Shown here: positions 1 through 64,000 of the stretch, in pieces
How positions within the stretch are numbered: the first letter of the stretch is position 1
Layout of the letters: every line of letters starts with the position of its first letter
Assembly: GCA_004321905.1 (NCBI GenBank)
Contig: SCQF01000046.1
Coordinates: 25,614 to 89,613 of the forward strand
Direction: 5' to 3'
Source of the DNA: Verrucomicrobiota bacterium
Lineage (GTDB): Bacteria > Verrucomicrobiota > Kiritimatiellia > CAIQIC01
Length of the DNA stretch: 64,000 nt
The notes under the pieces: generated by a model
What the model was told of the DNA's origin: nothing
Database searches by the model: none
The model's input: only the letters and a program-made list of their open reading frames with translations
Program-made: the position numbers and the translations under genes

Positions 1-990
1 GGCGGCGACCCAGTGTTCCGCAGCCAGCACCGTCACCATGAGGCGGCCTTTCCAGCCCTCATCCACGGTCGCACCCATGAAAACCTTCGCATCGCGTCGG
101 GCGACTTGCTGGATATTGCTCATGACTTGCTGGACATCGAGCAAGGCCAAATCCGGGCCGCCGAGAATGTTGACGAGAAAGGCATCGGCTTGGGCAATGA
201 CGTTGCCATGCTCCAGCAACGGACTGGCCAGCAGGGCTTGGGTGGCCTGACGTGCCTTGTCCGTACCGGAACCCTCGGCATAACCGAAAGAACAGGCCCC
301 GCCGCTGTTTTCCACGAGGTTTTTGAGATCGGCAAAATTCAGGCGGATTAACCCGGTCTCGGTCAATAATTTCCAAATGCCGATCACGGCCATGCTGATC
401 ATGTGGTCAGAAGCGTCGAAGGCTGCTTTAAGCGTCGCCTGATCAGGTACAATTTCCAACAGCCGCTGGTTGGGCAGACAAATGGTGGCATCGGAATGCA
501 TCCGTAATTGGCGCAAAGCCTCGTTGGCAACATCTTTGTCGCGGTTGGCCTCAAACTCGAACGGCGTCGAAGCGAAGCAAATGGTCAGCGCGCCCTGCTC
601 ATGCGCGATACGTGCAATCGCCGGCGCCGCCCCACTCCCCGTACCGCCACCGAGCGTGGTGATCACGAAGACCAAGTCCATGTTCTCCACTAACGTGCGA
701 ATTTTGACATCCTCGTCTTCGGCGGCAACCCGTCCGATGGCTGCATCGCCGCCCGCGCCGAAGCCACGTGTGAGCGCGCGGCCAATGGATAGCTGCACCG
801 GCAAACCTACGGCCTGCAAGGCTTGGTCGTCGGAATCCACGGCCACCACGGCGGGACCATGGACCAGTTGTTCAGCCACATGCCGCGCCGCGCGGCAACC
901 GCCGCCGCCCACACCCACGACTAGCAAGCGATAGGGCGCGTTTTGCGGCGCGTTGACATCACTTTCCACCAGTCGCAGAGCTGCACTCAT
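1..990 (-). CDS. ftsZ: Cell division GTPase FtsZ (C-terminus runs off window start)
   Basis: Hand translation of the minus strand from the ATG at 988-990 gives MSAALRLVESDV...GGGTGSGAAPAIARIAHEQGALTICFASTPFEFE, the tubulin/FtsZ signature. No stop before position 1. Last gene of the dcw cluster. Confidence 0.9.
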   Translation of the reverse strand, partial: MSAALRLVESDVNAPQNAPYRLLVVGVGGGGCRAARHVAEQLVHGPAVVAVDSDDQALQAVGLPVQLSIGRALTRGFGAGGDAAIGRVAAEDEDVKIRTLVENMDLVFVITTLGGGTGSGAAPAIARIAHEQGALTICFASTPFEFEANRDKDVANEALRQLRMHSDATICLPNQRLLEIVPDQATLKAAFDASDHMISMAVIGIWKLLTETGLIRLNFADLKNLVENSGGACSFGYAEGSGTDKARQATQALLASPLLEHGNVIAQADAFLVNILGGPDLALLDVQQVMSNIQQVARRDAKVFMGATVDEGWKGRLMVTVLAAEHWVAA

Positions 991-992
991 TT

Positions 993-2186
993 TTAGATTC
1001 CTACTATTTTACGCAGACGGTCAAAAATTCCGCTGGTCGGACGGAAAGTCCGCGCCGCATATCGCAGCATACCGACCACGGCCGCACACTCAGGCTGTTC
1101 CATCACCAGTGTCAGCCCATTCACGTCGCGTGGCCGTCCAAGGCGACAGGGTAACCCGAAAATTTTCTCGGCCAATTGATCCACTTTTTTCAGGCGTGCG
1201 CCACCGCCCGTGAGCACCACACCACTGCCCAGCTTGGAAATCAGCTTGTTCTGCCGGAGCTGCTCGCGGATCAACACCAAGGTTTCCTCCATGCGCACAT
1301 GCATGATCGTGTGTACGTCGGCCAAGCGCACCATGCGTGGCGGCTGCCCGGTACCCGGATTGACGCTGACCGTTTGATTACGCAGGCTGAGGTCCGACAG
1401 CGCCGCCCCGTATTCCAGTTTTACGCGCTCAGCTTCCGCCAAGGGAATACGCAAGCCAAAGGCCAAGTCATTGCTGAGGTGATCACCGCCCACCGCAAAC
1501 GCACCGGCATCAGCCAATCGTTCCTCGGCATAAGCGACGTAATCCGTTGTGCCACCGCCAAGATCAATCATCAAGGCGCCGTTATTTTTTTCGGCGGGTG
1601 TCAACACGGCCAACGCGGCGCACAGGCCACTGAAGGCGACGTCTTGCACATCCACTTGCGCGCTACGCACCACCTTGACGATGTTGCGCATGGGATTACG
1701 TAATCCGTGGAGAATCAACATATCGAGCGCCAACCGCGCGCCTTCCATGCCTTCGGGTTTGACCACCGCCTGGCCATCGTTCACATAAAAATGCTGGCGG
1801 ATCGTGTGCAGGATTTCGTGATCGGTGGGCAGACTGACGGCGCGCGCCATTTCCTCGACGCGCTCAATTTCTTCCGCTGTGATTTCACCCTCATCGTTCA
1901 AAACCGGCACCGCACCACGATTGACCAAGCTGCGAATGTGTCCACCGGAAACCAGGAGATGAACTTGATTGATCGTCAGATGCCCATTTTCCTCCGCTTG
2001 CTGTAACGCTTCGCGTACACAGGAAAGCGCGTTATCAAAATCAATAATTTCCCCTTTGCGCACACCGCGCGAGGGGCATTCCCCCAGACCACTGATCACC
2101 AATTGACCTTCTTCGGTCAGCTCACCCACCAAGGCGCGCACTTTGGTGGTGCCGATTTCCAAGGCGACGACGGGCGGCAAGTTCAT
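993..2186 (-). CDS. ftsA: Cell division protein FtsA (actin-like ATPase)
   Basis: ORF 993..2264; MNLPPVVALEIGTTKVRALVGE... is a typical FtsA N-terminus. Start chosen at the internal Met (2186). Lies directly upstream of ftsZ. Confidence 0.88.
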   Translation of the reverse strand: MNLPPVVALEIGTTKVRALVGELTEEGQLVISGLGECPSRGVRKGEIIDFDNALSCVREALQQAEENGHLTINQVHLLVSGGHIRSLVNRGAVPVLNDEGEITAEEIERVEEMARAVSLPTDHEILHTIRQHFYVNDGQAVVKPEGMEGARLALDMLILHGLRNPMRNIVKVVRSAQVDVQDVAFSGLCAALAVLTPAEKNNGALMIDLGGGTTDYVAYAEERLADAGAFAVGGDHLSNDLAFGLRIPLAEAERVKLEYGAALSDLSLRNQTVSVNPGTGQPPRMVRLADVHTIMHVRMEETLVLIREQLRQNKLISKLGSGVVLTGGGARLKKVDQLAEKIFGLPCRLGRPRDVNGLTLVMEQPECAAVVGMLRYAARTFRPTSGIFDRLRKIVGI

Positions 2187-2196
2187 CGCGCAGTCC

Positions 2197-3090
2197 TCAT
2201 AGCCCCGCTTCCGGTGACGACGATCCCAATTGCACGGGCACACTATGTTCCAACGAACAATCAATCACGCTTGCGGTTTGCCGCCGTTCCGCCAAGGCTT
2301 TTTTCGTGCTCGCCAGTTTACGCAGATGATCTTCCATTCGCGTACGGGCCAGCAAGACTTGCTCACCGCTAGCCAAACGCAGATCAAGATGTTCCGGATG
2401 CGCCACATTGATGGCGTTGATGCGCACTTGCGGCCCCATATGCAACGTTTCACATAAATCCAAAACATTCAGGGCATCCTGAATTTTCGTGTCCGTGATT
2501 TGCAGACCCGGGCGCAAACCGTGCACCAGTCCGCCGAGAATGACGGGTAAACGAGCCACGGCGGCCCGCGGGACCAGCACATGGCCTTCTCGATCCACTG
2601 GTAAACTCATTTTATCGGTGACCAACACGGCCACCGCCACGCGTTCGCCGACCCGCAGCACCAACGTATCCGGCAACTGTCGTCGAATTTCAACCGAGCG
2701 CACTACCGGCAACGTTAGCAGGTCGGCGTGAATTTTACGCAGGTTGACGGCAAAAAGATTCACGCCCGGCTGAAGGTTATACTGCTCCCGCAACTCCTGG
2801 GGCTTCAGTGTGCCGTCGGTGCGAATATCCAAATTACGGATGGCAAACAGCGGGTTGGAGGCAAACAATTGTTCACGCACCCAGTCCGCGCCCATCACCC
2901 CCACCCACCCGCAACCCGCCACGGCCACAACCAAGACCGCCACGGCGCTGATCCATTTGACGCGCGCTTGTTTTTGCTCCTGCGCACGCGCATTGACCTG
3001 CAAAATCTGTTCACCGTTCGTCTTTTTGCGGCGGTTTGATCGCCGCAATGATTTTTCCGCATTCTCTCGAAACCACATGCTCATCTCCAA
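2197..3090 (-). CDS. ftsQ: Cell division protein FtsQ (POTRA domain, single TM)
   Basis: 297 aa with an N-terminal TM helix and a POTRA-like segment. Sits in the ddl-ftsQ-ftsA-ftsZ order. Confidence 0.75.
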   Translation of the reverse strand: MEMSMWFRENAEKSLRRSNRRKKTNGEQILQVNARAQEQKQARVKWISAVAVLVVAVAGCGWVGVMGADWVREQLFASNPLFAIRNLDIRTDGTLKPQELREQYNLQPGVNLFAVNLRKIHADLLTLPVVRSVEIRRQLPDTLVLRVGERVAVAVLVTDKMSLPVDREGHVLVPRAAVARLPVILGGLVHGLRPGLQITDTKIQDALNVLDLCETLHMGPQVRINAINVAHPEHLDLRLASGEQVLLARTRMEDHLRKLASTKKALAERRQTASVIDCSLEHSVPVQLGSSSPEAGL

Positions 3091-3098
3091 ATTTTTTT

Positions 3099-3989
3099 TC
3101 AGTGTACCGTGGCTCCCTGCATGATGCGATCACAAAGCGCCGCGAAACCCAAGCCCGCGGCGGCGGCGGCCTTGGGCAACAGACTGGTCTCCGTGAAACC
3201 GGGGATCGTGTTCATTTCCAACACAAAAAGTTGATCGTCCGGTGTCAGCCGCAGATCCACACGCCCCAGATCGCGGCAATCGAGCGCGTGAAACACGCGC
3301 CGTGCCAAATCCTGACACCGCGCCGCCTGCTCCGCCGTCAGCGGCGCGGGCACCAGATATTCTGTGCGGCCGGTCGTGTATTTTGCGCCATAGTCATACC
3401 AACCGTCTGGCGCACGAATTTCCACCACCGGCAACACGTCCTCGCCCAACAGTCCGACGGTCAACTCGCGACCCGAAATATAGCGCTCGACAAGCACCGC
3501 GCCGTGTTGCAGCGCATCAGCCAACGCCGCCGTCCAATCGCTTTCCGCACGCACGCAATGCAGCCCAATGCTCGACCCCTGGCAGGCCGGCTTGACCACC
3601 ACGGGCAACGGCAAGCGATGCGCTGCCGGCGCCGATAACACTTCATATTCGGGCGTCGGAATCGAAGCCTCGCCGAATACACGCTTGCTCAGCAACTTAT
3701 CAAACGCTTTCCGGCTCGCCGCGGCACCGGAACCAGTGTACGGCATATTCAGTGCGCACAATTTATCCTGCACGACTCCATCTTCGCCATACGCGCCGTG
3801 CAAGGCCAAAAATACCGCTTCGACATCCGCGGCGAATTTCAATTCGCCATCCTGCGGATCCACTTCCTCCACGGCATACCCCGCCTCGCGCAAGCCGCGC
3901 GCCACCGCCGCGCCGGAGCGCAATGACACCGCGCGTTCCGCCGATGGCCCGCCCATCAAAACCGCAACTTTCTTAAACTTTTTCCCCAT
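3099..3989 (-). CDS. ddl: D-alanine--D-alanine ligase
   Basis: MGKKFKKVAVLMGGPSAERAVSLRSG... ATP-grasp; classic Ddl N-terminus; dcw context. Confidence 0.9.
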   Translation of the reverse strand: MGKKFKKVAVLMGGPSAERAVSLRSGAAVARGLREAGYAVEEVDPQDGELKFAADVEAVFLALHGAYGEDGVVQDKLCALNMPYTGSGAAASRKAFDKLLSKRVFGEASIPTPEYEVLSAPAAHRLPLPVVVKPACQGSSIGLHCVRAESDWTAALADALQHGAVLVERYISGRELTVGLLGEDVLPVVEIRAPDGWYDYGAKYTTGRTEYLVPAPLTAEQAARCQDLARRVFHALDCRDLGRVDLRLTPDDQLFVLEMNTIPGFTETSLLPKAAAAAGLGFAALCDRIMQGATVH

Positions 3990-5397
3990 AAAATTCCTTC
4001 GCCCAAAACGCTATTTTTTCAACATCGCCCGCGCCCACAACCAGCAGCGCGTCGCCGGGTTGCAAAAATCCGCGCAAATAATTCCATGCGGCTTCCAAAG
4101 ATGCAACCTCTCGCGGCCGTAGGCCACCACTTTGTTCAAAATGCCGCGCCAAATCAGCGCTCGTGCCACCCGCCAGTGGCGGCTCCGAGGCTGCATAAAC
4201 CGGCGTGAGCACCACCTCGTCCACGCCGACAAATGCGCCGGGAAAATCCGCGCCCAGCGCCCGCGTCCGCGTGTAGCGATGCGGCTGAAACACCGCCACC
4301 ACCCGCCGCCGCCCCAGTCCGCGCGCCGCCGCGACCAGCGCGCAGATTTCCGTGGGATGATGCGCGTAGTCGGAAATCACCAAAATGTCTGCGGCGTCGC
4401 TGACGATCTCGAAACGCCGACGCGCCGGCGAGAAGCTTTCCAAGCCTTGGAAAAGTGCGGTGACCGGTTTTCCAAGTCTTGGAAAAAGTTCCAGTCCGAC
4501 GGCGCACGCCGCTAGCGCATTCAAAATATTATGCCGCCCCGGCACCGGCAGTCGCACGCGCCCAAGTTTTTCGCCGCGCCACAGCACATCGAAGCTGCTG
4601 GCGAGCGCCGCAAGTTCGATATGCTCGGCGCGCAATTCCGCAGCGGACGAAAACCCAAAAGATAAACCGGTGTTGCCCAACGCCGCGGCGCGTGGATCAT
4701 CGGCACAAAAAATCAGGCGCCGCGCCTGGCGCGCAAATCGGCGGAAACAATCAAACAACTCGCCCTCGCCGTAAAAATGTTCCATATGGTCGAACTCGAT
4801 ATTCGTGATGACGGCGATGTCCGGCGCGTAGAGCGCGAGCGTGCCATCGCTCTCATCGGCCTCGACCACTACGGTGGTACCCTGCCCTACGCCCGCCACG
4901 CCGCCGAGCGCCTCCACCACGCCGCCGATGGCGAAGGCGGGATCGTGTCCGGTCGCCTTGAGCAGTTGCGCGATCATCGCGGTGGTGGTGGTCTTGCCGT
5001 GCGTACCGGCGACGGCGATCGAAAGCGGGAATTCACGAAGCAATGCAGCCAGCACGACGCCGCGCGCGAGCACCGGGAGACCACGCGATGTCGCAGCTTG
5101 CACTTCGGCGGTATCCGCGGCCACCGCCGGCGTACGCACCAGCCAGGCGATGTCCGCCGTTACATGTTCCGTATCCTGGCCAAAATGAACGGTGATACTG
5201 TGGCTCAGCAGCCAGTCGGTGATCCGCGTTGGCGCGACGTCGCAGCCGGAAACTATAAAGCCGCGCGCGGCCAGCAGCCGCGCCAAGCCGGCCATGCCGA
5301 TGCCACCGATGCCAATGAAGTGCACGGCACTCGGATCGCGTTCCAGCAGCCCCCGCGCCGCCGCCAAGTCGCGTTCCAGTTGACTGAAGTCAGGCAT
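3973..5397 (-). CDS. murC: UDP-N-acetylmuramate--L-alanine ligase MurC (carries an in-frame palindromic-element insertion)
   Basis: Mur ligase motifs (HFIGIGGIGMAGLA, DYAHHPTEI). Start set at MPDFSQLER to give a short overlap with murG. The segment LFPRLGKPVTALFQGLESF is encoded by the dispersed palindromic pair at 4437-4487. Confidence 0.9.
   Translation of the reverse strand: MPDFSQLERDLAAARGLLERDPSAVHFIGIGGIGMAGLARLLAARGFIVSGCDVAPTRITDWLLSHSITVHFGQDTEHVTADIAWLVRTPAVAADTAEVQAATSRGLPVLARGVVLAALLREFPLSIAVAGTHGKTTTTAMIAQLLKATGHDPAFAIGGVVEALGGVAGVGQGTTVVVEADESDGTLALYAPDIAVITNIEFDHMEHFYGEGELFDCFRRFARQARRLIFCADDPRAAALGNTGLSFGFSSAAELRAEHIELAALASSFDVLWRGEKLGRVRLPVPGRHNILNALAACAVGLELFPRLGKPVTALFQGLESFSPARRRFEIVSDAADILVISDYAHHPTEICALVAAARGLGRRRVVAVFQPHRYTRTRALGADFPGAFVGVDEVVLTPVYAASEPPLAGGTSADLARHFEQSGGLRPREVASLEAAWNYLRGFLQPGDALLVVGAGDVEKIAFWAKEFYGEKV
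4437..4487. repeat. Paired palindromic dispersed element, in-frame inside murC
   Basis: tttccaagccttggaaaag-N12-ttttccaagtcttggaaaaa. Confidence 0.9.
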
Positions 5398-6511
5398 GGT
5401 CACGCCCGGTTTTTTCCACGAGCCCGGCCAGCGCCTCCGCACCGCAACATTCGCGGTGCGCGTGACCCACGGCGCTCATGCTCGCGAGTTTTTCGCGCGC
5501 CCGATAACGCGCGGCGAGATAATCGGCCAACCACGCCGCTGAAAGATTTTTTTCGGAAACATAATCAGCGGCGCCCAGCCGCGACATAGCCTGCGCGTTC
5601 GCAAGCTGATGATTGGCAGCCGCAAAAGGATACGGCACGAGCAGCGCAGGCACGCCGAAGGCCAGTAATTCCGCGCAGGTCGAAGCACCGGAGCGACACA
5701 CCGCCAGATCGGTCGCCGCATAAAGCTCCGCCATCTGCGTGGTGAAAGCGTGGACGGTATGCGGCACGGCGGCCCGTTCATACGTGGCGCGAATTTCGGT
5801 CTCGTCCGCTGGTCCCGTGAGGTGAATGACCTGAATGGGCACGCCGTCCGCGCGGAGCGCCAGCAAGGCTTCCGACGCGACTTCGTTCAGAGAATGCGCG
5901 CCGCGACTACCGCCCAGCACCATGACCGTGAAACGCTCCGCCGTGGTCACGCGCTGAAAATTGCGACTGGCCACTTCCAACTCGCGGCGCAACGGCATAC
6001 CGGTGATCACCAAGCGACCGTGCGGCAGATAAAACCGCGACGCTTCAAAACTGGCCGCCACCGCGCGCGCCCAGCGCGAAAACAGCCGGATCGTGCGTCC
6101 CGGCACAACATTGGCCTCGTGCAACACCACCGGAACATGGCCGCGCAACGCGGCGTAAATTGGGCCGACGGACGCATAACTGCCCATCGCCAGCAGAACA
6201 TCCGGCGGCTGTGTACGCATTTTTTTTCGGCACACACGCATCGCCCGCAGCAGACTCCACACCGCGGGGATGAAACGCAGCGAGAACCTTGTCGGCAAAC
6301 CCTGCGCGGGGATCGTCACCACCGTACCCGACCAACCGCTGACCGCCGCCGATTCCACATCTTTGCCGGCCAGCCAGAGCGTCACCGTGTGCCCGCTGGC
6401 GCGGAGCACTTCCGCCGTCGCCAAGCCGGGGAAAATATGACCGCCGGTGCCGCCACAGGCCAACGCGATGTGCAGCGGCGCGGAACTCGTTGGATGATTG
6501 TTGGCGTTCAT
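5390..6511 (-). CDS. murG: UDP-N-acetylglucosamine--N-acetylmuramyl-(pentapeptide) pyrophosphoryl-undecaprenol GlcNAc transferase MurG
   Basis: MNANNHPTSSAPLHIALACGGTGGHIFP... (G-loop). The true start is the internal Met at 6509-6511; the longer ORF upstream only reads through a palindromic repeat. Confidence 0.9.
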   Translation of the reverse strand: MNANNHPTSSAPLHIALACGGTGGHIFPGLATAEVLRASGHTVTLWLAGKDVESAAVSGWSGTVVTIPAQGLPTRFSLRFIPAVWSLLRAMRVCRKKMRTQPPDVLLAMGSYASVGPIYAALRGHVPVVLHEANVVPGRTIRLFSRWARAVAASFEASRFYLPHGRLVITGMPLRRELEVASRNFQRVTTAERFTVMVLGGSRGAHSLNEVASEALLALRADGVPIQVIHLTGPADETEIRATYERAAVPHTVHAFTTQMAELYAATDLAVCRSGASTCAELLAFGVPALLVPYPFAAANHQLANAQAMSRLGAADYVSEKNLSAAWLADYLAARYRAREKLASMSAVGHAHRECCGAEALAGLVEKTGRDHA

Positions 6512-7071
6512 GGTGATGCGCTGTTTCCAAGCCTTGGAAAACGTCCCGACCGGTTTTTCCAAGGCTTGGAAACAGCGCGCTCCTTGGTCAGCAAAAACCG
6601 CTTCCACTCCACACCGGCGGAAAATCCGCCGAGTTTTCCGCCCGCAGCGACGACACGATGGCACGGGATAAAAAGCGGCAGCGGATTCACGCCACACGCC
6701 GTGCCCACTGCCCGCGCCGCGCGCGGCGCGCCGATGCGGCGGGCCAGTTCGCCGTACGTGACCGTGACACCCCGCGGAATTTTCTGCAACGCGGTGAGCA
6801 CGCGGGCGGTAAACGCGGTGCGCGCAGCGGGTTTGAGCGGCGGCAACGTGGAGGGTTCCCGACCACGCAACCAGACGCGGAGGCAGCGTTCGGCTTGGCG
6901 CAGAACGACACAATCCGCCGGTGTTGGGCAGTGTAGGCGGACGGTTGTCACGCGCAGCGCCAAGTGGCCCCGCGGCACCGGCAACGTGCAGCTCGTCAGC
7001 GCACCGGCCTGGGCCTGTACACCGATGACGCCCCACGTAGTGACAAGGTCGAGCCGGGACGATGCAGTCAT
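6508..7071 (-). CDS. ogt: Methylated-DNA--protein-cysteine methyltransferase (Ogt/Ada C-terminal domain family)
   Basis: PCHRVV active-site motif with the surrounding HTH. The C-terminal tail (KPWKNRSGRFPRLG) is read through the palindromic element at 6524-6572. Confidence 0.75.
   Translation of the reverse strand: MTASSRLDLVTTWGVIGVQAQAGALTSCTLPVPRGHLALRVTTVRLHCPTPADCVVLRQAERCLRVWLRGREPSTLPPLKPAARTAFTARVLTALQKIPRGVTVTYGELARRIGAPRAARAVGTACGVNPLPLFIPCHRVVAAGGKLGGFSAGVEWKRFLLTKERAVSKPWKNRSGRFPRLGNSASP
6524..6572. repeat. Paired palindromic dispersed element (ogt 3' end / murG upstream)
   Basis: tttccaagccttggaaaa-N12-tttttccaaggcttggaaa. Confidence 0.9.
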
Positions 7072-7072
7072 G

Positions 7073-7495
7073 TTAGTGGAAGATCAGCCGAAAAACGATG
7101 AAGCCGAGAACCAGAGCCCCAAGCAGCAAAGCGATGGCCCGATTACGTTGAATGTTGCGTTCGCGCCCCAACGTCGGCGGGCCAAAAAAACGGGTGCTGG
7201 AAAAATAGCGCGCAAACCGGTCGTCGTTGGAAACGGGGATACGGCGGTCTTGCCCAGCCAGCGTGGCCTCGGCGGTCGGCGCCGGCTCGGCCAGCGCCGG
7301 TGTCGGTGGAACTGGCGGCGTGGTACGGAGGCGTGGCGCAACGGGCCGCGTTGTGGGCGGCAGATAGGGGCGCTCCATCAAACGCTCGGGTTTTTTGAGC
7401 GCGCGCTCCAGCCGTTTGATTTCGGCGCGCAATTCGGCGCTGCTATCTTCCACGTCGTGCAAGCGCCGCTCAATCAAATTCTTGGCAATACGCAT
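7073..7495 (-). CDS. Hypothetical coiled-coil, Pro-rich, C-terminally membrane-anchored protein
   Basis: ORF 7073..7606. Start chosen at MRIAKNLIERR to avoid overlapping the upstream gene. Coiled-coil N-terminus, PT-rich linker, C-terminal hydrophobic helix. Confidence 0.45.
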   Translation of the reverse strand: MRIAKNLIERRLHDVEDSSAELRAEIKRLERALKKPERLMERPYLPPTTRPVAPRLRTTPPVPPTPALAEPAPTAEATLAGQDRRIPVSNDDRFARYFSSTRFFGPPTLGRERNIQRNRAIALLLGALVLGFIVFRLIFH

Positions 7496-7509
7496 AGGCC
7501 GGCCACCGT

Positions 7510-8265
7510 TCAGGGCATATGACTGTGCCAGAAGAGAATCACGCCCGTCAGCACCAGCAGCACAACGATCAGCGGCAGCGTGATGGCAAGGCCGACCATG
7601 AGCCAATCGCCGAAACCTTTTTCCAGCTCCTCCGCCACGTGCCGGCCCTCCTCAAAAATCACCGCCGGATGCGCCGCCGCGCTCGACGGTGTTTTGGCGT
7701 CGCCGCTGACCGCATCAATTTTGGCAACCGCCTTGTTATATTCGATGCGGACATCGTCCACGAGCGTGGCCGCTTTGTTGAGTTCATCGCGGAACGAATC
7801 TTCCGGCCAGGTCTCCTCGTCAATAGCCTGCACGTCGCCCAACATGGCTTTGAAGCGTTTACGCGTGGCGCTGAGCAGTTCCGCCAAGCGATTGGCCTGA
7901 ATTTCCTCTTTCTCCAGCGTGACCAGACTTTGGTTGAGCCGATCCGACATTTCCCGCTTGCCGCGCTGATAATCCTCCTGCCGCTTGCGCAAATCCTCCA
8001 AATCCTTTCGCTGTAGGTCAAGGTCTTCCTGGCGTTTGCGCAGCTTCTCAAGTTCCTCCATCGCGCCGGCCACCTTGGAATCCAATTCCTGTTTATGCTT
8101 GGTCATGCGCGTGATGGTGAAATCCGAAACCGACCGAACGGGCACGCCATCCGCGCCCGCACCTTCGCTGCCGACCTTGGTGAGATCATCCGCCGCCAGC
8201 TTGGCGCGCCGCTCAGCCTCTTGGGCGCGATTCAAATCGTCATCAAAAAAATCCCGGTTTGCCAT
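7510..8265 (-). CDS. Hypothetical coiled-coil protein with C-terminal TM anchor
   Basis: 251 aa; charged heptad-like repeats (LEKLRKRQEDLDLQRKDLEDLRKRQ) and a C-terminal TM helix; no recognisable catalytic motif. Confidence 0.5.
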   Translation of the reverse strand: MANRDFFDDDLNRAQEAERRAKLAADDLTKVGSEGAGADGVPVRSVSDFTITRMTKHKQELDSKVAGAMEELEKLRKRQEDLDLQRKDLEDLRKRQEDYQRGKREMSDRLNQSLVTLEKEEIQANRLAELLSATRKRFKAMLGDVQAIDEETWPEDSFRDELNKAATLVDDVRIEYNKAVAKIDAVSGDAKTPSSAAAHPAVIFEEGRHVAEELEKGFGDWLMVGLAITLPLIVVLLVLTGVILFWHSHMP

Positions 8266-8331
8266 AGTCTTGCTCCTGTAAAATTGCCGCGTGCATTGTA
8301 AGCAGCCGCGGGCGACGGCTCAATCCCTATT

Positions 8332-9033
8332 TCAGGGCGGCAGCACCAACGTTTGGCCAGCGCGCACGCTCTCCGGCGAGGTCAGCGCGTCGCGATTGGC
8401 CTCAAAGATTTTGCGCCATTTGCTGCGGCTTTTGTATTCCTTGACCGCAATCGCCGCGAGCGTCTCCCCCGGTTGCACAAGATGCGTGCGTACGGCGGGT
8501 TGCGCCACCACCGGCTGCGGCGGAGCGAGCGAACGCGGCGCGGCATTGGACACCGGCAAGACCACGCTCGCTTTCGGCGCCGCATTCGTACCCTCCAGTT
8601 GCGCGCGCAACGTCGCGATCTCTTTTTTGAGCAGCGCGATCTCCTCAATCGCCCCTGGTGGCCGGTTGGGCAGCGCCGCGGCGTAGTACAACCGCGCTTC
8701 GCGAATCAGCCCTTCGACCAAATCCCGTTTCTGCGCGGCGGGCCGCAACTCGATGTTGCGTTGGTAGTGATAAATCGCCCGGAGGTAGTCTTCTTTTTTG
8801 ACATAGAGCAACCCCACCTCCAGATGGGCGCTCGCCAGTTGCGGTTTGCGATCCAACGCCTCGTTATACAGCTTGATCGCCCCATCAAGGTCCTCGGCGT
8901 TGCGCCGTTCGCGGGCGCGTTGCAGGAACGGATCGCGCTCGTCGCGGCGATCCTGGAACGAAACACCTTCGCCGCAGCCGGCGACCCAGCCCGCGAGCGC
9001 GAGGCCCACCGCCATCCGTAAAATGGATTTCAT
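8332..9033 (-). CDS. Lipoprotein with TPR repeats and C-terminal LysM peptidoglycan-binding domain
   Basis: Signal peptide plus lipobox (LAGWVAGC), TPR-like segment, C-terminal LysM (HLVQPGETLAAIAVKEY...ESVRAGQTLVLP). Confidence 0.7.
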   Translation of the reverse strand: MKSILRMAVGLALAGWVAGCGEGVSFQDRRDERDPFLQRARERRNAEDLDGAIKLYNEALDRKPQLASAHLEVGLLYVKKEDYLRAIYHYQRNIELRPAAQKRDLVEGLIREARLYYAAALPNRPPGAIEEIALLKKEIATLRAQLEGTNAAPKASVVLPVSNAAPRSLAPPQPVVAQPAVRTHLVQPGETLAAIAVKEYKSRSKWRKIFEANRDALTSPESVRAGQTLVLPP

Positions 9034-9088
9034 GCGCCTCTCCTACCATCCGTTGGCCGCAGCGTCAATCATCGCGATGCGGTAAACG

Positions 9089-9137
9089 CTCCAAGGGTTG
9101 GGAAAAGTGAACGTGCGGTTTTCCAAGCCTTGGAAAA
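9089..9137. repeat. Paired palindromic dispersed element (first unit degenerate)
   Basis: ctccaagggttgggaaaag-N10-ggttttccaagccttggaaaa. Confidence 0.85.
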
Positions 9138-9142
9138 CACCG

Positions 9143-12100
9143 TTATTCTGTTTTTTTCACCGGAGGGTTGTCGAGAATTTTGCGGACGGCGCCGAGCAGC
9201 GCGCTCAGCGGATAGGGTTTTTGCAGGAAGTGGAAACCTTTTTCTTCGATGGCGGCCCAGCGTGACCGTTCATCGGTGTAGCCGCTGCATAGGAGCACCG
9301 GTAAACCAGGCTGCTGGGCGAGAATTTTTTCGCTCAACTCGATGCCGTTGCCGTCGGGCAGCACGACATCGCTAAAGAGCAGATCAAACCGATGATCAGC
9401 ATGAGGGCAAGCCTGCACCGCTTCCTGCGCCGATGCGCAGGCGACGATGCTATAGCCGGCGGAGCGCAACACCTGCGCGGCCAAGGTGCGCACGCCCGGC
9501 TCGTCTTCCACCAACAGAATGCGCTCGCCATGACCATGCAGCGCCGCGGCCACAGGCGCGCCACCCTCCTCGTCCAGAACAGGGTCAACGCCGACATAGA
9601 CCGGCAGGTAGAGCTTGAAGGTGGTACCATGGCCGATTTGGGTAGACACATTGATCCAACCGTTATTTTGTTTGGCGACGCCATAACTGACGGCGAGGCC
9701 CAAGCCCGTGCCCTTGCCTTCCTTTTTGGTCGTAAAAAATGGCTCAAAAATGTGGGCCAATACGTCGGAACTCATGCCTGTGCCGGTATCGGAAACGGCC
9801 AGACAGACGAACCGGCCGCGGCGTACTTCGCGCATCACGGTTTTGTCCTGCCCCTCAAACTCCACGGTGGTCGTGCAAATGGTCAGCCGACCACCGTTGG
9901 GCATAGCGTCGCGGGCGTTGACGGCCATGTTCATGATGTATTGATCCATTTGCGCAGGATCAACCTTGACGCGCTTGAGCGCCGGGTCGAGTTGGGTTTC
10001 GAGTTCAATATCTTCGCCGAGCAAGCGGCGCAGCATTTTTCCCGTGCTGGTCACGACTTGATTCAAGTCCAGTACGCGCGGCGAAACCGCCTGCTTACGG
10101 CTAAACGCGAGCAGTTGCCGGGTCAAATCGGCCGCCCGCAAGGCCGCTTTCTGGATTTCGTGCAAATCATGCCATTGTGGATTCTGTTGGTCGGTGTCCG
10201 TGAGCAAAATTTCGGTGAAACCCAAAATTGCTTGCAACAAATTGTTGAAATCGTGGGCGACGCCGCCCGCCAGCCGGCCGATGGCGTCCATTTTCGAGGC
10301 CTGCTGGATTTGCTGTTGCATCTCCATCTCGTGGGTGATGTCGCGGGAGATGCCGACGAGGCCGCTGATCTGTCCCGCTTGATCCTTGATGGGTACCTTG
10401 GTAATGGAACTCCAGTGAACTTGGCCATCCGGCTGTACGACTTGTTCGACCTTGGCGATCAACGGTTGGCCGGTTTGCAAAATATGCTTTTCATCCGCAA
10501 AGATTTCCTGTGCGCGCTGGGGCGCCTGGAATTCAAAATCGGTACGCCCAATGACAGCCCTTGGATGCGTCAGCTTCAAATAGGTGGCGTGTGCCCGGCT
10601 GATCTTGGTGAAGCGAAGTTCACTGTCTTTGAAGTATACCTTGTCGGGGATGTTATCCATCAGGGCATAGAGCAGATTGCGCTCCTGAAGCACAGCCTCT
10701 TCTGCCTGTTTACGCGCGGTAATATCAACAATGGACCCCTCTAAGACACCTTGTTCACGATAAAGTTTTGCAGAAATAAGGCAGTCGCGCGCCTCCGCTT
10801 GTTTGTTCAGCATTTTGCATTCAAAATCCACCACGCGGCCATCGGTTTCGAGTTGGCGGACCATCTTTTCCCGCTCACGCGGATCGGCCCAATATATCAC
10901 CCCTTTTGAACCCAACAGCTCCTCCCGCGTACGGCCAAAAATCTCCAAATATTTCCTGTTCATGTCTAAAATCTGGGAACCATCCAGTTTCCCCCTGAAC
11001 ATACCCACCTCGGCATTGTCGAACAGGTTCCGAAACTTCTCCTCGCTCTGGCGCAACGCTATGACGGCCTGTTTTTGAGCCGTGATATCGCGGGCCACAT
11101 GCACGCTGCCGATGAGCTTGCCGGTGGCATCAAAAATCGGGTCGCAACTGATCAGGTAATCACCGCCCAGCTTGGATTCATGCACCTCCAATTCGTGAGA
11201 CTGGCCGTCCTTCATCAATTGGGCGTGCGGACAATGGTCAATCGGACAGATGGTACCATGAAGACATTCGTAACACGGACGTCCGCGGACCGCGTCTGGC
11301 GGTATCCCGATTTTATTTATCAACGCTTTGTTGGCACGCACAATACGATGATTCATGTCATGGATGGAAATCAGGTCCGGTACGGCATCGAACGTGCGTT
11401 CCCAATCTTCTTTGGCGCGAATCAATTCCGTTTCCGCGTACTTGGTCAGATAATCAAAATGGCTCACGAGCGCCTGCCGTTCTTGCACCACCGCCATTTG
11501 ACTCCGAAAAAAAATCTTTTTCTGGCGCTGATCCCAAGCCAACCAGATCAAACCCGGCATGACGAGCAACAACAGCCCCAGCAAGCCGGCAATTCGGGTG
11601 CGAAAACGAAGTGGGGCATAAATTTCTTCGGCATCCACCTTGGCGACCATGAACCACGGCGAATCCGGCACCCGCCGCGTGATGCTCAGCACGGGCACTT
11701 CACGATAATCCACGCCTTCGAAAACACCTTCGACGCCACGCACGACCAATGCGGCGGGAAGATTTGTTTTTGTGAGCGGATAGCGCAGCGCCAAAGCCGT
11801 GTTTTTTCGATGACGCAGCTCATTCAAAAACAAGACATCGCTGCCATCACGTCGCACCAACAGCGTTTCCGCCGAAGCACTGGACATCGGCCACGACTGA
11901 ATCAACGGGTACAGATATTCGTTGGGGTCTATGTTCATCAGGACCACGCCAACGCACTGCGTGGTCGCGCCACCAACCGCGGGCAACAGCAAAGGCGTAA
12001 ACAGGCTGAGATGAATCTCCCGCTCCCCATCATCGCAATAGAGATCGGATAGGTAGGCGTGGCGGGATCGCACCACCTCGGCAACCAGCTTGCGGCTGTT

Positions 12101-12511
12101 GGCGGTCAAACGCGGCAGAGCACCGCTGTCGCCCAAACGCACGACACCCTGCGCATCCACCAGCAGCACGTGGGTATATTTTTCGGCGCGCTGCACCGAC
12201 CGCAACCAGTACAGCAGGTCGTTTCGGCGTTGCATCTCGGCGGGATTGCCCAGAAATGTTTGGACCGAACGGATCAACTGCCGATCGCTCACGAGCAGGC
12301 CGGCATCACCCAGACGCTCTTCCCGCCAACGGACGATCTGCCGCACCTTCAGCTCGGCAATCGCCGTCAATTGCTGATAAATTTTCCCGCGCACCTCGGC
12401 TTGCTGCCGGCGAAAAAAGAAAAACGCACTCCCCAACGATGCGAGTGCGATGAAAGCGAAAACCGCCAGCGGCGCCCAAATCGATCTTCGCTGTTTATCG
12501 TTTACGGTCAT
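9143..12511 (-). CDS. Hybrid sensor histidine kinase / response regulator with periplasmic sensor, multiple PAS domains, HisKA-HATPase and C-terminal REC
   Basis: TM-flanked N-terminal sensor, several PAS-like blocks, H-box ([16 protein letters not shown]), G-boxes (DTGTGM...GTGLGL), C-terminal receiver ([11 protein letters not shown]...D). Start set at MTVNDK. Confidence 0.85.
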
Positions 12512-12585
12512 GTTCTTACACCACAACGTTATGGTATAGAATAAGTTTCACATGTCAACCACGCGCGCGACCACCGCCGCGCGCC

Positions 12586-12634
12586 TTTCCAAGCCTTGGA
12601 AAAGTCCAGCCTCGGTTTTTCCAAGGCTTGGAAA
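12586..12634. repeat. Paired palindromic dispersed element (2 x TTTCCAAG[G/C]CTTGGAAA, 14-nt spacer)
   Basis: ctttccaagccttggaaaag-N-tttttccaaggcttggaaa; member of the ~20-copy family. Confidence 0.9.
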
Positions 12635-12677
12635 CCGATGCCCGCATAGCGCGGTGGCGTTGAAATTGTTTTGGCCG

Positions 12678-12705
12678 TTGACATCGCGCGGGAAATCCAT
12701 ATAGT
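12678..12705 (+). promoter_or_regulatory. Candidate sigma70 promoter for tRNA-Ala (TTGACA-16-TATAGT)
   Basis: ttgaca at 12678-12683, 16-nt spacer, tatagt at 12700-12705, about 17 nt before the mature tRNA 5' end. Confidence 0.4.
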
Positions 12706-12722
12706 CGCCCCCGCTTTCGGCT

Positions 12723-12798
12723 GGGGGGTTAGCTCAGTTGGGAGAGCGCCTGAATGGCATTCAGGAGGTCGGGAGTTCAACTCTCCTACCCTCCACCA
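12723..12798 (+). tRNA. tRNA-Ala (anticodon GGC)
   Basis: Hand-folded cloverleaf: acceptor GGGGGGU with a G3:U70 wobble (the Ala identity element), anticodon loop AUGGCAU, T-loop TTCAACT, encoded CCA. Confidence 0.9.
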
Positions 12799-12870
12799 AC
12801 CCCGAAAAGCGTTGAACATCTTTCCGACGACGACGGTCGAACACACTGAACTTGAGGAAAGGAAACCACC

Positions 12871-13563
12871 ATGTTTTTTGATCCGTTATATTTCAAGTTG
12901 GTGTTGCCGGGGTTGGCGCTGGCGCTACTGGCGACGTGGCTGACGAAAAGTACGTTTGCCAAGTATGCGCGCGTGGCGGCCTCATCCGGCTTGACCGGCG
13001 CAGAAGCGGCCGAGCGTTTGCTGGCTTCGCAGGGCATCAGCGGCGTCACGATCCGCGAGCATCAGGGTTTTCTGAGCGACCACTATGATCCGCGCGACCA
13101 AACGCTGAATCTCTCGCCCGAGGTCTATGGCTCCCGCTCGCTCGCAGCCATCGGCGTGGCGTGTCACGAAGCCGGCCACGCCATCCAGCACGCCAAACTC
13201 TATGCGCCGCTCAAACTACGCACGGAGTTGGTGCCGATCACAAACTTCGGCAGCAATTTTTCGTACATCATCTTTATTGCCGGCATGATGTTCCATTCGC
13301 CGATGCTGTTCAAAGTCGGCGTGCTGCTCTTCATGCTGACGGTGGTGTTCGCCATCGTCACGTTGCCGGTGGAATGGGACGCGAGTCGGCGCGCGAAGGC
13401 GCTGATGGTCCGCGCCGGCATTGTCACTCCGCAAGAACAAAGCGGCGCGGCCAGTGTGCTCAATGCCGCTTTTTTGACCTATGTGGCCAGCGCGGTGACG
13501 GCGCTGTTGACGCTGCTCTATTATCTGCTCCGCTCCGGCATGCTCGGCGGACGGCGGGATTGA
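12871..13563 (+). CDS. Membrane zinc metallopeptidase (YugP/Zn_peptidase_2-like, HEAGH motif)
   Basis: CHEAGHAIQH zinc-binding motif, N-terminal TM and C-terminal TM helices; typical putative neutral zinc metallopeptidase family. Confidence 0.8.
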   Translation: MFFDPLYFKLVLPGLALALLATWLTKSTFAKYARVAASSGLTGAEAAERLLASQGISGVTIREHQGFLSDHYDPRDQTLNLSPEVYGSRSLAAIGVACHEAGHAIQHAKLYAPLKLRTELVPITNFGSNFSYIIFIAGMMFHSPMLFKVGVLLFMLTVVFAIVTLPVEWDASRRAKALMVRAGIVTPQEQSGAASVLNAAFLTYVASAVTALLTLLYYLLRSGMLGGRRD

Positions 13564-13566
13564 AGG

Positions 13567-13956
13567 TTAGGTAGGGTCGGCGCTCCGAGCCGACCGCGGT
13601 GCGTTCAGAGAACACGCCCTGCTTTTGACGGCAGATGAATTGGTTCGCGTTTCCGTCGCGATCCATCGAAGAAATTGAGGGTTACCTTGCGCCAGGGGCA
13701 GCGTAACCACGCACGGTACATCGTAGCCATGCAGGGCGCGCACTTTCTGGATGACGCGTTGCGCCAGTGTGGCGCGCGTCTTGGCCAGCACCAACACTTC
13801 GCGGGACTTTTTCAGTCGCCCGCGCCACCAATAGAGCGACGCCATCGGCCCCACCATGTTGACGCACGCAACCAAGTGTTCACGTAGCAAAACCTGGCTG
13901 ATGCGGTTGGCTTCGGCCCGGGTGGCCGCTGTGATATAGACCAGTATAAATTTCAT
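13567..13956 (-). CDS. cutA: Divalent-cation tolerance protein CutA
   Basis: MKFILVYITAATRAEANRISQVLLREHLVACVNM...YDVPCVVTLPL matches the CutA1 family; start set at MKFILVY. Confidence 0.75.
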   Translation of the reverse strand: MKFILVYITAATRAEANRISQVLLREHLVACVNMVGPMASLYWWRGRLKKSREVLVLAKTRATLAQRVIQKVRALHGYDVPCVVTLPLAQGNPQFLRWIATETRTNSSAVKSRACSLNAPRSARSADPT

Positions 13957-14012
13957 GGCAGTTGCTTGAAGTTTCTGCAGCATAGATTATGATTTTTCGC
14001 GCTGCGGGTAAA

Positions 14013-14558
14013 ATGAAAAACAGCGTGAACAAGATTTTTCGGCGGGCCGGATTGGTGGGTATCCTCTGGCTGGCAGGGTGCGCCTCGCTGCCGGAAGAAT
14101 ATCGCCCCCAAACCGTTGGTCCGCTGGATGATGGGCAGACCAACAACGGCGTGATCATTCAACTGGTCGCCCGCAATCGCACAACCCAGCTCGGCCAGCC
14201 GGTGGTTTTTCAAGTGGTGGTGCGCAACATCAGTAATCACGCCTTCTGGATTCCGCATAAGCCGCCGCAGGGATTCTTCTGGACCTTTCCAGATGGCCGA
14301 CATGATTGCTATTTCTTCGACCGTGAACAAGTGCGTTATTTTAGCAAAAATGATTGTGTTCTGCTCCAACCGGGGCATGAAATTGCGCTAACAGGACTGG
14401 TGGACACGGCAGCCTTTAGTCAGCTCGGGATCACCGAGTTTAGAGCCGAAATTGACGTTGCCCGAAATACTAACCCTGAATTGACGCCCTGCTGGTCGGG
14501 GCGCGCGTTTTCCAACTCGTTTGGTGTCCAATTGGTCCCCTACCAAACATCCAGGTGA
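14013..14558 (+). CDS. Hypothetical lipoprotein
   Basis: Signal peptide with lipobox (ILWLAGCAS); no known domain recognised. Confidence 0.5.
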   Translation: MKNSVNKIFRRAGLVGILWLAGCASLPEEYRPQTVGPLDDGQTNNGVIIQLVARNRTTQLGQPVVFQVVVRNISNHAFWIPHKPPQGFFWTFPDGRHDCYFFDREQVRYFSKNDCVLLQPGHEIALTGLVDTAAFSQLGITEFRAEIDVARNTNPELTPCWSGRAFSNSFGVQLVPYQTSR

Positions 14559-14707
14559 ATCACCTTATCCGCACCACCGCTCACCCACTCATCAAATTGT
14601 AATCAACCGCTTCCTGATCACGCTCGCACACCGCAACACGGCGAGACTTGATTTGTGTCCGACAGGAAAGTAAGCTGCGCCCGCTTTTTGAAAAAAGGAG
14701 CACTATC

Positions 14708-15787
14708 ATGGCTAGAATTTATAATTTCAGTGCCGGTCCGGCCGTCCTGCCGCTCGCCGCGCTGGAAGAAGCGCAACGCGATCTCGTGGATTACAAAGGT
14801 TCCGGCATGTCCATCATGGAGATGAGCCATCGCGGCAAGGAATATGAAACGGTGCATAACGAAGCCGTGGAAAACATCCGCAAACTGCTCAAGTTGCCGG
14901 AAAATTATACCGTGATCTTCATGACCGGCGGCGCGACGGCGCAATTTGCATTGATCCCCATGAATTTGCGTGGCGAAGGCCGGGTTGCCGACTACATCAA
15001 TACCGGCGCGTGGGCCAGCAAGGCCATCAAAGAAGCCAAACTGTTGGGTAAGGTCAATGTGATCGCCGACACCGAGAAGGACATCCCGACGCGCCTGCCG
15101 GACGTGGCGGCGCTCAGGTTCACACCCGGCGCGGCCTATGTGCATATCACCTCGAACGAGACCATCGCTGGCACGCAGTGGAAAGCATTCCCCCAAACCG
15201 AAGCGCCGCTCATTGCCGATATGTCATCCGATATCCTTTCGCGCCCGATTGATGTGAACCAGTTTGGGTTGATTTACGCCGGTGCGCAGAAAAACCTCGG
15301 CCCGGCCGGTGTGACGGTGGTGGTGATCCGCAAAGACCTCGCTGAACGTGCCGGCGGAAAATATCCAATGATCCTCCGCTACAAGACACACTTGGAGGAG
15401 AACTCGCTACATAACACCCCGCCGTGTTTCGCCATTTATATGCTCGCGCTCTGCACGCGCTGGCTGCTCAACCTTGGCGGCGTTGACGCCATCACCAACA
15501 TCAACCGCGACAAAGCGGCGAAGCTATACGCGGCCATTGACGCCTCTGGTTTTTACAAAGGCGCTGCCGTCAAAGAATTTCGTTCCGATATGAACGTCAC
15601 CTTCCGCCTGCCCAGCGAGGCACTGGAAGAGCAGTTCGTCAAGGAAGCCGGCGCGCAAAAGCTCAAAGGGCTGAAGGGCCACCGTTCGGTCGGCGGCATC
15701 CGCGCTTCGATCTATAACGCCTTCCCCGTCGCCGGTGTGGATGCGCTCATCGCGTTCATGAAAGACTTTGAAAAACGCAACGGTTAA
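14708..15787 (+). CDS. serC: Phosphoserine aminotransferase
   Basis: MARIYNFSAGPAVLPLAALEEAQRDLVDYKGSGMSIMEMSHRGKEYE... is the canonical SerC N-terminus; PLP-fold aminotransferase class V. Confidence 0.92.
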   Translation: MARIYNFSAGPAVLPLAALEEAQRDLVDYKGSGMSIMEMSHRGKEYETVHNEAVENIRKLLKLPENYTVIFMTGGATAQFALIPMNLRGEGRVADYINTGAWASKAIKEAKLLGKVNVIADTEKDIPTRLPDVAALRFTPGAAYVHITSNETIAGTQWKAFPQTEAPLIADMSSDILSRPIDVNQFGLIYAGAQKNLGPAGVTVVVIRKDLAERAGGKYPMILRYKTHLEENSLHNTPPCFAIYMLALCTRWLLNLGGVDAITNINRDKAAKLYAAIDASGFYKGAAVKEFRSDMNVTFRLPSEALEEQFVKEAGAQKLKGLKGHRSVGGIRASIYNAFPVAGVDALIAFMKDFEKRNG

Positions 15788-15831
15788 GGTAAAAACTCCG
15801 CCGGCCTTGCTGTTACCATCCGGCAATTTGC

Positions 15832-15908
15832 GTGCCTGTAGCTCAACTGGATAGAGCGTTGGCCTCCGAAGCCAAAGGTTGTGGGTTCAACTCCCGCCAG
15901 GCACACCA
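15832..15908 (+). tRNA. tRNA-Arg (anticodon CCG)
   Basis: Hand-folded: acceptor GUGCCUG/CAGGCAC, D-arm GCUC...GAGC, anticodon stem UUGGC/GCCAA, loop CUCCGAA, T-arm GUGGG-UUCAACU-CCCGC, encoded CCA. 77 nt. Confidence 0.88.
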
Positions 15909-15922
15909 AACGAGCATACGTT

Positions 15923-16177
15923 GTGTACTTTGTCTATATCCTCCAGAGTTTACGCACGAACTGTTTTTACATCGGTACGACCGACGATTTAGTACGCCGT
16001 TTTCATCAGCACCAAACCGGTCGCAGCACCTATACCTGCAAATGCGGTCCGTGGTGGATGACCTACTACGAAATCCACGCCGATCGTTCATCCGCCCTCC
16101 ACCGCGAGCGCGAAATCAAACACTGGAAAAGTTCTACGCGCATCCAACGTTTAATCGCGGAATCGTTTCCGCCATGA
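15923..16177 (+). CDS. Small GIY-YIG nuclease-family protein (YhbQ/UPF0213-like)
   Basis: VYFVYILQS...CFYIGTTDDLVRRFHQHQTG contains the GIY-X10-YIG motif and the conserved R and H/N residues of small GIY-YIG proteins. Probable GTG start at 15923, 15 nt after the tRNA. Confidence 0.7.
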   Translation: MYFVYILQSLRTNCFYIGTTDDLVRRFHQHQTGRSTYTCKCGPWWMTYYEIHADRSSALHREREIKHWKSSTRIQRLIAESFPP

Positions 16178-16204
16178 CAGAGCGCCCCGGCTACCGTAGC
16201 CGGG

Positions 16205-16239
16205 AAGGTTGTGGGTTCAACTCCCGCCAGGCACACCAA
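16205..16239 (+). repeat. Duplicated 3' portion of tRNA-Arg (variable loop to discriminator, 35/35 identical); no 5' half
   Basis: aaggttgtgggttcaactcccgccaggcacaccaa repeated. The upstream ccggctaccgtagccgg resembles a diverged anticodon arm. No matching 5' acceptor strand was found. Confidence 0.85.
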
Positions 16240-16240
16240 G

Positions 16241-16291
16241 TTTTCCAAGGCTTGGAAAATTGAAACGACGCTTTTTCCAAACCTTGGAAAA
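16241..16291. repeat. Paired palindromic dispersed element
   Basis: gttttccaaggcttggaaaa-N12-tttttccaaaccttggaaaag. Confidence 0.9.
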
Positions 16292-16321
16292 GCGCACCGG
16301 AAAAGATAGAATCCCGCCACG

Positions 16322-19300
16322 ATGACTGGCCGCCGCTCCGAATCCGTGCTCGTGGTTCATCCCACGTCGCTTGCGCTCCGGCAACTCCAACGCCGCACGC
16401 TGACGCACGTAGGTTTCTTCGACGCGCGCGGTCACATCACCTTCGCCGGTTTGCTCAATAGCTGTGCCGAAGCTGCGCGGCAGGCCGGTTTGCTGGCGGG
16501 CCGAAGGTCGGCCTCGGATTTGGACTATGAAATGCTGCTACTGGAGACCGCCCAGCAGTTCCGTGCAAAATCCGCCGCCCAGCAAGGCCCGCTGGCCGCC
16601 CTCGCACAGCAAGCTTTGGAAGACACGCTTGACCAACTGATCGCCTTCCTCGCGCCGCTGGCCGATCGCATCGCCGATGCTCTCGCGATACTGGCGCGCG
16701 GCACACCCAAGAACCGCGCGCTCGCTACGCTCTATCAGGAGTTTCAAGCCGCTGCTAACGCGATGGACGTGAGCACAGAGGCCGATGAAAACGCAGCCAT
16801 TCTGCGCTTGTTGCGCGGTGACTGCACTGCGTGGCCCGCCGTCTTGCACGAAGCCACCGCCGTGCGCTTCGTCGCCGTACGTGCCATCACGCCGATGCTG
16901 GAAAGCGTCAGCCACGCGCTGGTCGGGAAACCAGGTGGCACACAGGTACAGATCGAGCATATTTTGGAAGAACACGAGCAGGAATGGTGGGGTGAAAAAT
17001 TCCTGGCGGGTTCCTGTCGGCTTTTGTTCGGAACGGAAAGCGCCGCCGAGGATGCCGCCTGCCATGCGGCGCAGACATGGAGCGTAGTCACCAGCCTACG
17101 CGAAGCCTACGCAATGCGCGATCCCGGCCTCGCCGCCGAAGCGCGCACGAACGTCGGCTTCTCCTGTTCCGCTGGTCTCTATGGTGAAGTGGAAGACCTC
17201 GCGCGCCGAATTTGCTGGGAATTGGAGCAACCGGACGCTCATCTGCGACCCGAAGAGATCGCGCTCGTCGTGCCCAACGTGGGCCAATATGCCGATGCCA
17301 TCGCTGACGTTTTCCAGCGCTTCCAGTTGCCCTATCACTTCCGCCGCGGCAATGCCGTGCTCGCCGCGCCGGTGACACAGGCGATTCTGCGCCTGCTGGA
17401 AGTTCGCGCCACGCGCAGTCGCGACGCTTTTTGTGCGTTGCTCGAAAGTCCGTGGCTGAAGTGGGAAAGAATACAGGAGACAGAATACAGAAGTCAGAAG
17501 CCAGAGGTCACTGAACAGCTATCCGCTATCCGCTATCCGCCATCTGCCCTCGCCGATTCCATCCGCCGCGCCGGGATTGAACCAGAAATGCCGGAGGCCG
17601 CGGTGCTCGCACTGCGTGTCCGTAATTTCCTCCTCGCTAAACGCCCGCCAGCAACGGACGCCCAAGCTATCGGCGATTTTGCGGCGCAAGTGTTTCGGCT
17701 GCTTTACGACAAAAACTCGGAACGTCGCCCACTCACCAAACTATGCAACCAACTGATCTCAGAACTTCGTCAAACGTTTGGCGTAGAAGGCCAAGTCCGG
17801 CAGTTTCTACAAAATAGTTTCGCGTCCGATGACCTCACGCGCCAAGCCGCGTTGTTCAATAGCCGCGCCTTGACCGCCGTCATCGCGCAACTGGAAACCC
17901 TCGGCAAACATAAGGCCGAGACCACAATGACGTGGGCCGAGCTGCTCGCGCTCTTGCGGCGCGTGTTGCGTAACGTGACGGTTGCCGCCGGCAGCGCCGA
18001 CGAGTCCGGCGTCTGGGTTCTCAATCCGCACGACGCGGCGGGCCTACATTTCCGCGTCACGCTCATCGCCGGGCTGAACGCCGGACGCTTCCCCGCCCTA
18101 CCCGCGCCCAGTCCGGTGTTTAGCGACGCCGAATTGCGGCAGTTGCGCGAGGCGTTGACCGCTTTACCGCAAACCGCGCTGGCACCGTCCGTGGCGCGGC
18201 GCAGCCAAGATAATCTGCTGTTTTTGACCACGCTGGCGACGGCGAGCGAACGGCTGGTGTTTTCCTATCAAAGCCGCGACGAAACAGGCGAAGAATTGCA
18301 ACCTTCAATCTGCTTTGCCACCGCATGGCGGCTCGCCGGCTGGCCAAGTTGGGAGAAGTTACCGTCGCAACCGCCTGATCCCTATGATCGCTGGCGCCTG
18401 AAGGTCGCGCCGGAAATTTTCCGCGAATTCTGGGAAGCCGCGCGAAACGGCAAGGACCTGCCCATCTGGCAACGTAAACCCTTTCACGGCGAATCGTTCC
18501 TCGCCACCCGCCCGCTGGCGCTCTGCCGTGCGGCGGATGAAGCGCGCCAACAAGCCGCACGTTCCCTTGCGGAGTGTAGGAGCCCGGCCCCTGCCGGGCG
18601 ACCTGCCGATGCCGTCAGCGAACTCGTCGCCCGCAGCCTGACGATGGAGGCGGAGCGCACCCGCATCTTCACGCAGCAGGCTTTGCAGCCAAACCAGCCG
18701 CCAGAACACGGCACGCGGTTCGTCGGTTCCATCACAGCCCAGACCTGGCAACAGGTACGCCCCAAACCGCGAACCATTCCGGATTTCAGCGCCACGGAAT
18801 TGGAGACGCTGGCGACCTGTCCCTATAAATACTATCTGCAACGTGTGCTCCACCTCGAAGCGCTCAAAACCAACGAACAGGAAGCTACGCCGCTCGCGCT
18901 CGGTAGTCTGGTGCACCGCGTGATGCACCATGCGCTGCTACTCCTGCGCGGTGATCCACCGCCGCCAGATGCCCCAGCCGTACTGGCCGACATCCGCCAC
19001 GGCTTCGCCGATCTATGCCGTCCGGCGTTTGCAGTGCAAACCACCGACCACCCGTGGCGCATTATGGTCAAGGGGCCCGGTCGTCCGGTGGTGCAATTCC
19101 AGCCGGATAAGACCGAGCATTACGCTGAATTTATGGCGGCGGTGGCCAACGCCGAACTCGAAGCCGAGGAACAAGCGCTGGCTAGCATGATGCTCGGCGC
19201 CATCGAGCAACGCGGCGTCGTACGAACCAACTTGATCGCCGGTTGCAACAATCTGCTCCGCTTGAGCCTGCAACCCGCCGAATTCGATAAATCCATGCTG

Positions 19301-19912
19301 CCGCCGTTGCGCCGCTATCCCGCACTACTGGAATTCGCCTTCGGTTCCGGCCAAGGTTGCGAGAAGTCCGCCGTGACGTTCGTCCATCCCGATGATCCCG
19401 TCAGCCGCTTGCGCGTCCACGGCAAGTTGGATCGCGTGGACTTGCTGGCCGATGACGACGGCGTCATCCGCGCGATGACGGTTGTGGACTACAAGGGCGT
19501 GAGCAAGAGCGGACTCCAAGCGGAAGAGCTGGCCGCAGAAATCATCGCCGCCCGTAATTGCCAATTGCCGGTCTATGGCCTCGTTGCACAGGCGACCTTC
19601 GGCGATGACCTCCCGTTGCTCTTGCAATATCTGCCGTATCGCGGCGACTTCAGCGAAATCCTCAAGCAAACGCCAAAGCGCTGGATCGCGCTCACCGGCG
19701 AACCGGTGGACTCCACCACGCTCGCCGAATTGATCGGCACACCGCAAACGCCCCTGATGGCGGCTTTCGCGCGGCGTATTTTCCAATGCTTGGAAATTCT
19801 TGAGCACGGTGATTTCCGTGCCGCGCCGCAAGCATGCGAACACTGTGAATTCCGCGGCTGCTGCCGTTACACCGCACCGGCGCTGGAAGGCGAAACAGAA
19901 GAAGGAGCGTAG
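16322..19912 (+). CDS. addB: AddB-like helicase-nuclease subunit (inactive-helicase-like N-terminal region, C-terminal PD-(D/E)XK nuclease with Fe-S cysteines)
   Basis: 1196 aa upstream of a UvrD-type helicase-nuclease. Nuclease motifs: ATCPYKYYLQ, DYKGVSK, and the terminal Cys cluster CEHCEFRGCC (CxxCx4C). No Walker A found. Contains the in-frame heptamer array at 17461-17530. Confidence 0.72.
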   Translation: MTGRRSESVLVVHPTSLALRQLQRRTLTHVGFFDARGHITFAGLLNSCAEAARQAGLLAGRRSASDLDYEMLLLETAQQFRAKSAAQQGPLAALAQQALEDTLDQLIAFLAPLADRIADALAILARGTPKNRALATLYQEFQAAANAMDVSTEADENAAILRLLRGDCTAWPAVLHEATAVRFVAVRAITPMLESVSHALVGKPGGTQVQIEHILEEHEQEWWGEKFLAGSCRLLFGTESAAEDAACHAAQTWSVVTSLREAYAMRDPGLAAEARTNVGFSCSAGLYGEVEDLARRICWELEQPDAHLRPEEIALVVPNVGQYADAIADVFQRFQLPYHFRRGNAVLAAPVTQAILRLLEVRATRSRDAFCALLESPWLKWERIQETEYRSQKPEVTEQLSAIRYPPSALADSIRRAGIEPEMPEAAVLALRVRNFLLAKRPPATDAQAIGDFAAQVFRLLYDKNSERRPLTKLCNQLISELRQTFGVEGQVRQFLQNSFASDDLTRQAALFNSRALTAVIAQLETLGKHKAETTMTWAELLALLRRVLRNVTVAAGSADESGVWVLNPHDAAGLHFRVTLIAGLNAGRFPALPAPSPVFSDAELRQLREALTALPQTALAPSVARRSQDNLLFLTTLATASERLVFSYQSRDETGEELQPSICFATAWRLAGWPSWEKLPSQPPDPYDRWRLKVAPEIFREFWEAARNGKDLPIWQRKPFHGESFLATRPLALCRAADEARQQAARSLAECRSPAPAGRPADAVSELVARSLTMEAERTRIFTQQALQPNQPPEHGTRFVGSITAQTWQQVRPKPRTIPDFSATELETLATCPYKYYLQRVLHLEALKTNEQEATPLALGSLVHRVMHHALLLLRGDPPPPDAPAVLADIRHGFADLCRPAFAVQTTDHPWRIMVKGPGRPVVQFQPDKTEHYAEFMAAVANAELEAEEQALASMMLGAIEQRGVVRTNLIAGCNNLLRLSLQPAEFDKSMLPPLRRYPALLEFAFGSGQGCEKSAVTFVHPDDPVSRLRVHGKLDRVDLLADDDGVIRAMTVVDYKGVSKSGLQAEELAAEIIAARNCQLPVYGLVAQATFGDDLPLLLQYLPYRGDFSEILKQTPKRWIALTGEPVDSTTLAELIGTPQTPLMAAFARRIFQCLEILEHGDFRAAPQACEHCEFRGCCRYTAPALEGETEEGA
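17461..17530 (+). repeat. Heptamer tandem-repeat array ((NNNNCAG)x6 followed by (CTATCCG)x3), in-frame inside addB
   Basis: gaataCAGgagaCAGaataCAGaagtCAGaagcCAGaggtCAc...ctatccgctatccgctatccg; related to the arrays flanking the four-helix-bundle gene at 31243-31690. Confidence 0.8.
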
Positions 19913-19924
19913 GGGGAATGGTGC

Positions 19925-19995
19925 TGATCCCTAATAGATTTTTGGTAGGGCGCTCGCGCCGCGAGCGCCGCGGACGGCGCGGCGCGCCGTCCCTA
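19925..19995 (+). other. GC-rich multi-hairpin element in the addB-addA intergenic region
   Basis: ggtagggcgctcgcgccgcgagcgccgcggacggcgcggcgcgccgtccctacc: an outer GGTAGGG/CCCTACC stem enclosing two internal hairpins; no T-tract follows. Confidence 0.5.
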
Positions 19996-20017
19996 CCTAT
20001 GGCAAGAATGCTTTGAA

Positions 20018-23000
20018 ATGAGCGTAACCTTCAAAATCCAATTCAGCGCTTCCGCCGGCACGGGCAAGACCTATCAGGTGACGCAGCTCTATCTCGCCCT
20101 TGTGCTGGGCCACCCCTATCCCAAGGAAGCCGGCGAACTGATCGGAATCGCACCCGGCACGATTCATCCCGGCGGAGAACCGCTGCCATGCGAAAAGATT
20201 CTGATGCTGACCTTCTCGCGTAATGCCGCCGCCGAGTTACGGCAGCGCATCACCGCGGGCATCGAAGAGGCGCGCGCTGACGCGGAAGCCAAGCACAACG
20301 ATGAAATCGCTGCGCGCTGCTGGAATTTGCTGCATCGCCTGCCCGCCGCCGACATCTCCACCATCCACGCCTACGCGCAGCGCCTGGTGGAACAGCACGC
20401 CCTGCGGCTCGGCCTCTCGCCCGCCTTCAGCATCCTCGATGAGGACGCGGCCTCCGATTTACGTCAGGAAATTTTCGAGGCCGCATTGCACGACGCACTG
20501 GAAAACGGCAACGATGCCGACCACGCCACACGGGAGGCGCTCTGTGCCGGGCGCGGCGCAAGCGAAGTTCTCGGCGCGCTGCAAGCGTTACTGCAAAACA
20601 CACGCAGTCTTGGTCTGCGGCTGGAAAACATGGACCTTGCGGGACTGGTCGAGCAGCCCGCGCCGCCAACGCTCGAACGATTGCGCCAGTTACGGACGCA
20701 ACTCGCCACCGCCAACGGCCAGAACAAGCGCGGCAAAGCGCCACAAATTTTAGCTGACTTGGATGGCTTGCTTGCCACTGCGACCATGAATGCCGATATG
20801 GTTGCGCTAGCCGCCCATGTCGCGGAACTGGCCGAAGGACAATGGGGAAAAGATAATCCCGCGCTTTCCGCGACACGCGACGCGTTGCAGCACTTCGGGG
20901 CCTATGCCGAGCACCGCCGCGCCGCCGATGCGCTCCCGCCCTTGCTCCACCTCGTAAAAAGCGCGGCGCAGCGTTACGAAAACGCCAAGCGCGAACGCGC
21001 CGGGCTGGACTTCGACGATCTCCTGCTGCTCGCGCGCGACCTCGTGATGCACCACGCCGAGGCGCTGCCGCCCATCACCGCGATCATCGTGGACGAGGCG
21101 CAGGACAACTCGGCACTGCAAAACGAATTTATCCGCGGACTCCAAGCCGCACGCTCTGCCGCGCTCGCGCTCTGCGGCGATTGGAAGCAGACCATCTACG
21201 CTTGGCGTAACGCCGATCCCCAAGGTTTGGAACGACTCGCCAAGGAAACCAAATTACGCGGCGTACCATTGCGTCAGAGCTTCCGTAGTCAGCAGGGCGT
21301 GCTCGACTGGATCAACGACTTCTGTCGTGGCGTACTCTTTGACGAGGCCTACCGCGCTGACGACGAATTGCTGCCCTGTCCACGCGCACTGGCCACCGAA
21401 CCACCCAACATCGAGCTGCTCCTGCCGGAATGGGAACTGCAACCCGACCCGTTCGAGCCCGTTGGTAGAAAAATGCGGCTGGAACTCTCACCCACCGACT
21501 TGAAGCGGCTGGCCAAAGAAGAAAGTTTTCAAGGTTCGGAAAAACCAGCGAACGGAGTTTCCAAGAATTGGAAAACTGTGCTCGCACAGTCGGAACAAGC
21601 AATCGCGCTGGAAGCACGCGCCCTTGCCCGACGTATCGAACTTCTCACCGCTGGTCCGGCTTCCAGCGCGGCGGTTTCCAAGGTTTGGAAAAATGGTAGC
21701 TGGAGCCAACCGGAGTCGCCGCCGTACCGCCGCCGCGACATTCTGATTTTGCTCAAAGCCACCAGCCGGCAGGAAATTTATGAAGCCGCGCTACGCGAAC
21801 GCGGCATTCCGTACACGACCGACGGTAAAGGGCGCGGCTTCCTGACGCGGCAGGAAGTACAGGACATCGCCAGCCTGCTCTCATGGCTGGCGTTCCGAGA
21901 TGACCTCGTCGCGCTGCTCGCGGTCGCACGCTCGCCGTTCTGCGCGCTTTCCGATGAAGTGCTGGCCGTACTCGCGCAGGGCAGCAACGCCACAAACTTG
22001 GCCATCGCGCTGACCGGCGTGGATACCACCGCCGCGACGGCGCGACTCGCCGAATTGGGCTTGGCTGCGGAAGCGCCGACGTTTGCGCACGCGGTGGAAT
22101 TCTTCCGCCGGATGCGGCTGCTGGCCGGGCGACTCCCACCCGTGGAACTGGTGCGCGAAGCCATCCGGCTGACCGGCTTCGATGCCACACTCGCCGGCTC
22201 GTTCCACGGCGCGCAGCGGCTCGCCAACCTCAAAAAATTGCTCTCGTGGATTGAGACGCACGAACGCAGCGAAGGCCTCGACCTCGCGGGCGTCGCACGC
22301 TGGCTGACCACCGAAATTGAAAATGGCGAGGATCGGCCCGATGCGCCCGTACTCGATCCGCAGGACGACGCCGTACGCATCAACACCGTCCACGCCGCCA
22401 AGGGCCTGACCAGTCCGGTGGTTTGTTTGCCGGACCTGCGGCGTATCCCGGCCCCGGATCAGCAATGGCTTCTGCCCCACCCGACCGCCACGGGCTTGAC
22501 CATTGCGGCCAAGCTGAAAACACGCCAGCCGGACTTGCCCGACGCGCCGGAATGGAATACCAGCGATTTCGAGAATGCCAAGGACGCGGTCAAAACCTCG
22601 CGCACCGCCGAAGACCAGCGGCTCTTTTATGTGGCCGCGACGCGTCCGCGCGATCTGTTGGTATTCTCGGGCGAGAATGCGCATCGCACTGCGACGTGGC
22701 GCGGCGCGCTCAACCACTATCTGCTCGCCGACTCCGAACGCGCGCTGCGCCTGATGACATTGCGCGATTACCGCCAGTTGGAAGAGGAATGGCGCGCGGC
22801 GGGACTGGCCGCACCACGCACCGTACCTGCCGGCGAGATCAGCGCGACGCAACTGGCCGAGCAAACCGCCCTGCCCGAGCGCCCGCCACACCCGGAACTC
22901 TACCGCTATTCGGCCACGCTGCTTGCCAGCGTGCCGACGACCGATGACCCCGCCGCGCTACGGGAATTTATCGAGGAAGATTTGGCTGGGTTGCAAACGC

Positions 23001-23659
23001 CGCACTCCACGCGCCGCGCCGCCGCCACAGAGGATAGCCGCGCGGAGCGTATCACTACCGGCGTACGCGCCCATGCCGCGCTACGCGCCGCGCCGCTCCA
23101 AGACAGTCAACCCGCCACACCGAAGACGGCCACAGCCAGCGCCTTGGCGTGGCTGCGGAAAAACTGCGGCGACCTGCCGCCCGCTCACGTACTGCGCGAA
23201 CTGCCGTTCGTCGCCCGCTTTTCGCACGATGGCGCGGTGGCGCTGGTGGATGGCGCGGCGGATTTGGTTTTCTGGCGCAACGGCGCGTGGCACATCGTGG
23301 ACTATAAATTCACCGAGCAAACACCGGACGAATTGCGGCAGCGCTACGCCTTGCAACTGGCAATCTATGCCGCCGCGCTCTTCACGCCCGATGGGCTGCC
23401 GCGTTTTGCCCACACAACGAATAGCGGCGCCCTCGGAGAGGCCGCTCTACCGAAAAAAGGTAGGGTGCGTTCTCCGAACGCGCCGTCTTTGAAATTGAGC
23501 TTGCTGCGTTGCAGCCGCGATTTCCAATGTTTGGAAATTCCGTTTGCTGATTTTCCAAGCCTTGGGAAAACCGCCGCCGCCGTCATTGCCACCGCCCGCA
23601 TCCTGCGTAAGTTCCAACCAAGTGGAATCAGCACCGATTTTTCAGCCCGGCGGGATTAG
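20018..23659 (+). CDS. addA: AddA/RecB-type ATP-dependent helicase-nuclease (UvrD-like helicase plus C-terminal PD-(D/E)XK nuclease)
   Basis: Walker A (SASAGTGKTY), UvrD helicase motifs, C-terminal nuclease (IVDYKFTEQ...YALQLAIYAAAL). Palindromic-element units are inserted in-frame at 21527-21576 and 21674-21693 (SFQGSEKPANGVSKNWKT, AVSKVWKNG). The C-terminal tail is read through the element at 23521-23570. Confidence 0.85.
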   Translation: MSVTFKIQFSASAGTGKTYQVTQLYLALVLGHPYPKEAGELIGIAPGTIHPGGEPLPCEKILMLTFSRNAAAELRQRITAGIEEARADAEAKHNDEIAARCWNLLHRLPAADISTIHAYAQRLVEQHALRLGLSPAFSILDEDAASDLRQEIFEAALHDALENGNDADHATREALCAGRGASEVLGALQALLQNTRSLGLRLENMDLAGLVEQPAPPTLERLRQLRTQLATANGQNKRGKAPQILADLDGLLATATMNADMVALAAHVAELAEGQWGKDNPALSATRDALQHFGAYAEHRRAADALPPLLHLVKSAAQRYENAKRERAGLDFDDLLLLARDLVMHHAEALPPITAIIVDEAQDNSALQNEFIRGLQAARSAALALCGDWKQTIYAWRNADPQGLERLAKETKLRGVPLRQSFRSQQGVLDWINDFCRGVLFDEAYRADDELLPCPRALATEPPNIELLLPEWELQPDPFEPVGRKMRLELSPTDLKRLAKEESFQGSEKPANGVSKNWKTVLAQSEQAIALEARALARRIELLTAGPASSAAVSKVWKNGSWSQPESPPYRRRDILILLKATSRQEIYEAALRERGIPYTTDGKGRGFLTRQEVQDIASLLSWLAFRDDLVALLAVARSPFCALSDEVLAVLAQGSNATNLAIALTGVDTTAATARLAELGLAAEAPTFAHAVEFFRRMRLLAGRLPPVELVREAIRLTGFDATLAGSFHGAQRLANLKKLLSWIETHERSEGLDLAGVARWLTTEIENGEDRPDAPVLDPQDDAVRINTVHAAKGLTSPVVCLPDLRRIPAPDQQWLLPHPTATGLTIAAKLKTRQPDLPDAPEWNTSDFENAKDAVKTSRTAEDQRLFYVAATRPRDLLVFSGENAHRTATWRGALNHYLLADSERALRLMTLRDYRQLEEEWRAAGLAAPRTVPAGEISATQLAEQTALPERPPHPELYRYSATLLASVPTTDDPAALREFIEEDLAGLQTPHSTRRAAATEDSRAERITTGVRAHAALRAAPLQDSQPATPKTATASALAWLRKNCGDLPPAHVLRELPFVARFSHDGAVALVDGAADLVFWRNGAWHIVDYKFTEQTPDELRQRYALQLAIYAAALFTPDGLPRFAHTTNSGALGEAALPKKGRVRSPNAPSLKLSLLRCSRDFQCLEIPFADFPSLGKTAAAVIATARILRKFQPSGISTDFSARRD
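21527..21576. repeat. Paired palindromic dispersed element (degenerate), in-frame inside addA
   Basis: ttttcaaggttcggaaaaa-N11-gtttccaagaattggaaaac. Confidence 0.8.
21674..21693. repeat. Single palindromic unit, in-frame inside addA
   Basis: gtttccaaggtttggaaaaa. Confidence 0.8.
23521..23570. repeat. Paired palindromic dispersed element at the addA 3' end
   Basis: tttccaatgtttggaaa-N13-ttttccaagccttgggaaaa. Confidence 0.85.
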
Positions 23660-23830
23660 ACCATCCTTGATGGCTTTGGCGACAGCGCCACTCCGGCTAT
23701 GCACATGCCGTTTGGTATAGATGCGGCGCAGACAGGCATCCACGGTGTGGTAATTCAATTGCAAACGCGCAGCGATCTTTTTTGGGCAAGTACTTCCGCC
23801 GCGTGCTCATCGGTGCGCCGCCCTTCAACA
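23642..23830 (-). pseudogene. Remnant of a LuxR/FixJ-family regulator: C-terminal HTH only, frameshifted at an A6/T6 homopolymer
   Basis: One minus-strand frame reads ...CPKKIAARLQLNYHTVDACLRRIYTKRHVHSRSGAVAKAIKDGLI* (LuxR-type HTH signature). The upstream LTDEHAAEVLAQ segment is in a different frame, joined across the run at 23778-23783. No REC or other N-terminal domain remains; glgB ends at 23891. Confidence 0.45.
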
Positions 23831-23890
23831 CATCCCGGAGGCCAGCCGTGATCCACTCGACGGGTTGGCCCGGACAAACGCACCGCATTT

Positions 23891-26080
23891 TCAAGCGCCC
23901 ACGACCGGCTTCAAGATCAACGCACCGAGCGGCGGCAAGGTGAGCACCACCGAGCACGACTGCCCCTGCCAAGGCGTACGCTCCGGCTGGACGCGCAACA
24001 CCGGCGCGGTGCCGCTACCACCAAAATGCGCGTCATCGGTGTTCAGCATGCAAACCAATGGCGCAGCCCCAGGCACACCAACACGATAACCAGCACGCGA
24101 CATGGGCGTGGCGTTGAAGACACAAACGAGATCGTCGCCCGGCGTTCGCCCACGGCGGATAAAACTGACGACGCTTTGCTGCGAGTCGTGGAAATCAATC
24201 CACTGAAAACCTTCCCACGAGAAGTCAACCTGGTGCAACGCCGGTTGGGCGCGCAGCAGGCCGTTGAGTTCACGCAAAAGCGCCTGGAGTCCTTGATGCG
24301 GCGCGTACTGGCACAGGTGCCAGTCCAAACTGCGATGGTAATCCCATTCATTCCACTGGCCAAATTCCGAGCCCATGAACAGCAGCTTCTTGCCGGGATG
24401 CGCATACATCAGCGCGTAGAGCAGGCGCAGGTTGGCGAATTGTTGCCAATGGTCGCCGGGCATCTTGGCCAACATCGCGCCTTTGCCGTGCACCACTTCA
24501 TCGTGCGAGAAGGGCAGAATGAAATTTTCGGTGAAGGCATAGAGCAACGAGAAGGTGATGTGGTTGTGGTGGAACTTGCGGTAGATGGGGTCCTTGGTGA
24601 AGTATTCCAACGTGTCGTGCATCCAGCCCATGTTCCATTTGAAATCAAAGCCAAGGCCGCCGAGATAAGTCGGACGTGACACCATGGGCCACGCGGTGGA
24701 TTCTTCGGCGAACGTCAGAAAGCCGGGATACTCGGTGTGTACCACCTCGTTGAACTTTTTCAGGAAACTCACAGCCTCCAGATTTTCGCGTCCACCAAAT
24801 TCGTTGGGGATCCACTCCCCTGCTTTGCGCGAATAATCCAGATAAAGCATACTCGCCACCGCATCCACGCGCAGTCCATCAATGTGAAAGACGTCGGCCC
24901 AATAGAGCGCGTTGGAGAGCAGAAACGCGCGTACCTCATTGCGACCATAGTTGAAAATCAGCGTACCCCAATCTTTGTGCTCACCCTTGCGCGGATCAGC
25001 ATGTTCATAGAGATGCGTACCGTCGAAATAGGCCAAACCGTGCCCGTCGCGCGGAAAATGCGCCGGCACCCAATCCACGAGCACACCAAGGCCGGCCTGG
25101 TGGCAGCGATCCACAAACTCCGCGAAATCCTCCGGCGATCCGAAACGCGAAGTCGGCGCATAATAGCCGATCGTTTGATAGCCCCACGACCCATCGAGCG
25201 GATGCTCCGACACCGGCAACAGCTCAATATGCGTGAACCCAAGGTCTTTGACGTACGGGATGAGTTGATCGGCCAACTCACGATACGTCAGCCAGCGATT
25301 ACGCTGCTCCGGCACACGCCGCCAAGAACCCAAATGAACCTCATAAACACTGATCGGCTGCTCGTGCCAATTCGTCCGTTGCCGATGCTCCAGCCATGCG
25401 CTGTCCCGCCACGTATGTTGCCGGACATCACAAACACGTGAAGCCGACTTCGGGCGTAGCTCCGAGGAAAAAGCATAAGGATCGGCCTTCGTCATCAACG
25501 AACCTTCGCGGCTCTTGATCTCAAATTTGTAAAGGTCACCAACCTTCAGACCCGGAATAAACAACTCCCATAAACCGGAACTTCCGCGGCTTTGCATCGG
25601 ATGAGACCGTCCATCCCAGCGATTGAAATCCCCGACCACGCTCACCCGCGCCCCGTTCGGGGCCCAGACCGCAAAGTGCACGCCCGCTTCGCCGGCGATG
25701 GTCAGCGGATGCGCGCCCATTTTGTCATAGGTGCGGTAATGCGTACCTTCGCCGAAAAGATACTGATCGAAATCCGTGATTTGTAGCGGGCACGCATACG
25801 GATCGGCGACTTCCCAACCGGTGCCATCCGAACGCGTCATGCGCAAACGATAAGCGAACGGTTCGCGGCCCGGCAACGTGATCTCGAACAAACCATCTTT
25901 GTGAATACGTTCCATCGCCTGTGCCACACCGGTGGCGGCCTCGATCACCTCCGCTTTGGCGGCGTGCGGCTGCATCGTACGGATACAAAGCCCAGCCTCC
26001 GTGACGTGCGGGCCGAGCACCTCGAACGGCGCATAGTGTTGGGCTTTGACGACGGCACGAATGGCGTCCTTGTTTATCAT
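23891..26080 (-). CDS. glgB: 1,4-alpha-glucan branching enzyme
   Basis: 729 aa; GH13 branching-enzyme architecture (N-terminal CBM48-like, catalytic [19 protein letters not shown]... motifs). Confidence 0.9.
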
Positions 26081-26107
26081 GCCGGAACAGTAACAGAGAA
26101 TTTCCGA

Positions 26108-26158
26108 CTTTCCAAGGTTTGGAAAATCTGCCGGTTACTTTTTCCAACCCTTGGAAAA
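26108..26158. repeat. Paired palindromic dispersed element
   Basis: ctttccaaggtttggaaaa-N12-tttttccaacccttggaaaa. Confidence 0.9.
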
Positions 26159-29086
26159 TTATGGCTGGCGCGTAAGTCTGAAGGACTGCGATGTTTGCGG
26201 CTGGAGTTCCACCGCGGCGGCACCTTCGATGTGCCAATTAGGCGGAGGCTGTAGGCGCGCTTTGAAGTCGCCATCCACACATAGCGTCAAAACGGCGTGA
26301 TCGCGATCTTGACGTTGCCACTGAATCTTTAGTGTACCGGTTGGCAACGGCGTGACGCCTTCGACACGTTCGAGGCTGTCGAGTTGCGGCGTGACAGTGA
26401 CGCGCTGTCCACCGGGTTCATCCAACCGCACGCCCAAAACATAGCGGCTAAGAATATAGGCCGGCCCGGCTGACCAGGCGTGGCAATAGCTGCGCGTGGG
26501 ATAACGACCACCGCCCAAATTGCCGTTGGCGAACGATTCCCAGAACGTTGTGGTCTGCCCATCCAACATGCCGCCCCACAAATCGCGGATGGTGGCCAAC
26601 ATCGGCTCGATCCGGCCTGTTTCGCCCAGCAATTCGAGGAGATAGAGCGTGGCGAAGGGACTGCCAAATTGGACGACGTTGTTCGTTGCCTGCCCCAGCG
26701 CAATCGCCAAAACGCGTTGCTGACGTTCCGGCGGCACCACGCCGTGGAGCAACGCAAGCGTGTTGATCTGTCGTGAAACACTGGTGCTGCGCGAACCATC
26801 GTTGTGGATGCTATCCACATAGGCGCCGCGCGTTTCGTCCCAAAGATAGCGGTTGATGTTTGCGGTCAGTTGATCGGCGGCGGTGCGATAGCGCGTGGCG
26901 GTCGGCGCGTCCTGCGCGACCTCGGCCATGCGTGCGCCCAGCTGCAAGGTATCCACGAGGAAGGTGTTGTTGTGCGTCACGCAATGCTGGTTGTTGTCGA
27001 GGCCGATCCAGTCGAAAAACTGCCACGCGGAAATGCTGAATAAGCCGGTCCGGGGATCAAGGTATTTGGTCAGGCAGTTGTTGAGCATCTGGCGGACGGC
27101 GGGATAGTAGGCCCTGACCAGGGTTCCCCGGTCGCCGGTGTACCAATAATTTTCCCAGCACATCCGCGCCCAGAGGAAACTCCACGCAGGGATGATGCGG
27201 CCCCAGCGGGTCGGGATGCGCATATGCACCAAGTCGTCGTGTTCCAAGCTTTGCGCGCCGAGCAATCCGCAGCGCTGCACCAACCGCGCGTCGCCAAACA
27301 TCATGTAGCACACCAACGCCTCGTTGCGGGCGTCGCCGAGCCAGAACGATTGCTCGTAGAGCGGACAATCCACGAAGGTGTCTTCCATGCAACAGAGCAT
27401 GGTTTGACGGCAAGTCTTCCAAACATTGTTAAGCAGCGCGTCCGACGAGACAAACGCACCGCGATCGGCCACCGGATAGTGTGTGAAGTTGCCGGTCACA
27501 CGTCGAATTTTTACATCGGCGGGCCGCGCGCGAACGGTCAAGGCCAGATAACGCCCGCCAAAATGCCGCATCGTCATATAACTCTGCCCGCCCGCCCGCG
27601 TGACGTAACGGAAGCTGGAACGGTTGCGCCACGACCACTGGGGCGTGCCTCCGTGGAAGCGCTCGAAAATATTCGCATCCAGCACCACGCCAGCAGGCGC
27701 GTCGAGCTCAAAACCGAGGTGCGCGTTATATTCCTGCCCCAGATCAATCATCAGCTCAAGATCATCGGTGCCGGCGGGGATCGTTGTGACTTCCGCGTTG
27801 TCAAAGACCAACCCTTGCGGATTGATAACCGTCCCCGGCCCGAGCACGTTACGGAAGCAGGTCAAACCATGCACATCTGTTGGAATCAATTCGCGCGGTT
27901 CAAGATCACGGAATTTTTGACGGAACGGTTGGAGCGCCGCCAGCGTGGAAGCCGCGCGCATTTTGCGCCACGTTTGATCCTTCGCCTGGAACGGCCCCGC
28001 CACACTCCACGGCCCTGTGCCACACGGATTACGCAAAGTAACTGACGCCTCGGCGTCCAGAACGAACTGAAATTCTTCCGTCTCCGACAGGTCATCGAGC
28101 ACCACAATGAGCGGATTAGCGCCTTGCTGCAGATGCACCGTGGCACGCTCCTGCTGCAAGAGGTCGCGCTCCACATCCACCGTCTGGCCGTTCAACCGAT
28201 ACGTGCCAAATTCAAACGCCGAACTCGGCCGCCCGATGAACGCATCCTGTTCTTTCTCGCTGACCAGTTCCGTGACGAGCACAAACCGATAGAAGTTGCG
28301 GTTGTCGGCCTTGCGCGCGATGCCCTGACAGCGGCCCAGATTGACGGTGGAAACGATTCGCGGCGCGCGCACCCGCTGTACCGATAGCACCGCGGCTGGA
28401 CGAATGCTTTCTTTTTCCAGTTGAGGAATTCCGCTCGGTTGTAAATCCTTCCATGGGCCAGCGAGTGCCGGTGCGATCTCCGCGGCGGCCAGCCAACCCG
28501 TCACGGTGCCATTCGGTTGCAACCAATCCACGCACGCTTGGCGGGCGTCATATTGTTCTTCAAACCCCACATGTGCGCTGACGACGGGACTACGCGGGTT
28601 GTGCGCGGGATCATCGCAGACTTGCCACGCACGATCTGTGACCAAAACATGTTGCCCCGCGGCATCTATCCAGTCCAACTGCGCCAAAAGTCCGGGCCGC
28701 ACCGCAATACTTTCCGCCGTGTCCCGCCCCCAATGATGCACACGCACACCGATCACGTTCACGCCGGGCTGCAAGAAACGCGCGATGTCTAACACGTCGT
28801 AGCGGTAATGCTCCGGGAAAGCACGCACGGGGCCATCGCCAACAAATTCACCGTTGATGAACACCTGATAACGCGTATCAGCCGTGATGGCCAACTGCGC
28901 CGACTGCACCGCGCCGTGGATGTCCCATTGCCGCCGGGCGAGCATCCAGCAGTTATAATCATCTTTGCTATCGGGCCGAAAAATCCATTGCGCCTGCCAA
29001 GCCGCTGGTTTTATGGGTTCGGCTGGTATCGCCGCCGGGGTGCCAAAATAAAGCAGGACCAGCAAAGGCCAGAGATTTTGTTTCAT
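26159..29086 (-). CDS. Secreted large glycoside hydrolase, alpha-L-rhamnosidase-like (GH78-type)
   Basis: About 975 aa after the signal peptide MKQNLWPLLVLLYFGTPAA. VDCPLYEQSFWLGDARNE resembles the GH78 DCPxRER-W-GD motif. Start set at the internal Met (29084-29086); the upstream ORF extension only reads through a palindromic element. Confidence 0.6.
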   Translation of the reverse strand: MKQNLWPLLVLLYFGTPAAIPAEPIKPAAWQAQWIFRPDSKDDYNCWMLARRQWDIHGAVQSAQLAITADTRYQVFINGEFVGDGPVRAFPEHYRYDVLDIARFLQPGVNVIGVRVHHWGRDTAESIAVRPGLLAQLDWIDAAGQHVLVTDRAWQVCDDPAHNPRSPVVSAHVGFEEQYDARQACVDWLQPNGTVTGWLAAAEIAPALAGPWKDLQPSGIPQLEKESIRPAAVLSVQRVRAPRIVSTVNLGRCQGIARKADNRNFYRFVLVTELVSEKEQDAFIGRPSSAFEFGTYRLNGQTVDVERDLLQQERATVHLQQGANPLIVVLDDLSETEEFQFVLDAEASVTLRNPCGTGPWSVAGPFQAKDQTWRKMRAASTLAALQPFRQKFRDLEPRELIPTDVHGLTCFRNVLGPGTVINPQGLVFDNAEVTTIPAGTDDLELMIDLGQEYNAHLGFELDAPAGVVLDANIFERFHGGTPQWSWRNRSSFRYVTRAGGQSYMTMRHFGGRYLALTVRARPADVKIRRVTGNFTHYPVADRGAFVSSDALLNNVWKTCRQTMLCCMEDTFVDCPLYEQSFWLGDARNEALVCYMMFGDARLVQRCGLLGAQSLEHDDLVHMRIPTRWGRIIPAWSFLWARMCWENYWYTGDRGTLVRAYYPAVRQMLNNCLTKYLDPRTGLFSISAWQFFDWIGLDNNQHCVTHNNTFLVDTLQLGARMAEVAQDAPTATRYRTAADQLTANINRYLWDETRGAYVDSIHNDGSRSTSVSRQINTLALLHGVVPPERQQRVLAIALGQATNNVVQFGSPFATLYLLELLGETGRIEPMLATIRDLWGGMLDGQTTTFWESFANGNLGGGRYPTRSYCHAWSAGPAYILSRYVLGVRLDEPGGQRVTVTPQLDSLERVEGVTPLPTGTLKIQWQRQDRDHAVLTLCVDGDFKARLQPPPNWHIEGAAAVELQPQTSQSFRLTRQP

Positions 29087-29142
29087 ACCGTGGGCTCCAG
29101 AAATGTACATTGCGGGAAAGCGTATAACAAAAACCGAACGGA

Positions 29143-29189
29143 CTTTCCAAGGTTTGGAAAACCGAAAGCACACTTTTTCCAAGCCTTGC
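29143..29189. repeat. Paired palindromic dispersed element (second unit truncated)
   Basis: ctttccaaggtttggaaaa-N13-tttttccaagccttg. Confidence 0.85.
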
Positions 29190-29240
29190 CCCCCCCACCC
29201 GCTCACGCTGCCGATAACATTCGACGTACGAGTCGCCGGC

Positions 29241-30227
29241 CTATTTCTCTTCCGGCTTCTCGAAATAAACGGTGAAGTGCACGTTGTCGAAGGTCACTTT
29301 GTAGCGGCTAAGCAGGCCGCGACCAATACGCACCGTTTTATCCGGTTCCAAGCCGCGCTCGCGCAGCGTGTAGGCGCGCACTTGCCGAAACACAAGATCG
29401 CCAAGGCTCACCTGCTTGACCGGACCGAGCGTCATCTTGGGCAGCGCGATTTCAAAATCGCCACCGGTATCGAGGATGATCGTCTCCTTTTTGCCATCCA
29501 CCATGCCATTGACGGTATAGACGCCCTCGCTCTCCGCCAGCGGCACCGCCGCGACGAGTTGATCCTCTTTGGGGTGGTAGGTCAGCGTGGAGGCCAGCGT
29601 GATCAGCCGATTATGGAAGTCAAACTGCGCGGTGGCAAAAGCGCGGAGTACATTGCAGCCGAGCACACCTTCCAAGGCGGGCTGTTCCACATTGCGCGCC
29701 AACGTACCCAGCGGACCGGAGGCGGTGCGGACATAGGCGATCGTATTTTCCATGCGCAACGTGTCGAAGCTGAGCGAACTCAATAGGCAGCCGTACCCGA
29801 GAATATCGTCCCGCACGTGCCGGGGTGTGATGCCATACGCGCGATCCGAACCGACGGTTTTGGCCTGCAAGGCCGCGGTGGACTCAAACCGCAACCAGCT
29901 TTCCTTGGCACTGGTATCCAGTAAAAAGGGCAACGCATCCTCGGACTTCAAGCCGGCGGCGATCACCGGCGCGCTATCACCCCGTTTGGACATGAACGGC
30001 AAGACGGCCTGCTGACCGGCATGCAAGCGATTGGCGCCCACAAACACAGGGCCATCATCAGAACTATACATGGTGATGGCATAACGTCGCGGATCTTCCG
30101 GCTTGCCAAAGAAGGCGCGCAACTTGTCTTCCGGCAACGGACGGATCGCGTCCGGCTGCGGCGAACGGCAGCCGACCAAACCCGCGACCAACAACAACGC
30201 TCCACATATGATTTTTTTCATAGTCAC
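29241..30227 (-). CDS. Lipoprotein with two retropepsin-like aspartyl protease modules
   Basis: Lipobox (LVAGLVGC); two D-T/S-G motifs (LLDTSAKES and IILDTGGDFEIA), as in clan AA aspartic peptidases. Confidence 0.5.
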   Translation of the reverse strand: MTMKKIICGALLLVAGLVGCRSPQPDAIRPLPEDKLRAFFGKPEDPRRYAITMYSSDDGPVFVGANRLHAGQQAVLPFMSKRGDSAPVIAAGLKSEDALPFLLDTSAKESWLRFESTAALQAKTVGSDRAYGITPRHVRDDILGYGCLLSSLSFDTLRMENTIAYVRTASGPLGTLARNVEQPALEGVLGCNVLRAFATAQFDFHNRLITLASTLTYHPKEDQLVAAVPLAESEGVYTVNGMVDGKKETIILDTGGDFEIALPKMTLGPVKQVSLGDLVFRQVRAYTLRERGLEPDKTVRIGRGLLSRYKVTFDNVHFTVYFEKPEEK

Positions 30228-30243
30228 TCCTCAAACTTTTGCT

Positions 30244-31239
30244 TCAACCCCGCTCGGGGCGCAGTTCGCGCATAAGCAGCGCCTGCACCGCCTGTCGCGG
30301 ATCTTTGCCCTCGTTGATCACCGCACAGACTTCCTCCGTGATCGGCGCCCGCAAAGCGTGCTGCACAGCCACCGTACGCGCCGTCGTGCAGGTCCAAACA
30401 CCTTCGGCCACCTGCGCCATGCTATCCAAAATCTGCTGGATGGATTCACCGCGCCCCAGCCGCTCGCCGACCATGCGGTTGCGGCTATGCCGGCTGGTGC
30501 AGGTCACGACCAAATCGCCCATCCCGCTCAAACCCGCAAACGTATCCGGCTGCGCGCCCAACGCCACCCCCAACCGCGTAATCTCCGCCAATCCGCGCGT
30601 CATCAGCGCCGCCTTCGTGTTGTCGCCATAACCAATACCATCACATACGCCCGCGGCGATGGCGATCACGTTCTTCAGCGCACCACCGAGTTCGACACCC
30701 GCTACATCCGACGAGGTATAGACCCGAAACGTTGCATGACTGAAAACTTTTTGCAGCGCCACCGCCTTGGCGTGATCGGCACAGGCGATCGTCACCGCCG
30801 TGGGAACACCGCGCGCTACTTCCTCGGCATGGCTCGGCCCGGAGAGCGCGGCAATCGGCGCATGGCCCAGCAATTCCTCGGCCACTTGCGTCATACGGCG
30901 TCCGGTTTCGCGGTCCAACCCCTTCGTCACGCTGACCACCAGCGCCTGCGGTAGAATTAGGGACGCAAATGACCGCAGCACGTCGCGGAAAAATTTTGAG
31001 GGCACCGCGAGCACGACCACCTCGGCGTCGCGCAACGCCTCGGCGCGATCCGCAATCCATGCAATTTCCTTGGGCAACTTCACGCCCGGCAGAAATTTCG
31101 TGTTCTCGCCGATGCGCCGGATTTCGTCCAAATAGTCCGGGAACGGTCCCCAGACGCGCACCGCGTGCCCCGCCTGCGCCAAGCCCACCGCCAGCGCCGT
31201 ACCCCAACCGCCATCGCCAATGACCGAAATTTTTTTCAT
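30244..31239 (-). CDS. gpsA: NAD(P)H-dependent glycerol-3-phosphate dehydrogenase
   Basis: MKKISVIGDGGWGTALAVGLAQAGH... Rossmann fold. Start set at MKKISVIG. Confidence 0.9.
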   Translation of the reverse strand: MKKISVIGDGGWGTALAVGLAQAGHAVRVWGPFPDYLDEIRRIGENTKFLPGVKLPKEIAWIADRAEALRDAEVVVLAVPSKFFRDVLRSFASLILPQALVVSVTKGLDRETGRRMTQVAEELLGHAPIAALSGPSHAEEVARGVPTAVTIACADHAKAVALQKVFSHATFRVYTSSDVAGVELGGALKNVIAIAAGVCDGIGYGDNTKAALMTRGLAEITRLGVALGAQPDTFAGLSGMGDLVVTCTSRHSRNRMVGERLGRGESIQQILDSMAQVAEGVWTCTTARTVAVQHALRAPITEEVCAVINEGKDPRQAVQALLMRELRPERG

Positions 31240-31242
31240 ATG

Positions 31243-31290
31243 AAGAATACAGAATTCAGGAAACAGGAGACAGAATAGCGGCGGAATAGG
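31243..31290 (+). repeat. Heptamer array (aataCAGaattCAGgaaaCAGgagaCAG) plus GAATAGCGG-type repeats at the 3' flank of the four-helix-bundle gene
   Basis: 7-nt periodicity with an invariant CAG; followed by aatagcggcggaatagg, which resembles the reverse complement of the CTATCCG repeats in addB. Confidence 0.75.
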
Positions 31291-31618
31291 CGTTGAGCAA
31301 CCGCCCAACTTCATCAAGTTGACCGACCAAACCGCCAGGATCACCATAATGCAAATCGTGCGCCAGAATTAGATAGTACCGGGATTCCTCCAAGGAGCCT
31401 TGGGCGATATTGAAAAACCGCTTTTTGTCAGCAGGGCCTTTTTTCTTAAACCCTTCGGCGATATTGGCCGGCACCGAAACGGCGGCGCGGCGGAGTTGTG
31501 AAGTCAGCCCATACAATTCAGCGCGCGGAAAATTTGCGGAAAAACTATAGATTCCCAAAACCCATTGATGCGCCTTTTGCCAGACGATCAAATCTTGAAA
31601 GGTTTTGGCCGCGGGCAT
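31256..31618 (-). CDS. Four-helix-bundle protein (23S rRNA intervening-sequence protein family, TIGR02436-like)
   Basis: MPAAKTFQDLIVWQKAHQWVLGIYSFSANFPRAELYGLTSQLRRAAVSVPANIAEGFKKKG...EESRYYLILAHDL is the canonical family signature. Wedged between plsY and gpsA and flanked by inverted heptamer arrays. Confidence 0.8.
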   Translation of the reverse strand: MPAAKTFQDLIVWQKAHQWVLGIYSFSANFPRAELYGLTSQLRRAAVSVPANIAEGFKKKGPADKKRFFNIAQGSLEESRYYLILAHDLHYGDPGGLVGQLDEVGRLLNAYSAAILSPVS

Positions 31619-31620
31619 AC

Positions 31621-32316
31621 TCACCGTTCTCCTCCCGTGTTCTGTATGCTGCCTCCTGTCTGCTGTGTTCTGTTTGCTGCTTCCTTTTTCCCAAACTGAA
31701 ATCTACTTTCTGTCCCCGTCATCAACCGCTGGATATTCGCCTTATGCCGAAAAACCACCAGCAAGCCTAGCAGCGTCAGCACAATCGGCGTGAGCAACTC
31801 TTGTCCACGATATAACCACCACCCCGCCGCTGGCACCACCAGCGCCGCACCCATCGAAGCGAACGAAACGTAACGTGAAGTCAGAAACAAAACCAGCCAG
31901 CCCAACACGCCGACGCCCACCGCCGCCGGTGCGACGCCGATCAACACGCCCGCGCTGGTCGCCACGCCCTTGCCGCCTTTGAATTTGAGATAGACCGGAA
32001 AATTGTGTCCCAAAATCGCGGCGACGCCACAGAGCAGTCCGAAGGAATTTTCCAAGCCTTGGAAAACCGGGATATCCGCTTTTCCCAGCATTGGAAAAAC
32101 CAACACTGGCACGAGGCCTTTCATCGCATCCAACGTGAAGGTGAGGATGCCCCACCCTTTGCCGACGCTACGGAAAACGTTGGTCGCACCGATATTCTTG
32201 CTGCCAACGGTACGGATATCCACGCCCTTGAGTCGTCCGATGAGCAGACCGAACGGAATCGCGCCCACCAGATAAGCGCCCGCCAGCCAGCCAATGAAAT
32301 TGAGCCATGCGTTCAT
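31621..32316 (-). CDS. plsY: Glycerol-3-phosphate acyltransferase PlsY (in-frame palindromic-element insertion)
   Basis: YLVGAIPFGLLIG...ILGHNFPVYLKFKGGKGVATSAGV are PlsY motifs. The loop FPMLGKADIPVFQGLENSFG is encoded by the element at 32048-32099. The C-terminal tail is read through the heptamer array. Confidence 0.85.
   Translation of the reverse strand: MNAWLNFIGWLAGAYLVGAIPFGLLIGRLKGVDIRTVGSKNIGATNVFRSVGKGWGILTFTLDAMKGLVPVLVFPMLGKADIPVFQGLENSFGLLCGVAAILGHNFPVYLKFKGGKGVATSAGVLIGVAPAAVGVGVLGWLVLFLTSRYVSFASMGAALVVPAAGWWLYRGQELLTPIVLTLLGLLVVFRHKANIQRLMTGTESRFQFGKKEAANRTQQTGGSIQNTGGER
31625..31690 (-). repeat. Heptamer array, inverted relative to 31243-31290, at the 5' flank of the four-helix-bundle gene
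   Basis: Plus strand reads CTGTATGCTGCCTCCTGTCTGCTGTGTTCTGTTTGCTGCTTC. The reverse complement is (NNNNCAG)x5 including acaggaggcagcatacagaa, close to acaggagacagaata at 31263-31277. Confidence 0.75.
32048..32099. repeat. Paired palindromic dispersed element, in-frame inside plsY
   Basis: ttttccaagccttggaaaa-N13-ttttcccagcattggaaaaa. Confidence 0.9.
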
Positions 32317-32404
32317 CGGCGCGATTGGATAGCACAACGACGCGCGTCCGGCGAGTTCCTTTTGACCCGCTTATTTTGGATAAGAAATTGTTTTAGCACA
32401 TCCG

Positions 32405-32525
32405 TTGCTGACGTGTTGTTTTTCGCCCATACTATGTCCCTGAAAAAGCACGGAGTCATTTTCGCAAGCCGTCCGGCCAAGCCAAACTTTGTTGTGTGAC
32501 AAATTTTAATGTGGGAAAGCGGACT
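32405..32525 (+). repeat. Upstream copy of a ~100-120-nt imperfect direct repeat (promoter/leader-like), 5' of the GH5-like gene
   Basis: tgacgtgttgtttttcgcccatactatgtccctgaaaaagcacggagtcattttcgcaagccgtccggccaagccaaac...gtgggaaagcggac aligns at about 75% identity with 33961-34083. Confidence 0.7.
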
Positions 32526-32700
32526 TTAGGTGGGGTTTGGTGCAACAGGACAAGACCGATACGTGGGATTCTTCTGTGGAAGAGTTAATAGCAGACTTGA
32601 CGCAATGCGGGTAGTCAAGGAGAGTGTGCAGATGAAAACCGATTCAGGAAAAAGCGAAACAGCATGTCCTTCGAATCCCGGCGATGCAGGCAGCTTCCGT

Positions 32701-33756
32701 ATGAGCCGCCGGCAGGCGATGACCTTGGGAGCATCCGTGGCCGGGATTGCGCTGCTGCCTTCGTTGGTCAAGTCGAAACCGGTCGGCGGACAGGACCAAC
32801 AAACGTCGCGCGTAACAGAATATAAGGATCTACGCGGGTTCAACTACCAACCGAGTTGGGGTGCCACGGGCGAAGGAATCTGGCTGCACTTCGACGAGGC
32901 GAAATGCGGGCAGGAACTCGACCAAATCCGGCGGTATTTCCCGAAATGCACTGTATTGAGGATTTGGCTTTCCTATCACGCTTGGGGGATTGACCGGCTC
33001 AAATTCCTCGCAGCGGCGGGCAAAATGGCGGCATTGATAAAGGAGCGTAAACTTCAGATGATGCCAGTTTATTTCAACGGCTGGGGTGCAGAGGGAATGC
33101 ATCCTTTCGGGAGTTTTGCGCAGCACTGGATTGGCAGTCAGAAACCATGGACGATTTATAAACAATACCTAACCGAAACGGTTCAGGAAATATCAGAAAA
33201 AGGAGATTTGCTGGCACACGACATTTCAAATGAGCCGTATAACGGCTATTACTGGGATGAAAAAATAAGAGGTGACATCACAGAGTTCCTGAAGGCAATG
33301 GCATCTGAAATCCGGTCCATCACTCCAGATACACCAATCGGCGTTGGTTCGCAGGGGACGTGGCTGGCCGATCTCGACATGCTCAACCCCTTCGTCGATA
33401 TTTTCTACATACATCCATATGTTTACGGCCGTTACAGCCAGCCCGATAAATTGGAGAAAAAACTTTCCGAATTCGACGGAATGATGGCCAAGCTCAGGCA
33501 GTTAAATAAGCCGGTCATTTCCAACGAGTGCTGCTGGGGCAGCAACAACGACGCCGGGCGCGCCGAAACCATCAAGCAAGAGCTGACGCTGCTGAAACAG
33601 CATGGCATCGGTTTCCTGCCCCACGCGGCTCACCATTCCTGGGTAGCGGATCTTCACCGGCCCCGTCCGGATTATAAAACATGGAGCATGTATATGGGGT
33701 TCATTGATCCGAATGGTTCCATCCGTTCGGGGCATGAAATCTATAACGAGTTTTGA
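32701..33756 (+). CDS. Tat-secreted glycoside hydrolase, clan GH-A (GH5-like); low-GC gene
   Basis: Twin-arginine signal (MSRRQAMTLGASVAGIALLP), NEP acid/base motif (DISNEPYNG), candidate nucleophile in PVISNECCWG. Local GC is about 50% against about 62% in the flanks. Confidence 0.62.
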   Translation: MSRRQAMTLGASVAGIALLPSLVKSKPVGGQDQQTSRVTEYKDLRGFNYQPSWGATGEGIWLHFDEAKCGQELDQIRRYFPKCTVLRIWLSYHAWGIDRLKFLAAAGKMAALIKERKLQMMPVYFNGWGAEGMHPFGSFAQHWIGSQKPWTIYKQYLTETVQEISEKGDLLAHDISNEPYNGYYWDEKIRGDITEFLKAMASEIRSITPDTPIGVGSQGTWLADLDMLNPFVDIFYIHPYVYGRYSQPDKLEKKLSEFDGMMAKLRQLNKPVISNECCWGSNNDAGRAETIKQELTLLKQHGIGFLPHAAHHSWVADLHRPRPDYKTWSMYMGFIDPNGSIRSGHEIYNEF

Positions 33757-33799
33757 GCTTATCAATGGAGAAATGAAGGACGAGAGCGTTTCCCTAAAT

Positions 33800-33900
33800 G
33801 ATGTGGCCGGCTGAAGCCCCGGCGTAGGATGCGGACTCCGTCCGCATCAGGAAAAGCGACCGGAGGTCGCTTCTACGTGGCGCGTGGCCAACATCACGTT
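33800..33900 (+). other. Structured GC-rich element downstream of the GH5-like gene (two tandem hairpins inside an outer stem)
   Basis: cgtaggatgcggactccgtccgcatcaggaaaagcgaccggaggtcgcttctacg: hairpins GATGCGGAC-TCC-GTCCGCATC and AGCGACC-GGA-GGTCGCT enclosed by CGTAG/CTACG. Confidence 0.45.
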
Positions 33901-33960
33901 TGTTTCGCAGCAGCTGCGCTACATGATTACCAGAAACGATCGAGGCTGACAGCAGCAGGA

Positions 33961-34083
33961 TTTAACCGTTGACGCACTGTTTTCCGACCGCGCTATGCTC
34001 CTAAAAAATCATGGAGCCATTTTTGCGAACCACTCGGCCAAGTCAGCCCCTCTTCCAGAACGAATTTTCAGGCGGGAGAGCGG
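33961..34083 (+). repeat. Downstream copy of the ~100-120-nt imperfect direct repeat, within the purA 5' region
   Basis: tgacgcactgttttccgaccgcgctatgctcctaaaaaatcatggagccatttttgcgaaccactcggccaagtcagcc...ggcgggagagcggac. Confidence 0.7.
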
Positions 34084-34229
34084 ACGTGGCGTGAGAATTG
34101 GCGCATAAGAACAAGCTTGGTGTGCGATGACCGCCTACGGCGGATCTTCCGCGCCGGGCGAATTCCTTTTGACGCGGTTTTTGGGTTGACCGACGCGAAG
34201 GCTTTGCATAACGTCGCCCGGCATTTGGC

Positions 34230-35566
<1,337 letters not shown>

Positions 35567-35576
35567 AGTTGACCGG

Positions 35577-35627
35577 TTTTCCAAGGCTTGGAAAATGGAA
35601 AGTGATGTTTTTCCAGACCTTGGAAAA
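35577..35627. repeat. Paired palindromic dispersed element (purA-uppS intergenic)
   Basis: gttttccaaggcttggaaaa-N13-tttttccagaccttggaaaag. Confidence 0.9.
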
Positions 35628-35639
35628 GTTGCCGAAAAC

Positions 35640-36356
35640 ATGAGCGACGAAAAACAAAATATGCCGCACCATGTGGCGATCATCATGGACGGCAATGGCC
35701 GCTGGGCCAAAGCGCGTGGCTGGCCGCGCCTGAAGGGCCATCAGGAAGGTGCCAACTCGCTCCGTGCCATTCTCCGCGCCTGTCGCGACCACGGGATCAA
35801 GTATCTCACGGTATATGCGTTCAGCTCTGAAAACTGGGTACGCCCAAAAAGCGAAGTTAGTGGACTGATGAACCTGCTGAAGACGTTTCTCCGTAAGCAG
35901 GAGCATGAATTGCACGAAAACAAAGTGCGCCTGCGCATGATCGGGCGGATGGCAGACCTGCCTGCCGCCGTGCAACAGGAACTGGAGCGCGTCATGGCTG
36001 CCACCGCGCACTATACCGAGCATCACCTCATTCTCGCGTTGAGTTACGGTTCACGCACGGAAATCACCGAGGCCTGTCGCGCCATCGCGCGCGAAGTGAA
36101 AGCCGGCCAACTCGATCCGGAAAAAATCACAGAGCAGACAGTGGCGCAGCAGCTCTATCTGCCGGATGTGCCCGATCCCGATCTGCTGATTCGGACGAGT
36201 GGCGAAATGCGCATCAGCAATTTCCTGCTCTGGCAAATTTCCTATAGCGAACTCTATGTGACGCCGGTCTTCTGGCCCGACTTCCGCGAGCAAGAGTTCG
36301 CCGCCGCGCTCGCCGACTACGCCAAACGTCATCGCCGTTTTGGAGACATCAAGTGA
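35640..36356 (+). CDS. uppS: Isoprenyl transferase / undecaprenyl-diphosphate synthase
   Basis: HVAIIMDGNGRWAKARG...YAFSSENW motif of cis-prenyltransferases. Start set at MSDEKQNM, downstream of the palindromic element. Confidence 0.9.
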   Translation: MSDEKQNMPHHVAIIMDGNGRWAKARGWPRLKGHQEGANSLRAILRACRDHGIKYLTVYAFSSENWVRPKSEVSGLMNLLKTFLRKQEHELHENKVRLRMIGRMADLPAAVQQELERVMAATAHYTEHHLILALSYGSRTEITEACRAIAREVKAGQLDPEKITEQTVAQQLYLPDVPDPDLLIRTSGEMRISNFLLWQISYSELYVTPVFWPDFREQEFAAALADYAKRHRRFGDIK

Positions 36357-37216
36357 AGGTGCCCGCGCTGATCCAACGCACCGTGAGCGGTGTGCTGATT
36401 ATCGCCGCGTTATTGGGCGTGTTGTTTTGGTTGCCGCCCATCGGGATGCTCCCCATTCTGCTCGCAGTGGCCGCGCTCGCCTCCTTCGAGTTTTTCAAGC
36501 TATTGCCGGCGGCAAACATTCCGCGCTATCCATGGATCGGCACGCTGTGCGGCTTGCTGTTCCTGGTGGGTGTCTGGTTTGAATACACGCGGCCCGACAT
36601 GGTGCGGCCCGTGATCGAACCGGCCTTGCTCTTTGCACTTGTGACCACGATTCTCATCCGCCAATTCCCGCAGAAAGAAAATCCGCGCCCGCTGGAAACG
36701 ATGGCGGGGACGATCATGGGCGTACTCTATGCCCCGTTTCTCTTGAGCTTCTTTCCGCGCCTAATGTTCCAGTGGGGTTCCGCCGGTGGTGGCTGGCTGA
36801 TCCTCTACCTTGTTTTCGTGGTGAAGATGAGCGACGTCGGCGCGTATTTCGTCGGCTGTTCATTGGGACGCCACAAACTCTGCCCACGCATCTCACCCAA
36901 GAAAACGTGGGAAGGCTTTTTCGGCGGCCTCGTCTTTGCGCTGACGACCAGCGTCTTCTGGTGGAAGTTGGCCCACGGTCACGTCGGCGCGCTAGCGATC
37001 ACGTTGCCGCACGCGCTGGCGTTGGGTCTATTGCTTGCGCTGATGGGCGTGCTCGGCGACCTCGCCGAATCCATTCTCAAGCGCGCCGCCAACGTCAAGG
37101 ATTCAGCCAGTTATATCCAAGGCATGGGCGGCATCCTCGACGTGCTCGATAGCTTGCTGTTGGCCGCACCCACGCTTTATGTCTACGCCCTGCTCTTTCT
37201 GAAACCCACAAGTTGA
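36353..37216 (+). CDS. cdsA: Phosphatidate cytidylyltransferase
   Basis: Multi-TM protein with the CdsA signature (KTWEGFFGG...); uppS-cdsA-rseP synteny. Confidence 0.85.
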   Translation: MKVPALIQRTVSGVLIIAALLGVLFWLPPIGMLPILLAVAALASFEFFKLLPAANIPRYPWIGTLCGLLFLVGVWFEYTRPDMVRPVIEPALLFALVTTILIRQFPQKENPRPLETMAGTIMGVLYAPFLLSFFPRLMFQWGSAGGGWLILYLVFVVKMSDVGAYFVGCSLGRHKLCPRISPKKTWEGFFGGLVFALTTSVFWWKLAHGHVGALAITLPHALALGLLLALMGVLGDLAESILKRAANVKDSASYIQGMGGILDVLDSLLLAAPTLYVYALLFLKPTS

Positions 37217-37223
37217 ATACCCT

Positions 37224-38618
37224 ATGCTAACCATCCTCTATACCATCATCGTCGTGATCCTCCTGCTGGGCGCAACGATTTTTGTCCATGAATTGGGCCA
37301 CTTCCTCGTCGCCCGCTGGTGCGGCCTGGTGATTGACACCTTCTCCATCGGCTTCGGCCACGCCATTTGGAAACGCAAGGTCGGCGACGTCACCTACAAA
37401 ATCGGCTGGATTCCTTTCGGCGGCTACGTGGCGTTGCCACAGATGGACCCGACGCACTCCGACGCCGCCACCGAAGACAAGGAAAGCCGCCAGTTACCGC
37501 AGGCCGCGCCGTGGAAAAAAATTCTCGTTGCCATCGCCGGCGGTATTGGCAACATCATTTTTGCCTTCGTGCTGGCGTGGATCGTCTACCTCGTTGGCAA
37601 GCCGAGCTCACCAGAAGAACGCAACTGCATCATCGGCTACGTGGACACCAACAGCGCCGCCTATACCGCCGGCTTGCGTATCGGCGACGAGATTACCGCC
37701 ATCAACAACGAAAATATCGGCAACTGGAACGAGTTATTCCTGCGTACCGCTTTGACGCACACCGCGCGAATGCAGGTGCGCAACACAACCGGCACGACGC
37801 GCCAACTTGATGTGCCCGTGGTAAACGGCGCGATCAACATCCCGCACATCGAAGGCATTGGCCCGCAGAATTTCTGCAACGTCGTCTCCGTGATGCCCGG
37901 CTCCAGCGCCGAAAAGGCCGGTATTCGCAGCGGCGACCGCGTGCTTGAGATCGCCGGGCAAAAACTGATGAGCCGCGAGCACATGATCAGCGTCGTCAAC
38001 AGCCATCGCGACGAGGAAGTTCCCGTCGTGGTGTTACGCGACGGACACCGCGTCGAATTGCGCGTGAAGCCCATTTACGATGCCGCCATCGGTCGCGCCC
38101 GTATCGGCATCCAATTCCCCAACGCGATGTTCGACATGGACTTTGATCAAATCGTCCACCCCAAGCCCACGACGCAAATCCGCGAGCACGCCGAATATGT
38201 CTTCCGCGTGCTGAAGGCGCTAACGACACCCCGGGAAATGCGCGGCGCAGCGGAAGGCCTGGGCGGGCCGGTGATGGTGCTCTGGATGTTTTGGTGGGCG
38301 GTCAAACGCGGCATCATGATCGCCTTATGGTTCACCTGTTTCTTTAACGTGAACTTGGCCGTACTCAATTTATTGCCAATCCCAATTCTCGACGGTGGGC
38401 ACGTGATCTTCGCGCTCTGGGAAATGATTACGCGCCGCCCGCTCCACGCCAAGGCCGCCAACATCATCATGAACTTTTTCCTCTACCTGATTCTGCTGGC
38501 CGCCGCCGTCCTGCTCTACCGCGATTGCACCCGCATGATCGTTCCGTTCTTCAAGCACTCCGTCGCAGAAACCAACGCATCCGCGGTGATCACAAATGCA
38601 CCGTCTCCATCTCGGTAG
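37224..38618 (+). CDS. rseP: RIP metalloprotease RseP (site-2 protease with PDZ domains)
   Basis: HELGHFLVARWCG zinc motif, PDZ region, LDGG motif near the C-terminus. Confidence 0.9.
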   Translation: MLTILYTIIVVILLLGATIFVHELGHFLVARWCGLVIDTFSIGFGHAIWKRKVGDVTYKIGWIPFGGYVALPQMDPTHSDAATEDKESRQLPQAAPWKKILVAIAGGIGNIIFAFVLAWIVYLVGKPSSPEERNCIIGYVDTNSAAYTAGLRIGDEITAINNENIGNWNELFLRTALTHTARMQVRNTTGTTRQLDVPVVNGAINIPHIEGIGPQNFCNVVSVMPGSSAEKAGIRSGDRVLEIAGQKLMSREHMISVVNSHRDEEVPVVVLRDGHRVELRVKPIYDAAIGRARIGIQFPNAMFDMDFDQIVHPKPTTQIREHAEYVFRVLKALTTPREMRGAAEGLGGPVMVLWMFWWAVKRGIMIALWFTCFFNVNLAVLNLLPIPILDGGHVIFALWEMITRRPLHAKAANIIMNFFLYLILLAAAVLLYRDCTRMIVPFFKHSVAETNASAVITNAPSPSR

Positions 38619-38682
38619 GGCGACGCCGCCGGCGAAGCCGTTGTTTGCGGCTCACCGGGACGGTAGGGAGAACAGGGAGCAT

Positions 38683-40155
38683 ATGCGGAATCGCTTTTCA
38701 ATACTGTTGGGGGCGCTGCTTCTTGGCTCGTCCGCCAGCGCCGAGAGCGCGCAGTTAGCGACTGACGCCGTTGAAACCAAATACCTGCTGTTCCAAGTCT
38801 GCCCTGCAATGCCCGGCTTTTCGCCCATTTTTCCGCCAGTGCCCGGTCGCATGGCGCTGACCAAGGAACAGCTCGCAGATTTCGCGCGCGGCGTGACCAA
38901 AGCCATCGGCATGACCGGCGACGCACGGCAGAAGCTGGGCTTCACCATCGGGCCGCTCTGTTTCGACATGCCCGACGGGGAAATCCGGCAGTGGATGCGC
39001 GATGCTTTCGCCGTCGCGCGGGGAAATGATGTGGCGGTTGCGTTTCACATTGATGATTCGATGTTCTGGGGGCAGCGCAAGGATTTGCTTTCCAATCCGG
39101 ACAACATCGAGACGGCGGACTGGAAACAAATTCCCAATACGGGCCGGCGGCTGGACTGGGGGCTGAAGCCAACCAAGGCTGCACCGCAAATGTGTTTCAA
39201 TGTGCCGGCCATCGTAACGGCGGTACAAAAGCGCGCAGAACTGATCGGCGCAGAGATCACGCGCGAACTCCCGATTTTGAAGGCGCAGGGGAAGGCGCAT
39301 CTCTTTGCGGGTGTCATCGCGGGATGGGAAACACAAATCGGCCCCGATTGGGAAACGGGAAAATCGCTTGGATTTCGCGCACTGGCCCACCGCGGGTTCA
39401 GCGAAAAGAGACCGCCGAAGGACCTCGACGCCGAACGCGTGAGCGTTGTGAAGGAGTGGATCGAACTCTGGGCGAACTTGCTTCACGCCGGCGGCACGCC
39501 ACGCGAAAAAATTTTCTGCCACATCGCGTTTACATCACAGGGACTTGCCCCGGAGAAATGGGCAACCACCGGCGCGCAGAAGGCCCGCTTCGCCCCGGCG
39601 GAGGTGGCGTTCAGCGCCGCGTATCGTCCGGGCTTTTCCACCTATCCCGAGGGGACCACTTTCAGTCAAATCCACGACGCGCTGGCCGTTCACGGCGGGC
39701 CGGGCTGGATTTCTGCCGAGGGCGTCAACGTATCGCCCACGGGCATGCCCGGCGAGCCAACGATGGAAACGTATCTGGGCCGGATATTCAACCACGGCGG
39801 CGTACTGGCAAACGTGTTTTCCTGGGGCATCGGCGGCGAGGCCCAACGCACAAATTTCTTCCGCCTGGCCACCGAGAGCCCCGAATGTCTGGCCGCCTAC
39901 TCCAAATTTCTGCGCGGCGAAAAGCTGGCCGAGTCCGCCGCCCGCAGGTTTTCAGCGTCGGCGCTGCAAGAAAAAATGCACCGGATTCAAACCGGGATCC
40001 AAGGCTATAGACAAGAGGCCGGATTGATGCAGAAACTGCGGATGAAATCGCTGATGCAAAAACTTGATTCGCTGATCAACGGCAAGAAGTGGCTGGAAGC
40101 TGACCAGGTTGCCGATGAGGTATGGGCGCTAATTTCCGAAAAACAAATGAAATGA
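38683..40155 (+). CDS. Hypothetical secreted protein (about 490 aa)
   Basis: Signal peptide MRNRFSILLGALLLGSSASA; no recognised catalytic motif. Start set at the internal Met. Confidence 0.5.
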   Translation: MRNRFSILLGALLLGSSASAESAQLATDAVETKYLLFQVCPAMPGFSPIFPPVPGRMALTKEQLADFARGVTKAIGMTGDARQKLGFTIGPLCFDMPDGEIRQWMRDAFAVARGNDVAVAFHIDDSMFWGQRKDLLSNPDNIETADWKQIPNTGRRLDWGLKPTKAAPQMCFNVPAIVTAVQKRAELIGAEITRELPILKAQGKAHLFAGVIAGWETQIGPDWETGKSLGFRALAHRGFSEKRPPKDLDAERVSVVKEWIELWANLLHAGGTPREKIFCHIAFTSQGLAPEKWATTGAQKARFAPAEVAFSAAYRPGFSTYPEGTTFSQIHDALAVHGGPGWISAEGVNVSPTGMPGEPTMETYLGRIFNHGGVLANVFSWGIGGEAQRTNFFRLATESPECLAAYSKFLRGEKLAESAARRFSASALQEKMHRIQTGIQGYRQEAGLMQKLRMKSLMQKLDSLINGKKWLEADQVADEVWALISEKQMK

Positions 40156-40447
40156 GGAGCTTGCGCCTCGCATCACCGATACTTTTTCGCAGGGGTAAGT
40201 CAGTCAAAATCCAACTGTAGCCTAACAAAATCGGTTGAGCGAACCGCCGCCCCGCTTCGCCGCTCAACGTCGGGCGGCAGTTCGAGCGTGCCTCGTACGC
40301 TCCACCCCCACGATCGGCGACGGTCTCACCCCTGTCGTTCGGGGACCGTATAAAACCGTAAATTTTTGTGCCAACTTATTGACTTTTCCGGCCAATCTGC
40401 TATCAATCCGCGCCCGCCGCGAACGGCGGAGGAAACGGAGAACGACC

Positions 40448-40603
40448 ATGTCCATGCATCCTAGTTTGAAGTCGGCGAGCAAGATCACGGCGAAGCGTAA
40501 CGTGCTCAAGCGCTTCGAGCGCATTGATATCATGCGCAAGAACGACAAGTGGAAAGAGGGCGACCGCGCTTACGGCTTGCCGAAAACCAAGCAATCCGCC
40601 TAA
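40448..40603 (+). CDS. Small basic protein (51 aa), hypothetical, immediately upstream of ahcY
   Basis: GGAGG-like RBS (cggaggaaacggagaacgacc) before the ATG; lysine/arginine-rich; preceded by a candidate promoter TTGACT-16-TATCAA at about 40376-40404. Confidence 0.45.
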
Positions 40604-40641
40604 TCACGTTTGCTGCTGGCCCACCCGTCCAAGGAGTTGCC

Positions 40642-42057
40642 ATGAAGCAGAAGAAATCCATCCGCAAGGGCGATTTTATCGTCAAAGATATGTCCTTGGC
40701 CGAGTTTGGGCGCAAAGAAATTGAGTTGGCCGAGTTTGAGATGCCCGGCCTGATGGCGATTCGTGAAGAGTTTGACAAACAGCAGCCCCTCAAGGGCGCG
40801 CGCATCGCTGGTTCGCTCCACATGACGATTCAGACCGCCGTACTGATCGAGACGCTCCAGCACCTTGGCGCGAAGGTACGCTGGGCCAGTTGCAACATCT
40901 TCTCGACGCAAGACCACGCTGCCGCCGCGATCGCTGCGCGCGGTACCCCCGTCTTCGCCGTCAAAGGCGAGACGCTGGCAGACTATTGGGAATACACCGA
41001 CCGCATTCTCGACTGGGGCGACGAAGTCCCGAATATGATTCTCGATGACGGCGGCGATGCGACGCTGTTCGTGCACCTTGGCCATCAAGCGCTGACGAAT
41101 CCTTCGATTCTCAACCGCAAGCCGGGCAGCCCCGAAGAGAAAATCCTGCTCGCGCAGGTCAAGAAGGCCGTGAAGAAGAATCCGGGCCGCTTCGCGAAGA
41201 TGGTCAAGACTATCCGTGGCGTCAGCGAAGAAACGACCACCGGCGTCCACCGGCTCTATCAGATGATGGAACGCGGGGAACTGCTTTTCCCTGCCTTCAA
41301 CGTCAACGACTCCGTCACCAAGAGCAAGTTCGATAACGTCTATGGTTGCCGCCACTCGCTCGTGGACGCCATCATGCGCGCCACCGACGTGATGCTCTCC
41401 GGCAAGGTCGCCGTCGTCGCCGGCTTTGGCGATGTGGGCAAAGGCTCCGCGGCCTCGCTGCGCGGCCAGCACGCCCGCGTCATCATCACCGAGATTGATC
41501 CCATCTGCGCCTTGCAGGCCGCGATGGAAGGTTATGAAGTGATGACGATGGGCGAGGCCAGCAAGATCGGCGATATCTTCGTGACCACCACCGGCTGCTG
41601 CGATGTGATCACCGAGCAGCACATGAAGCAGATGAAGAACATGGCGATTGTCTGCAACATCGGTCACTTTGACTCCGAAATTCAGATCGAAGCCATCCGC
41701 AAATACAAATGGGAAGAGATCAAGCCGCAGGTTCACCAAGTCACGTTCCCTTCAAAGCGCAGCATCATCGTGCTCGCGGAAGGTCGCCTAGTGAATCTTG
41801 GCTGCGCGACCGGCCATCCGAGCTTCGTGATGTCGAACAGCTTCACCAACCAGACGATGGCGCAGATTGAGCTCTACTCGAACCCGGGCAAGTATCCGAT
41901 CGGTGTTTATACGCTGCCAAAGCTCCTCGACGAAAAGGTTGCGCGCCTGCACCTCGGCAAGCTCGGCGTCAAACTCGACAAGCTCACGCCCGCGCAGGCC
42001 AAGTACCTCGGCATCCCCGTTGCCGGCCCGTTCAAGCCGCACCATTACCGCTACTGA
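40642..42057 (+). CDS. ahcY: Adenosylhomocysteinase (S-adenosyl-L-homocysteine hydrolase)
   Basis: [38 protein letters not shown]... is the canonical AhcY; NAD-binding GFGDVGKG. Confidence 0.95.
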
Positions 42058-42107
42058 TTTTCCAGGGCTTGGAAAATTTTTCCGCGCTTTTTCCAAACCT
42101 TGGAAAA
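42058..42107. repeat. Paired palindromic dispersed element
   Basis: ttttccagggcttggaaaa-N11-tttttccaaaccttggaaaa. Confidence 0.9.
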
Positions 42108-42169
42108 CCGTGCCGGACAGAGTTGAACTATCCGCCATCGGCGTGCTATAGTTTGCCTGTCTTAAGGAG

Positions 42170-42847
42170 ATGATCATGAAAAAACAATTTGGCGTTTTGG
42201 CGGCGGTACTGCTCGGAACAAATTGGGCGGCGTTGGCGGGCGGCACGGTGGTCGTCGCACCGGCGCGCTACAACGTGATGCAGGTGGGCCTGGACCTCGC
42301 GGCCCGTAATGGCGTCACACTGGTCAGCTACCAAGGCGAAGCCACCACGGCCAAGCCGCTGATCCACGTCTGGAATGGGCAGGAATGGAACTTTGTGGCA
42401 TTGGAAGATTTCCAAGCCGGTAAGTTCCTGAGTGAAAAGCCGAAACAGACCGTGGTCGTCGGCGATGAACAGATGGTACCACAAGCTTTCGCCCCGATCT
42501 CCGCATGGGCCGGCCAGCAGCAGACCATTCGGGCCATTGAGACCGAGGCGCTGTTGAACCAGTTGGGTACGGCGCTCAAATTCCGCGACGCGGATTGGCA
42601 GTGGTATGCCAGCCGTTACAATCTGAAGTTGCAAGACCTCAACGCGCCCAAGCGCAAGACGAGCATTTACGACCAACCATTCGGTCAACCTTTTACGCTG
42701 AAGCACCGGGGCATGACGCAAAAAACGAGCGAAATCCAGCCACCTGCGCCGCCGCCCGCGAAAACGGAAGCGGCCGAGCCCAAGCCCGCGGTAGTAGAAG
42801 CGCCTGTTCTGGAAACACCCCCGGTGGAAAAACCGGCGACGAAATAA
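42170..42847 (+). CDS. Hypothetical secreted protein with Pro/Ala-rich C-terminus
   Basis: Signal peptide (MKKQFGVLAAVLLGTNWAALA); C-terminal PAPPPAKTEAAEPKPAVV low-complexity tail. Confidence 0.5.
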   Translation: MIMKKQFGVLAAVLLGTNWAALAGGTVVVAPARYNVMQVGLDLAARNGVTLVSYQGEATTAKPLIHVWNGQEWNFVALEDFQAGKFLSEKPKQTVVVGDEQMVPQAFAPISAWAGQQQTIRAIETEALLNQLGTALKFRDADWQWYASRYNLKLQDLNAPKRKTSIYDQPFGQPFTLKHRGMTQKTSEIQPPAPPPAKTEAAEPKPAVVEAPVLETPPVEKPATK

Positions 42848-42857
42848 AGCGACACCC

Positions 42858-43199
42858 ATGAACCACCTGCGTCATCGGTTTACGTTACCCTTGAAGACGA
42901 GCGCGGCCTTGGCGGCGCTCGTCTTGCTGGGCACCAGCGGCTGCGTGCGTGTGCCGATCCAAAAGGAAAAGATCGAGACGCGACTGATCACGGTAACGAC
43001 GAGCAGTCAAACCACCCTGTGCTGGGACTCGCGCACGGACTTGATTTATACCGTACTGGTAGCGGAGCGGTTCGACGCCGCTCAATGGCAACCGCTGGCC
43101 AACCTCACCAATCTGCGCGGCACCGGCGCACGGATGCAGTTCCAAGTTCCCGAAGACCCCAATCATCCGCGCACGTATAAACTGTACGCCCACCCGTAG
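42858..43199 (+). CDS. Hypothetical lipoprotein
   Basis: Lipobox LLGTSGC; 113 aa. Confidence 0.5.
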   Translation: MNHLRHRFTLPLKTSAALAALVLLGTSGCVRVPIQKEKIETRLITVTTSSQTTLCWDSRTDLIYTVLVAERFDAAQWQPLANLTNLRGTGARMQFQVPEDPNHPRTYKLYAHP

Positions 43200-43225
43200 C
43201 GCCCATCGAAAAATCGCGTCGTGAT

Positions 43226-43279
43226 TTTTCCGAGGCCTGGAAAGCGGATGTTCGTATTTTTCCAAACCTTGGAAAAAAA
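43226..43279. repeat. Paired palindromic dispersed element (first unit degenerate)
   Basis: tttttccgaggcctggaaag-N12-tttttccaaaccttggaaaaaaa. Confidence 0.8.
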
Positions 43280-43285
43280 CTGATC

Positions 43286-44329
43286 TCAAGGTTTTGTCGC
43301 CGCGGAATTGCGAGTTTTGAAAACAGCCATCACCGGGCGATGGTCGGAGCCTTGCAATGTTTGAGGGTGTCGAACGGCCAATGTTTTTTCCCGAACCACG
43401 TTCGCCTGCATGGCGTGGCTGACCAGGATGTAATCAATCCGCTCGTATTGATCCAGCAAGGCTGAATAATAAGTCCAGACATCGCCGAGCGGATCGGCGG
43501 GCCGCACGTCTTCCAGACATCGCGTTCGTTCGCCTTTGGCCTCGTGCAGGGCGGCGGATTCGGGCGCGTCGTTCAGATCACCCAGGACCACCAATTGCAG
43601 ATCGGGATTTTCCTTGAGCGCGGCGCGCACGTGGTTGTTGAGCAGGCGCGCCTCGTTGCGGCGCATTTCGGTCTGGCCAAATTTATTGAACACCTTGGAT
43701 TTGAGATGTGCCACCATGATCCGAAAGCTATAGGTGGGCGTGACCTGAATGGTCGCATCGAGAAAACCACGCAAGACCTTTAGCTTCGCGCTCCCCATGC
43801 TGTATTGATCATTCGTGTGCAGCGTTTGCGAAGTGATCGGGAAGCGACTCAGCAGCGCAAGATTGGCCTGATGCTGGCCACGGTGCAAATAGACCGCGTG
43901 CGGATAATCCAAGCCACGGGCTTTGAGTTCCGACCGGAAACCATCGAAGAAATCGTGATTACCCATTTCTTGCACGGCCAACACATCGGGCCGGGCGGCG
44001 GCAAGCACATCCAGAACAGCCAGTCGTTCGTCGTCCGGTTTGGGATTTTTGGCCTGGCCATCACCATCACGATCTTCATAACCATAGAGGCGCAGGTTAT
44101 ACGTCATCACCGAAAATTCATCGGCGGCAGGACGCGGTATCGTTGGCCCGGCACTCGCAGCCATGACCGGTGATGAACGGGGGCGGCAGGCCAGCGGCAC
44201 ACAACCAAACAACACGGCGGCACAGGCCACACCAGCCCAGCGCAAGAGAGAAAGACGAAGCAGTTGCTTAGCGCTTGTAGGCTTTTTCAATACGCTGCGC
44301 CACATCCTTGTAGCGGATGTCCACGCCAT
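43286..44329 (-). CDS. Endonuclease/exonuclease/phosphatase (EEP) family protein, secreted
   Basis: VMTYNLRLYGYEDRDGDG...VLAVQEM...SDHRPVMAVF are EEP motifs; signal peptide after an internal Met. Confidence 0.7.
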   Translation of the reverse strand: MAWTSATRMWRSVLKKPTSAKQLLRLSLLRWAGVACAAVLFGCVPLACRPRSSPVMAASAGPTIPRPAADEFSVMTYNLRLYGYEDRDGDGQAKNPKPDDERLAVLDVLAAARPDVLAVQEMGNHDFFDGFRSELKARGLDYPHAVYLHRGQHQANLALLSRFPITSQTLHTNDQYSMGSAKLKVLRGFLDATIQVTPTYSFRIMVAHLKSKVFNKFGQTEMRRNEARLLNNHVRAALKENPDLQLVVLGDLNDAPESAALHEAKGERTRCLEDVRPADPLGDVWTYYSALLDQYERIDYILVSHAMQANVVREKTLAVRHPQTLQGSDHRPVMAVFKTRNSAATKP

Positions 44330-45644
44330 AGATTTCCTTGAAGCGTTCGACCGCTTTGTCGGTTTGCCCCATCAAGTCGTGCAAGAGGCCCATCTCATAT
44401 ACAATGTCCTTCTTCACATCATCCATGAGCGTCAGTTCCGCGGCAGCCTTCGCCAGTTGTTCCAGCGCGATGTCATATTGACCCTTCTGCTTGAAGCAGA
44501 GGCCCAGATAGTACAGTGCGCGGGTGCGCCGTTGCGGATTACGCTGCGCCAACTGGAACGATTCCACGGCGTCCATCGTCATGCCGCGTTCATAGAACAA
44601 CACACCCAATTCATAGTGAAACTGCAAATCGTTCGGATAGCGTTTGACCAATTCTTTGGCGTTTTCAAAGATGTAGTCGGCGCGCGCCTGTTCCTGCGTC
44701 TCGGCCTCCGCCGTATGGCCAGCCGCGCGCGCCTGTTCAATCGCTGCATCAAATTTCTGGATCGCAATAGCGCTGACGGCGCGATCCACTTGCGGGTCGG
44801 CGCGCCCGGTGATTTTTTGAGCCTCTTGCAGCACCGTCAAGGCCTCGTCATAACGCTTGGAGCGCGCCAGATGGTCGGCCAACACGCGCCGATAATTGAT
44901 ATTCTCCGGCTCGCGCTGCACACGCTCCTGAAACTCGACAATGAGATCATCCAAATCTTTGCCCGTCTTGATCGCTTTCGCTTCCTGTTCCAAACTTTGG
45001 GCTTCCTTGGTGTCCTTGATGAGATCGCGGTGACTCTTGGCCCCTTCCCAGCCACCCTTGTTCATCGTGTCAGTGGCGATCGCGTCCTTAAGTTCCTTGA
45101 TCGCCACCGGATCGTTGGGCCTGGCCCGCGCGACTTCCTCGAAGCATAACCGCGACTCGTGCGTCAAACCGGTATCGCGATAGAGCCGCCCCAACCAGCG
45201 TACCCACTCGATATTTTGCGGAGCCTGCTCCCGCCCGCTCTCCAGCATCTGAATGGCAACCTCCGGCAGGTCAGCAGCAATCGCCACGTTGGCGAGCAAG
45301 ACAACAAATTTTGGCTGAAGCGGATCGGCCTTGATCAACTTCTCCGCCAATTTCAGTGCCTGCATCGGATCTTTTTTTAGTTTGGACTGGGCGGCAAAAA
45401 AGGTTGGCAGATTTGTGAGGAAGGCCATCAGATGCTTGCTGGCGCCACCACCGGCCTCGTTGAATTTGCGGATTTCGGCTGCGCGCAACCATTTGCGCGC
45501 CTGCAACAGGCGCGGCTCCAGCTCCAGTACCGCCTCGAACATACTGATCGCATAATCCAAGTTGTTACGTTCTACGGCGGTAAAAGCTTTCGCATAGATC
45601 TCACGCACTTTGCGCGGGGCATTATCCAATTGTACTTCTGCCAT
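44268..45644 (-). CDS. TPR-repeat protein
   Basis: Multiple TPR-like helical repeats along the whole length. Start set at MAEVQLDNAP. Confidence 0.65.
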   Translation of the reverse strand: MAEVQLDNAPRKVREIYAKAFTAVERNNLDYAISMFEAVLELEPRLLQARKWLRAAEIRKFNEAGGGASKHLMAFLTNLPTFFAAQSKLKKDPMQALKLAEKLIKADPLQPKFVVLLANVAIAADLPEVAIQMLESGREQAPQNIEWVRWLGRLYRDTGLTHESRLCFEEVARARPNDPVAIKELKDAIATDTMNKGGWEGAKSHRDLIKDTKEAQSLEQEAKAIKTGKDLDDLIVEFQERVQREPENINYRRVLADHLARSKRYDEALTVLQEAQKITGRADPQVDRAVSAIAIQKFDAAIEQARAAGHTAEAETQEQARADYIFENAKELVKRYPNDLQFHYELGVLFYERGMTMDAVESFQLAQRNPQRRTRALYYLGLCFKQKGQYDIALEQLAKAAAELTLMDDVKKDIVYEMGLLHDLMGQTDKAVERFKEIYGVDIRYKDVAQRIEKAYKR

Positions 45645-45798
45645 GGTCTCGGCTCCTTCGTTCGCGTGCACGCCATCTAACCCCCGCATCGTCGCCGGGT
45701 CAAGCAGTTTTCGCCCCCCGCACTTGCAATCCGCAAAAAAATCGGCACACTCTCCGCCCGTCGCCGCAATCCGGCACAATCACGGGAAGTCTGCAACG

Positions 45799-46821
45799 TT
45801 GAAACGCTGCTCATTATGGCTTGTTATTCTGGGGCTGCTCAGTCTTGGCGCGGCGCCGGCGTTGGCGCTTTGGACGACCCGCTCCGGCGCGCGGCCTGAC
45901 CGGCTCATCACCATTCGCGAAATTGCTTCGCGCTGCGGCTTGGAGGTTTCCACCCCGGGCAAAAAAATTGTGCTGCGTGGTCAAACTGCGCTCGTGGAAA
46001 TTTCCACCGAAGGGCGCGAAGCCAGGGTGAACGCCCAGCAAATCTGGCTGCACGCCCCGCCCGCCCGCAGTTGGGGCCGCTGGTGCCTGACCGAAACCGA
46101 CGCGCAAAAAATCATCGTCCCCTTGCTCAGTCCCGCATCCTATCTCCGCGGCTACGGCACCGCCGTTGTCGTACTCGATCCCGGCCACGGCGGCAACGAT
46201 CCCGGCGCCAGCAGCCGGCGCGGCCTGATCGAACCACGCATCGCGCTCGACATCGCCAAGCGCGTCCGCGCCAAGCTCATCAACGAGGGGTTTCACGCCT
46301 ACCTCACTCGCGATGTGGATCGCTTCATCGAACTCGACACCCGCCCGCGCCTCGCCGCCGCCCGCCATGCCGATCTTTTCATCAGCATCCATCTGAACGC
46401 CGCCGCCAGCCGCGACTCGCACGGCATCGAAACCTATGTCCTCACCTCGCCCGGTTTCCCCTCGACCTCCGGCAGCAACGGCGAAAATAGCTCCAAAAAC
46501 AACATCTGCTTCCCGGCCAACGCGCGCGATGTGGCCAACAACATCTTCGGCTATTACCTCCAGAAAAACCTTCGCACCGCGGCGCAGGCCGAAGACCGCG
46601 GCGTACGCCACGCCCGCTTCGTCGTGCTCAAAGAGGCGCCGTGTGTGGCCGCACTGGTCGAATGTGGTTTTTTGAGCAATGCCGCCGACGAACGTCGTCT
46701 GATGACCGACGAACATCGCGACGCCATTGCCACCGGCATCGCCAAGGGCATCATCGAATATGGCCGCGCCGTCCGGCGCGCCAATCCGGCGCCACCACCG
46801 ACGCAAAAAACCAACGGTTAA
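45799..46821 (+). CDS. N-acetylmuramoyl-L-alanine amidase (Amidase_3 family)
   Basis: VVLDPGHGGNDPGA...ADLFISIHLNA...VECGFLSN are Amidase_3 motifs. Probable TTG start at 45799 giving the signal peptide KRCSLWLVILGLLSLGAAPALA; the longer ORF from 45610 would overlap the divergent TPR gene. Confidence 0.78.
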   Translation: MKRCSLWLVILGLLSLGAAPALALWTTRSGARPDRLITIREIASRCGLEVSTPGKKIVLRGQTALVEISTEGREARVNAQQIWLHAPPARSWGRWCLTETDAQKIIVPLLSPASYLRGYGTAVVVLDPGHGGNDPGASSRRGLIEPRIALDIAKRVRAKLINEGFHAYLTRDVDRFIELDTRPRLAAARHADLFISIHLNAAASRDSHGIETYVLTSPGFPSTSGSNGENSSKNNICFPANARDVANNIFGYYLQKNLRTAAQAEDRGVRHARFVVLKEAPCVAALVECGFLSNAADERRLMTDEHRDAIATGIAKGIIEYGRAVRRANPAPPPTQKTNG

Positions 46822-46826
46822 ACCGA

Positions 46827-46846
46827 TTTTTCCAAGCCTTGGAAAA
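46827..46846. repeat. Single palindromic unit (between convergent amidase and dus genes)
   Basis: tttttccaagccttggaaaa. Confidence 0.9.
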
Positions 46847-46853
46847 CGGCGTG

Positions 46854-47900
46854 TCAGCAAAAAATTTCGTGCAGCGTCGCGCGCACATCGGCGACGGAAT
46901 GGAACGACATCAACCGCTGCATCAAGACGCGCTGGTGCGGTCGGCCCCGTAGCAGTAACGAAGCATGCGTACGGAATTGCATACAGGCAGATTCTTCGGC
47001 GGAGTAGCGCAAACGGCGGCGATGACGCTGCTCCAACTCGGCGAGCTTGATCAAGCCGTCCAACATTTCCAGCAAGGCCTCCACGCGCTCCGCCGGCGTG
47101 GGCGGCGTCCACGGGCGATTTTCTAGGCGGCAGGCGATTTCCGCGAACAGCCACGGATTGCCGATGGCGGCGCGCCCGATCATGATGCCGTCCACGCCAT
47201 TTTCCCGCCACAGGCGCAAGGCCTCATCGGCCGAGGTTATCCCGCCGTTGCCGAAAATCGGAATGCTGCGCTCCTGCTTAATCCGTGCGATCAGGCTCCA
47301 ATCCGGCGGCCCGGCATGACGTTTGGCGGCCACTCGTCCGTGGAGAAAAATCGCCGCCGCTCCACCCTCCTCAAGGGCCTGCGCAACCTCGGAGATATTG
47401 ATGCGGTTGGCCGCCAAACCAACGCGCGTCTTCACCGTCACCGGTAATTTGACGGCCGCACACACCGCTTGCACCACCCGTTTCAAATGGTTGGGATCGC
47501 GCAGCAGTCCCGCGCCTTCGCCACGCCGCATAATTTTGGGCACGGGACAGCCGGCATTGATATCAATCGAATCGAAACGCCCCAACGACTCGGCGACAGC
47601 CGCGGCGCGCGCCATGATGTCGGGATCGCGCCCGTAAATATGGGCCGCCAGCGGACGTTCAGCGGGCCACGTCTCCAGGAAATGCAACGTCTTGGCCTGG
47701 CCGCGCGCAAGACCTTCGGCACTGGTCAATTCTGTGACGGCCAAGCCGCAACCCTGGCGGCGACATAATTGGCGAAACGGCGGCGAGGTGATGCCCGCCA
47801 TCGGCGCCAAAACGACTGGCGGCGAGATCGTCAAAGCGCCCAACGATACGGATGATTTGAGCGGCTGCGGTTGATGGGCGAGGCTCATACGGCATACCAC
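46854..47900 (-). CDS. tRNA-dihydrouridine synthase (Dus family)
   Basis: LAPMAGITSPPFRQLCRR...IDINAGCPVPKI...KTRVG are Dus TIM-barrel motifs. Confidence 0.85.
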   Translation of the reverse strand: MVCRMSLAHQPQPLKSSVSLGALTISPPVVLAPMAGITSPPFRQLCRRQGCGLAVTELTSAEGLARGQAKTLHFLETWPAERPLAAHIYGRDPDIMARAAAVAESLGRFDSIDINAGCPVPKIMRRGEGAGLLRDPNHLKRVVQAVCAAVKLPVTVKTRVGLAANRINISEVAQALEEGGAAAIFLHGRVAAKRHAGPPDWSLIARIKQERSIPIFGNGGITSADEALRLWRENGVDGIMIGRAAIGNPWLFAEIACRLENRPWTPPTPAERVEALLEMLDGLIKLAELEQRHRRRLRYSAEESACMQFRTHASLLLRGRPHQRVLMQRLMSFHSVADVRATLHEIFC

Positions 47901-47906
47901 GGCGCG

Positions 47907-48935
47907 TCAGAATTTACGCAGCAATCCATGTTTATAGAGCTGGCAAATCAACTGCACATCGAGCTGATGCCCGGCCTTGAAAGAAACAATCTCGCCACAA
48001 AAGCGACCATCTTCAATCAAAGCGATGGCGGCGAGCAAATCCAACGCGGCACGATGCCAAACCACTTCCAAGGATTTCTCGCCATGCAGCAACTGCGGTG
48101 CATTGCGATAGTTGCGGCGACCGGCGATGAGAATGTTTTCGCGGCTGTAACCGAGATTGCGAATATCGGCGAAAAGCTTACCCAAGGTTTGGCAATAAAG
48201 CATTTTCCACGCGGGCGTATTGGTGCGCGCCGCCGCCGCATAGCGGAAACGTTCCGGATGCACACGAAAACGCACGCGTTGCCGCCCAATGACGTTGGGG
48301 AAGTCCACCGCGCAATCCACCCGCAATTCGGGTTGTGCCGTGCGGCACGGCGCCAGCGCCAAAAAAGCACCCGACGGCGAACAAAGCACGACCGGTTCTT
48401 TGACGGTGACCCATGTCGCGGGCTGCTCAAGCTCCTGCACCCCTGCGGATTCGACGGCTTGCACCAAGTCCATGCTGCCGTGGATGAACAACGGCGGATC
48501 ACCGGCGTCGGTACGCAACAACACATGATCCAAGCCCAACCCCACTTTCAGGGCAATGATGTGCTCGACCATGCGCAGATAGTTGTGCGGCGGGCCGGCA
48601 CGTAACACAATATTGCTGACCACATCGCCGGTCGTCCAAACATTACGCGCGGCGACGAGGAACGGCAGCGCATCCGTTTGGTCGCTCCGTTCAATCCACC
48701 AACCGCCGGATTCACGCGGCTCAAAGGTCAAGGTGCGGATGTGTTTTCCAAAAAATGTTCCGGGACCTTGGACCGTGAACGGACGCCGTAACGTGGTCTG
48801 CCGCACCGGTAGCGTTGGCAGGCGTTCATCCATCAAATCCCAGTCTACCGGCTGTTGGGCAAACGCCGCGTAACCCTGTTCCAGGGCGTGCGGCGGACCG
48901 GCCAGTAATCGTCCGAGTGGAGGTGCAGAAATCAT
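47907..48935 (-). CDS. lpxC: UDP-3-O-acyl-N-acetylglucosamine deacetylase
   Basis: RQTTLRRPFTVQGPGTFFGK...MVEHIIALKVGLGLDH...PLFIHGS follow the LpxC pattern. Confidence 0.82.
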   Translation of the reverse strand: MISAPPLGRLLAGPPHALEQGYAAFAQQPVDWDLMDERLPTLPVRQTTLRRPFTVQGPGTFFGKHIRTLTFEPRESGGWWIERSDQTDALPFLVAARNVWTTGDVVSNIVLRAGPPHNYLRMVEHIIALKVGLGLDHVLLRTDAGDPPLFIHGSMDLVQAVESAGVQELEQPATWVTVKEPVVLCSPSGAFLALAPCRTAQPELRVDCAVDFPNVIGRQRVRFRVHPERFRYAAAARTNTPAWKMLYCQTLGKLFADIRNLGYSRENILIAGRRNYRNAPQLLHGEKSLEVVWHRAALDLLAAIALIEDGRFCGEIVSFKAGHQLDVQLICQLYKHGLLRKF

Positions 48936-48943
48936 GGGTGTTT

Positions 48944-49408
48944 TCAGGGTTTGATCGGCAGGGAGTTATCCGCCGCGGGTGGCGCTTGGGCATCCAATTC
49001 GCTCACGACGCGTTTGAAACACTCGGGACAAATACCATGCGAAAATTCCGCACGGGAGTGCTCGCCAATATATTTTTCCAATTGCTCCCACGACTGGTTA
49101 TCGAGTTTAATTTTTTTGCAATAGGTGCAAATACGCAGGAAGCCTTGCAGAATGCGCTTTTGTTGCGCATAGGTATGGGCCACTGTAATGAACCCAATCA
49201 CGATGATACCCGCCGTCAGGATGGAGGTGCCCAGCCACGAGTTGCCCGGCTTGGGCGTTCCAAAGAAAACGTCCGAGAGATCAAGCACCTGATCCGCCCA
49301 AATCAGCGCCAAGAGCAATATGAATCCCAAGAATTGCCAAAAGGCAATCCATTCCAAAGGATTGCCCATCCCCTCCCGGCATGCCTGACTTGTCTTCTTC
49401 GTTTTCAT
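48944..49408 (-). CDS. Hypothetical membrane protein with C-terminal CxxC...CxxC zinc-ribbon; low-GC gene next to tRNA-Met
   Basis: Two TM helices, then CTYCKK...CPEC. Local GC is about 50%. Confidence 0.5.
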   Translation of the reverse strand: MKTKKTSQACREGMGNPLEWIAFWQFLGFILLLALIWADQVLDLSDVFFGTPKPGNSWLGTSILTAGIIVIGFITVAHTYAQQKRILQGFLRICTYCKKIKLDNQSWEQLEKYIGEHSRAEFSHGICPECFKRVVSELDAQAPPAADNSLPIKP

Positions 49409-49460
49409 GGCGTTAACCTAATCCACCCCCGCCCAAGCTAAAGTTTGCACCTACCACTCG

Positions 49461-49537
49461 TGGTGGGCCTGGTAGGGCTCGAACCTACGACCAAAGGATT
49501 ATGAGTCCTCCGCTCTGACCAACTGAGCTACAGGCCC
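49461..49537 (-). tRNA. tRNA-Met (anticodon CAU; elongator-type or possibly tRNA-Ile2)
   Basis: Hand-folded on the minus strand: acceptor GGGCCUG/CAGGCCC, D-arm GCUC-AGUUGGUCA-GAGC, anticodon stem GAGGA/UCCUU, loop CUCAUAA, T-arm GUAGG-UUCGAGC-CCUAC, encoded CCA. Confidence 0.85.
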
Positions 49538-49687
49538 ATACGTCAGGGGCATTAAACCAGTTTCTCGCCCCCGGTGCAATCATCCGCGCCAATGGGCAGA
49601 ACGTTAAACACGGGGATACACCACAGTGAAGGGCGCTTTACGCATGGAACTATGCTAGCCTCCTCGCGTAGCCATCAGTGGCTAGCT

Positions 49688-49849
49688 ATGAATAAACTTT
49701 GTATCTTTATTGGCGTCATGGTGTTCAGCTGGATGGGCTGGTGGCTCGGGGCCAAAATTGGCACCATGACGGGGTTTGCGCTCAGCAGTATCGGAAGCGT
49801 GGTGGGCGTCTACGTCGGCTGGCGCATCAACCGTGATTACCTCGGCTGA
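49688..49849 (+). CDS. Small two-TM membrane protein (53 aa), hypothetical
   Basis: MNKLCIFIGVMVFSWMGWWLGAKIGTMTGFALSSIGSVVGVYVGWRINRDYLG; Gly-zipper-like TM helices. Confidence 0.35.
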   Translation: MNKLCIFIGVMVFSWMGWWLGAKIGTMTGFALSSIGSVVGVYVGWRINRDYLG

Positions 49850-49871
49850 CCGTCCTTTCTTGCGGCACGCA

Positions 49872-51008
49872 TCAAACCAATTCGGCAAAAACACGATCGC
49901 TAATGAACAGGCTGCGCTCTGTCAGGCGCAAGCGTCCGGATTCCAATTCCAACAGCTCCAAAGCAAGCAGGCGCGGCACGGCATCGCCACCGAGGGCCAG
50001 CGCATCGAACCCCGTCTGTTGCCGAAAAACCGCGAGCTCCACGCCATTGAGCAGGCGTAAGCCCACGATCAGTGTTTCACGCGCCTTGGCTTCCGGCGCC
50101 AGTTGTTCCTCAAAATCACAGGGCGACCGCCCGTTCGCGATGCGCCGGCAATACTCGTCCAAATCTTCAATGTTGGATCGCCGCCGCCCGGCCACATGCG
50201 CGTGCGCCGCCGGCCCACAGCCGAAGTACTCGCCACCGCGCCAGTAGTTCAGATTATGCAAACATTCACGGCCCGGTCGCGCAAAGTTGGAAATTTCATA
50301 GTGCTGAAAACCTGCGCTTTTCATTTCGCGGCGGATCGCATGATATTGCTCGGCCTGCACCTCGTCCGGCACCTCGACAACTGCGCCGCGCGCACATTGC
50401 GCCGCCAGCGGCGTATCGGGCTCAACGGTGAGCGCGTAACAAGAGATATGGTCAGGCTGCCACGCCAAGAGCCCATGCAAGTCATTCAACACCGCGTCCG
50501 TTGTTTTGCCCGGTAGCGCGTACATCAAATCCACGCTCACGTTCTCGAACCCCGCCGTGCGGAGCAGTTCAAAACTCATCCGTGCATCGGCGGCGGTATG
50601 GATACGACCCAGCCGCTCCAGCATCGCATCGTCGAGCGTCTGCACGCCAAGCGATGCGCGGTTCATGCCGGACGCCCGCAGCAAGTCCGCCTTCGCCGGC
50701 GTCAGCGTCCCGGGATTTACCTCCACCGTCCATTCGCGCACCGCGGCACGCCGCACCTGTGGACGTAATAGGCCGAGTAAATTTTCCAATTGCCGCTGCG
50801 ACAAGGCCGTCGGTGTGCCGCCGCCGATAAAAAGGGTATCGGGCGCGAAGTTCACGGGCAGGGCTGCGAGTTCCTTTTCCAAGGCTTGGAAAAAGTCGGC
50901 GATCCGTTTTCCAAGGCCTGGAACTTTTGCGGCCAGCGGCAGCGAATAAAAACCGCAATAGACGCATTTGCTTTCGCAAAACGGAATATGGAGATACAGC
51001 CCGGCCAT
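49872..51008 (-). CDS. hemW: Radical-SAM heme chaperone HemW / oxygen-independent coproporphyrinogen-III-oxidase-like protein (in-frame palindromic-element insertion)
   Basis: MAGLYLHIPFCESKCVYCGF radical-SAM CxxxCxxC. The segment AKVPGLGKRIADFFQALEKE is encoded by the element at 50876-50924. Confidence 0.85.
   Translation of the reverse strand: MAGLYLHIPFCESKCVYCGFYSLPLAAKVPGLGKRIADFFQALEKELAALPVNFAPDTLFIGGGTPTALSQRQLENLLGLLRPQVRRAAVREWTVEVNPGTLTPAKADLLRASGMNRASLGVQTLDDAMLERLGRIHTAADARMSFELLRTAGFENVSVDLMYALPGKTTDAVLNDLHGLLAWQPDHISCYALTVEPDTPLAAQCARGAVVEVPDEVQAEQYHAIRREMKSAGFQHYEISNFARPGRECLHNLNYWRGGEYFGCGPAAHAHVAGRRRSNIEDLDEYCRRIANGRSPCDFEEQLAPEAKARETLIVGLRLLNGVELAVFRQQTGFDALALGGDAVPRLLALELLELESGRLRLTERSLFISDRVFAELV
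50876..50924. repeat. Paired palindromic dispersed element, in-frame inside hemW
   Basis: cttttccaaggcttggaaaaa-N12-tttttccaaggcctggaa. Confidence 0.9.
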
Positions 51009-51014
51009 GACGCG

Positions 51015-51296
51015 CTATTTTTCTTCGCCAAGGGCGAACATACGTTCGAGATCGTGCCGCGAGAAAACCTGGAAGGCGATGAGGGTTTCTGACCGCGTAA
51101 TACCGGCAACCTGCAGCATCTGGCGGGTCACGATTTCCGCCAGGGCCTCGTTGTTTTTGACGCGCAGAATGGCCACGAGATCATAGCGCCCAGCCACGGA
51201 AAAAACCTCCGTGATACCCGCCAGACCCGCGAGCCGTTCTGCTACTTCGTTCACCTGCCCCCGTTCGGTATTCAGCAGCACCATAGCCGTAATCAT
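51015..51296 (-). CDS. Stand-alone AsnC/Lrp C-terminal (RAM/ACT-like) domain protein
   Basis: 93 aa; ITEVFSVAGRYDLVAILRVKNNEALAEIV matches the Lrp/AsnC ligand-binding domain. Confidence 0.6.
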   Translation of the reverse strand: MITAMVLLNTERGQVNEVAERLAGLAGITEVFSVAGRYDLVAILRVKNNEALAEIVTRQMLQVAGITRSETLIAFQVFSRHDLERMFALGEEK

Positions 51297-51320
51297 GATT
51301 GTATGCTCCTCTTGATCGGT

Positions 51321-52046
51321 TTACCAAAAATGGTAATCACCCGTGGCCACTATGTAGATCCCCAGCAGGTAGTTGGTGATGCCGTGGGTGATGATCGCCG
51401 CCCAAAGGTCGCGCGTGCGCAGCAGCACCCAGCCGAACGCCAACCCGGCGAGAATGCCAGCGAACCACTGCGTATGTTCAAAGCCAAAGACGATGTTCAC
51501 GGTCAGGAAGATGAAGGGATGGAATTGCCCCAAATCCACCTGCCAGAATTTTCCGCCCAGCATCCAGCGATAGATGAAACTGCGCCAGAACAATTCCTCA
51601 CACGCAGCGATCGTCACGGAGGTGCCGAACAGCTTGATCGCTACCAGTGGCCAGCCACAGGTTTCCGGCGCAAAGGGCCAAACCTTGGGCAACGCCGGCG
51701 CGCCTGACCACGGTTGCACGGCGAGATAACTCATATAAAAATTGTGGAACGACGGGCAATGCGTTTGCATCCACGGCGTTTCCGGCACGACCCAGATGGC
51801 AAACACCACGAGGCCCACCCCGAGTGCCAGCGGCAAATGCCGCACACGCAGCGGCGCATACCAGCGCCACGGACGCACCGCGAGCAGCAGCAAGGTACAG
51901 AGGATGGTTTGCATCGTGTAGCGCATCGCCGGCTTGATCTGCGGCACGTCCAGCCCGATCATAATCGTCACCCACAGGACGTACGGTGCGATGTGCGCGA
52001 CATAAGCCATTCGGCCGTGGTTGAGGCTTTGGACTTCCGGTTGCAT
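51321..52046 (-). CDS. CPBP-family intramembrane metalloprotease (CAAX protease-like)
   Basis: Multi-TM with EELFWRSF and FGFEH-type motifs. Start set at MQPEV, downstream of the palindromic element. Confidence 0.65.
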   Translation of the reverse strand: MQPEVQSLNHGRMAYVAHIAPYVLWVTIMIGLDVPQIKPAMRYTMQTILCTLLLLAVRPWRWYAPLRVRHLPLALGVGLVVFAIWVVPETPWMQTHCPSFHNFYMSYLAVQPWSGAPALPKVWPFAPETCGWPLVAIKLFGTSVTIAACEELFWRSFIYRWMLGGKFWQVDLGQFHPFIFLTVNIVFGFEHTQWFAGILAGLAFGWVLLRTRDLWAAIITHGITNYLLGIYIVATGDYHFW

Positions 52047-52092
52047 GCAAAGTTTTCGCCATTGTAAGGAAAAACTTGCGAATGGCGACGCT

Positions 52093-52144
52093 TTTTCCAA
52101 TGATTGGAAACATATGAACGACCTTTTTCCAAGCCTTGGAAAAG
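52093..52144. repeat. Paired palindromic dispersed element
   Basis: tttttccaatgattggaaa-N14-tttttccaagccttggaaaag. Confidence 0.9.
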
Positions 52145-53082
52145 CCGACGTGGCTGCGCGGCTTGATGCGTCCATCGCATCGCACCAGCAAAACTACTTC
52201 GCCCTGTTTTCCAGCCTGCTCGGCGGCATCGTCACCGATCCACGCTGGATGCTGGTGCCCGTGGACGATCATCTCGTCCATCGCGGCGATGGCGTGTTCG
52301 ACACCGCCAAGTGTGTCGCGGGTAATCTTTATAATCTCGAAGCGCACCTTGATCGGCTGGAAACTTCCGCCGCGCGTATCGCACTCCAAGCGCCGTTGGA
52401 CCGCCCCACCCTGCGCGCGGCGGTCATTGCCACGGTGCGTGCCGGCGGTCGCCGTGATTGCCTCGTCCGTATTTTGCTCGGCCGCGGCCCCGGCAGCTTG
52501 GGCATCAGTCCGCGCGATGCTCCGCGCGCCTCGCTTTACATCATCGCCTACGCCGGTCAGCCGCCCTTCATGACGACGCATCCCGGCGGCGCGCGAATCA
52601 TCACCAGCCGCGTGCCGGTCAAATCCGATTTTTTTGCGACGATCAAAACCGTCAACTATTTGCCGAACGCGCTGATGAAATTGGAAGCCGTGCAAGCCGG
52701 CGTAGACTTTGCCGTCGCGTTTGATGCTGAGGGCCACATGGCGGAGGGCGCGACGGAAAATTTCGGCATCGTGACGGCTGATCGCCGGCTGCGGCTGCCC
52801 GGCTTGGCACATATTCTCGCCGGCACGACCATGAAACGCGCCGCCGAACTGGCTGTTGAAATAGTGCGCGACATCGAACGCGGCGCGATCACGCGCACCG
52901 AGGCGCTGACTGCGTCCGAGGTTTTAATCTTCGGCACCACACCCGACGTCACCAGCGTCGTCGCATGGGACGGCCACCGTATCGGCGCCGGTCAGCCTGG
53001 CCCGGTCGGCCAGGCGCTGAACGCCCGCCTCCAGCGTGACATGCTGGAAAACCATGACTTGCTCACAGCGGTCTGGAAATAA
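52114..53082 (+). CDS. Class IV (fold-type IV) PLP-dependent aminotransferase (branched-chain/D-amino-acid aminotransferase or aminodeoxychorismate-lyase-like)
   Basis: VHRGDGVFDT...TIKTVNYLPNALMKLEA...EGATENFGIV are class-IV signature regions. The N-terminal residues (FPSLGK) are encoded by the palindromic element. Confidence 0.78.
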   Translation: MNDLFPSLGKADVAARLDASIASHQQNYFALFSSLLGGIVTDPRWMLVPVDDHLVHRGDGVFDTAKCVAGNLYNLEAHLDRLETSAARIALQAPLDRPTLRAAVIATVRAGGRRDCLVRILLGRGPGSLGISPRDAPRASLYIIAYAGQPPFMTTHPGGARIITSRVPVKSDFFATIKTVNYLPNALMKLEAVQAGVDFAVAFDAEGHMAEGATENFGIVTADRRLRLPGLAHILAGTTMKRAAELAVEIVRDIERGAITRTEALTASEVLIFGTTPDVTSVVAWDGHRIGAGQPGPVGQALNARLQRDMLENHDLLTAVWK

Positions 53083-53141
53083 CAGAGCACCATGATTTTT
53101 CTTGCATCCAGCATTTTCCCCGCTAGAGTACGCGCCGCGAC

Positions 53142-53218
<77 letters not shown>

Positions 53219-53222
53219 ATTC

Positions 53223-53256
53223 CAAGCCCGGTGGAAATTCCACCGGGCTTTTTTAT
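53223..53256 (+). terminator. Rho-independent terminator after the tRNA (AAGCCCGGTGGAA-A-TTCCACCGGGCTT followed by a T-run)
   Basis: Perfect 13-bp stem followed by TTTTTT; an identical copy lies at 53601-53634. Confidence 0.7.
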
Positions 53257-53533
53257 GGCGGCACCACATCCATATTGGGTCTATGTGCTCTGGTCGACAA
53301 CCGGTGAATGTTTTTATGTCGGCGTTACAGATGATCTCGATCGGCGGCTCGCGCAACACAACGACGGCAGCTCACAATGGACCCGCCGTTATGCCGGTTC
53401 ATGGGCATTGGTTTGGCAAAAATCATTCGACACCTTGGGCGTTGCACGCGCACATGAGAACCTGCTCAAGCGACAACGCGGCGGACACGGATTCTTCCAG
53501 CATACCGGTCTTGACCCAGCCATTTATCAATGA
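53255..53533 (+). CDS. Small GIY-YIG nuclease-family protein (YhbQ/UPF0213-like), second copy
   Basis: MAAPHPYWVYVLWSTTGECFYVGVTDDLDRRLAQHNDG...: GIY-YIG motif followed by R-X-H-N. Begins inside the duplicated terminator region. Confidence 0.75.
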   Translation: MAAPHPYWVYVLWSTTGECFYVGVTDDLDRRLAQHNDGSSQWTRRYAGSWALVWQKSFDTLGVARAHENLLKRQRGGHGFFQHTGLDPAIYQ

Positions 53534-53542
53534 CGCTCAACC

Positions 53543-53639
53543 GGCTCATAATCCCGCCGTGGCGGGATCATTGGTTCAAATCCAATCCCTGCTACCAATT
53601 CCAAGCCCGGTGGAAATTCCACCGGGCTTTTTTATGGCG
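53543..53639 (+). repeat. Partial diverged copy of the tRNA(CAU) 3' half plus terminator
   Basis: ggctcataa-tcccgccgtggcggga-tcattggttcaaatccaatccctgctacca followed by the identical terminator hairpin; lacks the 5' acceptor and D-arm. Confidence 0.8.
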
Positions 53640-53646
53640 TGATTTC

Positions 53647-54237
53647 ATGTCCATCGAAACTAGCCTGAGAATTTTCCCGCCCGACTGGACGCAGCCGATG
53701 CCGCTGCGCGATTTCTTCGGCAACGATCAGCCGATTGAAGTTGATTTGGGTTGCGGCAAGGGTCGCTTTCTTCTCGCACACGCCACGGCGCATCCCAACG
53801 TGAATTTTTTCGGCGTAGACCGGATGCTGCGCCGCATCCGCAAGGTGGACAACAAAGCGCGCCGACAGGCTCTGAGCAACATCCGCCTGATGCGCATGGA
53901 AGCCTACTACGCCACTACCTATTTACTACCGCCGGCCAGCATCGCCACCTACTATATTTTTTTTCCTGACCCGTGGCCGAAGAAACGACACCACGAACAC
54001 CGGCTGTTCAATTCACGCTTCATGGATGCGCTGCACCGCACGCTCACGCCCGGCGGCGGCGTACACTTCGCCACCGACCATCTACCCTACTTCGCGGAAG
54101 TCTGCGCGTTGATTCGCGCCGACCGCCGTTTTGCCGAAATTCCGCCGTTCGTGCCCGAACCCGAAGAGCAGACCGATTTCGAGCGTTATTACATTGGCCG
54201 GACGCCGATTGGCCGGTTTTCCTTTCGGAAAACATAA
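53647..54237 (+). CDS. trmB: tRNA (guanine46-N7)-methyltransferase
   Basis: IEVDLGCGKGRFL...FPDPWPKKRHHEHR are TrmB SAM-MTase motifs. Start set at MSIETS. Confidence 0.88.
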   Translation: MSIETSLRIFPPDWTQPMPLRDFFGNDQPIEVDLGCGKGRFLLAHATAHPNVNFFGVDRMLRRIRKVDNKARRQALSNIRLMRMEAYYATTYLLPPASIATYYIFFPDPWPKKRHHEHRLFNSRFMDALHRTLTPGGGVHFATDHLPYFAEVCALIRADRRFAEIPPFVPEPEEQTDFERYYIGRTPIGRFSFRKT

Positions 54238-54256
54238 TTTTCCAAGGCTTGGAAAC
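54217..54256. repeat. Palindromic element (degenerate unit ttttcctttcggaaaa plus canonical unit)
   Basis: ggttttcctttcggaaaac...ttttccaaggcttggaaac. Confidence 0.7.
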
Positions 54257-54325
54257 TGGCATAGATTTTCAGCTTTATTTGCGACGGTGCTTACGGTAGC
54301 GTGCGTAGCGTCCAACAGGAAAGGC

Positions 54326-55324
54326 AATCAATCCATGAAGAAATTTGTTTTGGGTCTCGCAGTACTGGGGGCGCTGAGTTTGGCAGGCGTGTCGGCACAA
54401 GAAACTGACAACCTGAATGCAGAAATCAGCGCGTTGTTTAGTAAATTCGAGTCCATGGGTCACGGCTATTACACGCAAGCGGAATGGAGTCGGCTCAGTC
54501 AGCAGATGGACGCCATCGCCACGCGCGCCGAAACCGCCAAAGCATGGGATCAATTGGTCGAACTGAACCGAATCAAAGCGATGGCGCTGGGTCAGTTGAT
54601 GCGCGACCCGACGGCGGCCGTCGCCGTACTCAAGACCACGCTCACCAAATACGGTCAACTCGCTCCGGCGAAGATGGGCCGCATCTACGCGCTACTGGCG
54701 GATAATTATGCCCAGCTGGGCAACGAAGCGGAAATCACCACGCTCATCAAAGAATTTGAACAGAGCGCTTATTACAACGCCGAGCAGTATCCGTTCTCCG
54801 GCGGGCAAGGTACCGAAGTGCCGCTGACCGTGACGCGCCCCGCCGCGAAAGGCGCGGCTTCGATCATCGTCACCATGATGGAGCGCGCCCGTCGCAAAGC
54901 CACCTTTGGCCCGGGCAAAGTTTTCCCCGAGGCGACGCTCACCACGCTGCAAGGGCAAACCATCGCACTCGCGTCATTACGCGGCAAAGTGGTGTTAGTG
55001 GAATTTTGGATTCACGGACGCATGCTGCACCAGCGCCTGGTCCAGCAGATGAGGACCGCCTACCAGTTGCATCAGAAAGACGGCTTGGAAATTGTCAGCA
55101 TCAACCTCGAACCGAGCGAGGCATCGGCCACCTTGGCCGCCGATGCTCAGCGGCTGGGGATGAACTGGATTGTGACGACGCCGAACACGGAGTTGACGCA
55201 CAAGCTGGCGATCTTCGGCGACGCCACCAACTTCCTGCTCGACCGCAACGGCACCATCGTGACGCGCGATCTGCACGAAGCCGGCCTGCTGCAATCCGTC
55301 AAAGACGCCCTCGGCGTGCGCTAA
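54326..55324 (+). CDS. Hypothetical secreted protein with C-terminal thioredoxin-like (TlpA-like) fold lacking the CxxC motif
   Basis: Signal peptide MKKFVLGLAVLGALSLAGVSA; GKVVLVEFW resembles a redoxin beta-strand but no catalytic Cys pair is present. Confidence 0.5.
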   Translation, partial: NQSMKKFVLGLAVLGALSLAGVSAQETDNLNAEISALFSKFESMGHGYYTQAEWSRLSQQMDAIATRAETAKAWDQLVELNRIKAMALGQLMRDPTAAVAVLKTTLTKYGQLAPAKMGRIYALLADNYAQLGNEAEITTLIKEFEQSAYYNAEQYPFSGGQGTEVPLTVTRPAAKGAASIIVTMMERARRKATFGPGKVFPEATLTTLQGQTIALASLRGKVVLVEFWIHGRMLHQRLVQQMRTAYQLHQKDGLEIVSINLEPSEASATLAADAQRLGMNWIVTTPNTELTHKLAIFGDATNFLLDRNGTIVTRDLHEAGLLQSVKDALGVR

Positions 55325-55330
55325 GCTGCT

Positions 55331-55918
55331 GTGCCCTCGCCTGTCGGTCATAGCCTGATCGGCCTGACGCTCGGCGTGGCGTTTTTGGTTGCGCGGCGGC
55401 GAACGGAAGGGTGGCACAAGTGGTTGGGCGAAAATCGCGGCAGTCTGTTGACCACGGTCATTGCCGCCAACGCGTGCGATCTTGATTACCTACCCGGCTT
55501 GTTGATCGGCGCGCCCAATTCCATGCACCGGTGGCTGGGCCATACCGCGCTATGGGCCGCATTAGCGGGCATCATCATCTGGCTGCTCTGGCGACGCCTC
55601 GCGCCCCGGCTTCCACGCGGGGCACTGCCGGTGCTGCTCGCGGTCGCACTTTCCCACATCGTCGCAGACTATTTCGACGAGGACACCCGTGCGCCCTTTG
55701 GCATCCTCGCACTGTGGCCGTTCTATGACGGTTTTCTGATCTCCGCACATCCGATTTTTCTGAGCCTACAAAAAACGTCGCTCGCGGATGTGGTCTCGTG
55801 GCACAACGTTCGCGCCGTAACGCAAGAGGCGCTCTTGACGCTCCCGGCCTTGCTCGTCGTTGTGTTTTACAAATTGCGCCCGATCCGGCATGATGTCGCG
55901 CCAACGAAACCTGCATGA
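55331..55918 (+). CDS. Membrane-bound metal-dependent hydrolase (YdjM/DUF457-like)
   Basis: Multi-TM with H-rich motifs (SHIVADYFDED); family assignment by pattern only. Confidence 0.5.
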   Translation: MPSPVGHSLIGLTLGVAFLVARRRTEGWHKWLGENRGSLLTTVIAANACDLDYLPGLLIGAPNSMHRWLGHTALWAALAGIIIWLLWRRLAPRLPRGALPVLLAVALSHIVADYFDEDTRAPFGILALWPFYDGFLISAHPIFLSLQKTSLADVVSWHNVRAVTQEALLTLPALLVVVFYKLRPIRHDVAPTKPA

Positions 55919-56745
55919 ACGAATCCATTCCAGCCAAGCTTGGCATCATCGCGGGCAAAGGCCATTATCCGTTGCTGCTGGCCGAATCGGCGCGGCAGCA
56001 GGGCGTCCGCGAAATCTTTGCGCTCGCGTTTCACGGTGAGACCGAGCGGCGTATCCAGAAATTAGCCGACCGTGTCGTCTGGGTGCGCCTCGGCCAGTTG
56101 AGCGCGGCCTATGCCGCGCTGCAAGCCAGCGGCGTGCCGCATTTCGTCATGGCCGGTCAGATCACACCGACTTCACTCTTCAACATGCGGATGGACCGCG
56201 AATTGCTCGCGCTGCTGGGTCGGCTCCGCGAACGCAATGCTCATTCCATTTTCGGCGCGCTGACCGCAGAACTCAGCCAGCGCGGCATCGAAATGCTGCC
56301 GGCCAGCCGATTCATGGAAGCGCACATGCCCGACCCCGGCATCCTCACCACGCGCGCGCCGACGCCAGAACAGCAGGCGGATATCGAGCTTGGCCAGAAA
56401 GTCGCCAAGACAACGAGCGGATTGGAAATCGGCCAGACGGTGGCCATCAAAAACGGCACTATTTTGGCCGTCGAAGCCTTCGAGGGCACCGACGAAACGA
56501 TTCAGCGCGCCGGCAAGCTTGGCGGTCCCGGCGCGGTGGTGGTCAAAGTTTCCAAGCGCGGCCACGACGTGCGCTTCGATCTTCCGGTCGTCGGCGAACG
56601 CACACTCAAGTCGCTACGCAAAGCAGGTGTTGCCGTACTCGCCGTGGAAGCGCGCCGCACAATCTTGCTCGATCGTCCGGCCATCATCGCCCAAGCCGAA
56701 CGCCAAGGGTTGTGCTTGGTCGCCATCGAAACAACGGAGAATTGA
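55915..56745 (+). CDS. lpxI: UDP-2,3-diacylglucosamine pyrophosphatase LpxI (DUF1009 family)
   Basis: KLGIIAGKGHYPLLLAESARQQGV... is the DUF1009/LpxI N-terminus; the gene lies upstream of lpxB. Confidence 0.75.
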   Translation: MNESIPAKLGIIAGKGHYPLLLAESARQQGVREIFALAFHGETERRIQKLADRVVWVRLGQLSAAYAALQASGVPHFVMAGQITPTSLFNMRMDRELLALLGRLRERNAHSIFGALTAELSQRGIEMLPASRFMEAHMPDPGILTTRAPTPEQQADIELGQKVAKTTSGLEIGQTVAIKNGTILAVEAFEGTDETIQRAGKLGGPGAVVVKVSKRGHDVRFDLPVVGERTLKSLRKAGVAVLAVEARRTILLDRPAIIAQAERQGLCLVAIETTEN

Positions 56746-56748
56746 CCC

Positions 56749-57738
56749 ATGCTCTTCGGATCATCCAAGTCTGCCACAACTTCCGAAATGCCGACGGAAA
56801 AAATCAAAGTCGGCGTGGTTGGCGTCGGCGCACTCGGCCAACACCATGCGCGGATTTACTCCGAATTGCCGGAAGCCCAACTGGTGGGTGTCTATGACGT
56901 GGATGCCGGGCGTGCGAGTTCCATAGCTCGGAAATTCGGCGTTGCGGTTTTCCAAACCTTGGAAAGCCTGGTCGAGCAGTGCGAGGCTGCGAGCGTCGTG
57001 GTGCCCACCGACCGCCACCGCGAGATCGCCGGACTGCTGCTGGAGCACGGCCTGCACTTGCTCGTGGAAAAGCCGATTGCCGCCACCACCGCCGAGGCCG
57101 AGGCACTCGTTCAGTTGGCCGAGGCGCGTAATCTCATCTTGCAGGTCGGCCATGTCGAACGCTTCAATCCGGTGTTGGGCTTTCTCGATAGCCTGCAAAA
57201 GCCGCCACGCTTCATTGAGGCGCACCGGCTGGCCCCCTACCCTCCCCAGCGCGAAGGTCTCCCGCCGCGCGGCACCGAGGTCAGCGTTGTACTCGACCTG
57301 ATGATCCACGACCTCGAAGTGATTCTGCACCTCGTCCGCTCGCCGGTGAAGGCGATCCACGCCGTCGGCATTCCGGTTTTGAGTCCGACGGAAGACATCG
57401 CCAACGTGCGCTTGGTCTTTGAGAACGGCTGTGTCGCTAACGTCACCGCGAGTCGCATCAGTCCCGAGAAGATGCGGAAGATTCGCACCTTCTTTCCCGA
57501 TTGCTACGTCTCGCTCGATTATCAAGAGCAGAGTGGTCAAATCTACCGCAAGGACGGCGCAAACATCACCCGCGACAAGATTGAGATTGCGCGCGGCGAG
57601 CCGCTCGCCAACGAATTGCGCGCCTTCGTCCGTTGCGTTGCCGAGCGCGGCCAGCCGGTGGTCAGCGGCGCGCACGCCGCGGAGGCCCTCAAACTTGCGG
57701 TCGCCATCATGCACCGTATCCGCGAGGGCGCGTCGTGA
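56749..57738 (+). CDS. Gfo/Idh/MocA-family NAD(P)-dependent oxidoreductase (between lpxI and lpxB)
   Basis: IKVGVVGVGALGQHHARIY Rossmann fold, EKP motif. One palindromic unit is inserted in-frame (GVAVFQTLESLVEQ) at 56947-56966. Confidence 0.85.
   Translation: MLFGSSKSATTSEMPTEKIKVGVVGVGALGQHHARIYSELPEAQLVGVYDVDAGRASSIARKFGVAVFQTLESLVEQCEAASVVVPTDRHREIAGLLLEHGLHLLVEKPIAATTAEAEALVQLAEARNLILQVGHVERFNPVLGFLDSLQKPPRFIEAHRLAPYPPQREGLPPRGTEVSVVLDLMIHDLEVILHLVRSPVKAIHAVGIPVLSPTEDIANVRLVFENGCVANVTASRISPEKMRKIRTFFPDCYVSLDYQEQSGQIYRKDGANITRDKIEIARGEPLANELRAFVRCVAERGQPVVSGAHAAEALKLAVAIMHRIREGAS
56947..56966. repeat. Single palindromic unit, in-frame inside the Gfo/Idh/MocA gene
   Basis: gttttccaaaccttggaaag. 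Confidence 0.85.
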
Positions 57739-58871
57739 GCCGCACCGTGCTGGTGATCGCCGGCGAGGTCTCCGGCGACCAGCGCGCCGCCGAAGTCATC
57801 CGTGCGGTACGCGCTCAGCATCCCGATATTTCCTTTTGGGGCATTGGCGGCCCGGAGATGCGCGCCGCCGGTGCCGAAACGCTCCACGATATCCGCGAAA
57901 TGGCCGTGATGGGCTTGGTGGAGGTCTTGCGCCGCTACTTTTTCTTCCGCCGAGTTTTTAACGAGATGATCGCCGTCGCGGTGACCAAGAAACCCGACGC
58001 GGTTCTGCTGGTGGACTACCCCGGCTTCAACCTCCGCTTCGCCGCTCAAATGAAGCAACGCGGCATCAAAGTGATTTATTACATCTGCCCGCAAGTCTGG
58101 GCTTGGCACCGCTCGCGTATCCCCAAGATGGCGCAAATCGTAGATCGCTTACTGGCAATTTTCCCTTTTGAACCAGAGGTTTTCACGGGCACAAACCTGA
58201 AAGTGGATTTCGTCGGTCATCCGCTCGTGGACGTGGCCCAAGCGGCGCGCAATGCCTCACCCCGGTCGCTGCCGTGGCAAGGTGAGCCGTGTATTGCGTT
58301 GCTGCCCGGCAGCCGCCGTCAGGAAATCGAACGCATCCTGCCACCGATCTGGCAAGCCGCCGGGATCATGCAACAACAGAATCCCAACGCCAGCTTCATC
58401 CTTGCCGCACCCTCGGAGGCCGTCGCCAAAATCGTTCGCGCCACGCTCGCTTCATTGAGTAACGGGCCGACAAAATGGGAGTTGGTCATTGACCAAACGC
58501 GCGCGGTATTGCGGCAAGCGCGCGCGGCGCTGGTCGCTTCCGGCACGGCGACGCTCGAAACCGCGCTGATGAACTGCCCAATGCTCGTCGTCTATAAAAC
58601 ATCGCTGCCGACCTATCTGATCGGTCGTCAGCTCATTCGCGTCAACCACATCGGCATGGTGAATCTGATCGCGGGGCGCACGGTCTGCCCAGAATTCATT
58701 CAGCACGACGCCACGCCGGAAAAGCTGGCCGTCGCACTAACACCACTGCTCGGAGAAACTACCGAGCGCGCCGCACAACTCACCGGTCTCGCCGAAGTCG
58801 CTACTAAACTCGGCGCACCCGGTGCCGCGAATCGCGCTGCGGATATTCTGCTCACCGAACTCGGAGCGTAA
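57735..58871 (+). CDS. lpxB: Lipid-A-disaccharide synthase
   Basis: VLVIAGEVSGDQRAAEVI...LLVDYPGFNL...ICPQVWAWH are LpxB motifs. GTG start overlaps the upstream stop (GTGA). Confidence 0.9.
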   Translation: MSRTVLVIAGEVSGDQRAAEVIRAVRAQHPDISFWGIGGPEMRAAGAETLHDIREMAVMGLVEVLRRYFFFRRVFNEMIAVAVTKKPDAVLLVDYPGFNLRFAAQMKQRGIKVIYYICPQVWAWHRSRIPKMAQIVDRLLAIFPFEPEVFTGTNLKVDFVGHPLVDVAQAARNASPRSLPWQGEPCIALLPGSRRQEIERILPPIWQAAGIMQQQNPNASFILAAPSEAVAKIVRATLASLSNGPTKWELVIDQTRAVLRQARAALVASGTATLETALMNCPMLVVYKTSLPTYLIGRQLIRVNHIGMVNLIAGRTVCPEFIQHDATPEKLAVALTPLLGETTERAAQLTGLAEVATKLGAPGAANRAADILLTELGA

Positions 58872-59024
58872 AGCATCTCTGCATTGCACCACGGTTAAAA
58901 CAGCGGTTTCCTCCCCAAAATACATTTGATCAGTTCCTGCCACCTTCCAGGAGCCACGCAGTGTGGGTGGTATGGCTGCAATCACCGATTACAGCCAACG
59001 GAAGGAGTTTCAAGACCTGTTCGG

Positions 59025-59708
59025 TCAATGCACCGTTTCTGAAAATTTCTTTTCCGCCTGATAACTGAAGTAGGAATATACTGCTGGCACAATCCCGACC
59101 AAAATTACCAAGGGCAGAAGGCCCACAAGAAAGCAGAGCCGCGTTGGCAGAAACAAGCTTTCGGCGAAAAGACACGCTCCGCTCGCAACCATCAGGCGTC
59201 CACCCAGCCGGTGCGTTTTCATCCAGACCACGCGCAATTCTAGCGTCCATGGTGTGCGAAAACCGGCAAACCAATTGGGACGCAATTTGCCCATCGAATT
59301 ACCCATTACCGCAATCATCACACCCAGTCCGCCGGCAAGAAACCGGGTCATGTCCAGATGAAACCCCAGTGCCACGGCAAATATCGCCAGCGGTAGAGAG
59401 GAAAAGAACAGCGAGAATGCCAGCCGAAAAATTCTAAAAACCCCAGCGATGCTGGCCTGTGTTTCAACATCGTAATTTCGACATTTGGGATCCAAGCGCG
59501 GCAAAAAACCGATCAAGACAACCAAGGCCAGGTTGAGTATAGGAAAAAACAACGCGGCAAACTTTTTGCCGGCATAACCATCAATTTCACCACGAAAATT
59601 CCAATGAATCGGCAACCGGTCGGGCAATCTATCCCACAACAGGGCAGCAACACAAAATGGTGCGACCAGAATCAGCAGTTGCAGCCATTCTCTTTTTAGA
59701 AATTTCAT
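59025..59708 (-). CDS. SdpI/YhfL-family membrane protein (DUF1648 plus SdpI immunity-protein-like)
   Basis: Six predicted TM helices; WNFRGEIDGYAGK and GFRTPWTL motifs typical of SdpI-like proteins. Low-GC region; coupled to the ArsR regulator. Confidence 0.62.
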   Translation of the reverse strand: MKFLKREWLQLLILVAPFCVAALLWDRLPDRLPIHWNFRGEIDGYAGKKFAALFFPILNLALVVLIGFLPRLDPKCRNYDVETQASIAGVFRIFRLAFSLFFSSLPLAIFAVALGFHLDMTRFLAGGLGVMIAVMGNSMGKLRPNWFAGFRTPWTLELRVVWMKTHRLGGRLMVASGACLFAESLFLPTRLCFLVGLLPLVILVGIVPAVYSYFSYQAEKKFSETVH

Positions 59709-59980
59709 TAGGCTCCTCTTTTCTGTTTCTTGGTTATTTTCAAAAGCCAGGCAAAACATTCCTCAAGCACACTGGTATTCAGCGAATAGATGATAAATTG
59801 TCTATTTTTTTCGGGGAGAATCAACCCGGCTTGCTTGAGTAAATCCAGATGATGTGAAATCGTCGGCTTGCCGACAGTAAAGCCCTCGGCGATTTCGCCC
59901 GCCGTCATGTCTTTCGCACGTAATTGTTCAAGAATTGCGCGTCGCGTCGGGTCATTCAAGGCTTTGAATAGTTTGTCCAT
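59708..59980 (-). CDS. ArsR/SmtB-family transcriptional regulator (SdpR-like)
   Basis: LNDPTRRAILEQLRAKDMTAGEIAEGFTVGKPTISHHLDLLKQAGLI is the ArsR HTH; translationally coupled to the downstream sdpI-like gene. Confidence 0.8.
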   Translation of the reverse strand: MDKLFKALNDPTRRAILEQLRAKDMTAGEIAEGFTVGKPTISHHLDLLKQAGLILPEKNRQFIIYSLNTSVLEECFAWLLKITKKQKRGA

Positions 59981-60087
59981 AGCATTTCGATATTTTGATA
60001 ATAATCGAAATATAAATTAAATCAACACCCCATTAAAAGTCGGCCATGGGTTGGCACTTAACGCGATCTTGATCTATCTCCGCCATT

Positions 60088-62100
60088 CTACTCAGCATCT
60101 ACAAAATCCACTATCTCGACAGGGCATTCGGGGATGGCGGCCATGAATTTACGACCGTACCACTTAGTCAGAATCCGGTTATCCAGCACAACGATGATGC
60201 CGGTATCGGTGGCGGTGCGAATGAGGCGGCCCACACCTTGGCGGAATTTGAGGATCGCCTCCGGCAAGGAGTAGTCGCGGAAGGGATCTCCGCCGCGCTC
60301 CTTGATGCGATCCATGCGCGCCTTGGTCAGTGGTTGATCGGGCACGGCGAACGGTAAGCGCGTGATGATGACGTTGCTCAAGGCCTCGCCGCGGACATCC
60401 ACGCCCATCCAGAAGCTATCGAGGCCGAACAACACCGGTGCCTCCGCCGTACGGAATTTTTCGAGCATCGCGTGGCGCGGCAAGCCCTCGCCTTGCAGCA
60501 GGAAGGTGTAATCGGCGGCGGCAAAGTGATCGGCCACCAGTTCCGCGACACGGCGCATCAGGCCGGCAGCGGTGAACAGGACAAACGCGCGACCGTGCGT
60601 TTTGGCTACGAATTGCTCAATCGCCTTGGCGGCGGCGGGCGCGAATTGCTCGGTATCGTTCGGTTCCGGCAGACCCTTCACTAGATAGATCTGCATCTGG
60701 CGTTCGTAGTTGAAGGGTGAACCAAGCTGCAAGGCCTCGGCCTCTTCTGCGCCGATGCGCTGCTGGAAATACTCCAACTTATCCCCCACGGCCAAGGTGG
60801 CGCTGGTCATGATGACGCTATCGAGTTGCTTGAACAGAGTTTCCTGCAATACCGGACCGACTTCGATCGGCGCAGAATAGAGCACGATTTGTGCGCGGCG
60901 GCGACCTTCGCGTTCGACCCAATAGACTTGGTCGGGCAAGGATTGTTCCAGAAACGCTTCCAATGCCGCGCGTAGTTCGATGCCGCGCCGCCGCAAGGCG
61001 CGTAGCTCAAACTGCCACTCTTCGTTTTTCAGACCTTCGACGACTTCGGCGAGTTGTGCGGAAAGTTTCTCCATCAACTGCAACGCGTCGGTGGACACGT
61101 CGAGCCGCTTGGTCACCACCCGATGGCTCGCCTCGGCGGTGAAGTGCGCCCATTCGTTGATGTCGGCATAGAGCCGGTCCAGCGCGTCGCCCAGTTGCGT
61201 GACGGTAAGCGCGGCCTCGCGCGCTTTGACGAGGGCGAGCAGTCCTTTGCGTTCCTCCGGCAGATAGAGCCGCCGCAGCCAATGCTCAAAGCCATAGCGC
61301 GAGAGACGCAGACCAAGGTGATCGCCGGCGACGCTTTCGAGCATATGCGCTTCGTCGAGCACAGCCAGCTTGTAGTCCGGCAGAAAGGCTGCGCCTTGCG
61401 TGCGTAGCGCCATCTCGGAGAAAAACAAATGGTGATTCACCACCAGCATATGCGCTTCGCGAATACGGGCGCGGGCGTGCATCAGAAAACACTGCTTATA
61501 TTCAGGACAACGCGCACCGAGACAGTTGCCGTGTTCGCAGCAAACCAAGTCCCAGACTTCCGGCTTCGGCTGTTCTCGCATGTCCTGTAAACTGCCGTCT
61601 GCCGTGCGCGCAGCCCACGCCGCAATCTGCTCCAACTCGTCACTCATCCCAGTCTTGAATAATTCCTTGGTGTGCCCGCGCGCGCGCGCCAGCCGGCGCA
61701 GGCAAAGGTAGTTGCTCCGGCCTTTAACCAACACCGCCTTGAAGTCCACGCCGAGATGCTTTTGGAGGAACGGGATGTCCTTGCCCATCAACTGCTCTTG
61801 CAAGGCGATGGTGTAGGTGGAGACGATCACTTGGATATTGCGCGCCTGTGCGGCCAGCGCCAGCGGCACGAGATAGGCAAAGCTCTTGCCGACGCCCGTG
61901 CCAGCCTCCACCACCAAATGTTGTGCCTGGTCAAGCGCTTGGGCCACCGCCTGTGCCATCGCGCGCTGCTGCGGGCGCGGCTCATAAGGAAAGGGTTCGC
62001 CGGCCGTTCCGCGCTCCAAACCGCCGCCGGCTTTGAAAAATGCATCCGTGCGCGCGGCGAGGTTTGTGGTCTCGGGCTGAGTTGGTCGTGGCGCAATCAC
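60088..62100 (-). CDS. dinG: ATP-dependent DNA helicase, DinG/Rad3 (XPD) family
   Basis: VEAGTGVGKSFAYLVP (Walker A), DEAH box (VLDEAHML), Fe-S cysteine region, C-terminal helicase domain. Confidence 0.8.
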   Translation of the reverse strand: MIAPRPTQPETTNLAARTDAFFKAGGGLERGTAGEPFPYEPRPQQRAMAQAVAQALDQAQHLVVEAGTGVGKSFAYLVPLALAAQARNIQVIVSTYTIALQEQLMGKDIPFLQKHLGVDFKAVLVKGRSNYLCLRRLARARGHTKELFKTGMSDELEQIAAWAARTADGSLQDMREQPKPEVWDLVCCEHGNCLGARCPEYKQCFLMHARARIREAHMLVVNHHLFFSEMALRTQGAAFLPDYKLAVLDEAHMLESVAGDHLGLRLSRYGFEHWLRRLYLPEERKGLLALVKAREAALTVTQLGDALDRLYADINEWAHFTAEASHRVVTKRLDVSTDALQLMEKLSAQLAEVVEGLKNEEWQFELRALRRRGIELRAALEAFLEQSLPDQVYWVEREGRRRAQIVLYSAPIEVGPVLQETLFKQLDSVIMTSATLAVGDKLEYFQQRIGAEEAEALQLGSPFNYERQMQIYLVKGLPEPNDTEQFAPAAAKAIEQFVAKTHGRAFVLFTAAGLMRRVAELVADHFAAADYTFLLQGEGLPRHAMLEKFRTAEAPVLFGLDSFWMGVDVRGEALSNVIITRLPFAVPDQPLTKARMDRIKERGGDPFRDYSLPEAILKFRQGVGRLIRTATDTGIIVVLDNRILTKWYGRKFMAAIPECPVEIVDFVDAE

Positions 62101-62161
62101 GCGGGCGGTTCTAACAGAAAGCGGCGCGCGGCAAAAGAAATCTCGCGCAAATTCTGAGAAT

Positions 62162-62236
62162 TGGAGCGAGCGAAGGGAGTTGAACCCTCGACATCGACCT
62201 TGGCAAGGTCGCGCTCTACCACTGAGCTACGCTCGC
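62162..62236 (-). tRNA. tRNA-Gly (anticodon GCC)
   Basis: Hand-folded on the minus strand: acceptor GCGAGCG/CGCUCGC, D-arm GCUC-AGUGGUA-GAGC, anticodon stem CGACC/GGUCG, loop UUGCCAA, T-arm GAGGG-UUCAACU-CCCUU, encoded CCA. Confidence 0.9.
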
Positions 62237-62288
62237 TTCGTGAAAGGCGGGGGAACTATGCCAATTTTTTTATCGGCTGCAAGCCTTC

Positions 62289-62339
62289 TTTTCCAGGGCT
62301 TGGAAAAAGTGATCGTTTCGTTTTCCAAGCCTTGGAAAT
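62289..62339. repeat. Paired palindromic dispersed element
   Basis: cttttccagggcttggaaaaa-N12-gttttccaagccttggaaa. Confidence 0.9.
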
Positions 62340-63967
62340 CAAGGCGTAGTTTGCGCGAGATGGTGCGCTTGTTCCAAGGTGACAAGGTCGGCCAGTATCC
62401 GCAATGTCTCGCTGAGCACGATGTCGTTCTTTTTGCGCTTCTCTTTGCCCACGGTGATCTCCTCGTCCTCCTGCTCTTGAAGGCGTTCGATCTCATGATC
62501 CTGCCGGGCTTCCATCAAGCGCGTTTGGAGATTGAGTGAAACTTCCTTTTCGTTGGCGTGTTGCGCGGCACGCTGGAGCAATTTGCGATGCACGGTGTAT
62601 TGCGGGTCCTGCGCCAAGCGCTGCGCAGAGTGCTGACGGAGTTCCGCCAGCAACGGTTGGAGCGTACGGTCGCGCGCGTAGCCGGCGGCATCCACCGTGC
62701 TCCACTGCAAAGCGTTGGGCAGAAATTCCTCACCCATCTCCATTGAGTCAAGGATGGAAGGCACCACGATATCCGGCACCACGCCCTTGAGCTGGGTCGA
62801 GCCGCCGGCGATGCGATAGAAGCTGGCGGTGGTCAGTTTGAGCGCGCCCAGTTTTTCACTGATCGGGAGCAAACTCTGCACCGTACCCTTGCCATGCGTC
62901 TTGGTGTCGCCCACGACCACCGCACGACCATAATCCTGCAACGCCGCCGCCAGAATCTCCGACGCGGAAGCACTCAGGCGATTGACGAGCACGACCAATG
63001 GCCCGGCGTAATCAATACCCGGATCGGAATCCACCAAAACCTGTACATCGTTTTGTTGGCGCACTTGGACGACCGGGCCGGAGCCGATGAATTCACCCGT
63101 CAACTCGACGGCCTCTTCCAGCGAGCCGCCGCCGTTGTTGCGCAGGTCCAGCACGACGCCATCCACATGTTGGGTGCTGAAGGTATTCAAGATCGCGCGC
63201 ACGTCATGCGCCACGCTGGTGGCATCATGCTTACCTTGTTGCTGACCTTTCATGTCGGCATAAAATTCCGGGATGGTGACCACGGCTAAACTTAGCTTGG
63301 CCCCGTTGGGCGCGGACTGGACGCGCACCTCTTCCTTGGCACGCTGTTCCTCCAGCTTGATTTCATCACGCACGAGGTCAATTTTATGCGTTTTGGTCAT
63401 GGAAAGATCGCTCTTGGGCACCACCGTCAAGACCACCTTCGTGCCTTTCTTGCCGCGAATCAGCCGTACGGTTTTATTGAGCGGCCAATGGAGCACATCC
63501 TGGGCGGGATTATCGCCCTGGGCCACGGCAATGATTTTATCGCCGGCTTTGAGGCGGCCATCCCGCTCCGCCGGCCCGCCCGGCGTGAGCCGCTCAATCA
63601 TCGCCGCACCGTCTTCCGGGCGGAGCAGCGCACCGATCCCCACCAACGAGAGGCGCATGCTAATATCAAAATCCTCCTCCGTCATAGGCGAGAAATATTC
63701 CGAGTGCGGGTCATAGGCCATGGTGAAAGCCATGAGGTAACGCTGGAGCACCCATTCCAGATCGCTGTCCTGCAACACAGTTAAAAACTGCTTGTAACGC
63801 TTGAGAATAAATTCACGTGGAGCCAGACTGGGGTCGGCACGCTCATCATCCTCGTCGCTTGCGACCTTTTTGTCGTCATGCTTTTTGATCCAACCCATCA
63901 AGCCTTTGCCTTTTTTCCCCTTGGCTTTTTCTGCGTCCGCCAGTTTCATGGCCACGACGCGTCCCAC
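62339..63967 (-). CDS. ctpA: Carboxyl-terminal processing protease (S41 peptidase with PDZ domain)
   Basis: GVVLDLRNNGGGSLEEAV...VVLVNRLSASASEILAAALQDYGRAVVVGDTKTHGKGTVQ are S41 catalytic motifs; PDZ segment upstream. Confidence 0.85.
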   Translation of the reverse strand: MGRVVAMKLADAEKAKGKKGKGLMGWIKKHDDKKVASDEDDERADPSLAPREFILKRYKQFLTVLQDSDLEWVLQRYLMAFTMAYDPHSEYFSPMTEEDFDISMRLSLVGIGALLRPEDGAAMIERLTPGGPAERDGRLKAGDKIIAVAQGDNPAQDVLHWPLNKTVRLIRGKKGTKVVLTVVPKSDLSMTKTHKIDLVRDEIKLEEQRAKEEVRVQSAPNGAKLSLAVVTIPEFYADMKGQQQGKHDATSVAHDVRAILNTFSTQHVDGVVLDLRNNGGGSLEEAVELTGEFIGSGPVVQVRQQNDVQVLVDSDPGIDYAGPLVVLVNRLSASASEILAAALQDYGRAVVVGDTKTHGKGTVQSLLPISEKLGALKLTTASFYRIAGGSTQLKGVVPDIVVPSILDSMEMGEEFLPNALQWSTVDAAGYARDRTLQPLLAELRQHSAQRLAQDPQYTVHRKLLQRAAQHANEKEVSLNLQTRLMEARQDHEIERLQEQEDEEITVGKEKRKKNDIVLSETLRILADLVTLEQAHHLAQTTP

Positions 63968-64000
63968 ATATTCATTTTCGATTTTCCGCCGCCACAGCTC

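What the first reader, a model, noticed from the sequence alone, without database searches (positions are those of the whole stretch)
31243..31690. Four-helix-bundle ('23S rRNA IVS') gene wedged between plsY and gpsA, flanked by inverted NNNNCAG heptamer arrays
A canonical four-helix-bundle protein gene (the family first found inside 23S rRNA intervening sequences, also linked to retroelement/DGR loci) sits alone between two lipid-synthesis genes. It is bracketed by arrays of 7-nt-periodic repeats with an invariant CAG:
- 3' flank, plus strand: aataCAG aattCAG gaaaCAG gagaCAG
- 5' flank, reverse strand: caaaCAG aacaCAG cagaCAG gaggCAG cataCAG

The two arrays are in inverted orientation and share the core ACAGGAG[A/G]CAG[A/C]ATA, like imperfect terminal inverted repeats of a tiny cassette. 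Both arrays are read through by the neighbouring ORFs. The 5'-flank array is read through by plsY, extending its C-terminus. The 3'-flank array overlaps the C-terminal codons of the four-helix-bundle ORF itself.

Heptanucleotide tandem repeats of this kind are reminiscent of cyanobacterial STRR sequences, though I cannot tie this organism to cyanobacteria.
Basis: partly seen in the sequence, partly recalled or inferred. Interest (0 to 1): 0.65.

Follow-up and report, generated by a model that had tools for sequence, protein, structure and literature searches.

The report
rRNA-intervening-sequence-type gene cassette inside an operon
A small four-helix-bundle gene held between two inverted arrays of 7-base repeats sits between two lipid-synthesis genes; it has the same build as the "intervening sequences" known from 23S rRNA genes, which suggests those elements belong to a widespread, horizontally spread cassette family that also wedges into ordinary operons.

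Summary
All genes here are on the minus strand, in the order plsY, four-helix-bundle gene (PF05635/TIGR02436), gpsA. The small gene is bracketed by inverted NNNNCAG heptamer arrays (6 four-unit matches in the window against 0.02 expected).

This is not a local oddity:
- Among 79 relatives from more than 12 phyla, 51 have a CAG array just upstream and 57 have a CTG array starting about 21 nt before the stop. Background is 0.5 arrays per 10 kb.
- Cognate arms pair better than non-cognate arms.
- ORF-less hairpin derivatives exist.
- A genuine 23S rRNA intervening sequence (Azospirillum, found here; Coxiella, literature) has the same heptamer arms around the same gene family.
- Relatives of this organism show the plsY-gpsA junction full, occupied by a different four-helix-bundle gene, truncated, reduced to solo arrays, or clean.
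- The gene is under strong purifying selection (dN/dS 0.04-0.08).

Best reading: a promoterless, selfish "ORF in a hairpin" cassette of the intervening-sequence type, riding on the host operon. Whether the arms act as RNA (RNase III stem, translational relay) or as DNA is unresolved. The wider pattern appears undescribed in the literature I could search.

The parts
31630..31686 (-). 5' arm: array of about 7 heptamers in NNNNCAG register on the sense strand (GCAG CAAACAG AACACAG CAGACAG GAGGCAG CATACAG AACACGG, then GAGGAG). It is translated as the C-terminal tail of PlsY.
   Evidence: Heptamer number differs in the orthologous loci L002 and L003.
31256..31624 (-). Four-helix-bundle gene, 122 aa from GTG 31624 (120 aa from ATG 31618, as in the public annotation P0001). 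The stop TGA is at 31258-31256. The GTG overlaps the plsY stop (GTGA).
   Evidence: PF05635 114.5 bits, TIGR02436 106.9 bits. Nearest solved structure is 2GSC (XCC0516), E = 3e-16. dN/dS is 0.04-0.08 against orthologous copies.
31243..31276 (-). 3' arm: the reverse-complement array on the sense strand (ATTCTG TCTCCTG TTTCCTG AATTCTG TATTCTT). It encodes the last residues ILSPVS, supplies the stop codon, and ends 3 nt before the gpsA ATG.
   Evidence: It pairs with the 5' arm in the MFE and centroid folds. The arm duplex has z = -2.6.
31621..32316 (-). Upstream host gene plsY. Its reading frame runs through the 5' arm, adding about 20 residues (EAANRTQQTGGSIQNTGGER) to the C-terminus.
   Evidence: PF02660 187 bits, TIGR00023 169.6 bits; the domain ends at residue about 205-212 of 238. 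Clean plsY-gpsA junctions in L094, L098, L106 and L121 lack this tail.
30244..31239 (-). Downstream host gene gpsA. Its ATG lies 16 nt after the stop of the small ORF, and no Shine-Dalgarno-like motif lies between them.
   Evidence: PF01210/PF07479, NF000942 441 bits; sequence.
17468..17544 (+). Solo, gene-less array inside an AddB-like ORF (16322-19912). About 7 CAG-type units are followed directly by CCG/CTG-type units (CCGCTAT x3, CCGCCAT, CTGCCCT). It shares the 15-mer ACAGGAGACAGAATA with 31264-31278. It is read in frame and does not form a hairpin.
   Evidence: It lies in a variable linker that is 20-30 residues shorter in distant homologues.

Best explanation
The segment 31243-31686 is one copy of a widespread, horizontally spread cassette: a promoterless four-helix-bundle gene (S23p / PF05635) carried in the loop of a long hairpin. 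The two arms are inverted arrays of heptamers (unit R-A-K-N-C-A-G on the 5' side, its complement on the 3' side). This is the same build as the ORF-carrying intervening sequences of 23S rRNA. Here it sits in the junction of a translationally coupled operon (plsY-gpsA) instead of an rRNA helix.

Shown:
- family membership of the gene;
- array architecture across phyla;
- co-variation of the two arms;
- ORF-less derivatives;
- presence, absence and decay states at this very site;
- purifying selection on the protein;
- identity of architecture with an rRNA intervening sequence.

Inferred mechanism:
- The cassette has no promoter or terminator of its own and is transcribed with the host operon.
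- In the transcript the arms form a closing stem of about 25-35 bp. In rRNA copies this stem is cut by RNase III.
- The arms also act as frame-independent adaptors, because 7 is coprime with 3. The 5' array is open in all three frames and rich in GGAG, so an upstream ORF can run through it (as plsY does) and ribosomes are delivered to the start codon.
- The 3' array carries TGA or other stops in most frames and CUCC anti-Shine-Dalgarno-like motifs, so translation ends just before the downstream start (16 nt before gpsA).
- Together these features would make the insertion nearly harmless to the host operon.
- Array length changes by replication slippage.

How the cassette moves between sites and genomes is not known.
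For: Gene identity.

Arrays significant.

Family-wide architecture:
- 80 genomic loci from Cyanobacteria, Verrucomicrobia, Acidobacteria, Bacteroidota, Nitrospirota, Planctomycetes, Chloroflexi, Firmicutes, Desulfobacterota and others, at 62-74% protein identity.
- 51 of 79 have upstream CAG arrays, 57 of 79 have 3' CTG arrays, and 44 have both. Background is 0.53 per 10 kb.
- The median inverted repeat is 26 nt with 23 matches.
- 84 of 120 top homologues end in an array-encoded I-L-x4-6 tail.

Arms co-vary:
- Cognate duplexes average -38.8 kcal/mol against -32.3 for non-cognate pairs; 0 of 10000 permutations reach the cognate mean.
- TAG-for-CAG variants change in both arms together (L040, L061, L080, L053).

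ORF-less hairpins, some keeping ATG...ATTCTGA. Two of them flank nuoI in L063.

rRNA link:
- The Coxiella helix-45 intervening sequence has GACAGAT x3 plus GACAGAA just before the S23p ATG, variable copy number among strains, and a 28-bp stem cut by RNase III (PMC4990558).
- The Azospirillum lipoferum 23S intervening sequence found here has CAG/CGG heptamer arms around a PF05635-like ORF and folds with z = -10.4.

States of the plsY-gpsA site in relatives:
- full cassette: window, L001-L007, L088;
- a different PF05635 gene with a CTG array: L091;
- truncated gene with a 12-unit array: L092;
- footprint or solo arrays: L089, L090, L093;
- clean junctions: L094, L098, L106, L121.

Other support:
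- Purifying selection: dN/dS 0.04-0.08 against 0.10-0.14 for gpsA.
- No promoter-like site, no terminator at the borders, no Rfam family.
- Coding asymmetry: 51 of 53 5' arrays are open in all frames and 45 of 53 contain GGAG; 45 of 61 3' arrays are closed in at least 2 frames.
- Neighbours are co-oriented: 61 of 65 upstream, 56 of 67 downstream (crude ORF calling).
- Closing stem present in both MFE and centroid folds of the window element.
- Independent reports of such genes wedged between cmr3 and cmr2 in Pleurocapsa (PMC3936711).
- Copies on conjugative cyanobacterial plasmids.
Against: - No sign that the arms are selected as sense-strand RNA. Mismatches in the arms are A:C (70) about as often as G:U (57). 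Sense and antisense arm duplexes are equally stable (-38.8 against -38.5 kcal/mol, p = 0.6).
- The window copy has the weakest stem of its clade (z = -2.6 against -5.6 and -6.5). The whole-element fold is not unusual (z = -1.6).
- RNase III cleavage inside the 5' arm would remove the plsY stop codon here, which argues against efficient cleavage in this copy.
- About a third of the relatives lack a strict array of 3 or more units on one side.
- No transposase, target-site duplication or other mobility machinery was identified.
- The loci used for the enrichment figures were chosen because they hold the gene, so only the background rate is unbiased.
- Strong purifying selection fits a host-beneficial gene as well as a selfish one.
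Confidence: 0.62

Rival explanations
1. The arms work at the DNA level. They would be terminal inverted repeats (or hairpin or cruciform sites) recognised by a trans-acting recombinase or transposase. The cassette would then be a non-autonomous mobile element like a MITE, REP/BIME or integron cassette, and any RNA stem would be a by-product.
For: - There is no G:U over A:C bias and no sense/antisense asymmetry in arm pairing.
- ORF-less hairpin derivatives resemble MITEs.
- The same site is occupied by two different PF05635 genes in sister clades, as expected for cassette exchange at a hot spot.
- Copies occur on conjugative plasmids.
Against: - No recombinase gene travels with the cassette.
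- No target-site duplication is visible when filled and empty plsY-gpsA junctions are compared.
- rRNA copies are experimentally processed as RNA.
- The strict placement of the start codon and the stop codon inside the arms, and the frame properties of the arms, point to a role in expression.
Confidence: 0.22
2. This is an ordinary host gene plus slippage-prone microsatellites. The four-helix-bundle gene would be a vertically inherited member of the plsY-gpsA operon in this clade, and the heptamers would be neutral simple-sequence repeats that grew from Shine-Dalgarno-like sequence.
For: - The gene and its position are conserved in relatives at 85-89% identity, with very low dN/dS.
- Heptamer number varies as expected for slippage.
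- Heptamer simple-sequence repeats are known to be over-represented in bacteria (PMC4692102).
Against: - The same gene with the same inverted arrays occurs in unrelated contexts in more than 12 phyla at 62-74% identity.
- The arms co-vary.
- Most plsY-gpsA junctions lack both the gene and the arrays.
- Sister clades carry a different PF05635 gene, truncations and footprints at the same site.
- The identical architecture occurs inside 23S rRNA.
Confidence: 0.06
3. The cassette is a regulatory device co-opted by the host. The stem and the SD / anti-SD-like arrays would tune the ratio or timing of PlsY and GpsA synthesis (translational coupling, mRNA stability), and the small protein would serve lipid metabolism.
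For: - There is a tight GTGA overlap with plsY and a 16-nt gap to gpsA.
- Purifying selection is strong.
- The 5' arrays are rich in GGAG and the 3' arrays in CTCC.
Against: - Neighbours of the cassette in other genomes are functionally unrelated: nuo, cmr, his, aspartokinase and conjugation genes.
- Clean junctions work without it, for example the ATGA overlap in L098.
Confidence: 0.08
4. The gene is the accessory protein (Avd) of a diversity-generating retroelement.
For: There is a weak match to the Avd model NF033474 (25.9 bits). PF22296 bAvd is co-annotated on some homologues.
Against: - The score is far below the cut-off of 80 bits.
- The neighbours are plsY, gpsA, a rhamnosidase-like gene and two genes with no Pfam match; none is a reverse transcriptase.
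- No template/variable repeat pair was found within +/-5 kb.
Confidence: 0.02

Closest known systems
ORF-carrying intervening sequences of 23S rRNA (Coxiella burnetii helix 45, Leptospira, Xanthomonas and Brucella relatives; Azospirillum lipoferum copy L168 3455-3925 found here)
   Same: - Same gene family (S23p / PF05635).
- Tandem heptamers in NNNNCAG register directly before the start codon (GACAGAT x3 in Coxiella; CAG/CGG units in Azospirillum).
- Inverted complementary 3' arm and a closing stem of about 28-32 bp.
- Heptamer copy number varies between strains.
- Element size of about 430-470 nt.
   Different: - The host site is an intercistronic junction of a protein-coding operon, not an rRNA helix.
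- The upstream ORF is translated through the 5' arm.
- The ORF is under strong purifying selection, whereas the Coxiella ORF is reported to be decaying and untranslated.
- RNase III excision is untested here.
- The stem of the window copy is weaker (z = -2.6 against -10.4 for the whole Azospirillum element).
Avd, accessory protein of diversity-generating retroelements
   Same: Homologous four-helix-bundle fold family. By homology to 2GSC and bAvd it probably forms a pentameric ring (literature).
   Different: There is no reverse transcriptase and no template/variable repeat pair, the score is below the Avd model cut-off, and the gene is flanked by heptamer arrays instead.
Bacterial heptamer simple-sequence repeats: cyanobacterial STRR / GGGGA(T/C)T, Xanthomonas GGGAATC, Beggiatoaceae TAACTGA repeats
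   Same: - Tandem 7-nt units in intergenic and intercistronic DNA, often just upstream of start codons.
- Sometimes found as inverted pairs.
- Variable length.
- Scattered phylogenetic distribution that suggests horizontal spread (PMC4692102; PMC4679880).
   Different: - The unit sequence differs (R-A-K-N-C-A-G).
- These arrays come as inverted pairs around one specific gene family.
- None of those papers links the repeats to four-helix-bundle genes.
MITEs / REP-BIME elements and integron gene cassettes
   Same: - A small promoterless unit bounded by imperfect inverted repeats.
- ORF-less derivatives exist.
- It sits in operons in the host's orientation.
- Different cargo variants occupy the same site.
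   Different: - No transposase, RAYT or integrase is associated.
- No target-site duplication was seen.
- The arms are register-free tandem arrays rather than a defined terminal sequence or attC site.

Membership tests
PF05635 / TIGR02436 four-helix-bundle protein (23S rRNA intervening-sequence protein, S23p) | Profile score above the curated cut-offs | tested here: met
   PF05635 scores 114.5 bits (cut-off 33.8). TIGR02436 scores 106.9 bits (cut-off 24)..
PF05635 / TIGR02436 four-helix-bundle protein (23S rRNA intervening-sequence protein, S23p) | Conserved R-x3-S-x3-N-x2-E motif noted for XCC0516 homologues | tested here: met
   The window protein has LRRAAVSVPANIAEG, aligned to LRRAAVSIPSNIAEG of 2GSC. 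The motif is described in PMC3936711.
23S rRNA intervening sequence (IVS) element | Inserted in a helix of the 23S (or 16S) rRNA gene | tested here: not met
   There is no rRNA or any other Rfam match in 29000-34000. The flanks are plsY and gpsA.
23S rRNA intervening sequence (IVS) element | Terminal inverted repeats that close the element in a long stem | tested here: met
   34-nt arms, 76% complementary. The closing stem appears in the MFE and centroid folds. The arm duplex has z = -2.6.
23S rRNA intervening sequence (IVS) element | Tandem heptamers directly 5' of the S23p start, with variable copy number | tested here: met
   Compare Coxiella and Azospirillum.
23S rRNA intervening sequence (IVS) element | Excision from the transcript by RNase III | not testable with these tools
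Diversity-generating retroelement (Avd component) | Avd model score above cut-off | tested here: not met
   NF033474 scores 25.9 bits against a cut-off of 80.
Diversity-generating retroelement (Avd component) | Adjacent reverse transcriptase and template/variable repeat pair | tested here: not met
   Neighbours were identified. The only direct repeats of 40 nt or more within 26000-37000 belong to an unrelated palindromic family.
Cyanobacterial STRR-type heptamer repeats | Unit sequences of the described families (CCCCAGT / GGGGA(T/C)T and relatives) | tested here: not met
   The units here are GAGTCAG, AATTCAG, GAGACAG and similar. The described units are given in PMC4692102.
Transposon-like element with terminal inverted repeats (MITE) | Target-site duplication flanking the inverted repeats | tested here: inconclusive
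   No direct duplication is evident by eye when filled junctions are compared with clean ones (L094, L098, L106, L121). However, the junctions come from diverged genomes.
Integron gene cassette | attC site and a nearby integron integrase / attI | not tested
   No search for an integrase was made. The arms are tandem arrays, which is unlike attC.

The most novel reading that the evidence does not exclude
Intervening sequences of rRNA are not an rRNA peculiarity. They would be one landing place of a cross-phylum class of selfish 'ORF-in-a-hairpin' cassettes, with ORF-less MITE-like derivatives. Their heptamer-array arms would be frame-independent adaptors: a 7-nt period presents the same signal in all three reading frames every 21 nt. 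The 5' arm is open in every frame and full of ribosome-binding motifs. The 3' arm closes the frames and mimics the anti-Shine-Dalgarno sequence. The two arms pair into an RNase III-type stem. This design would let a promoterless gene wedge into any operon junction, coding-sequence linker or rRNA helix with little polar damage. It would also explain reported 'associations' of this gene family with CRISPR-Cas loci as hitch-hiking.
Probability: 0.35. Interest if true: 0.8.

Novelty: new variant of a known kind. Interest (0 to 1): 0.62.

Why it matters
The origin, mobility and purpose of rRNA intervening sequences have been open questions since about 1990.

- If the same cassette lives in ordinary operons in many phyla, with filled, decayed and empty sites available for comparison, those questions become testable outside the awkward rRNA context. 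The protein is clearly under selection in this setting.
- It gives a concrete design principle (heptamer arrays as frame-independent insulators) that could be tested and reused.
- It cautions against reading functional meaning into the frequent neighbourhood of "four helix bundle protein" genes with cas, nuo, conjugation or lipid genes.
- It flags common annotation errors: N-terminal extensions that translate the 5' array, and C-terminal tails of upstream genes.

Tried and rejected
- RNA-strand signal: G:U against A:C mismatch counts and sense against antisense arm stability showed no asymmetry. I therefore cannot claim selection at the RNA level.
- Whole-element fold z-score for the window copy is weak (-1.6). 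Only the arm-to-arm duplex is significant.
- Exact-sequence look-up of the 122-aa GTG-start form found nothing. The 120-aa form did.
- A word-indexed search with the AddB-like fragment found nothing. The exhaustive search was used instead.
- No copies in the phage collection.
- No Rfam family, promoter-like site or flanking terminator.
- The solo array at 17468 is not a hairpin.
- Identity with STRR or TAACTGA repeats is rejected on unit sequence.
- The DGR reading is rejected.
- Literature searches for a prior description of heptamer-flanked four-helix-bundle cassettes outside rRNA found none. The library lacks most subscription-journal papers, including the original Leptospira and TIGRFAM descriptions.
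- A formal covariance model of the arms was not attempted, because tandem arrays have no unique alignment register.
Full report
**What is in the window**

All three genes lie on the minus strand, in the order plsY (31621-32316), a 122-aa ORF (31256-31624) and gpsA (30244-31239).

- Its nearest solved relative is the pentameric XCC0516 of Xanthomonas (2GSC, E = 3e-16).
- On the sense strand the gene is preceded by GCAG CAAACAG AACACAG CAGACAG GAGGCAG CATACAG AACACGG.
- It runs at its 3' end into ATTCTG TCTCCTG TTTCCTG AATTCTG TATTCTT.
- Four consecutive CAGs at 7-nt spacing occur 6 times in the 64-kb window against 0.02 expected.
- The two arrays are inverted repeats (34 nt, 76% complementary).
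- plsY is translated through the whole 5' array, and its TGA overlaps the GTG of the small ORF.
- The last seven codons (ILSPVS) and the stop of the small ORF are array sequence, and the gpsA ATG follows 16 nt later.
- No promoter-like site, no terminator at the borders and no Rfam family are found.

**The arrays are a property of the gene family, not of this locus**

The protein has thousands of close relatives. Eighty genomic loci at 62-74% identity come from Cyanobacteria, Verrucomicrobia, Acidobacteria, Bacteroidota, Ignavibacteriota, Nitrospirota, Planctomycetes, Chloroflexi, Firmicutes, Desulfobacterota, Elusimicrobia and others.

- In 79 usable loci, 51 have a CAG array of 3 or more units within 100 nt upstream, 57 have a CTG array at the 3' end, and 44 have both. 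The flanking 1.19 Mb holds only 0.53 arrays per 10 kb.
- The 3' arm typically starts 20-22 nt before the end of the stop codon, at ATT CTG. That is why 84 of 120 top homologues end in I-L plus 4-6 residues.
- Annotated N-terminal extensions such as SRIQEPES or VRSQESGVRS are translations of the 5' array.
- The unit consensus is R-A-K-N-C-A-G. The commonest units are GAGTCAG, AATTCAG, GAGACAG, AAGACAG and AAGTCAG.
- The best ungapped inverted repeat has a median of 26 nt with 23 matches.
- The two arms of one locus fit each other better than arms from different loci (-38.8 against -32.3 kcal/mol; 0 of 10000 permutations).
- Lineages that use TAG instead of CAG have CTA instead of CTG on the other side (L040, L061, L080, L053).

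**Derivatives without the gene**

Of 202 arrays in these loci plus the window, 134 lie within 150 nt of a four-helix-bundle ORF.

- Many of the rest are tight pairs: a CAG array, a 14-27-nt loop, then a CTG array. Examples are L009 1502-1572, L011 8508-8577 and 11433-11515, L055 15472-15560, L079 9766-9831 and L086 2795-2874.
- Some of these still contain ATG ... ATTCTGA, which looks like an internal deletion of the ORF.
- In L063 two such hairpins flank nuoI inside the nuo operon.
- The third array of the window (17468-17544) is of this gene-less kind. CAG-type units are followed directly by CCG/CTG-type units, read in frame inside an AddB-like ORF. It lies in a linker that is 20-30 residues shorter in distant homologues, and it no longer folds.

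**The link to rRNA intervening sequences**

Warrier et al. (PMC4990558) describe the Coxiella burnetii helix-45 intervening sequence as follows:

- an AGAAGA motif followed by three tandem heptamers GACAGAT and a fourth, GACAGAA, immediately before the S23p ATG;
- different repeat numbers among strains;
- a 28-bp terminal inverted-repeat stem cut by RNase III at the first repeat.

In NNNNCAG register this is the same array.

A tblastn hit on Azospirillum lipoferum plasmid AZO_p2 lies inside a 23S rRNA gene, about 1150 nt from its 5' end.

- Its ORF is flanked by CAGAGGA CGGATGA CAGAGGA CGGAGGA CAGAAAG on one side and CCGTCCT CTGTCTT CTGTCAT CCGTCTT CTGAG on the other.
- The element folds with a closing stem of 25+ bp and z = -10.4.

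The window element is therefore an intervening-sequence-type cassette that sits in an operon instead of an rRNA helix.

**History of this particular site**

- Contigs encoding proteins 85-89% identical keep plsY, the cassette and gpsA, with the 3' arm nearly unchanged. The number of 5' heptamers ranges from about 4-5 (L002) through 6-7 (window) to 8 (L003).
- A metagenome scan with GpsA gave 80 further loci.
- L088 (GpsA 86% identical) has the cassette.
- L091 (80%) has a different, divergent PF05635 gene ending in FLLTSAR* inside a CTG array (34.4 bits).
- L092 (81%) has a 12-unit CAG array, only the first ~40 codons of that other gene, and a short CTG array.
- L089 (81%) retains only CAG...CTGATCTCTGACCT.
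- L090 (80%) has a solo 5-unit CTG array.
- L093 (74%) has a solo 5-unit CAG array.
- L094, L098, L106 and L121 (69% or less) have plsY directly against gpsA with no arrays. In L098 the two genes overlap as ATGA.

The junction has thus been occupied, exchanged or re-occupied, eroded and left with footprints. That is the behaviour of a mobile or at least dispensable insert.

Even so, the resident gene is under stronger purifying selection than its essential neighbour (dN/dS 0.04-0.08 against 0.10-0.14). The protein is therefore made and matters, either to the element or to the host.

**How it most likely works (inference)**

- The cassette has no promoter of its own, and in other genomes it sits co-oriented with both neighbours (61 of 65 and 56 of 67; crude ORF calling). 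It is probably expressed by read-through.
- The arms have complementary coding properties.
  - 51 of 53 5' arrays are open in all three frames, and 45 of 53 contain GGAG.
  - 45 of 61 3' arrays are closed in at least two frames, and most contain CTCC.
- Because 7 is coprime with 3, such arrays present the same signal in every frame. An upstream ORF can run harmlessly into the 5' arm, as plsY does. Whatever is being translated stops in the 3' arm just before the next start, as happens before gpsA.
- Pairing of the arms gives a stem that in rRNA copies is an RNase III substrate.
- In the window copy the stem is present in both MFE and centroid folds, and the arm duplex is better than 299 of 300 shuffles.

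What the data do not show is selection on the sense RNA.

- A:C and G:U mismatches are equally common.
- Sense and antisense duplexes are equally stable.
- A DNA-level role of the arms therefore remains a serious rival.
- RNase III cleavage in this copy would also strip plsY of its stop codon.
- The means of transposition or transfer is unknown. Copies on conjugative cyanobacterial plasmids offer a vehicle between cells; none were found in phages.

**Comparison with what is known, and novelty**

- The gene family, its presence in rRNA intervening sequences, and the heptamers in the Coxiella element are published.
- The family's scattered presence in cas operons has been noted and read as a functional association (PMC3936711; PMC10910872).
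- Other bacterial heptamer repeats (STRR / GGGGA(T/C)T, GGGAATC, TAACTGA) have different units and have not been tied to this gene.
- I found no description of the following points: the general architecture of inverted heptamer arrays around the ORF across phyla, the ORF-less derivatives, the occupancy states of a site, or the equivalence of operon and rRNA copies. The searchable library is incomplete.

I classify the finding as a new variant of a known kind: an intervening-sequence-type cassette in a protein operon. It is not a DGR component.

Noticed in passing
window, about 35 sites, e.g. 4437/4469, 6524/6556, 12586/12618, 16242/16274, 26109/26141, 32049/32081, 35578/35610, 42059/42090, 52094/52126, 62290/62322: An 18-nt palindrome, TTTTCCAAGSNTTGGAAAA, is extremely over-represented (66 strand matches against 0.01 expected). 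It usually occurs as pairs 32 nt apart, in the manner of a REP/BIME-like dispersed element.
   Followed up: partly
window 32049-32098 (inside plsY): One pair of these palindromes lies inside the plsY coding sequence (encoding ...VFQGLENSFGLL...). The PlsY Pfam match spans 185 residues for a 164-position model. plsY therefore seems to carry a second in-frame repeat insertion besides the heptamer tail.
   Followed up: no
window 17468-17544 in ORF 16322-19912: A gene-less heptamer array (CAG-type units followed by CCGCTAT-type units) is translated in frame within a variable linker of an AddB-like PD-(D/E)XK nuclease. The 72%-identical homologue P0121 has an even longer insert at the same spot.
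   Followed up: partly
window 31256-31624 compared with L002 2181-2546 and L003 4001-4366: Synonymous divergence of the cassette gene (dS 0.9-1.3) is higher than that of the adjacent gpsA (0.5-0.7), although dN is similar or lower. Possible causes are replacement or transfer of the cassette between lineages, or different codon constraints.
   Followed up: no
L063 13326-13410 and 13991-14073: Two ORF-less heptamer hairpins bracket nuoI inside the nuo operon of an Opitutaceae MAG. This shows that the gene-less form also lives in intercistronic spacers.
   Followed up: partly
L091 1-223 and L092 300-561: Sister-clade contigs carry a different, divergent PF05635 gene (complete C-terminus in L091, truncated N-terminus in L092) at the same plsY-gpsA junction. 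Their arrays use CGGTCAG/AGGTCAG and CTGACCT/CTGATCT units.
   Followed up: partly
L169 2501-2866 (Trichormus variabilis ATCC 29413 plasmid C): A 70%-identical copy sits co-oriented in a gene row just upstream of a TrbI/VirB10 gene on a conjugative plasmid. In all, 33 plasmid records, mostly cyanobacterial, hold relatives.
   Followed up: no
L007 1468-2538; proteins P0040, P0047, P0060 and others: Gene callers are misled by the arrays. In L007 gpsA is called with an upstream start overlapping the cassette. Many homologues are annotated with N-terminal extensions that are simply the translated 5' array.
   Followed up: no
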